Assembly (NCBI GenBank): GCA_004284765.1
Contig: NQJD01000019.1
Location: forward strand, 15,724-47,723
Direction of reading: 5' to 3'
DNA length: 32,000 nucleotides
Source of the DNA: Candidatus Electronema aureum
GTDB lineage: Bacteria > Desulfobacterota > Desulfobulbia > Desulfobulbales > Desulfobulbaceae
Within the stretch, counting starts at the first letter, position 1. Every line of letters begins with the position of its first letter. The notes below the pieces were generated by a model. That model did no database searches, had not been told where the DNA came from, and was given only the letters and a program-made list of their open reading frames with translations. Positions 1 through 32,000 of the stretch are shown in pieces. The translations under genes and the position numbers were made by a program.

Positions 1-2153
1 TTCGGGAATTAAACACACACAAGACCGAATTAGAGAACAAGGTACAGGAGCGCACCGCCGACCTGCAACAAAGCCGAGATAATCTCCAAGAAGAAATGGC
101 CGAGCGACTGAAGGCAGAAAAGGAGCTGCTTTGGGAGCTATCCGTCAACCGAACACTGGCGCAAGTTGCTGATGCCCTTATTTCTCGCTCGTTACCGGTA
201 CGAGAGATTGAAAAATTAGTAGGTCGGGCAGTTAAGGAGTTGATCGGTAGTGAATACGGTACGGCCAAGGCCGCCCATTACGATCCGACAGAGGACAGCG
301 ACTCAGGTATGCCGTGGGAAAGCGTTCTCAACACCCGCCAGAGCTTTTTCACTAATTCCATATCTTCGAATGAGCGCATCATGGGCATTCCACCGAATCA
401 GATGCCCTATCGAAACTATCTGCATGTGCCTGCGATCATTGACGGCAGAGCAGTCGGACGCATTGCTTTAGCCAACAAAGAGGGCGAATTCAGTAAGCAC
501 GACTTGATTGCTTCAGAACGAATCGCCGCTGTGTTTGCCTTGGCCGTGCAACGCAAACAAACCGAGGATTCCTTGAGCCGAAGCGAGCGTAAATACCGCA
601 GCTTGTTTAATGATGCTCCTGATATGATTCATATCGTTGGGATCGACAAACGGATCGCTGATGCTAACCCAGCTGAACTACAAACGCTGGGTTGCGCCCG
701 CGAAGAGTTGGTCGGCACGCCGCTTTTGAACATCATTCATCCTGAATTCCGCCACAAAAGCGCGCAAGCCCTCGATCAAATATTTTCTTTCGGTCGCTGT
801 ATGCAACATTACGAAACCGCCCTGATCACCAAAGAGGGTGACAAGATTGATGTGGAAGTCAGCGCGGTACCGCAGGTAGAGAGCGGCAGAGTAGTGACAG
901 TGCGAGCAATTATGCGCAACATCACTGAGCGAAAACGGGAGGAGCAGGAACGCAAGAAGCTGGAGGCCCAATTGCGGCAATCGCGGAAGATGGAAGCCAT
1001 CGGCACTTTGGCTGGCGGTATCGCCCATGATTTCAACAACATTTTGGGGCCGATTCTTGGTTATACTGAGATGGCCTTAGAATTCCTACCAGCTGGCAGT
1101 AACATCGCCCCTTGGTTAGAGGAAGTGCAGTGCGCAGGAAGTAGGGCTAAAGAATTAGTGCGACAAATTCTCGCTATCAGCCGCAAATGCGAGCAAGAGC
1201 TACAACCGCTTCGTATCCAGCCGATCATCAAGGAAACGCTCAAACTGCTACGTTCTTCTCTGCCTGCCACGATTGAAATCCGCCAGCAGCTTGATCCTGC
1301 CTGCGGTACCGTGCTGGCTGATCCCACTCGGATTCATCAGGTGGTGATGAACCTTTGCACTAACGCCTACCATGCAATGCGAGAAACCGGCGGATTACTG
1401 GAAGTCTCCTTGCGGCAGATCGAGCTAACTGCTGACACCTTGCAGAGTAAACTGCGACTACCGCTTGGCATGTATCTTCAGTTAGAGGTAAGGGACTCTG
1501 GCTGCGGTATGCCAGAAGAAATGTTGGAGAAAATTTTTGAGCCGTATTTCACCACCAGAGCTAAAGGTGAAGGGACCGGGTTGGGATTGGCCTTGGTGCA
1601 GAGTATTGCGCTCGATTTTGGTGGCGATGTTACCGTGACGAGTGAACTGGGCAGAAATACGGTTTTTCTGGTATATTTACCGGTGATCCAAACCGCTAAA
1701 GAAGACCGTATAGGCAATGATGCTAGATTGCTGCCGACCGGTTCTGAGCGGATAATAGTAGTTGATGATGATATCAACATCGCTGAACTGAGCAGAAACA
1801 TGCTGGCAAGTCTTGGCTACCGGGTCATGGCACTGAACGGCAGCACTGAGGCCTTAACCGTGTTTGAGCAGCAGCCAGAGGCTTTTGATCTGGTTTTCAC
1901 TGATATGACCATGCCGCAGATGACTGGCGCAGTTTTGGCCAGAAAAATTCTTGCCCTTCGTCCTGAGCTGCCGGTGGTGCTTTGTACCGGCTTCAGCGAG
2001 TTGATCGATGAGCAGAAAGCCACAGAAATCGGCATCTGCGCTTTGCTCATGAAGCCCTTTACCAAAGGGGAATTGGCTTTGACAGTGCGTACCGCGCTCG
2101 ACCGGAACGTGCAGAAGTTGCCACTCATTGAAAAAAGAGATATAACATGCTGA
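1..2153 (+). CDS. Hybrid sensor histidine kinase/response regulator, 5'-truncated by the window edge (GAF-like region, PAS, HisKA, HATPase_c, C-terminal receiver)
   Basis: The frame is open from nt 3 ([31 protein letters not shown]...), so the gene starts left of the window. It has a PAS-like segment ([19 protein letters not shown]), H-box [12 protein letters not shown]-box [11 protein letters not shown], and G-boxes DSGCGM and GTGLGLA. A receiver domain follows (IIVVDDD ... [11 protein letters not shown] ... LMKPF). Confidence 0.9.
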
Positions 2154-2213
2154 TCTTCATGATGCAGTTAAGGGGGTAGTTGATTGGGTAAAATTTTCTA
2201 CGGGAGAAGCAGC

Positions 2214-2744
2214 ATGAAATATTCCGTGTACCTGTCGGCAATAGCTTTGTTGCTGCTGGCGGCAAAACCATCAGCGGCACTTGCTTCTGGCAGTAAAACT
2301 GCTGCGGATGCGGCAGAAGCTGACAAAAAACTCCACGAAGTCTTAGTTTCCTACACCGCGCCTTTTCACCAAGTAGTGCTCACCAAAGACCTGCATCTTA
2401 CTGACACCGAGGAAGTGACTGAATACGATAATCCGGTTTCTTCGACCCCTTCAAAAACCGTCACGGTGAAAAAAACTGCCCAAATATCCAAGGAGCAGGC
2501 AGCAGAACTGTTGCTCTTCATCAAAGAAAACGGTTTTCATCAGCTCAAGGATGAATACGGAGCCGGGCCGCAAGAGCGCAACTATCCCTACACAATCCTT
2601 GTTCGAGAAGACGGAACGCGCGAAAAGCAAGTAGTTTATCGCAGCAACCCAGCAGCAGCGGCCCGCCCTAAGGCGTTTTCTCAAACGGAAAAAAAGATCA
2701 TCGAGTTCGCCAGCAAGGCGGTTCAACTCAAAACAGGAGAATAA
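2214..2744 (+). CDS. Secreted hypothetical protein (first gene of a three-gene periplasmic set)
   Basis: The ATG at 2214 is preceded by GGGAGA; the track's TTG at 2184 is less likely. The signal peptide is MKYSVYLSAIALLLLAAKPSAALA. The stop at 2742-2744 lies 1 nt before the next start. No family was recognised. Confidence 0.6.
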   Translation: MKYSVYLSAIALLLLAAKPSAALASGSKTAADAAEADKKLHEVLVSYTAPFHQVVLTKDLHLTDTEEVTEYDNPVSSTPSKTVTVKKTAQISKEQAAELLLFIKENGFHQLKDEYGAGPQERNYPYTILVREDGTREKQVVYRSNPAAAARPKAFSQTEKKIIEFASKAVQLKTGE

Positions 2745-2745
2745 T

Positions 2746-3699
2746 ATGAAAGCGGCAAAATTAGTGTTGGTTGCAGTATCTCTGCTGCTGTTCGCAGGTA
2801 CACTGTCCTCTGACTGGGCAGAGGCGCAGGGACGCAGACAGCGGGAAGCAGAACGCGAGGTCGAGGCAGGCGGCTGGCAGGTGGCCTATGGCAAGGAATT
2901 GACGGAAACAGATGCCGAGCAAGGTGAGGTCGCATCGGGAGTTTCCATTTTTGCCGGACGTGGCACAAGAGAAATGGGTGTGCTGCATAATTGGGCGGAC
3001 GCGCTGGTGCGGCAAGCAGTGGGCTTACTGCCACCTGCGGCGACTCGTGATTTTGAGCAAGAGGAGCGATTTCAGGCCATGCGTTTCACCGTGCGCACCG
3101 TGCGGGAGCTGCTGCGTGACAGACGTTCCGGCGTAAAGCAGATGGAACTCAATTCAGTGGAACTCAAGGTCGGTGTGCTGGAATACCGAGGCAGTCGCAG
3201 AGACAGAGAATGGGGTGCTGAAAGGGAAAGAAGATCAGATCTACTTTTTGTCCCTTATGTAGGAATGCGGGCAAAAGTAGATAAAGAAGACTGGCGCAGC
3301 GACCGTGATGAACTCCGTGAGCAGCGTGAGCCAAATGCCGCTTACGCACCGCCGGTCATTGATTCTCCGCATCAGTATCAACATGTGCCAATGGGACTGA
3401 GTTCTGCTGAAGTGATGAATGAGTTATCGCTCAACAACACTGCCCGCAAAATCAACGATAAACGCTGGGAGTGGACCGCTTACATTGACGGGCCTGCATC
3501 GTATCTGCGCCGGATCAGCTCGGTCACGTATTATCTACATCCTTCGTTCAATCCCAGCACCCAGCAGGGCGACCGCACTCGGCCCGGCCATCCGCTGACC
3601 GCAAACGGTTGGGGAGTTTTTGTTCTCAAAGCAGAAGTTGTTTTAGATGATGGAACACGCCGCATTTATCAACACCAGCTGCGACTTGGGCAGCTCTAA
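2746..3699 (+). CDS. Secreted protein: N-terminal domain paralogous to the next ORF plus a C-terminal YEATS-like (pYEATS) domain
   Basis: An AGGAG RBS precedes the start. The signal peptide is MKAAKLVLVAVSLLLFAGTLSSDWAEA. About 170 aa align with ORF 3763-4350 (EVEAGGWQVAYGKELTE vs EVEAGGWYVAYGNELTE; LLRDRRSGVKQMELNSVELKVGVLEYR vs LLGSRTSGAQILSLRSIEFKAGVMEYR). The C-terminal stretch KRWEWTAYIDGP..SSVTYYLHPSFNP..NGWGVFVLKAEVVLDDG..HQLRL fits the YEATS pattern W.W....(V.F.LH.SF)...GWG.F, judged from memory. Confidence 0.7.
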   Translation: MKAAKLVLVAVSLLLFAGTLSSDWAEAQGRRQREAEREVEAGGWQVAYGKELTETDAEQGEVASGVSIFAGRGTREMGVLHNWADALVRQAVGLLPPAATRDFEQEERFQAMRFTVRTVRELLRDRRSGVKQMELNSVELKVGVLEYRGSRRDREWGAERERRSDLLFVPYVGMRAKVDKEDWRSDRDELREQREPNAAYAPPVIDSPHQYQHVPMGLSSAEVMNELSLNNTARKINDKRWEWTAYIDGPASYLRRISSVTYYLHPSFNPSTQQGDRTRPGHPLTANGWGVFVLKAEVVLDDGTRRIYQHQLRLGQL

Positions 3700-3762
3700 T
3701 CCAATGCAACTTGGCCTTTTGATGTGTTGTCAGAAGGCCGCTAAAAATAACCACAGGAAAAG

Positions 3763-4350
3763 ATGATGAGAGCATCAAGATTGGTATTAGTCGCAGTGTC
3801 TGTGCTGCTGCTCGTTGCCGCAGCACAAGACGTTTTTGCTCAGAGAAGGTGGCGAGCAAAGGAAGAAGTGGAAGCGGGCGGCTGGTATGTAGCCTACGGT
3901 AATGAACTGACGGAAGGTGATGCTGCGCGAGGTAACGTGGAATCATGGGTTTCTTTGCAAAACAGTGACAGAGAGACCATCAGAACATGGTCTGACTCAT
4001 TGCTCCGGCAGGCTATTGCCTTGATGGTGAGCAATGCTGGCCCAGAGTCAGCAGACAGATTTGAGCGAGAGCATCAACGCGATGCGCGAAGATTCGGCGT
4101 TGAAACGCTGAGAGACTTGCTTGGCAGCAGGACTTCTGGCGCGCAGATATTGTCGTTGCGTTCGATTGAATTCAAGGCAGGGGTGATGGAGTATAGAGAT
4201 AGAAACTCAGATTACGGCAGGCGGCGGGATACCGTGTTCATGCCATACTTTGCCCTACGGCCAAAATATGGCCATCGCTCTCGTCATGATGGATATCGAG
4301 ATGACCGGGACGACTACAGACGGGATAGATACGACCGACGGGGATATTGA
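3763..4350 (+). CDS. Secreted paralog of the preceding protein, lacking the YEATS-like domain and ending in an Arg/Asp/Tyr-rich tail
   Basis: The signal peptide is MMRASRLVLVAVSVLLLVAAAQDVFA. Paralogy to 2746-3699 is clear over the N-terminal domain. The tail reads HRSRHDGYRDDRDDYRRDRYDRRGY. Confidence 0.7.
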   Translation: MMRASRLVLVAVSVLLLVAAAQDVFAQRRWRAKEEVEAGGWYVAYGNELTEGDAARGNVESWVSLQNSDRETIRTWSDSLLRQAIALMVSNAGPESADRFEREHQRDARRFGVETLRDLLGSRTSGAQILSLRSIEFKAGVMEYRDRNSDYGRRRDTVFMPYFALRPKYGHRSRHDGYRDDRDDYRRDRYDRRGY

Positions 4351-4373
4351 CAATTTGATCTGCTGAAGAGAAT

Positions 4374-4403
4374 AGAGGGTAGATGTAGAAATATCTGCCC
4401 TCT
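4374..4403 (+). terminator. Candidate Rho-independent terminator after the secreted-protein genes
   Basis: Arms agagggtagat (4374-4384) and atctgccctct (4393-4403) give 11 bp with one mismatch around an 8-nt loop. The hairpin is followed by gtttctgaattt. Confidence 0.4.
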
Positions 4404-4432
4404 GTTTCTGAATTTAGGAAAAAATATTCGAC

Positions 4433-5281
4433 ATGGCACAACACGACGAGCTTGATATTCAATTACACAAACAGCAAGCAGAAGAAGCCACCGCTTTTCT
4501 TCGCGCCCGGTTACCGGTTTTGCCGGAAGTGTTGATTCAGCTTGGCACCGGACTCGGTGGTTTAGCCGCAGCAATGACAGAAAGTATCAGTATTCCTTAC
4601 AAGGACATCCCCCATTTTCCCCGCTCTACTGTCACTACCCACGCCGGAAATTTAGTTTGTGGCAAGTTGGCTGGGAAACCTGCCGCTGTCCTTCAAGGTC
4701 GCTTTCATTATTATGAAGGCTACTCCGCCCGCGAGGTTGGCTTTCCTCTTCGAGTGCTGTCGCTCTTGGGAGTGAGGACGGCGATCATCACCAACGCCGC
4801 AGGTGGCCTCAATCCGGCTTGGCAGGCAGGAAGTATCATGATCTGCAACGATCACCTCAACCTGCTGCCAGACAATCCTTTACGCGGCCCCAACGTGGAT
4901 GAATGGGGGCCACGTTTCCCTGATTTTTCCCAACCGTACAGCGCGGAGCTGCGCGAACTGGCCGGTCAAGCGGCCAGCAGGCTCGGCTTTACCGAAGTCT
5001 GTTCCGGCACCTATGTCTGCATTCCCGGCCCCAGCCTTGAAACTCCGGCAGAAACTCGGATGCTGCGGCTCCTCGGTGCAGATGCGGTGGGTATGTCCTC
5101 GGTGCCAGAGGTGATTACTGCGTTGCACGGCGGCTTGCGGGTGCTGGGACTGTCGGTAATCGCCAATCTCAATGACCCGGACAAATTCGTCCCCATTCTC
5201 ATCGAGGACATTGTTGCAGCGGCGCAGCGGGCGGAACCCCGGCTCCAAGAACTCATTTTAGATATTGTGCGAGAACTGTAA
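4433..5281 (+). CDS. punA: Purine nucleoside phosphorylase (trimeric PNP/PunA type)
   Basis: Family motifs are present throughout: [76 protein letters not shown]. Confidence 0.88.
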
Positions 5282-5283
5282 AC

Positions 5284-7242
5284 ATGGGCGTAGCAGCAGA
5301 CATTGTCATCATCGTGGTCGCAGCCTTAGTTGGCGCATTGATCGCCCAGCGGCTGAGACAACCGCTGATCTTGGGGTACATTGCTGCTGGAATCGTGGTT
5401 GGCCCAAACACGGGCGGGATAACGGTTGGTGATATCCACGAAATCGAGCTGTTGGCGGAAATCGGCGTGGCTCTGCTGCTTTTTGCCTTGGGCTTGGAAT
5501 TTTCCCTCAGCGAGCTGAAACCGGTGCGCAGGATTGCCCTCTTCGGCACACCGGTACAAATTCTGCTCACTATCGTTTTCGGCTTTTTCCTTGGCACATA
5601 CCTTGGCTGGCCGTGGACTGCTGCGGTCTGGTTAGGCGCGCTGATCTCGCTGTCCAGCACGATGGTAACGCTGAAAACTCTGATGAGTCGGGGTTTAGTG
5701 GGTACGCTGTCCAGCAAGGTCATGATCGGGATGTTGATTGTGCAGGACATTGCCGTCATTCCGATGATGATCATTCTGCCGCAACTGAGCAGCCCAGAGA
5801 CCGGTTTGCCGCTCCTCGCGCTTGCCGCAGGCAAATCTGCCATCTTCCTCTTGCTGATGCTGTATATTGGCAGAAAGCTGCTGCCGTGGCTGCTGGCGCA
5901 TGTTGCGCAATGGAATTCCAGAGAATTGTTTATTCTTTCTATCACCGCAATAGGACTTGGAGTCGGTTATGCAACCTACCTCTTTGGTCTTTCCTTTGCC
6001 TTTGGCGCATTTGTCGCAGGCATGGTACTCAGTGAGTCAGATTACGGGCATCAGGCATTGAGCGACATTATTCCGCTGCGGGACATCTTTGGCCTGCTCT
6101 TTTTTACCTCGGTTGGGATGCTCCTTGATCTCTCTTTCCTGGTTGAAAATTTAGGAAAGATTTTTTTCTTAGTTGCTGCTATTGGTTTGTTCAAAGGTGC
6201 CTTGTTTTTTGCCTTAGCCGTCTTCTTTGGTTATAGCAATATTGTACCCTTGGCTGTTGGTTTTGGTCTTTTCCAGATTGGTGAATTTGCTTTTGTACTG
6301 GCACGAGTCGGATTAGAAACAAAGGCGATTGATCAAGATATGTACTCAATGGTACTTGCTCTTTCTGTCATAAGTATGGTGCTGACCCCCTTTGCTTCAG
6401 CGTTGGTTCCCACGCTTTATAAAGTAAAAAAACGTTTATTTCAACATGAGCCGCTGCAAACAGAGAACATCCCTCATGATGGCCTGACGGATCACGTAGT
6501 GATTGCTGGCGGCGGGAGAGTTGGTCAGCATATTGCCCAAGTATTGACTAAGCTCAATTTGCCGTTTGTCATCATCGAAATGAATTACCAGCGGATGATG
6601 GAATGCAAGGATGCAAGCTATCCCGTCATCTATGGCGACATGAGCCAGCCTACTGTCATTACAGCTTCGGAGTTGCAAGCAGCCAGAGTGCTTCTGATTA
6701 CCGCTCCTTCAGTTGTCACCTCGCAGGCGATTGTCCAACAGGCACATCTTCTCCGCCCTGATTTACATATCATTGTTCGGGCTAATGGTGCTGATCAAGC
6801 GCAGACCTTATATGAAAGCGGTATTTACATGGCCGTGTTACCAGAAATGGAAGCTGGACTTGAGATTGCCCGGCAGGCTCTGCTCCATTTAGAGATTCCA
6901 GTAGCGGTGATTCAGCAATATACCGACGCGGTGCGGCAGCAGCTCTATGCGCCGATTTATCAAACGGGAAATGGCCATCAGCTTTTAGCAAAACTTGACA
7001 ATATCAAGAATATGCTCGAAATATCATGGTTTACTATCATGCCAGAAAGTACGTTAGTCTGTAAAAGTATCAAAGATGCCGCTGTCCGCACCAAAACTGG
7101 AGCCTCTATTGTTGGTATCATCCACGAGAAGAAATTTATTTCCAATCCACAGATAGATTATTCTTTTCAAGAGGGTGATTTAGTAGCGGTGGTTGGCAAT
7201 CAAGACGAGCGGAACGCTTTCAAAAAGCTGGCGGGTATTTGA
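5284..7242 (+). CDS. CPA2-family cation:proton antiporter with C-terminal RCK (TrkA-N / TrkA-C) domains (Kef/YbaL-like)
   Basis: About 390 aa of polytopic membrane domain are followed by the Rossmann motif [14 protein letters not shown] and a TrkA-C-like end ([17 protein letters not shown]...GDLVAVVG). The start lies 2 nt after the PNP stop. Confidence 0.9.
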
Positions 7243-7646
7243 TGACGCAGGACGATTTTCCCTTTCATTTCAACAGTGATGCCTGTGCAAGCTGCGGCGG
7301 ACGCTGCTGTCGTGGCGCGGGCGGCTACGTCTGGGTGAGCTGGGAAGAGCTGGAAGAAATGGCAAAAGTAAGGGGAATGAACGCGGGCCTCTTTGCTAAA
7401 CAATATGCGCGACGAGTACAAGACAGGCTATCCTTACAAGAGCGCATCATTAGCGGTGAGCATTTCTGTTGCTTCTTTGATCGGATTGACTGCCGCTGCA
7501 CCATCTATGAAAGCAGACCAACACAATGCAGAACCTTTCCCTTTTGGGAAAGGTTCAAGCAAGACCCGCAAGAGCTTTTTGCTGAATGTCTTGGAGTTGT
7601 AAAAATCCCCCAGCTCATTATCTGCGGGGGATCAAATACAACGTAA
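7242..7646 (+). CDS. YkgJ-family (UPF0153/CxxCxxCC) zinc/iron-chelating Cys-cluster protein
   Basis: Motifs are CASCGGRCCRG ... CCFF...CRCTIYESRPTQCRTFPFW. The ATG at 7242 overlaps the antiporter TGA (7240-7242), which suggests translational coupling. Confidence 0.75.
   Translation: MTQDDFPFHFNSDACASCGGRCCRGAGGYVWVSWEELEEMAKVRGMNAGLFAKQYARRVQDRLSLQERIISGEHFCCFFDRIDCRCTIYESRPTQCRTFPFWERFKQDPQELFAECLGVVKIPQLIICGGSNTT
7601..7632 (-). terminator. Rho-independent terminator for the SNF2 helicase gene, embedded in the 3' end of the convergent YkgJ-like CDS
   Basis: The minus strand reads ATCCCCCGCAG-ATAATGAG-CTGGGGGAT followed by TTTTT. It lies about 25 nt downstream of the helicase stop at 7658. 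Confidence 0.55.
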
Positions 7647-7657
7647 ACTTTTTCTTT

Positions 7658-10600
7658 TCAACTCCCCCGAATTAAATCGAGTAGCTCCTCTGCGCTCAGG
7701 CGCGCTCCTGCATCTGTACCTTCCAACAGCGAATTGGCTAAATTGCGCTTTTCGTGATGCAAGCGAACAATCTTCTCCTCAATCGTGTTAGCGGTGACTA
7801 AACGATATACGGTCACGGGCCGTTTCTGGCCGATACGATGAGCGCGGTCAGCAGCCTGATCTTCCACTGCCGGATTCCACCACGGGTCCATGTGGATGAC
7901 GTAATCCGCCGCTGTCAGGTTCAAGCCTAATCCGCCCGCTTTGAGGCTAATCAGGAAGAGATCGCCGTCGCCCGCTTGGAAGGCATCAACTTGGCGAATG
8001 CGCTCTTTGGCCGGTGTGGTGCCGTCGAGATACTTGTAATGAATGTTTTTGCTGTCCAAATACTCGCGGATAAGAGCCAGATGGCCGGTGAACTGGCTGA
8101 AAATCAAGGCCTTGTGCCGCGATGCCAGCAGTTCTTCCACAACTTCGCCAAAGACCTCTAACTTACTGGAAGGAATCTTACACTGCGCGTCAATCAGCTT
8201 AGGATTGCAGCAGGCCCGGCGCAGCCGCATGATTTCTGCGAGAATTTGCAAATGCCGCCCAGCTTTTGGGTCGCTGCCCTCAATGTTCTCCAAAGCCTGC
8301 TGACGAATAGCCTCGTAAAACATCATCTCCGATTTCTTCATTTCCACCCGCAGCGTGATTTCAGTGCGCGGTGGTAGCTCGTCTAAAACCTGCGACTTGA
8401 TCCGGCGGAGCATGAAAGGCCGAATCAATTTTTTGAGCTGGCGGCGGGCAATGCGGTCGTTGTGCTTCTCAATCGGAATGCCAAAGCGAGTGTTAAACTG
8501 CTTGTAGGTACCAAGCAATCCGGCATTGATAAAGTTGAACAAATTCCACAACTCTCCGAGATGATTCTCAATCGGCGTACCCGTGGTGATCAGGCGGAAC
8601 TTGGCCTTCAGGCGCATGGATGCCTTAGAACGCTTGGTGGCCGCATTCTTGATCGACTGGGCTTCGTCGAGGACGACTGTCTGCCAAGCCACGGTTTCTA
8701 ACAGTTCCACTTCTTGCTGAAGCAGAGTGTAGCTGGTAATCAGGATGTCTCGTTTACCCAAATTATCAATGATTCCTTGCCGCTCATCGGCATTGCTTAA
8801 CGTGCGGAGGGTCAGCGTAGGGGCAAAGCGGCCTACTTCCTGCTCCCAGTTCATGCAGACCGATGTGGGCGCGATAACCAGCGTTGGACCGTCTTCAGAG
8901 CGATCAAGAATCACCGCCAAGGATTGCAGCGTTTTGCCGAGACCCATATCATCGGCCAAGCAGCCGCCCACCCCAAGATGAGCCAGCCGAGACATCCAGA
9001 CAAAGCCCTCTACCTGGTAATCACGCAGATCGGCTTGCAAAGTAGAAGGGACTTCTGGCACAAAATCTTGGACAAACTCAATTCGGGCCAACTGCTTGCG
9101 CCAACCCTCATCAGCTTGGGTGTTGGCCTGTCGAGTCAAATCATCGAGTGCCAAGGCAGCCAGCGGATGAATGCGAATTTCATCATCACCCTCACCGGTT
9201 TTTCCGCCTGCCTCGCTGAAGCGGAGCAGCTCCTCTAAACGGCTACGAAATTCCTGAGTCAGGGCAAGAAACTGCCCCTTGCCAAGTGGAATAAAGCGGC
9301 TGCGGGCCTCGCGTACCTTGTCTAAGAGCGTTTTCAGGTCGATGATCTCATCCTGATCAACCTGAACATGGCCGGAAAGGGCAAACCAATCCTGCTGACC
9401 AGTGCGGATATTGAGGTTGAGCTGGCTAACTCCTGCCTGTTTGCGCACAGCCAGCTTCTCACCCTCTGGCCATTCCAGCACCGCCCGGTCGCGGATTTCC
9501 TCCAGCTCCAGCAGAGCTTGCAGGCATTCCTCTGGGTCAAGTAAATGCCACTCGCGGTCGTTTTCCTGCTCTAAATCCGTAGCGAGGTCAAGAATTGGGC
9601 AGCTTTCTTCGATTTCGCGGGCTTTTTCCTCTTCTATCGGCAGATTGCGACGAGTCTGCATCCGCCGTCCGCCTACTTCTGCCATCAAATTAGCCACACC
9701 TGCGCCGGGCTTGAGATACGGCCCTTTGCGCGAGAAAGGCTGAACAAACATCTCCAACCGGAAGCCGCTGCCGTAGGGGATGATGTGGATATGCACGGTG
9801 GGATCAGCCTCGACAATCTTGACATCCTTTTCCGCTGATCCTACGTCGATGGAGGAATGCACGGTCATAAAGGAAGCCATATTGCCGATAGCGTTCAACA
9901 CTTGGCTACCAGCGGCGGCTGGGTAGCGTTTACCGCCCGCCCCGATGATTCCGGCCACCCGCCGGTGCTCATCGTTGATTTCCATCACCCGGAAACGGGT
10001 CGGAGTTTCTTGCCAGACCGTCACTCGGCCTTCGCCGATTTCTTGGAGGAAATGAATGAAAAGGAAACCATCCTGTTCTTCAACCATCAGCTCCGGCTCG
10101 CCTGCCACAATTTCCACCGGTACGTTACCGGAATTCTCAAGAAAGACATGCGGGTGGCCAACCAAGGCAGGCAGTGCCTCCTCTATGTTGAATTCACAGC
10201 CACCGTTACGGGAATTCGGATCACCTACCTGACGTAACGCAGCAGCGATTTTAACGTCTTGGGCGGTAAGAAAGTCAAAGCAGCTGGGAGGCATCAACCG
10301 ATTGAGGCCAACCCCTTTACCCTTGCTCCATTTGCTACCCGGCTTTTTTTTCTGTTCCTTAGCGGCTAAGGTCAATGTACCTTCGGCGAATTCAACGGTC
10401 CAAGCAAGGCGGCTGGTTTTTTCTGGTTGTCTGGCCTTGCCGGTGACACTGATCAGTTCTTCTAAACTTTGCTTCCAAGATTCTTCGTTAGGCGCGACCA
10501 AATTGACAACGCTGCGGCAGCCAATTTCCTTGGCCAAACTTTCAGCGATTTTGACCATATCCTTACGGGAAGGATCAGCAGCAACCAGCAGCTGGGCCGC

Positions 10601-11824
10601 TTCCATTGCCAGCCAGAGGAAGCTGTTGCTCTTCGCCTTGCTACAGAGTAATTCTAAAGCGACCCGCAGCTTCTCCGGCAGCTGTACACCTAGCCAGTGT
10701 AGAGCCAATCCAGCGGTCAGGGTATTGAGGCTGCGCTCCTCTTTTTCAAAGCTCTCGGTCAATATCCGCATGTCAGGCAAGGCTCCTTCCATCGTGCCGA
10801 CATAGGTATCCAAAAAGCGGAAGGCCAGCTCATCCGGGCAGCCTTGGCAGCGGAGAACCAAAGCCACTGCCCGTCGGATTGCGGCGCGGTCGCCGGGGCT
10901 GCTGCGGGCGAGCAGAGCCATGATGCAAAAGAGGCCGCTGATATTGAAGAAGAAGCCACCTTCTGGCCCGGCATATTTGTTAAGCAGAGCTAAATCTTGC
11001 TCAAAGAGCTTCAGGGCTTCATCGGTGTGTCCCCGGAGAAAGGCCGCGCTGCCTGCAAAACCGGAACCTTGGAAGGAGTCGGCATGAGCGGTTATCAACA
11101 ATTCCAACTTACCGGTGCAGCCCCGCAGCAGATAGTGGCCAGCAAGCAAGCGACGAAAGGGGACGCGCTCATCCTCAGAGAGAAGTATTTTATCTTCAGC
11201 CTCCAGATACGCAGTTATCTCTGGATAATCTACGGCGTGCTCTGCCGAATAGCGGAAAATTTCGTTAAGCAGGTAAAATTGGAAAAAACCAGATAACCCT
11301 CGGAACCAATCCACGTCAAAGGTCTCAGCAACAATCTGTATCGCTGGCGGCGACCCGCCCTGTTCTTTGCATTGCTCTTTGAGGAAAAGGGCCGCCTCCT
11401 CCATTTTATCCATGTTGCTGGTGTGCAAGCCGATACGAAATTGGCGCAGGGCGCGGCGGCAGCGGGTTGACCATTTGCCATAGAGATAGGAGACCGGTGC
11501 CTTGTGTTCAATTAATTCGGCCAAAACGGTAAAACGCCCTTCAGCAGCAGCGTGCCGAGTCAGTTGTTCCGCTAACAGTGCCGTACACTGATTGAACTCA
11601 TTCAGCAGACCGATTTCACGCAACCTCGTCACCATGCTTTCTAACTCATCGCTACCTAAACGTCTAAGGCCGGGAAGATCGACCCCGGATAGGCAGGTGG
11701 CGAGAAAGGCCGCTGAAACAGGTTCGTAAATTACGGAAATGAAGGTAAGCAAAAATTGCTCCAAGGGCGGCAGGGTACGCACTAACTCCATTTGGCTCTT
11801 GTTCTGATGATCTAACGAGGACAT
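7658..11824 (-). CDS. SNF2-family helicase/ATPase (1388 aa) with a long non-catalytic N-terminal region
   Basis: The C-terminal ~480 aa carry SNF2 motifs: [10 protein letters not shown] (I), [11 protein letters not shown] (II), [18 protein letters not shown] (III), ALIFSQF (IV), and [44 protein letters not shown] (V/VI). The segment [20 protein letters not shown] resembles the bacterial SNF2-associated domain. Confidence 0.9.
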   Translation of the reverse strand: [1388 protein letters not shown]

Positions 11825-11868
11825 TTTTTTCCTGAACAGGTTGTATGAGCTGCGCCGGGCAGCATTTG

Positions 11869-11905
11869 CAGAAATACAACAGGCGGGGCATTGCCTCCCC
11901 GCCTG
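11869..11905 (-). terminator. Candidate terminator between ppiD and the SNF2 gene
   Basis: A 9-bp stem caggcgggg/ccccgcctg (11880-11888 / 11897-11905) encloses an 8-nt loop. The minus-strand tail is TTGTATTTC. A second hairpin, tgccgagt-gag-actcggca, lies at 11917-11935. Confidence 0.45.
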
Positions 11906-11938
11906 CTCAACTGCCGTGCCGAGTGAGACTCGGCAGGC

Positions 11939-13837
11939 TTACTCAAGCGGCGTGTCGCGCTCGAACATATTGTCATTAATCCTTATCTTCGCTTGAGCTT
12001 GAAGACTACCTAACCAAGCGGTCAACAAATCTCGCCGGGCAGTGGCTAACTGCTGCTCTCTCGCCTGCTCATTGGCCTTGGTCGCGCCCGCCTTCCGCTC
12101 TTTGACTTCATAGACAAACCAAGCCTCACCCACCTGCACCGGCTGGGCAGGTAGTTGCTCTTTCCAAGAAAGTTTAAAGGCTTCTTGGAGCATTTGTTCT
12201 GGTGGAGCATCTTTACCTGCTGGAGCCGAACGTTTGAGAAATTCAGTAGTTGTCACGACCACACCTTCAGCCGTTTGCAGTGCTTTTTTCTCTCGGCTGG
12301 CAGCGAGCAATTTAGTGGCAGCTTGAGCAGCTAATTCCGCCGCTTTTGCCTTGGCATGATCCGCAATAACTTTTTCCCGCACTGTGTCCAACGTAGGTAA
12401 GGCAGGCTCTTGAATATCATCGGCAAAAAGAACGGCATAGCCCTCGCGCAGCTCAATGATCGAGGATAGCTCACCTTTTTTCAAACCAAATGCTGCCTCG
12501 ATAAATTTAGGATCAGCAGGCAACGTGGCTGGGCGTTCTGTGCGGGAAAAATGCTCCGTAGTTTGCACCTTGCCCTGCTCCTTTTGGCTGTACTTATCCA
12601 AACTGCCTGCCTTCATGATCGACTCATAGGCAGTAGCAGCCCGTTTAAAGGTCAAGGCCTTGGCTCGCTGCCGCCGAATGCCTGCGGCGAGGTTATCTTT
12701 AACCTGCTCGAAACTGCGTACTACTTCCGGGCGCACTTCCTCTAACTTAATCAGGTGATAGCCAAAGTTAGTTTCTACCAGTCCGCTGGTCTCCCCCGCT
12801 TTCATGGCAAAAACTGCTGCGTCAAAGGCAGGTGCCATTCGTCCGGCAGGGAAAAAGCCCAGATCACCGCCCTGTTCTTTGTTACTGGTATCATCAGAAT
12901 ACTCTTTGGCTAAGGCGGCAAAATCGCTGTCTTTGGCCTGAGTTTTGGCCAGCACTTCCTCAGCCTTTTTTTTCTTTTCAGCCTTTATTGCTTCCGAAGC
13001 CCCTTCTTCGACTCGAAAAAGAATGTGGCGGGCATGACGCTGTTCTGGCTGACGGTAGCTTTCTTTGTCCTGCTCGTACTTGGCCTTTAGCTCTTCCTCA
13101 GCAACTTGCACTTGCTGCTCGTCCTCGCTTTGATTAAAGAGCAAATACTTCAGCCGAATTTTCGGCTCAGAGCGATACTTGGCTTTATTTTTTTCAAACC
13201 AAGCTGCGAGTTCGTTGCCGTCCGCTTTGACTTGAGACTCAAAGGCAGCAGGCTCAAATTTTACGTAAGCTATTTTGATTTCTTCGTCTGTATAGGCTGC
13301 CCAACGCTCAACGGCATTATCAGGCACCACGGCGAAGTTACCAACCAATTCTTGTACTCGGTCAGTGCCAAGATCGGATTTGAGGCCTTTTTCAAAGCTG
13401 CCTATAGTCATTTTGTTCTGGGCGAGGACATCTTTGTAGCGTTGAAGGCTAAAATGACCATTTTCTTGAAAAACATCCATTTGCTCAATTCGCTTCTGCA
13501 CTGGTAAATCGCTGACCGTGATGCCCGCCTCGGTGCCGCCCTGTCGAAGCAGCTCCGCTTGGATCAGGCGGTATAGTACCTGTTCCTTAATACCCAGCTG
13601 CTCGACAAAGCCGGGTGGCATTTTTCCGCCAAACTGCTGCTGGAGACCGTCCACCGCTTGCCCGTAGGCCCGCTGAAAATCGACACCGGAAATATCCGTG
13701 TCGTTAACTGAGGCTACCGAATTACGGCGACCTCCCAGATTGGTGCCAACTCCCCAGAAGATGAAAACGACCATGATGATCAGCACCACGGCCTGGATCA
13801 AGGTTGACTGCGCTTTCTTGCGTAAAAAATCCAACAT
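11939..13837 (-). CDS. ppiD: Periplasmic chaperone / peptidyl-prolyl isomerase PpiD
   Basis: It has an N-terminal membrane anchor (LIQAVVLIIMVVFIFWGV) and SurA-N-like helical regions. The parvulin domain reads HARHILF...GGDLGFF...FGYHLIKL. The 632-aa length is typical. Confidence 0.85.
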   Translation of the reverse strand: MLDFLRKKAQSTLIQAVVLIIMVVFIFWGVGTNLGGRRNSVASVNDTDISGVDFQRAYGQAVDGLQQQFGGKMPPGFVEQLGIKEQVLYRLIQAELLRQGGTEAGITVSDLPVQKRIEQMDVFQENGHFSLQRYKDVLAQNKMTIGSFEKGLKSDLGTDRVQELVGNFAVVPDNAVERWAAYTDEEIKIAYVKFEPAAFESQVKADGNELAAWFEKNKAKYRSEPKIRLKYLLFNQSEDEQQVQVAEEELKAKYEQDKESYRQPEQRHARHILFRVEEGASEAIKAEKKKKAEEVLAKTQAKDSDFAALAKEYSDDTSNKEQGGDLGFFPAGRMAPAFDAAVFAMKAGETSGLVETNFGYHLIKLEEVRPEVVRSFEQVKDNLAAGIRRQRAKALTFKRAATAYESIMKAGSLDKYSQKEQGKVQTTEHFSRTERPATLPADPKFIEAAFGLKKGELSSIIELREGYAVLFADDIQEPALPTLDTVREKVIADHAKAKAAELAAQAATKLLAASREKKALQTAEGVVVTTTEFLKRSAPAGKDAPPEQMLQEAFKLSWKEQLPAQPVQVGEAWFVYEVKERKAGATKANEQAREQQLATARRDLLTAWLGSLQAQAKIRINDNMFERDTPLE

Positions 13838-14001
13838 CTTGCTTCACTCTCTTATGAATTCTTGGTCAGAAAGGGGCTGTGTTTCTCCCACCTTATCCGC
13901 ACAACATAGCAGGTTGTCAGCTAAAAAGCCAATTATTGTGTATTCGCAACCTCAGTTCCTTGCCAAAGCGGTCTTCGCAGGCAAAAAAAAGCGAAGATTT
14001 C

Positions 14002-14030
14002 TTGACAAAGAAAAGGCCATATAGTATGAG
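14002..14030 (+). promoter_or_regulatory. Sigma-70-type promoter for dsrC
   Basis: TTGACA (14002-14007), a 17-nt spacer, then TATGAG (14025-14030). This sits about 80 nt upstream of the ATG, and a GGGAGA RBS lies at about 14100. Confidence 0.55.
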
Positions 14031-14112
14031 TTCTGTTTAACGTCCAACTAGACCGCAACGGTGAATAATCTTTTATTCATTTCAATCTATCTTTGCCCAA
14101 GGGAGAAAGACT

Positions 14113-14433
14113 ATGGCAACCATTGAACACAACGGAAAATCTTACGAAGTTGATGAAGACGGCTTCTTGCTGAATGGCTCTGAGTCGTGGGATGACAACT
14201 GGGTCAGCTACGTCAAAGGCGTGGAAGGCATCGGCGATCTGACCGAAGAACACAAGAAGGTGATCGACGCGCTTCAAGAATACTACAAGAAAAACGGTAT
14301 TGCGCCTATGGTTCGTATTCTGTCCAAGACCACTGGCTTCCCGCTGAAGAGAATTTACGAGCTATTCCCGTCTGGGCCTGGCAAAGGAGCCTGTAAGATG
14401 GCCGGTCTGCCCAAACCCACTGGCTGCGTCTAA
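14113..14433 (+). CDS. dsrC: DsrC (TusE/DsrC/DsvC family sulfur-relay protein)
   Basis: The protein is 106 aa. Its C-terminal arm has the two conserved cysteines, GKGACKMAGLPKPTGCV, and internal motifs are LQEYYKKNGIAPMVRIL. Confidence 0.9.
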   Translation: MATIEHNGKSYEVDEDGFLLNGSESWDDNWVSYVKGVEGIGDLTEEHKKVIDALQEYYKKNGIAPMVRILSKTTGFPLKRIYELFPSGPGKGACKMAGLPKPTGCV

Positions 14434-14463
14434 TCCTTTTTCAGGACAGACTCAACGTTTCAG

Positions 14464-14493
14464 AAAGGCTGCCGCAAGGTGGCCTTTTTTATT
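14464..14493. terminator. Terminator hairpin between convergent dsrC and the ABC ATPase gene
   Basis: aaaggctgcc-GCAA-ggtggccttt forms a 10-bp stem including 2 G-U pairs, with a GNRA loop. It is followed by tttattt on the + strand. Confidence 0.65.
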
Positions 14494-15390
14494 TCATCTA
14501 TCCTCCGCACACAGAGTCTGGAAGGAATGAGGATGAGCCAGATCAAAACTGCTCGCATGACGGATGTACTTGGGGTTAAACCCCTCCTGCCGGATTTGCT
14601 GAATCAGCGCGCCGAATTCGGCAGTGGTTTTGACAAGGGTTGACTGGGCTACTTTGGGGAGCGCATAGTCAGCAACGATGCGGGCACCGCGCCGCACTTC
14701 TTCGCCGTGGCCTCGGTTGTCAGTGTAGTATTGCGACAGGACAATGATCCGGGTACCAAGAAACACCGCCTCTTCTAGGTCGTGGGTGACAAAAAAAATG
14801 GTCATTTTGAACTCTTCCCACAGCTCCAGCAGGAATATCTGCATGTTCTCCCGCGAGCCAGGATCAAGCGCACCAAACGGTTCGTCCATCAACAGGATTT
14901 TTGGCTGCATGATCAGTGATTGGGCAATCGCCACCCGCTGCCGCATCCCGCCAGACAGTTCGTGCGGGAACTTGCGACTGTGCTCTTGCAGGCCCATCCG
15001 GGTAAGATAGGTCATCGCCCTTTCCTCAAACTCCTTGCGCCGTCGTCGTCGTTCAAAAAAGCCATACGAAAGACGTAGACCAAGCAGCACGTTATCGAGG
15101 ACATTCAGATGAGGGAACAGTGAGTATTTTTGATAAACGATGCCTCGGCTGCGGTCAGCGAAGCCGCAGGGCTGGCCATCAACCAGCACCGTACCGGAAG
15201 AGGGAAACTCCTGCCCCAGCACTAAACGGAGCAGGGTTGATTTGCCGCAGCCTGACGGCCCGACCACGGTGACTATCTCGCCCGCTGCTACAGCTAAGTC
15301 GATGTTATCCAGCACGACCTTGCTGCCGTAGGCCTTGTACACATCCTCAAGAAAGAGGCAGCTTGTCTTGCGCAGCTCATCTGGGTTCAT
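14494..15390 (-). CDS. ABC transporter ATP-binding protein (NitT/TauT-type)
   Basis: Walker A is GPSGCGKST, the signature is LSGGMRQRVAIA, Walker B is ILLMDEPFGALD and the H-loop is FVTHDLEEA. The start overlaps the DoxX stop (ATGA). Confidence 0.9.
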   Translation of the reverse strand: MNPDELRKTSCLFLEDVYKAYGSKVVLDNIDLAVAAGEIVTVVGPSGCGKSTLLRLVLGQEFPSSGTVLVDGQPCGFADRSRGIVYQKYSLFPHLNVLDNVLLGLRLSYGFFERRRRRKEFEERAMTYLTRMGLQEHSRKFPHELSGGMRQRVAIAQSLIMQPKILLMDEPFGALDPGSRENMQIFLLELWEEFKMTIFFVTHDLEEAVFLGTRIIVLSQYYTDNRGHGEEVRRGARIVADYALPKVAQSTLVKTTAEFGALIQQIRQEGFNPKYIRHASSFDLAHPHSFQTLCAEDR

Positions 15391-15842
15391 ACTTTTCTTT
15401 CAGAATGCTTGGAATCAACGCTGAATGCGCCGGGGCCATTGGCGATAATCATCATCAGCCCTCCAATAATCGACAAATTTTTCATAAATGACTTCAGCTG
15501 ATCCTGGATTAGTTCCGGTTCCGTGAATGTCCAGAAATGATGAAAATAATATGTCCCTGAGATGGTGAAGATCAGGAGCAGCATTGCCCCAATTCGTGCC
15601 TTGAAACCGACAATCAGCGACAGGCTACCTGCGAGCAGGAAAGCAATTGCGCCGACCAGCATAACGCTGGGAAAAGGAACTCCCTCGTGCGCCATTCGTT
15701 CAGTAACATGATGGAAATCTGGAATTTTGCTGACAAGTGCGGTCAGCAAAAAGACCGAAGCGAGCAGTATTCTGCCGATCAGATTGATGATCCCAGCTTG
15801 AGCAGTTTTCATCTTTATGCTTTGTCTGCCTCCTGTTTGCAT
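15387..15842 (-). CDS. DoxX-family small membrane protein embedded in the ABC operon
   Basis: Four predicted TM helices are present. The DoxX-like N-terminus reads LIGRILLASVFLLTALVSKIPDF and continues ...GVPFPSVMLVGAIAFLLAGSLSLIVGFKARIGA. An RBS GGAAAGGA precedes the start. Confidence 0.78.
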   Translation of the reverse strand: MQTGGRQSIKMKTAQAGIINLIGRILLASVFLLTALVSKIPDFHHVTERMAHEGVPFPSVMLVGAIAFLLAGSLSLIVGFKARIGAMLLLIFTISGTYYFHHFWTFTEPELIQDQLKSFMKNLSIIGGLMMIIANGPGAFSVDSKHSERKV

Positions 15843-15854
15843 TCCTTTCCTATC

Positions 15855-16688
15855 CTACTCCTGCGACTCCAAATACCAAGCATAGCGTGTTCTCAGGATA
15901 AGGCGCAGCACAGAATCCACCACCGCGCCGATCAGAACAATCCAGAGTACATAGGGAATGATCAGATCCATTGCCAGATAACGCCGCACCAGAAAGATGC
16001 GGTAGCCGAGTCCGTTGGTGGCGGCAATGGCCTCAGCCGCAATGAGGAAGAGCCAGGCTGGCCCCATATTGATCCGCACGGTTTCGATCAGGCGCGGCAT
16101 GATCTGGGGAAGCACGATACGGTAGGCCAAACTGGTTTGAGACGCGCCCAAGGTGCAGGCTTTTATGATCTGCTCTCGTGGTATCTTCTTGACCGTCAGC
16201 TGGATGTCTCTGGTAATGAGCGGAAAGGTGCCGATGAAGATCAGTACCACCTTGGCCAGTTCATCTACGCCAAAGACAATGAAGAGGATGGGCAAGACAG
16301 CCAGCGGCGGAATGATCGAGACAAAGGTGACAAAGGGCAAGAAGAGATGCTCCATGCCGATGAAGATACCAAGGTTTAAACCGCAGAGCAGGCCGCAAAG
16401 GGCAGCTATTCCTAGTCCTATGCCGATGCGCCGCAGGCTTGCGCCAGTGTCTGTCCAAAGCTGGTATTCGCCGGTGCGGGCATTCTCCTCGAACGCGGCC
16501 CGCTGCATGGCATCATACATCTTTGATGCAGTCGGCAGGAGCTTATCCGAGGGATTCTCCCGCTGCCGGGTATCTGACGCTAGGGCGTAGATGATGACCA
16601 GCAGCGCGAAAGGGATGATAGTCAGCAGCCAGCGCAACCAGTTGGGTGGCGAGGCGTGAATGCCAAGGAATTTAGGTGGGGTGGGCAT
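15855..16688 (-). CDS. ABC transporter permease (NitT/TauT-type, BPD_transp_1)
   Basis: The protein is a polytopic membrane protein with an EAA-loop-like region: LGASQTSLAYRIVLPQIMPRLIETVRINMGPAWLFLIAAE. Confidence 0.85.
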   Translation of the reverse strand: MPTPPKFLGIHASPPNWLRWLLTIIPFALLVIIYALASDTRQRENPSDKLLPTASKMYDAMQRAAFEENARTGEYQLWTDTGASLRRIGIGLGIAALCGLLCGLNLGIFIGMEHLFLPFVTFVSIIPPLAVLPILFIVFGVDELAKVVLIFIGTFPLITRDIQLTVKKIPREQIIKACTLGASQTSLAYRIVLPQIMPRLIETVRINMGPAWLFLIAAEAIAATNGLGYRIFLVRRYLAMDLIIPYVLWIVLIGAVVDSVLRLILRTRYAWYLESQE

Positions 16689-16709
16689 GGGTTGTGAGAG
16701 TTTGTTGGT

Positions 16710-18458
16710 TCATCTTTCCCCATCATGCTGGGGAGCTTCCCATCTCTGTATTTTCTTCAGCATCTCTGGTTTGAAGTGCAGTTTCTCAATAAGATCGCCG
16801 CGCCGGAATGTGGCCGCCAAGCGTTGCAGACTGACATCCTGATCATTGTATAAAGCAAGGAGAGCTTCCTTGATCTTAGTTATTGCAGCAGAATGGTATT
16901 CATCGCCTTTGTTTTCAATCAGCTTGCGCGCATTTTCAAAGGTGCGATGGTCAAGCTGATTGAGCTGGATTCCCATTTCGGAAAGCAGTGAATCACCCAT
17001 AAGCATAGCAGCAAAGCAGGAAGAATATCTGATAAATTCTGGGGCATCAGCTTCTGGTCTTTTGCGTCTGTTCTCGGCTATCCTGAACAAGAGAACCGCA
17101 ATGATCACTTGGGCACCATTTAAGTCAGCAGTAAAAATAGTGTCATAAAGTTTTCCGAAATGCTCACCGGTCATGAACTTTGCTTGATGCGGACGATGCC
17201 GCCAAATGGAAAGCACAGCTTCAGCGGCTGTCCCGCTGGTGATGTCCGTATTTTTTGTAGCCACTTCGCTCCGCTGTCGTCTGTAGCTGTAGTCTAATTC
17301 CTTTATAGACAAGGCTAATTTTTGCTGCCGATCATCATTGGAACGCAAATCCCGCAGATCAACAGGATTCTGGCTGTTCGTCGCATACGTGATATTCCGA
17401 ACTAAGTCTTCCTCACCCTTTGGCAGCTCGTATATTCTGACAAGAACAGAGGCCTTCGGAGCAGTTATTGAACCAGAAGCAAGTTTCCGCTGAATTGTCT
17501 TACAGGTTTGCCCTCCGTTGATAATCTGCATTCCTGACAGTTTCACTGACCAATTTTCATCTTGCAAGGCATTATGTTGAAATTGGTTGCAGGTTAACGT
17601 AATCCCATTGTTATAAAAATAAAAATTTGGCTGCTCTTCTGGCATGGTCAGGGTGTAAGCGATGCCCTCATTGATGCGGTTACCCTGCAATCCAAGATAA
17701 CGCCGGATATTCCTCTCAAGGAGTCTGTCGCCATGCCTATCAAAGAGGGCAGCAAGCTCAGAAACCGCGATTTTACCCACTAAGACCCTGCGGAAATCAT
17801 AATCCTCAACAATGGCTTTGCCTGTAAGCCGGAGCGTGTCATTCACCGGTTTCAATGATTTAATTATCGCTACCAAGCTGTCATGATTGACATGCTCGAA
17901 CATAACCTGATCGCCAAAACCAGCATTTTCTATCAGCTCCTGCGCCTCGTTTTTCCAGATTGCTCCATTGTTGCAGGCAATGACTCTAACTTGCGGAAGA
18001 TATCCATCCGCAACGAATGAACGGATTTCTTCTATTCTTGGTTTCAGATTGGAATTCACCGTGATGGTTTTGTAGGGGTCAAAAAGTGTTCCTGCCGCTT
18101 GAATCAATTTCTCGATCCCTGTTTGCGGGAAGTTCGATTCGCCATCAAGATTGGATTTATATTTTCCTTGAAACAGGGTGACACCGAACTCGCCATCTTG
18201 AACTTCTCCAACTTCAACAGCATCAACTCCGAAATCCCCTCCGCCTTCGGTCAGACATTCAACCGCCTCCTCTTCGGTTAAATCCAACAGCGTCTTCACG
18301 ACTAAAACAACAAATGCCGCTGAACGCAATTTATCATCATTATTATTGAAGCCTACCTTTTCTTCGATTGTTGCTTTCTGGCGCTCGGCCAGTGCTCTTA
18401 CTTGCTGATCAATAATACTTGCGTTGATATTCACAACATCTTCTCCTTGTTCGAGCAT
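16710..18458 (-). CDS. AIPR-family (abortive infection phage resistance-like) protein
   Basis: The core AIPR pattern is LERNIRRYLGLQGNRINEGIAYTL...FYFYNNGITLTCNQF...MQIINGGQTCKTI. The N-terminal region has GGGDFGVDAVEV...FQGKY. The gene is visibly more AT-rich than both flanks. Confidence 0.82.
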   Translation of the reverse strand: MLEQGEDVVNINASIIDQQVRALAERQKATIEEKVGFNNNDDKLRSAAFVVLVVKTLLDLTEEEAVECLTEGGGDFGVDAVEVGEVQDGEFGVTLFQGKYKSNLDGESNFPQTGIEKLIQAAGTLFDPYKTITVNSNLKPRIEEIRSFVADGYLPQVRVIACNNGAIWKNEAQELIENAGFGDQVMFEHVNHDSLVAIIKSLKPVNDTLRLTGKAIVEDYDFRRVLVGKIAVSELAALFDRHGDRLLERNIRRYLGLQGNRINEGIAYTLTMPEEQPNFYFYNNGITLTCNQFQHNALQDENWSVKLSGMQIINGGQTCKTIQRKLASGSITAPKASVLVRIYELPKGEEDLVRNITYATNSQNPVDLRDLRSNDDRQQKLALSIKELDYSYRRQRSEVATKNTDITSGTAAEAVLSIWRHRPHQAKFMTGEHFGKLYDTIFTADLNGAQVIIAVLLFRIAENRRKRPEADAPEFIRYSSCFAAMLMGDSLLSEMGIQLNQLDHRTFENARKLIENKGDEYHSAAITKIKEALLALYNDQDVSLQRLAATFRRGDLIEKLHFKPEMLKKIQRWEAPQHDGER

Positions 18459-18526
18459 CCACTGTAATGCGCCAGCTTGACGAAATCCTGCACAGAGCAG
18501 ACGTGCCGCCCTGTGCTGAACATCGT

Positions 18527-19588
18527 TTACAACTTCCCATCCGCTGCCATCTGCATATAAGTCTTGTCAAAGCGCAGCTTGACGTTGGCCTTGTCGCCCA
18601 GCACGGCACCGTCCGGGAAGGCGATGCCCACCAACTCCTTGCTCGGCGCGCCCTCGCCATACAGGCCATGCTCGAAGCTGAAGGAGCGGACATAGTCCAT
18701 CGTCTTCTTCACCTGCTCGCCCGCAGCAAAGGCCGCAGCCTCAGCAGGTGCATAGAACATCTTGGTGGTCTTGAGCTGCGCCTTGAACTCTGCCAGCGTT
18801 CCGCCTGCTGACTTTGCCATCACCTCCAAGGCCTCCTTGCTGCCTGCCGGGCTGTTCATCTTGGCCATTGCCTCATACCAAGCACCGGTGAGGGCCTTCT
18901 TCAGTGCCTCTGGTGCGCTGGACTTGACCACCAGACAGTCGATAATCTCCCCTGGAATCTGCGAGGAGTCGAAGACGAGGTTAGCCCCTTTGACGTTGCG
19001 CACCTGCATCAGCAATGGGTTCCAAGTGGTGACTGCTGCCTTAGGGTCTTTCTCCACTTCTGAGGCAAAGATGGAGGCGATGTCTGCGTCACTGGTGTTG
19101 ATCAGGGTCAGGTCTTTCTCCTTCATGCCGTTCATGTCCAGGGCGCGGGTCAGCAGGTAGTGAGAGACCGAGAGCTGAACAATGCGCATCTTTCGTCCGG
19201 CAAGGTCTTTCACCGAGCTGCCATTCATCAGGACAACCCCATCATTGCCATTGGAGAAGTCGCCGACGATCAAAGCCGTGGAATCCACGCCTCCCACTGC
19301 TGGGATGGTCAGGGCATCCATGTTGGTCATTACACAGCCGTCAAACTGACCAGAGGTATAGAGGTTGATGCTCTCGACATAGTCATTGACCAGGACGATC
19401 TCCACCTTGTCTAAGCCGTACTTCTTGGCCCACTTGTCCATGATGCCGGACTCCTGAATATAAGCCCAGGGTTCCCAGCCTGTGTAGTGCGACCAGGCAA
19501 TGCGGTGGGTGCTGCCAGCAATGGCTTGGCTGGCCAGCAAGACACTCACAGCAGCGGTGATGATCAGTGACCTGATTCCCTTCTTCAT
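18527..19588 (-). CDS. ABC transporter periplasmic substrate-binding protein (NMT1/TauA-like fold)
   Basis: An internal ATG at 19588 is preceded by GGAGAAAGG. The signal peptide is MKKGIRSLIITAAVSVLLASQAIAG. Motifs are RIAWSHYTGWEPWAY and NDYVESINLYTSGQFDGCVMTNMDALTIPAVGGVDSTALIVGDFSNGNDG. The track's longer ORF (to 19753) would overlap the upstream gene. Confidence 0.85.
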   Translation of the reverse strand: MKKGIRSLIITAAVSVLLASQAIAGSTHRIAWSHYTGWEPWAYIQESGIMDKWAKKYGLDKVEIVLVNDYVESINLYTSGQFDGCVMTNMDALTIPAVGGVDSTALIVGDFSNGNDGVVLMNGSSVKDLAGRKMRIVQLSVSHYLLTRALDMNGMKEKDLTLINTSDADIASIFASEVEKDPKAAVTTWNPLLMQVRNVKGANLVFDSSQIPGEIIDCLVVKSSAPEALKKALTGAWYEAMAKMNSPAGSKEALEVMAKSAGGTLAEFKAQLKTTKMFYAPAEAAAFAAGEQVKKTMDYVRSFSFEHGLYGEGAPSKELVGIAFPDGAVLGDKANVKLRFDKTYMQMAADGKL

Positions 19589-19601
19589 GGTTCCTTTCTC
19601 C

Positions 19602-20810
19602 TTAATCAATCTCAAGATACATAGCCGGGCTGACCTGATTGCCCCGCTCCAGCTTCTTCGTTGCCTCTTCGGTCTCGGTGGTGAGCCTGTCCATCTCCAG
19701 GAGGCTCTTTGCCATCTGCGGCAGAGCCTCTTGACGGAAGCGGGCGATATCATCTAGGGCACCGTGGATATCAGCAAATGCCTGCTTGAGCACCTGCATA
19801 TCAAGCTGGCTACTCGCGGCCTGCTTGTGGATTTCCACGCCCTGCTGCTGAAGCCGTTTGGCGGTGTCGCCAATCAGCTTGTTGGTGGTCGTGTTGACCG
19901 CCTCGATCTTACCCAGCACGATCTTCTGATTCGCCAGGGCTAGGGCCACGGTCACAGCCACGCTGAGGGCATTGACCGTCACGTTGACCGCCCGATTCAC
20001 GCCCCGGATTAGCTCTTTGTTGTTGCGCACGATGATCTCGATGGCCAGGACAGCTTGTTGATTAACAGCTAACTGCTGCTGCAAGTCCATCAGCCGCTGC
20101 CGGAGCGGAAAGAGCAGCTCCTCGTTGATAAAGCTGGCCCGTGGGTCATCGGAAGGGATGTCCTGCGCCAGCACCTGACTGAGTTTCTTGTCCAGCAGCA
20201 TCCCCAGATCAATCGACTTCCGCAGCTTATGGGTAGCCAGGCGGAGCTGCTTCTGGTCGTCGGTCAGGGTGAGGTTGTCCCGCTTGAGGGTGTCTGCGCC
20301 ACCGTGGAGGGAGCGGAGAATGGCATCCAGTACGGTCTGCGCACTCTCGAACTGCATAAAGTAGCGCTTGAGCGGCGTGCCAATGCCGGGCAGCGCACCC
20401 AGGAGGCGGGCGAACCAGCCCGGATCAAGGTTGAACTTCTGCGGGTCTAGCTCCTCTACCTTCAGGTTCAGGTTCACCAGGGCATTCGCCACCTCGCCGC
20501 CGTCCTCACCCTTTTGCGCTAGCTTGCGGATTGGCTCCCGCAACATGGCACTGCGCAGGGCAGAATCCTTCTGGGCCTTCGCACCGAGGTTGTCGATTGA
20601 GGCAATATTCTGCTGCCTGATCTCTATCTGGGTAGCATCCTCCGGGTTAATGGCGAGGATGTTGGCAACAAACTCATTCGCCATCTTCTCCAGTTCTGGG
20701 TCGGCAGCCTGAACTGGTGCCAGGCTGATCGGATCAACCAGCCCTAGCTCTGCGCTCAATCTCTGCTCATCAACCTTGACCAAGCCTTTTTCCTGCACTG
20801 TCTCTGCCAT
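19602..20810 (-). CDS. telA: TelA-like toxic anion resistance family protein
   Basis: An internal ATG at 20810 is preceded by AAGGAGA. The helical protein carries TelA-like stretches: DNLGAKAQKDSALRSAMLREPIRKL, LKVEELDP, LKRYFMQFESAQTVLDAILRSL and TLKRDNLTLTDDQKQLR. Confidence 0.78.
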   Translation of the reverse strand: MAETVQEKGLVKVDEQRLSAELGLVDPISLAPVQAADPELEKMANEFVANILAINPEDATQIEIRQQNIASIDNLGAKAQKDSALRSAMLREPIRKLAQKGEDGGEVANALVNLNLKVEELDPQKFNLDPGWFARLLGALPGIGTPLKRYFMQFESAQTVLDAILRSLHGGADTLKRDNLTLTDDQKQLRLATHKLRKSIDLGMLLDKKLSQVLAQDIPSDDPRASFINEELLFPLRQRLMDLQQQLAVNQQAVLAIEIIVRNNKELIRGVNRAVNVTVNALSVAVTVALALANQKIVLGKIEAVNTTTNKLIGDTAKRLQQQGVEIHKQAASSQLDMQVLKQAFADIHGALDDIARFRQEALPQMAKSLLEMDRLTTETEEATKKLERGNQVSPAMYLEID

Positions 20811-20850
20811 CTCCCTGTCTCCTTTGCTGTTCCTGTTGAACGGCTTGAAC

Positions 20851-20910
20851 AGGGTACCTATCAGCCTGTCTGGAGGGTACCCTGTAGAATATCTGGAGGG
20901 TACCCTCCAG
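20851..20910. repeat. Phased array of three GGTACC-centred sites in the XpaC-like/TelA-like spacer, including a perfect 18-bp palindrome
   Basis: GTAC cores lie at 20854, 20877 and 20900, exactly 23 bp apart. The 15-nt direct repeat tctggagggtaccct occurs at 20869-20883 and 20892-20906. ctggagggtaccctccag (20893-20910) is its own reverse complement. Confidence 0.75.
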
Positions 20911-20917
20911 CGATACT

Positions 20918-21751
20918 TCAATACTGCCGAGCGCGGACTGCCACCTGCTGGAGCTGCGCAATGGCGGCCTCGAAATCGCCTTGCGCCAACGCGGTGTTGG
21001 TGGACATCGCTGCCACTGCTACCACGGTCTCTTCCAGGGCAGTCATCGCCTCCTCGTTGGCCGCCAGCAGTTCATTCACCCGCTCTAGCTGCTCGCAGCG
21101 CAGCTTGCTCCGACGGATGAGGGTTTCTCGCTCCTTGCGGTCAGCCTCGTTGGTGGGTTCCTTTATGCTGGCAAGCTGCTTATCAATATAGTCGAGATCA
21201 ATACCGCCGACACTTTCCAGCAGGACAATGATGCGTTGCAGGGTATCCAGACTGCCGAGATAGACCTGCTCTGCTGCGCCGAGGAAACGCCCGTAGGACA
21301 GCTCGCCGTGCTGGAACCGTGTTGCCAGCAGGCTGCCCAGCTTGTCGAACTTGACCCGCATCCGCTCGAACTGCTCCAAACCCTGCTCGGCATACGCTTC
21401 GGCACCGGCAATCCGCTCCGCCTGTTGAAGGCTGCGGCGCAGGCCCTCAAGCATCTGCGCTTTCTGTCTCTGGCTACCCTCGACAAGCTGCTGAAGATAG
21501 CTCGCCGAGAGTGCCTCACCCCGGAAGAAGATATTGACAATAGCACTGCCCAAGCCCACGGTCAGCCCGCCCAGCAGACCGAGGTAAAGCAGAGGCGTGT
21601 TGAAGAGATAGGCGGCAAAGCCGAGCGGCAGTGCCAGGGCAGGCGGGTAGAGGGTCAGCCAGTGGGTCAACCCCTGCCAGACCACATGCCCTTGAATGGC
21701 ACGCTGGCTGAAGTCTTGCAGCTTGGGCGGAGATGGGGGAGTGGACTGCAT
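20918..21751 (-). CDS. 2-TM membrane protein with a long coiled-coil C-terminal region (XpaC-like partner of TelA)
   Basis: Two hydrophobic helices (LYPPALALPLGFAAYLF and LLYLGLLGGLTVGLGSAIVNIFF) are followed by a helical region. The architecture and position next to TelA match the XpaC/TelA pairing known from Bacillus (xpaC-yaaN). The family call rests on architecture only. Confidence 0.55.
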   Translation of the reverse strand: MQSTPPSPPKLQDFSQRAIQGHVVWQGLTHWLTLYPPALALPLGFAAYLFNTPLLYLGLLGGLTVGLGSAIVNIFFRGEALSASYLQQLVEGSQRQKAQMLEGLRRSLQQAERIAGAEAYAEQGLEQFERMRVKFDKLGSLLATRFQHGELSYGRFLGAAEQVYLGSLDTLQRIIVLLESVGGIDLDYIDKQLASIKEPTNEADRKERETLIRRSKLRCEQLERVNELLAANEEAMTALEETVVAVAAMSTNTALAQGDFEAAIAQLQQVAVRARQY

Positions 21752-21784
21752 TGGCTCAGAATTCCTGTTTAGCGGGCGATAAGG

Positions 21785-21824
21785 TTGTCAGCATGTTGAC
21801 AAGCAGCCTGATTGTATATACAGT
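21785..21824 (+). promoter_or_regulatory. Candidate brnTA promoter/operator
   Basis: An inverted repeat TTGTCA-gcatgt-TGACAA (21785-21802) overlaps a TTGACA -35 (21796-21801). A 17-nt spacer leads to TACAGT (21819-21824). The ATG at 21830 has no SD upstream, which suggests a leaderless or near-leaderless mRNA. Confidence 0.4.
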
Positions 21825-21829
21825 AAACC

Positions 21830-22102
21830 ATGCGCTACGAATGGGACGAAAGCAAACGAGCTGCCAACCTTGCCAAACACGGTGTGGACTTCCACAAGGC
21901 CGAACAGTTCGAGTGGATAACAGCGGTCGAAGCCAAGGACAACCGTTTCGACTATGGCGAGGAACGCTGGATTGCGCTTGGTATGATTGGTAATCGTCTT
22001 CATGTTCTCATCTATACCATCCGGGGCGACAGCATCCGTCTCATCAGCCTGCGTCGGGCCAACCCTCGCGAGAAGGAGCATTATGAACAAGCAACGACCT
22101 GA
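21830..22102 (+). CDS. brnT: BrnT-family ribonuclease toxin (DUF497)
   Basis: The sequence reads MRYEWDESKRAANLAKHGVDFHKAEQ...ERWIALGMIGNRLHVLIYTIRGDSIRLISLRRANPREKEHY. Confidence 0.85.
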   Translation: MRYEWDESKRAANLAKHGVDFHKAEQFEWITAVEAKDNRFDYGEERWIALGMIGNRLHVLIYTIRGDSIRLISLRRANPREKEHYEQATT

Positions 22103-22364
22103 ACATATCTCCCAAGAGGATTGGGATGCTGTTGATTCTCCTCCCTTAGATGACTCCCTTCTTGCTGCTATGAAACCGGTGAGGATGGAGCATCCCGACA
22201 TTCCGCCACGGGTGCGCGGCCCCCAGAAAGCAGCAAGGAAAGCCGCTGTCTCCATCCGGCTTGACCAGTCCGTTGTTGAGTCCTTCCGGGCTACGGGTCG
22301 CGGTTGGCAGGCCCGTGTGAATGACATCCTGCGGGACTGGCTCAAGGAGCACAAACCGGCCTGA
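22083..22364 (+). CDS. brnA: BrnA-family antitoxin
   Basis: The ATG at 22083 overlaps the brnT 3' end by 20 nt. The C-terminal pattern is KAAVSIRLDQSVVESFRATGRGWQARVNDILRDWLKEH. Confidence 0.85.
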   Translation: MNKQRPEHISQEDWDAVDSPPLDDSLLAAMKPVRMEHPDIPPRVRGPQKAARKAAVSIRLDQSVVESFRATGRGWQARVNDILRDWLKEHKPA

Positions 22365-22376
22365 GCCAGTCCCTGT

Positions 22377-23912
22377 TCACATATCTTCCCTGACCAGCAC
22401 CAGTTCCACGCGCGGCAGGCGGTACTCGTAGGTGCGCAGGGACTCGCCGGGCTGCTGGGCAAGCGGTTTGGTGCCGCCTAAGCCCAGAGGCCGGACGCGG
22501 TTGGCATCCATGCTGTGGGTGATCTGCAAGTAGCGGCTGACTGCTTCTGCCCGTTCTTGAGAGAGGCGCAGATTCTCGTCTGCGTCCCCGCGCACACCTG
22601 TATGTCCCTTGATGACAATACGGAAGTGGGGATAGTGACTGAGCCGGGCCATTGCGGTGTCGATGGTCTGCTTGCCGAGGACATCCAAGGTGGCTGTGCC
22701 TTGCTGGAAGATGATGGGATCAATCTTCAAGGTGCCGACCTCCTTGAGCGCATCCCAGCCTGCGTTGTCAAGCGGAGCAAATGCAGTAGCTCCAGCCGAA
22801 GAAGCCTTCTCGCCGGACGCGGCAAAGAGTTCTTCAAGAAAGCCTTTATTGGTAAGCCGGTAAGGGTTGCCGTCCGGTACTGGGCTGGCGGTGAAATCCC
22901 CTGCATTCACCAGTATCTCTGCTGCCGATTCGATGGCCGCAACCAAGCCTTCCTCCCCTGCCCCGCCTGCCGCAGCGATGCCAAACCACTGCTCGCAGTT
23001 GTCTGCCAGAGAGAGCCAGTCCACGCCCTTGAGCATGATACGCACCGGCTCTTCAGCGAGGCCCGTTTCCTCCTTGATGTGGCGGATGAATAGCCCCTCT
23101 TCTTGGCGGTACTTCTTCAGCACCTTGAAGTAGGTGGAGAGGAAGAGCTTGACGATGTCGGGGTTCTTCTGAGCAAAGTCCCGGCGGACCAGCAGCACGT
23201 CTACAATCAGTCGCTCTGTATCCTCAGTGCCAAGCAGCTTCACTATCCCCTTCTCCTGAAGGGCCTTGGTGACATCCGGCTCCCAGAGCACAGCCACATC
23301 AGCCTTGCCGGAGAGCAGGGCGTTCTTCGCCTGCTCAGAGCCGTTCACGGCCAGACGCAGAGGGCCAGACGCAGGATGCAGCTCCTTGACATTGAAGTGA
23401 TCTGCTGCTGCCTTGGCCAGATGTTCGCTGGGACTGGCTGGAGTGAAGGCAACCTTAGCATCCAGCTTGCCCTTCAGATCATCAAGGCTTGCCACTCGGT
23501 CTTTGCGGGCAAGGATGGCATCGCCGCCCTTGGACTCGTCGAGTACCGCAACAATGACCGCAGGATAGGCAAACCGCTCGGCATTGAGGAGGTAGGAATC
23601 CACCGTGGCGACAGCGAAATCAAGTTCTCCCTTCTCAAGACGCTCCATGCGGCGGCGATAATCAGCCTTGTCGTCCTCCCAGGCCAGCAGCCAGCCCGCC
23701 CGGTGCATCGCGCTCTTCATCTCTGGTGAGCGCAAGGGGAAGTAGCCAATCCAGTTGTCCAAGGCGATGCGGAGCTTACCCTGCGTCTGGGCTGCATCGC
23801 TGGTGGTCTGCTGCTTGCGGTCAAGCAGCTTAGGTAGAAGTAGCCAGATGCCGTAGGTGACACCAAGGCCCAACAGGAGCAGCAGCAGGGCACCAATCAG
23901 CCTGGCCTTCAT
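22377..23912 (-). CDS. Membrane-anchored SBP-fold (NMT1-like) domain fused to a C-terminal OmpA_C peptidoglycan-binding domain
   Basis: The N-terminal anchor is LIGALLLLLLGLGVTYGIWLLL. The SBP-like region reads LRIALDNWIGYFPL...DFAVATVDSYLL...DESKGGDAIL. The OmpA_C region reads IIFQQGTATLD...IVIKGHTGVRGDADENLRLSQERAEAVSRYL...LPRVELVLV. The start overlaps the upstream stop (ATGA). Confidence 0.8.
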   Translation of the reverse strand: MKARLIGALLLLLLGLGVTYGIWLLLPKLLDRKQQTTSDAAQTQGKLRIALDNWIGYFPLRSPEMKSAMHRAGWLLAWEDDKADYRRRMERLEKGELDFAVATVDSYLLNAERFAYPAVIVAVLDESKGGDAILARKDRVASLDDLKGKLDAKVAFTPASPSEHLAKAAADHFNVKELHPASGPLRLAVNGSEQAKNALLSGKADVAVLWEPDVTKALQEKGIVKLLGTEDTERLIVDVLLVRRDFAQKNPDIVKLFLSTYFKVLKKYRQEEGLFIRHIKEETGLAEEPVRIMLKGVDWLSLADNCEQWFGIAAAGGAGEEGLVAAIESAAEILVNAGDFTASPVPDGNPYRLTNKGFLEELFAASGEKASSAGATAFAPLDNAGWDALKEVGTLKIDPIIFQQGTATLDVLGKQTIDTAMARLSHYPHFRIVIKGHTGVRGDADENLRLSQERAEAVSRYLQITHSMDANRVRPLGLGGTKPLAQQPGESLRTYEYRLPRVELVLVREDM

Positions 23913-24700
23913 TGCTGGAACGTAGCGACATCAAAGGTTTCTGCTTCGGCCAGCACATCCGCCAAACCTTGGCGCAGGGCAGCAGGATTATCCGCTGCCT
24001 TATAGACGGTGCGGCCTGGCATGTTAAGGGCGTGATCCGTGCCGATGCAGAAGCCGATGGTGTGCAGCTCTACTGGGGTGTTATCCAGCATCCAGCGGAC
24101 TTTCTCTGTAGGATCATGGCCCGGATTTGCCTGTCCATCTGTGACCACCACCAAGACGTAGCGGCCATAGCCGAGCTGACGCATGGCCTGCTGCTCAAGC
24201 TGGGCATAACCTGCGCTGATTGCCTCGTGCAAGGGCGTACCACCAGCCGCAGAGGCAGACTGCACCTGCTCGGCAAGCTGCTGCCGGTTGCCAGTGCCTA
24301 TAGGCACCAGTTCCCGAATTTGGCTGTCAGTGAAGATCAACATCCCAAGGTTTGCATCTGCTGGCACACTGGCAGCAAACTCCTTGAGCGCGTTCTTGGC
24401 GGTCTCGATCTTGCTCTGATTGCCCGAACACTGGCGTTCAAGCATGGAGCCGCTGCCATCCAGCACGACATAGTAGTTGTCAGCTAACAGGTTTGGGGCC
24501 AGCACTGTATTCCCATTTGGTGCAGGCGGCCAAGGCAGGGCGAGTGGCTTTTGTGCGGCAGCGACCGGAACAGTTTGACTTGCCGCCTTTGCTGCGGGTA
24601 GATTGCTCTGCTTCGGCTGCTGTGCGTCCTTGCAAGCAGCAAGCCCACTGACCAAGATCATCGCGCAGAGCAAGGGCAGCATCTTCTTTTGCGTCCTCAT
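23909..24700 (-). CDS. vWA-domain lipoprotein
   Basis: An internal ATG at 24700 is preceded by GAGGGG. The lipobox signal is MRTQKKMLPLLCAMILVSGLAAC. The MIDAS motif is YYVVLDGSGSM, followed by ...GGTPL...VLVVVTDGQAN. The track's longer ORF (to 25048) overlaps the upstream gene and reads as noise. Confidence 0.8.
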   Translation of the reverse strand: MRTQKKMLPLLCAMILVSGLAACKDAQQPKQSNLPAAKAASQTVPVAAAQKPLALPWPPAPNGNTVLAPNLLADNYYVVLDGSGSMLERQCSGNQSKIETAKNALKEFAASVPADANLGMLIFTDSQIRELVPIGTGNRQQLAEQVQSASAAGGTPLHEAISAGYAQLEQQAMRQLGYGRYVLVVVTDGQANPGHDPTEKVRWMLDNTPVELHTIGFCIGTDHALNMPGRTVYKAADNPAALRQGLADVLAEAETFDVATFQQ

Positions 24701-24710
24701 ATCATGCCCC

Positions 24711-26429
24711 TCACAGCGACTTGAAGACCGAGGATTCGGCTTCGAGCTGAATGATGCGGAACTCCACCCGCATATTGTCGCGCCACTCCTGCTCGGTTTT
24801 GGGTGGGCAGGGATCGCCGCCGCAGATACCGGTCTTGGGTTTAGCAATACCGTGGCCGACCACGGCAAACTGGCTCTCATCAAGGACAACACCCTTGGAT
24901 GAGGCAAACTCGGTGATGCCGGTGCGCACCGCATTGGCCCGTGAGAGGCTGAGATTCTTGGCAGCCTGTTTGATCTGGCCAAGCGACATCTCTGTGGCGT
25001 TCTGCTTCTTTGCCTTGAGATAGCCCATCGGGTCAGAGTGGCCTTCAATCGTGATCACCGCGCCGCCGTAGGTGCTTGCCAGCTCAATCACCTTGCTGAA
25101 GGCATCAGCGTAGAGATCAGCAGAGAACTGGTTCTGGTTGGGCTGAAAGAAGACTTCAAAGGAAAACAGCTCGCCCTGGTTGAGGGTGTCCTGCTGCTGC
25201 TTGCGCTGGATCACACCTGCGACCTGGGCCGTGTCGAACTTGGGCACAGCCACGCCTACCACATTGGTCAGGCCCTCTTTCAGTACGCTATAGTCAAAGC
25301 CAGCTGCAGTCAGGGGAGCCTTCTTCGCGAGCAGGTCGATCTTGACTAAAGCACTCTGAATCTGCTCCTTGAGATTGCTGAAGTTACGCGGATAGTTCGC
25401 ATCGGTGAAGAACTTAACGTTGCCAGCAAAGCCGACAAACTCACAGTCTGCATACAGCGATTCAGCATCTGCCGTGGCTGCCGGACTATCAAAGAGGAGC
25501 TGGGCCGAAGCCTTAATTGTCTCGGTGTAGTCCTTCATCCGGCTGGCTTTGTCTTTGAACAGGGCGGAGAGCTGCTCCTCGCCTTGCATCAGGCCGTTGA
25601 CGAACTTCTCCACCTCGCTGCGGTGGACCTTGAAGTAATCCGAGCGTACTGCATAGACATCGGCAATCACCCGGTTGGCCGTTTTGCTGGAAAGCATGAT
25701 CTCCGCGTCCTTGACCGAGCCTTCCGCGCCCGTGCCCACTTTGCCGCCCGAAGTGAGGGCCTGCCCGTCTGGAATGATCATCAGGGCCGCGTCAACGTCT
25801 GCATCATGGAAGGCTTCTGCCGGGGTCTCTTGCGTGCCAGTGAGGTCTTTCACCCACTTTATGCTGACATCGCTCATGGACAAGCCCGCATCGGCCAAAA
25901 CCTTAGCTAAATAATCCACATGCGGGCCGTATGCCTGAAGAGCCACGGTTTTGCCCTTGAGATCTTTAGCTGTCTTGATGCCCGGCTTGACAACTAAGCA
26001 GTCGCCGCCGTTCGACCAGGTGAGCTGGTAGATGATCACCGGCGCGGTGCGCGGGTCACGGGCTAAAACCTCGGCAGCCATATTGACCATGCCAAGGGTA
26101 CCGCGTAGGTAGGGGGTTTCGCCGCTCAGATAGGCTTCCACCTGCTTCTTAAAGTCATCCTCACGCACTAAAGTTAGCTTCAGACCCTTTTTGGCAAAGA
26201 TGCTATTCGGCGCAGTCTTGGCCGCATTGCCGTTGGCAAGGATAGTCGCCTCGTCGCCGCCCCAGGTAATCAGTGGCACCCGGATGACATCCGCTGCCTT
26301 GACATCCGCCACAGGCTCATTGATGGTCTTTGCCAACGGTGGCGCATCAACATACTGCACTGCCTGGGCCGCAGAACAGCACAGCGCGAGACAAATGAAA
26401 ACGAACTGGCTAATTCGTGGTCGCATCAT
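24711..26429 (-). CDS. Secreted SBP-fold (NMT1-like) domain fused to a C-terminal OmpA_C-like domain
   Basis: The signal peptide is MMRPRISQFVFICLALCCSAAQA. The SBP-like region reads IRVPLITWGGDEATILANG...IIYQLTWSNGGDCLVV...KTVALQAYGPHVDYLAKVL. The OmpA-like end reads VFFQPNQNQFS...VITIEGHSDP...LSLSRANAVRTGI...NMRVEFRII. Confidence 0.8.
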   Translation of the reverse strand: MMRPRISQFVFICLALCCSAAQAVQYVDAPPLAKTINEPVADVKAADVIRVPLITWGGDEATILANGNAAKTAPNSIFAKKGLKLTLVREDDFKKQVEAYLSGETPYLRGTLGMVNMAAEVLARDPRTAPVIIYQLTWSNGGDCLVVKPGIKTAKDLKGKTVALQAYGPHVDYLAKVLADAGLSMSDVSIKWVKDLTGTQETPAEAFHDADVDAALMIIPDGQALTSGGKVGTGAEGSVKDAEIMLSSKTANRVIADVYAVRSDYFKVHRSEVEKFVNGLMQGEEQLSALFKDKASRMKDYTETIKASAQLLFDSPAATADAESLYADCEFVGFAGNVKFFTDANYPRNFSNLKEQIQSALVKIDLLAKKAPLTAAGFDYSVLKEGLTNVVGVAVPKFDTAQVAGVIQRKQQQDTLNQGELFSFEVFFQPNQNQFSADLYADAFSKVIELASTYGGAVITIEGHSDPMGYLKAKKQNATEMSLGQIKQAAKNLSLSRANAVRTGITEFASSKGVVLDESQFAVVGHGIAKPKTGICGGDPCPPKTEQEWRDNMRVEFRIIQLEAESSVFKSL

Positions 26430-26512
26430 GAAATCTCCTCTCTTCCGGTTTGCAAGGATTCTGAAGATACAGGCGGATTCGCTCTCGCCAGCACCTTCCT
26501 TGTCGCCGGAAG

Positions 26513-26539
26513 ATTCTCATGAAAGTCGAGAGCTGTCAA
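26513..26539 (-). promoter_or_regulatory. Weak candidate promoter for the SBP-OmpA/vWA operon
   Basis: The minus strand has a perfect TTGACA (plus 26534-26539) preceded by AT-rich ttttataaaaga. The -10 is poor: GAGAAT at 15-nt spacing or GAATCT at 17. Confidence 0.3.
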
Positions 26540-26708
26540 GTCTTTTATAAAAATGGGCAGCGCGATCAATTTGAGTAAGTAAGCCTGTTTCGCTGAAGCC
26601 TTGAAAAACATGCTTGCGCAACGCCCGCAAATATGGTTCTGATACGGGTGCGGCGCAGCGGTGTTCCGCTGCCCTCTGTCACCCAACTCACATTTGCGAG
26701 GTTTGATT

Positions 26709-27236
26709 ATGGAAGAAACAAGTTGGATTGCTGAACTGTTTGCCAATCTCTTTGTGCGCGGACTGTTGGTTGGTCTGATTGTCGCTTTGGCTTTCTGGGT
26801 TCGCTCAATCATCAAGGTGCGGGTGCTGCACGCCGATCTGCGCAAGCTGCGCGAGCATCTTCAGACTAAGTTTGAGATTGAATCAGCAGAGAACGAGCGG
26901 CGCAAGGAGGAGATGAATCAACTCCGGCAAGAGCGCGATAACCTCCGCAACATGATTCAGGTCTTGAACCAAAAGCCGAACAAGCAGGAACTTCGTCAGG
27001 CCCAAGTCTATCAGAAGGCAGCGGAGATCATGTTTGAGAAATCGCCCGGCTTTGCCCCGGTCTGGCAGATCACCCTGCGTGAGGCTGAGGAAGAGATGCG
27101 CAATGCAGAGAAAGGCATTATCCCCTTCTTTAAGCGGATTACTTCCAGCACTCCAGTTGCCACGCACTCTTCTGAGCAGAAAATGCAGTCACACGGCAAG
27201 CATCGTCTTGAGTTAGACGACCCGGCCAATCTCTAA
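26709..27236 (+). CDS. Single-pass membrane protein with cytoplasmic coiled coil (hypothetical)
   Basis: The ATG at 26709 is preceded by GAGG. The TM helix is LFVRGLLVGLIVALAFWV. A heptad-rich segment follows (LRKLREHLQTKFEIESAENERRKEEMNQLRQERDNLRNMIQVL). No family was recognised. Confidence 0.6.
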   Translation: MEETSWIAELFANLFVRGLLVGLIVALAFWVRSIIKVRVLHADLRKLREHLQTKFEIESAENERRKEEMNQLRQERDNLRNMIQVLNQKPNKQELRQAQVYQKAAEIMFEKSPGFAPVWQITLREAEEEMRNAEKGIIPFFKRITSSTPVATHSSEQKMQSHGKHRLELDDPANL

Positions 27237-27250
27237 GGAGTAGCGACATC

Positions 27251-28039
27251 TTGTCTGAACAACTGGTGGCGACACTGCCCGGCAGCGGTCTGATTTTGGT
27301 GCGGCCCAAGTACCCAGAGAACATCGGCGCAGCAGCTCGCATTGCCTGTAACTTTGGCATTGAACACCTGACCGTGGTGGCTGACGAGCGGCCCGATCAG
27401 GAGCGAATGCTGAAGATGGCCACCCACAAGGCAGCCCATCTGATTGAGAACCTTCAGCTTACCGCTGACAGCCGTACTGCTGCTGCGCCCTATCATTTCC
27501 TTGTTGCTACCACCGCCCGCCAAGGCAAATATCGGACTGTGGAGGACAAGCCACCGCGTGAGGTGATGAGCCAACTCGTGCCGCTGCTTACCGCAGGCAA
27601 TCGGGTGGCCTTGATGTTTGGCCCCGAAAGCAGCGGGTTGTCCAACGAAGACCTTGATCTCTGCCAGTTCACCTCTACCATCGCCACAGCGGATTTCTCC
27701 TCACTCAATCTGGCTCAAGCTGTAGCCATTTGCTGCTACGAGTTATTCATGGCCGCAGGTAACCCTGTCCCCACGACGAGCAGCAGTGGCTATGCTAATT
27801 CCCATGAGTTAGAGGGCATGTACGAGCATATCGAGCAAGCCCTGACCAGGATCAGCTTTATCCACGACACCAGCCGCAGCTACTGGATGCGCAACATCCG
27901 CCAGTTCCTTAGTCGTACTCGCATCAAGAAGAAGGAAGCCAGCTTGATTAGGGGCGTATGCCGGAAGTTTCTCTGGCACAGTGGCGGCCAAGGCTGGGCA
28001 CCACCTGAGCAGGCTACCACAGACACTGAATCCCCATGA
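27251..28039 (+). CDS. trmJ: SpoU/TrmH-class RNA 2'-O-methyltransferase, TrmJ-like
   Basis: The start is TTG. Motifs are ILVRPKYPENIGAAARIACNFGIEHLTVV, LMFGPESSGLSNEDL and SLNLAQAVAICCYE. Confidence 0.78.
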   Translation: MSEQLVATLPGSGLILVRPKYPENIGAAARIACNFGIEHLTVVADERPDQERMLKMATHKAAHLIENLQLTADSRTAAAPYHFLVATTARQGKYRTVEDKPPREVMSQLVPLLTAGNRVALMFGPESSGLSNEDLDLCQFTSTIATADFSSLNLAQAVAICCYELFMAAGNPVPTTSSSGYANSHELEGMYEHIEQALTRISFIHDTSRSYWMRNIRQFLSRTRIKKKEASLIRGVCRKFLWHSGGQGWAPPEQATTDTESP

Positions 28040-28806
28040 TCACCCTGGCTCGCTTCTTGACTCCCTTTCTTATGCCACTGCCACTGGGCCTGCTTTTTAT
28101 CCTGCTCGGCCTGACCTTTATCCTGCTCAAGCTACGGAGACTGGCTATTATAGCTCTCCTGGCTAGCCTTGGCATCTTTTGCGTCTTTGGCTACGGCCTG
28201 CCTGCCCGCAGTCGGCTCTATGCGCTGGAGCGGCAGTATCCACCCCTGCATATCGAGCAGCTTCCTGAACAGCAGCGGCAGCAGATCAAGTTTGTGGTGG
28301 TGCTGGGGAATACGCATGTCAGCGATCCCGGCGTACCAGAAACCGGCCAGCTGAGTACGGCCTCGCTGTACCGCCTCTTTGAGGGTATTCGCCTGCACCG
28401 GGAGCTGCCAGAGTCTTGGCTAGTAGTCAGCGGCGGGGTAAATCAGGAAGACCCACTGGCAAATGCGGTGGTAGTGGGGCGGACAGCGCGGCAGCTTGGT
28501 GTGGATGGTGGCAGGCTGGTGATTGAAGACCGGCCCCGTGATACGGTCGAAGAGGCGCAGCTCCTCAAGCCTTTGCTCAAGGATGCGCCGTTTGTCCTTG
28601 TCACCTCAGCGGCGCACATGGGCCGGGCAATGAAGGTCTTTCAGGATGCGGGACTGAAGCCGCTGGCTGCACCAACCGATTTCACCCTGAAAGAGAAACA
28701 GCAGCTCTCTTCCAGCAGTCTGCTGCCCTCCAGCTTCAATCTGGAGCTATCCGAGCAGGTACTGTATGAATGGCTGGGCAGTCTGTGGAGCTGGATTGCG
28801 GAATAA
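28036..28806 (+). CDS. DUF218 (ElyC/YdcF/SanA-like) membrane protein
   Basis: The start overlaps the trmJ-like stop (ATGA). Two N-terminal TM helices are present. DUF218 motifs are FVVVLGN, WLVVSGG, EDRPRDTVEEA and VLVTSAAHMGRA. Confidence 0.75.
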   Translation: MITLARFLTPFLMPLPLGLLFILLGLTFILLKLRRLAIIALLASLGIFCVFGYGLPARSRLYALERQYPPLHIEQLPEQQRQQIKFVVVLGNTHVSDPGVPETGQLSTASLYRLFEGIRLHRELPESWLVVSGGVNQEDPLANAVVVGRTARQLGVDGGRLVIEDRPRDTVEEAQLLKPLLKDAPFVLVTSAAHMGRAMKVFQDAGLKPLAAPTDFTLKEKQQLSSSSLLPSSFNLELSEQVLYEWLGSLWSWIAE

Positions 28807-28882
28807 ACAGTCTGACGATGGACAATCCCCGGCTCTTCTGCACCTTGGGCATATGGGTTAGCCGCCGCCCTGCAATAAAAAA

Positions 28883-28920
28883 GGGGAGAACAGAGTAATC
28901 TGCTCTCCCCTTGATTTGCT
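28883..28920. terminator. Bidirectional-looking terminator hairpin downstream of the ElyC-like gene
   Basis: ggggagaacag-agtaat-ctgctctcccc forms 11 bp with one mismatch. It is flanked by aataaaaaa upstream and ttgatttgct downstream. Confidence 0.55.
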
Positions 28921-29000
28921 ATGATGAGGAACTGTTACGCAGATTGGGAACGCTTTCAGAAAAGAAGGTTCGTTCCTGCTTTGCTCATTGAGGACAGCCT

Positions 29001-29142
29001 TTAGCTTTTCATCTTCTCAATCTCCGCCTCGGTCAGGCCGGAAGAAGCGGTGATGCGGATGGACTGCTGCCAGATCAAAGCGGCCAAGGCCAATAGTCTT
29101 GTTGGTCGTCGCCATCTCCCGCTCACCCTGAAGCACGTGGAT
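29001..29142 (-). pseudogene. dnaK: dnaK (Hsp70) gene remnant with internal deletion and frameshift
   Basis: The minus-strand translation gives IHVLQGEREMATTNKTIGLGRFDL. In the +1 frame it then gives QQSIRITASSGLTEAEIEKMKS*. Both are signature stretches of the DnaK substrate-binding domain. The ~36 aa that normally separate them are missing, and no N- or C-terminal remainder is present. Confidence 0.65.
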
Positions 29143-29188
29143 GGGACACGGCAGGGCTGTCAGCGGCAGTGGAGAAAAGAACGTATGC

Positions 29189-30960
29189 TCATCCTGTTAT
29201 GAGTACCCCCTTTTGCCTCTTTTTTCGCTGCTTGATCAGCTGTCTGATCCATTCGGTGATGTCTGATGCAACCAAGGTCTGCGGAATTGGCAGTCGGTCA
29301 GGCCACGACATGTCAAAACGTGATGTTGCTTTTCCGCTTGTCAAAGCAAGCTCCGTTCCATAATAACATAACGCCGGTTCTTCGCCAAGCAGCAGGAGTT
29401 CCAGAGCTGATTTATATTTTTCTAGGTTCTTTACACGGGTTAAGAATCTGTCGGTATCGTGTGTGTCAATAAACGTTAGGGTGGCTTGCTCAATGTCCGG
29501 CCCAAGGCGATGACGTAACAGCTGATCCTCAAGCCGAAACCCATCGCCAATATCTGTTTCATTCATGAAAGATAGGAGTTACGCAGTTCCATTGCCAACT
29601 AGTTGATTAATGATTTGTACGGCAAAAAGATAACTTGCCGTAATAGCTGAACTTCTCTTTCCAACTGCGTAAGTCCTAAGATTTAACTATCAGTTCATAT
29701 CGAGTGTAATCAGTCGCGCAATGCACTCCTAATTGCTCAACTGCCCAAGCAGGCGATTCAAAGACGCATTCTGCAATGAGTGCCACATCAGGATTCACTT
29801 TGCGGGCGCACACTCCAAGAGATTTCCAAGTATCTGGCGGAGCAAACTCCACTGCATCGAAGCGCAGCCCGTCAACACCGAGCCGCATCCATGACTCAAC
29901 AAGCCGCTCGAAAAAGCTGAGAACTGGTGCCGCAGCCAGATTAAGCAGGGGAAGGTCGGGATGAGCCGGGTAAAAACGATACGAGTCTGGATCGCTGACT
30001 GAGAAAGGAAAGTGGTTTACAAAAAACCATTCACGGTACTTGGATTGAGCTTGATTTTGAAGCAGATCTTGAAATGCATGATTCGTGCAGCAGTGGCAAT
30101 GGGTAAATGCCGCATCAAGGATGAGCCGCAACCCGTGCATGTGGCAGGCATTGAGCAAAGCAGCGAGGGTTTTTTCGCCGCCAAGCCTTGGATCAACCGT
30201 CTCGAAACAGACGGCATCGTAACGGTGCGGTGATTCTGCCGTGTGAATTGGCGTGAGAACAATAGCATCAACGCCAAGGTCAGCGATCCAAGACAGTGCC
30301 TCCTCTACTCCGTAAAGATCCCCTCCGTAAATCGTATCTGGTGTGGATGGCGCATCGCGGGGCGTAGCTCGGTGATAGGGAGGGGAATGCGCACCCCGCC
30401 ACCAGCGGTCAACGAAGATCGAGTAAATAACAGCACCCATAAGCCACGAAGGCCGATACTCCTCTGTTGGCGCGGGCAACTGCCACCTGCCGGTCAGCTT
30501 GAGCACACCATCTGGGTTGAGCACGTCGTTGAGCTTGAGGCGGGTGTCTTCGGCAGCAGCGATCATCGGCTGCTTCTGCTCAGGCGCGAGCCGTTCGAGC
30601 TTGGCCACATGGCGGATTTCGCGCATGAAGGAAGCCGAAGGGTGGACTTTGACCTGAATCAGGTCGTCGCGGTTCGGCAGCGGGTCGTCGGGCGCGGCCA
30701 ATTTGCCCTGAAAAGAGATGCGGTAGCTGAAGGCATCCTCCAGCGTCACCTGGTCGCCGTTGATCAGCCGCCGCTGAATGATCCTGCGGCTCTGCCCGCA
30801 TGACCGCCTCAACCAGCTCCTCGTTCCAATTCGGGTTTTCCGCTGCAACCTCGGCGGCTATCTCAGGATAGCCGGCAATGTTTCTCGGCACAAAGAGGAT
30901 TTTGTAGGACGGGGGAACGGTGAGGGCGTTGACGGCGGGCCGCCATTGAATCGTGTTCAT
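29189..30960 (-). pseudogene. Disrupted GH13 alpha-amylase-family glycosidase gene with an HU-like/DUF4469-like N-terminal extension
   Basis: GH13 regions are split over two ORFs. These are FVDRWW, GGDLYGVEEALSWIADLGVDAIVLTPIH, region I LILDAAFTHCH, region II GVDGLRFDAVEF and region III ALIAECVF (ORF 29676-30848). Region IV FIDTHDTDRF and LCYYGTELAL are in ORF 29189-29566. A 1-nt frameshift near 30790 separates the true N-terminus (MNTIQWRPAVNALT..., ORF from 30960) from the rest. The C-terminal beta domain is absent. Confidence 0.8.
29575..29676. repeat. 102-bp inverted-repeat-bounded (MITE-like) insert splitting the GH13 gene
   Basis: The termini are ggagTTACGCAGTTcc (29575-29590) and ccAACTGCGTAAgtcc (29661-29676), with a perfect 10-nt core and a 13/16 match. 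The AT-rich interior holds the palindrome caactagttg (29596-29605) and the hairpin tacggcaa/ttgccgta (29618-29642). It lies exactly between the two GH13 ORF fragments. Confidence 0.45.
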
Positions 30961-31035
30961 GGCTGTTCTCCTTTGCGGAAGGAAAGAGGGCTGCGGACAA
31001 GAAGTTGACTGCGTATTAGCTCAACAATGACGGAA

Positions 31036-31064
31036 AGCATAGCATTCATGTTTTCTCATGTCAA
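31036..31064 (-). promoter_or_regulatory. Apparently intact sigma-70 promoter upstream of the GH13 pseudogene
   Basis: The minus strand has TTGACA (plus 31059-31064), a 17-nt spacer and TATGCT (plus 31036-31041). An AAAGGAG RBS precedes the ATG at 30960. Confidence 0.5.
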
Positions 31065-31291
31065 GAAAAATCAGCACAGCTCTTGAATGTGCGCTGAGAA
31101 GACGCACGATATGCGGGAATATCTCTTGTAAAGAGAATGGGAATTCTTCTCATGTAAGAAACGATGCAAATACGTCGGCACGTGCGGCCTCGTTCAAGAG
31201 GGCTGCTGGCGGCTGGTGCAATTTCTTGCTCGACAAATTTTACAAACGTCGAGCGACTTTTTGCGGGCGCGACGAGCGAGGGGAGTTGGAG

Positions 31292-31327
31292 GCAAAAGGG
31301 AGGGCAGTTTTCTGCCCTCCCTTTTGC
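31292..31327. terminator. Strong orphan terminator hairpin
   Basis: A perfect 16-bp stem gcaaaagggagggcag / ctgccctcccttttgc encloses the loop tttt. T-runs are available on both strands. Confidence 0.6.
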
Positions 31328-31440
31328 TTCATTTCAGCAGCCGGAGAAACCCTGCCTGATCAAAGTGATGATCCGTGGTAAAAGCCTGAGCGATGCGGCG
31401 TTCCTACATCACCGCAAGGCTGGAACAGTCCACTATAGTA

Positions 31441-32000
31441 TTTAAGTTTTAAATCAGTTGTGTTGTAATTTACAACCTGAGAGGTTATTTTTTATTTAAC
31501 TAATTAAAATTAAAGTGTTACGTGGAATGGCTAAAGCATACAGCAATGACTTGAGAGAAAGGGTGATCAAGAATTATGAATCAGGGATATCCAAAAAAGA
31601 AATTCTTGATATTTTTATTATAAGTTTGGATACCCTGAACAGATGGATAAGAAAATACAAAGAGACAGGAAGTATTGAGCCTTATAAAAGGACAAAATAT
31701 CGTACGAAAAAATTCAGCGACGAGGCTCTTCTTGAGCATGTTCTGAAAAATCCTTCAGCGACTCTTGAGGAAAGAGCGATGTTCTTTTCTGTCAAGCATC
31801 AGTCTGTTTATACAAGAATGAAGGCTCTTTGGATAACGCGTAAAAAAAGATTTTTCTCTATGAAGAAAGAGATGAGGAGAAAAGAAATGAGTTCTCCTCT
31901 GAGATAGAGGCCGAGAAAGAAAATAATATTGTTTATATTGATGAATCAGGCATAAAAAACACATTGAGAAATGAATACGCTTGGTCTCCTCGCGGAAAAT
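31441..32000 (+). mobile_element. Left part of an IS630-family insertion sequence (continues beyond the window)
   Basis: Composition changes abruptly to AT-rich at about 31441, and the transposase is IS630-like. A near-palindrome gttgtaa-t-ttacaac lies near the end. The exact terminal inverted repeat cannot be set without the right end. Confidence 0.78.
31527..32000 (+). CDS. IS630-family transposase (3'-truncated by the window; needs a -1 shift at an A7 run)
   Basis: The sequence begins MAKAYSNDLRERVIKNYESGISKKE...LNRWIRKYKETGSIEP (HTH region). The frame-0 ORF stops at 31907. Shifting -1 at aaaaaaa (31842-31848) gives KKKIFLYEERDEEKRNEFSSEIEAEKENNIVYIDESGIKNTLRNEYAWSPRGK, the canonical start of the DDE domain. 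Confidence 0.8.

Follow-up and report, generated by a model that had tools for sequence, protein, structure and literature searches.

The second of three consecutive ORFs downstream of a hybrid histidine kinase gene of Candidatus Electronema aureum encodes a protein composed of a signal peptide, an unannotated N-terminal domain (N-domain), a disordered linker and a C-terminal pYEATS domain. We lean towards reading this protein, ORF2, as an exported, tethered two-module component of an Electronema envelope cassette, in which the pYEATS domain would serve as an extracytoplasmic docking module. All coordinates below refer to the stretch of DNA analysed, 32,000 nucleotides of contig NQJD01000019.1, hereafter the window.

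According to the proposed mechanism, the products of ORF1, ORF2 and ORF3 would be exported by the Sec pathway, and the pYEATS domain of ORF2 would dock outside the cytoplasm, anchoring the protein to the envelope. As the target, a short acyl-amide group is envisaged: this may be an acyl- or acetyl-lysine carried by an envelope protein, or the acetamido group, equivalent in chemical terms, of peptidoglycan or another envelope glycan. The disordered charged linker would keep the N-domain near the docked pYEATS site, where it would probably function as a binding or oligomerising module. The most likely partner of the N-domain is ORF1, the gene of which appears to be translationally coupled to that of ORF2, while ORF3 may represent an untethered copy of the N-domain.

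Organization of the locus and export signals

The kinase gene and the three ORFs are all located on the + strand. The 3' part of the kinase gene (positions 1–2153) encodes GAF, PAS, HisKA, HATPase_c and REC domains, as revealed by Pfam; its N-terminus lies outside the window, since the frame is open to base 3 (open frame 3–170). ORF1 (2214–2744) encodes a protein of 176 aa with a single conserved domain of about 130 aa. Its start at ATG 2214 is likelier than at TTG 2184, because an identical database protein of 176 aa begins there and the sequence GGGAGA is located 7–12 nt upstream. The stop codon of ORF1 precedes the start of ORF2 by 1 nt, which suggests translational coupling; at all loci for which gene coordinates were read, ORF1 directly precedes the pYEATS gene, with a gap of 1–4 nt or an overlap.

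ORF2 (2746–3699) encodes a protein of 317 aa. It comprises a Sec-type signal peptide (2746–2826, aa 1–27; n-, h- and c-regions MKAAK, LVLVAVSLLLFAG and TLSSDWAEA↓QG, assigned heuristically), the N-domain with an alpha/beta structure (2848–3279, aa 35–178), a disordered linker rich in R, D, E, W and P (3280–3423, aa 179–226) and the pYEATS domain (3424–3687, aa 227–314), recognized by Pfam, phmmer, Foldseek and hhalign. ORF3 (3763–4350, 195 aa) encodes an N-domain paralogue lacking pYEATS. The description of the locus in the first-pass annotation as three co-oriented ORFs located 3' of a hybrid kinase therefore holds for these positions on the + strand.

Two hairpins were predicted by RNA folding. 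A 12-bp hairpin in the ORF2–ORF3 spacer (3712–3740, + strand; −17 kcal/mol, z=−2.2) has no U-tract downstream; it might act as an attenuator in part or stabilise the mRNA. The second one, a 15-bp hairpin located 3' of ORF3 (4372–4405, + strand) and followed by GUUUCUGAAUUU, has a z-score of −5.7, with 0 of 200 shuffles folding equally well; this is likely an intrinsic terminator closing the cassette. No separating hairpin was found by folding at the junction of the kinase gene and ORF1, and no RNA gene was detected in the window with Rfam or by tRNA scanning. The kinase gene, ORF1, ORF2 and ORF3 are probably co-transcribed, with the terminator located after ORF3.

Signal peptides, noticed earlier on all three ORFs, were recovered by a home-made scan for n-, h- and c-regions applied to ORF1 and 44 members of the ORF2/ORF3 family. 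The Sec criteria were a basic n-region, a hydrophobic h-region of about 12–16 residues and a cleavage site of the small-x-small type, with no membrane segment elsewhere in the protein. All 44 family members, as well as ORF1, carry a positive n-region, an uncharged stretch of 14–27 residues and a small-x-small site, and the scan found no further hydrophobic segment in any of them. Cleavage is predicted at AEA↓QG in ORF2, VFA↓QR in ORF3 and ALA↓SG in ORF1 (signal peptide aa 1–24). The scan does not discriminate against N-terminal membrane anchors, and of about ten cytoplasmic control proteins from elsewhere in the window it wrongly scored one; within these limits it predicts that ORF1, ORF2 and ORF3 are all exported by the Sec pathway.

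The pYEATS domain of ORF2 and its relatives

The C-terminus of ORF2, suspected earlier to be YEATS-like, is a true pYEATS domain. The family model PF20305 (pYEATS) matches aa 241–312 (E=1.8e-15, 57 bits; the cut-off is 26.9) and is covered at positions 1–72 of 73, so that the 88 C-terminal residues match it end to end at twice the gathering score. The eukaryotic YEATS model PF03366 also matches (34 bits, cut-off 22), and precomputed matches to both models are present in 28 of 28 full-length ORF2 homologues. Searched against the PDB by phmmer, ORF2 matches human YEATS2 (E=5e-5). AlphaFold2 models the domain with a pLDDT of about 90 (means of 10-residue blocks 86–96 over aa 221–310). A Foldseek comparison with the PDB, the check proposed at the outset, returned the YEATS fold with probability 1.0: all 50 of the 50 matches listed are YEATS-domain structures (E about 1e-5, target-normalised TM mostly 0.5–0.6, rmsd mostly 2.5–3.5 Å, about 100 columns). 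The orthologues of ORF2 in Electronema are already labelled “pYEATS domain-containing protein” in RefSeq, NCBI and UniRef. Among the orthologues, pYEATS is the most conserved part, with a mean pairwise identity of 67%; the N-domain reaches 52% and the linker 34%, the latter having a pLDDT below 50 at aa 182–214 and a length that varies between species.

As judged from the model, the domain shares the Ig-like beta-sandwich of the eukaryotic YEATS domains (AF9, ENL, YEATS2, GAS41, Taf14, and Yaf9), but it is about 30 residues shorter, does not conserve the F28 of AF9, and belongs to a protein that is predicted to be exported rather than nuclear and has no chromatin partner. The residue list of the serine-lined aromatic cage of AF9 is said to originate from the work of Li et al. 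of 2014. These cage residues are summarised in PMC8556138 and were compared with ORF2 by hhalign, using an AF9 sequence checked against the PDB. Residues H56, S58, F59, G77, Y78, A79, and F81 of AF9 align to H265, S267, F268, G288, W289, G290, and F292 of ORF2, while F28 aligns to K239 and is not conserved, leaving seven of eight positions equivalent; the aromatic residue W241 may substitute for F28. Among 86 pYEATS relatives the cage positions are occupied by H in 82, S/T in 82, F/Y in 85, G in 78, W/Y in 84, G/A in 83 and F in 85, and the motifs LHP[ST]F and GWG.F are conserved. Six of the seven positions are among the 12 most conserved of the 97 domain columns (P=6e-6). Judging by this alignment, the serine-lined aromatic cage is intact in the pYEATS domain of ORF2.

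To our knowledge, YEATS domains are experimentally known solely as acyl-lysine readers on nuclear proteins. ORF2 could likewise be a true acyl-lysine reader of acylated periplasmic or envelope proteins, similar to eukaryotic YEATS domains acting on histone Kac/Kcr, and the conservation of a complete cage, in which the hydroxyl residue and the sandwiching pair of aromatics are retained, is consistent with such a function. We consider it rather improbable. The unusual feature of ORF2 and of the related pYEATS proteins bearing signal peptides is their predicted action outside the cytoplasm, and we know of no acyl-CoA or acetyl-phosphate donor in the periplasm; neither the cassette nor its surroundings include a gene for writing or erasing acyl-lysine. 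The position of F28 is taken by K239, even if the aromatic residue at 241 may compensate, and the fusions of related domains to LysM and secreted peptidases are explained at least equally well by binding of glycans or of substrates in general. The existence of bacterial acyl-lysine readers was listed as an open question in a 2021 review (PMC8556138), which leaves room for such a role, and this cassette, together with the many signal-peptide-bearing pYEATS proteins related to it, supplies concrete candidates for addressing it: domains of some 90 residues that are easy to express and have the reader cage intact. The identity of the ligand would reveal either extracytoplasmic protein acylation in bacteria or the use of the YEATS cage as an acetamido- or glycan-binding module.

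When 1.84 billion cluster representatives were searched exhaustively with a profile, 1323 of them were hit. Among the 86 best pYEATS-only hits, 76 begin with Met, about 60 of which have signal-peptide-like N-termini. Their Pfam partners are Peptidase_C1 (nine cases), M10 (three), C39_2 (three) and astacin (two), as well as trypsin, LysM, PAN, TIG and Rib, with TIR_2 found once. Related pYEATS domains often occur in tandem behind Pro-rich linkers, on secreted peptidases, LysM or PAN proteins. Many of the relatives are about 220 aa long and consist of a signal peptide and two tandem pYEATS domains; one of them, WP_169350828.1 of Pyxidicoccus fallax, represents the secreted multi-pYEATS type among the nearest pYEATS relatives of ORF2. 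The pYEATS-tagged peptidase type is represented by the metagenomic protein P0066, comprising an HExxH peptidase and three pYEATS domains, and by P0029, in which an HExxH domain is combined with a pYEATS domain 56% identical to that of ORF2. Like ORF2, the proteins of these types have signal-peptide-like N-termini, C-terminal pYEATS domains behind flexible linkers and the same cage. Unlike in ORF2, a peptidase or tandem pYEATS replaces the N-domain, and no link to a kinase or an ORF1-like gene is known.

The initial suggestion of a new context for pYEATS is not supported as far as secretion is concerned, because about 60 of the 76 Met-starting nearest relatives have signal-peptide-like N-termini and the partner domains are typical secreted modules. 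What is new here is the N-domain, the conserved cassette of a MASE3 kinase, ORF1 and ORF2, and the restriction of the family to Ca. Electronema and close relatives. Compared to the PF20305 family, the domain of ORF2 is distinguished by what precedes it in the protein (signal peptide, unannotated N-domain, disordered linker) and by its place in a kinase cassette specific to cable bacteria. No experimental work on any pYEATS protein, or on the function of bacterial YEATS domains, was found in the literature searched; in Kaur et al. (2020) YEATS occurs solely as an author name.

Cytoplasmic pYEATS–TIR fusions, the form cited in the first-pass annotation, do exist, but they are not the nearest relatives of ORF2, since TIR occurs in only one of the 86. 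Such genes are present in a MAG of Gammaproteobacteria (L013) and in Wenzhouxiangella (L014), and their products share the motifs of ORF2 at 36–38% identity. They have no signal peptide, carry pYEATS at the N-terminus and a TIR-like domain at the C-terminus, and adjoin a second TIR-like ORF; all of these features are absent from the window. The occurrence of these genes, the multicellularity of cable bacteria and the faster divergence of ORF1 and ORF2 (55–58% identity in strain JM) than of neighbouring housekeeping genes (85% for PNP) are compatible with a conflict or defence module related to the pYEATS–TIR systems. Such a function is nevertheless improbable in the extreme: Pfam revealed no effector domain such as TIR, a nuclease or an NTPase in ORF1, ORF2 or ORF3, PADLOC reported only a weak match to RT_UG26 on ORF1 (E=0.0012, 15.7 bits) and a receiver-domain-like match on the kinase, the proteins are predicted to be exported, and the position of the cassette beside the same kinase is stable across species.

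The shared N-domain and ORF1

ORF3 consists of a signal peptide (aa 1–26), the N-domain (aa 32–168) and a tail rich in R, D, Y and H (aa 169–195). Alignment of aa 35–177 of ORF2 with aa 32–168 of ORF3 (45% identity, E=5e-33) defines a shared domain of about 140 aa and establishes the two as tandem paralogues, as had been proposed. AlphaFold2 models have a pLDDT above 90 for the N-domain of ORF2 and of 87.6 for ORF3. The elements are arranged in the order strand-strand-helices-strand-strand-strand, and the motifs are EVEAGGW.VAYG, ELTE.DA, G.V..GVS, FKAG..EY and F.PY.

The view that this domain cannot be assigned to any family was upheld. In ORF1–3 and 46 N-domain homologues, Pfam and NCBIfam recognized partner domains only, the N-domain alignment profile had no match in the PDB, and a Foldseek search of PDB and BFVD with the ORF3 model gave nothing significant. 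The nearest Foldseek matches of the N-domain in the PDB were PAS domains, with E=0.12–0.18, probability 0.5–0.57 and an rmsd of 8–9 Å. The likeness is limited to the order of strands and helices, and a PAS identity was not adopted, because no match in PDB or BFVD was significant.

The N-domain also occurs in other architectures, found in 45 other cluster representatives among the best 150 of the 1323 hits. In other bacteria, the module that comes after the N-domain is RicinB lectin, B_lectin, SH3_3, hemopexin or PLAT. In a metagenome scan for distant N-domain proteins, which yielded only nine loci, most of the contigs were short and no neighbouring gene recurred. The N-domain is a new and fairly widespread domain family that merits its own database entry. 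Since the position of these other partners of the N-domain and the fusions of pYEATS follow the usual arrangement of surface- or substrate-binding modules, the pYEATS domain is regarded as a probable binding module. For the N-domain, no conserved catalytic pattern of His, Cys or Ser was found in ORF2, nor any peptidase match by Pfam, and a binding or oligomerising role is set beside this absence; it is a guess, because the domain has no significant structural or sequence relative.

In ORF1, DUF6438 is matched with 24 bits, below the Pfam gathering score of 30, and a similar weak sub-threshold match is present in 14 of 16 members of the ORF1 family, while one ORF1 homologue has an Emfourin match (E=4e-4) that is also below the Pfam threshold. 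The ORF1 profile found no sequence match in the PDB and showed no relation to the N-domain profile (hhalign, probability 0.3). The Emfourin and DUF6438 matches, together with the many peptidase fusions of related pYEATS domains, such as P0029, could point to a protease-related pair, with ORF1 being an inhibitor or chaperone and ORF2 derived from pYEATS-tagged secreted peptidases. This is very unlikely, given the sub-threshold scores of ORF1, the failure of its profile to find anything in the PDB and the lack of a catalytic pattern or peptidase match in the N-domain of ORF2.

Linkage to the kinase and taxonomic distribution

Orthologues of the kinase are 806–991 aa long, carry an N-terminal MASE3 membrane domain and are encoded directly 5' of the ORF1/ORF2 pair; tblastn identity across the loci is 61–98%. 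Of the 12 distinct loci that include upstream sequence, 11 combine a MASE3 hybrid kinase with ORF1 and ORF2, and often also with ORF3, including one with a member only 41% identical, and the downstream genes differ. The linkage to the hybrid kinase, which had been named as a point to verify, is therefore conserved. The exception (L011) has no kinase upstream. In E. halotolerans and in contig P0002, two extra genes, encoding products of 157–166 aa and a TPR protein, are inserted between the kinase gene and ORF1.

CpxP/CpxA, TorT/TorS and LuxP/LuxQ exemplify periplasmic accessory proteins of two-component sensors. Like them, the cassette combines small exported proteins with a membrane histidine kinase in an adjacency kept across species, although its proteins have no sequence or fold relation to CpxP, TorT or LuxP. 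By analogy, the exported proteins could be periplasmic co-sensors modulating the MASE3 hybrid kinase, with a cue from the envelope or periplasm being bound by pYEATS or by the PAS-like N-domain; this is compatible with the docking role and adds a signalling output to it. We regard such a role as tenable but doubtful. It is favoured by the adjacency in 11 of 12 loci with variable flanking genes, by the absence of a hairpin between the kinase gene and ORF1, and by the PAS-like order of strands and helices in the N-domain. However, the likeness to PAS (E=0.12) falls short of significance, two genes intervene in E. halotolerans and contig P0002, the kinase is missing at one locus, and the adjacency may reflect co-regulation alone. 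As far as we know, MASE3 also has no sizeable periplasmic domain for docking and is not known to bind periplasmic partners.

An extension of this idea, which we consider unlikely, is that exported YEATS proteins form a widespread class of bacterial readers of acyl-amide marks outside the cytoplasm, and that ORF2 reads such a mark in the periplasm shared along the filament and, together with ORF1 and ORF3, reports it to the MASE3 kinase. Such reader-based envelope signalling, if true, would be analogous to the reading of eukaryotic chromatin.

Members of the family were found only in Ca. Electronema, two MAGs of Desulfobulbaceae and Ca. Electrothrix sp. AR3, while a pattern-based scan of marine Electrothrix species representatives found no full-length orthologue. 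The distribution, the predicted export and the low-complexity segments rich in aromatic and charged residues would also fit a structural or assembly factor of the cable-bacterial envelope with its shared periplasm, ridges, conductive fibres and junctions, in which the R/D/Y/W/H-rich linker and tail would touch fibres or metals. This is quite unlikely. A core conduction component should be common to both genera of cable bacteria, as is the premise of PMC11976967, but full-length orthologues were not detected in the marine representatives scanned, and motifs for Cys, haem or Ni binding are absent from the proteins. The literature searched contained no paper linking YEATS with cable bacteria, and the locus is not mentioned in the cable-bacteria papers checked.

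On the docking reading, which we favour, the cassette would be an envelope component and possibly a sensory module. It is specific to the lineage of Ca. Electronema and close relatives, freshwater cable bacteria, and provides a genus-level marker of the Electronema envelope.

Organization and predicted export of the ORF1–ORF3 proteins

ORF1 (2184/2214–2744), ORF2 (2746–3699) and ORF3 (3763–4350) are located on the forward strand 3' of a long hybrid histidine kinase ORF comprising GAF, PAS, HisKA, HATPase_c and receiver domains (Pfam). The kinase gene is cut by the window edge, since its reading frame is open up to base 3; kinase orthologues are 806–991 aa long and carry a MASE3 membrane domain at the N terminus. 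The start of ORF1 is most likely ATG 2214, preceded by a GGGAGA motif, and a 176-aa protein identical to the translation from this codon is on record. The ORF1 stop codon and the ORF2 ATG are separated by 1 nt, and the 63-nt spacer between ORF2 and ORF3 contains a 12-bp hairpin. RNA folding revealed a 15-bp hairpin with a U-rich stretch 3' of ORF3 (z=-5.7) and no hairpin in the kinase–ORF1 gap. Taken together, the ORF spacing and the placement of the hairpins fit a single kinase–ORF1–ORF2–ORF3 transcription unit.

The signal peptides assigned to all three ORFs in the first-pass annotation were borne out by direct scoring of n-, h- and c-regions in ORF1 and 44 members of the ORF2 and ORF3 families. 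In all of these proteins an uncharged stretch of 14–27 residues encloses a hydrophobic core, and polar or charged residues come after a small-x-small site; the number of N-terminal Lys/Arg residues is one to three (zero in one truncated member), and none has a second hydrophobic segment. The predicted cleavage sites are ALA|SG in ORF1, AEA|QG in ORF2 and VFA|QR in ORF3. Both a twin-arginine motif and a lipobox cysteine are absent, and ORF1, ORF2 and ORF3 contain no cysteines. When other proteins of the window were scored as a control, membrane anchors and one cytoplasmic protein, an SNF2 helicase, were also positive. The predicted export of ORF1–3 is well supported by these sequence features.

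The YEATS domain of ORF2 and its relatives

Profile and structure comparisons agree with the earlier proposal that ORF2 ends in a YEATS domain. The Pfam pYEATS model (PF20305) matches aa 241–312 with 57 bits (cut-off 26.9), the eukaryotic YEATS model scores 34 bits (cut-off 22), and a phmmer search of the PDB gave a direct match to human YEATS2 (E=5e-5) that pairs LHPSF with LHPSY and GWGVF with GWGEF. In the AlphaFold2 model aa 220–312 form a beta-sandwich, and the Foldseek comparison proposed earlier gave YEATS-domain structures, including Yaf9, AF9, ENL, YEATS2, GAS41 and Taf14, for all 50 PDB matches listed (probability 1.0).

The acyl-lysine cage of the eukaryotic reader AF9 was mapped by aligning an AF9 sequence identical to the PDB AF-9 chains to the pYEATS family profile. 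AF9 residues H56, S58, F59, G77, Y78, A79 and F81 correspond to H265, S267, F268, G288, W289, G290 and F292 of ORF2; F28 is the only cage residue lacking a counterpart. Each of the seven positions is kept in 78–85 of the 86 nearest pYEATS relatives, 83 of which also have an aromatic residue at position 241, and six of the seven fall within the 12 most conserved domain columns (P=6e-6). Among ORF2 orthologues mean pairwise identity is highest in pYEATS (67%), followed by the N-terminal domain (52%) and the linker (34%). Judging from the conservation of the domain and its cage positions, strong purifying selection acts on the pocket, which presumably accommodates a ligand of acyl-amide shape.

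A secreted pYEATS domain had been regarded as a new context, with cytoplasmic fusions, for example to TIR, as the usual one; the first of these views did not hold. Among the nearest 86 pYEATS-only representatives, a sample biased towards relatives of the query and hence not a proportion for the whole family, 76 begin with Met and about 60 of these have signal-peptide-like N termini. Cytoplasmic pYEATS-TIR proteins do exist (loci L013 and L014), but they are more distant from the ORF2 domain. Pfam partners among the 86 relatives comprise the peptidases Peptidase_C1 (9), M10 (3), C39_2 (3), astacin (2), trypsin, S46 and M48, as well as LysM, PAN, TIG, Rib and CarboxypepD_reg; TIR_2 and an HMG box occur once each. 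Many relatives are about 220 aa long and consist of two pYEATS domains behind a signal peptide, like WP_169350828.1 of Pyxidicoccus fallax. The metagenomic protein P0066 has three pYEATS domains with Pro-rich linkers between them, in addition to a signal peptide and an HExxH peptidase.

Two other metagenomic proteins carry pYEATS domains close to that of ORF2: P0068 (149 aa; 54% identity), consisting of a signal peptide, a linker and pYEATS without the N-terminal domain of ORF2, and P0029 (439 aa; 56% identity), with an HExxH-containing N-terminal region. The pYEATS module of the ORF2 lineage has evidently been shuffled among carriers.

The pYEATS family itself is known, and RefSeq already labels the Electronema orthologues as such; what is new is that predicted extracytoplasmic members with intact cages are numerous. 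No paper describing the function of pYEATS proteins was found in the literature searched, and bacterial acyl-lysine readers were considered an open question in a 2021 review (PMC8556138).

A new N-terminal domain family and the proposed role of the cassette

ORF2 and ORF3 are indeed tandem paralogues, as first suggested, with 45% identity between aa 35–177 and aa 32–168, respectively (E=5e-33). Likewise, their shared domain, hereafter the N-domain, fits no family: it has no match in Pfam or NCBIfam, a profile built from 46 homologues found nothing among PDB sequences, and Foldseek gave only an insignificant resemblance to PAS domains (E=0.12) and nothing in a viral library. It is modelled by AlphaFold2 with pLDDT > 90 (ORF3 model mean 87.6, pTM 0.76) as two strands, three helices and three long strands. 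Conserved columns are chiefly Gly, Trp, Pro and aliphatic residues, together with E51, D53, S64, K138, N148, Y162 and R166 (ORF3 numbering), and no obvious catalytic set is present among them. The N-domain thus defined is a new, unannotated family.

When 1.84 billion cluster representatives were searched exhaustively with a profile, 1323 hits were obtained at E<=0.001, the best 150 of which include 45 proteins with the N-domain and without pYEATS; by these matches the domain is not private to the window locus. Named sources of the 45 include Desulfococcaceae and Ca. Electrothrix gigas. About half have signal-peptide-like N termini, and about a dozen start directly with the N-domain. Its C-terminal partners are RicinB lectin, B_lectin, hemopexin, PLAT, SH3_3, DUF1036 and DUF7477.

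ORF1–3 are predicted to be three exported proteins, of which ORF2 is a tethered two-domain protein with the YEATS cage as its best-conserved part. The pYEATS domain would dock on an acyl-amide-bearing envelope component, either protein acyl-lysine or an amino-sugar acetamido group, the terminal chemistry of which equals that of acyl-lysine. The glycan reading is favoured indirectly: lectins or cell-wall-binding modules predominate among the other partners of the N-domain, and pYEATS relatives include fusions to LysM and to secreted peptidases. The N-domain, ORF1 and ORF3 would make up the functional part and may pass information to the kinase. Roles of the cassette in defence, in the conductive fibre or as a protease inhibitor are less likely than this proposed envelope-binding function.

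Low-complexity segments rich in R, D, E, W, Y and H form the ORF2 linker (3280–3423) and the ORF3 tail (4267–4347), and vary strongly in length and sequence among Electronema species, e.g., RDRDSRDDHRWNKDERRG in E. halotolerans. On a single peat metagenome contig (L017), a distant N-domain gene adjoins a 563-aa ORF (786–2477, minus strand), the N terminus of which may resemble the pro-kumamolisin (S53 peptidase) activation domain.

Distribution of the cassette and neighbouring genes

Conserved linkage to the hybrid kinase, proposed for checking in the first-pass annotation, was found in 11 of 12 distinct loci with upstream sequence, which have the order kinase–ORF1–ORF2 even in a member with just 41% identity; the exception is L011. 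ORF1–3 and the MASE3 hybrid kinase form a conserved unit, and this kinase-linked cassette, specific to cable bacteria, is new. It is not a categorically new system, but the locus offers a good experimental entry point.

All named ORF2 homologues belong to Candidatus Electronema or 'Desulfobulbus sp. F5' (= E. nielsenii F5, 97% identity), which places the window in a freshwater cable bacterium. In a survey with one genome for each GTDB species, full-length relatives were confined to six Electronema genomes and two Desulfobulbaceae MAGs. ORF1 homologues are almost confined to the cable-bacteria lineage, with a distant one in Leptospiraceae in an unrelated context. An ORF3-like paralogue lies 3' of ORF2 in strains F5, PJ, JM, JC, V4 and UBA5173, at L029 and on the P0002 contig; E. 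halotolerans has none after ORF2. Genes downstream of the cassette vary by locus (PNP, PHP, OEP/VIT1, PRAI).

Ca. Electrothrix sp. AR3 holds the ORF1–ORF2 pair with a frameshift detaching the pYEATS part: an ORF1-like gene, a 282-aa N-domain protein and a 56-aa pYEATS fragment occupy positions 297–1874 of its locus (QYKU01000007.1). The latter two are pieces of the same gene as ORF2; the frameshift either arose during assembly or marks a pseudogene. In E. halotolerans (L001, 4072–5483) and on the P0002 contig, the kinase and ORF1 are separated by two extra genes absent from the window, which encode an unannotated 157–166-aa protein and a 313-aa TPR protein.

Elsewhere in the window, a minus-strand gene (7658–11824) encodes the 1388-aa SNF2-family helicase, the first ~900 residues of which have no Pfam match. 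A 582-aa AIPR (abortive-infection-type) protein (16710–18458, minus strand; PF10592, E=7e-50) is encoded between an ABC-transporter permease (15855–16688) and an NMT1-like substrate-binding protein (18527–19753), and looks like a defence gene inserted in a transporter cluster. GC content rises from ~0.51 to 0.56–0.59 over ~19000–29000, where a minus-strand cluster encodes TelA (19602–20921), two unannotated ORFs, a substrate-binding/OmpA fusion (22377–23912), a vWA protein (23909–25048) and another NMT1-like protein (24711–26429), and falls to 0.41 in the final kilobase.
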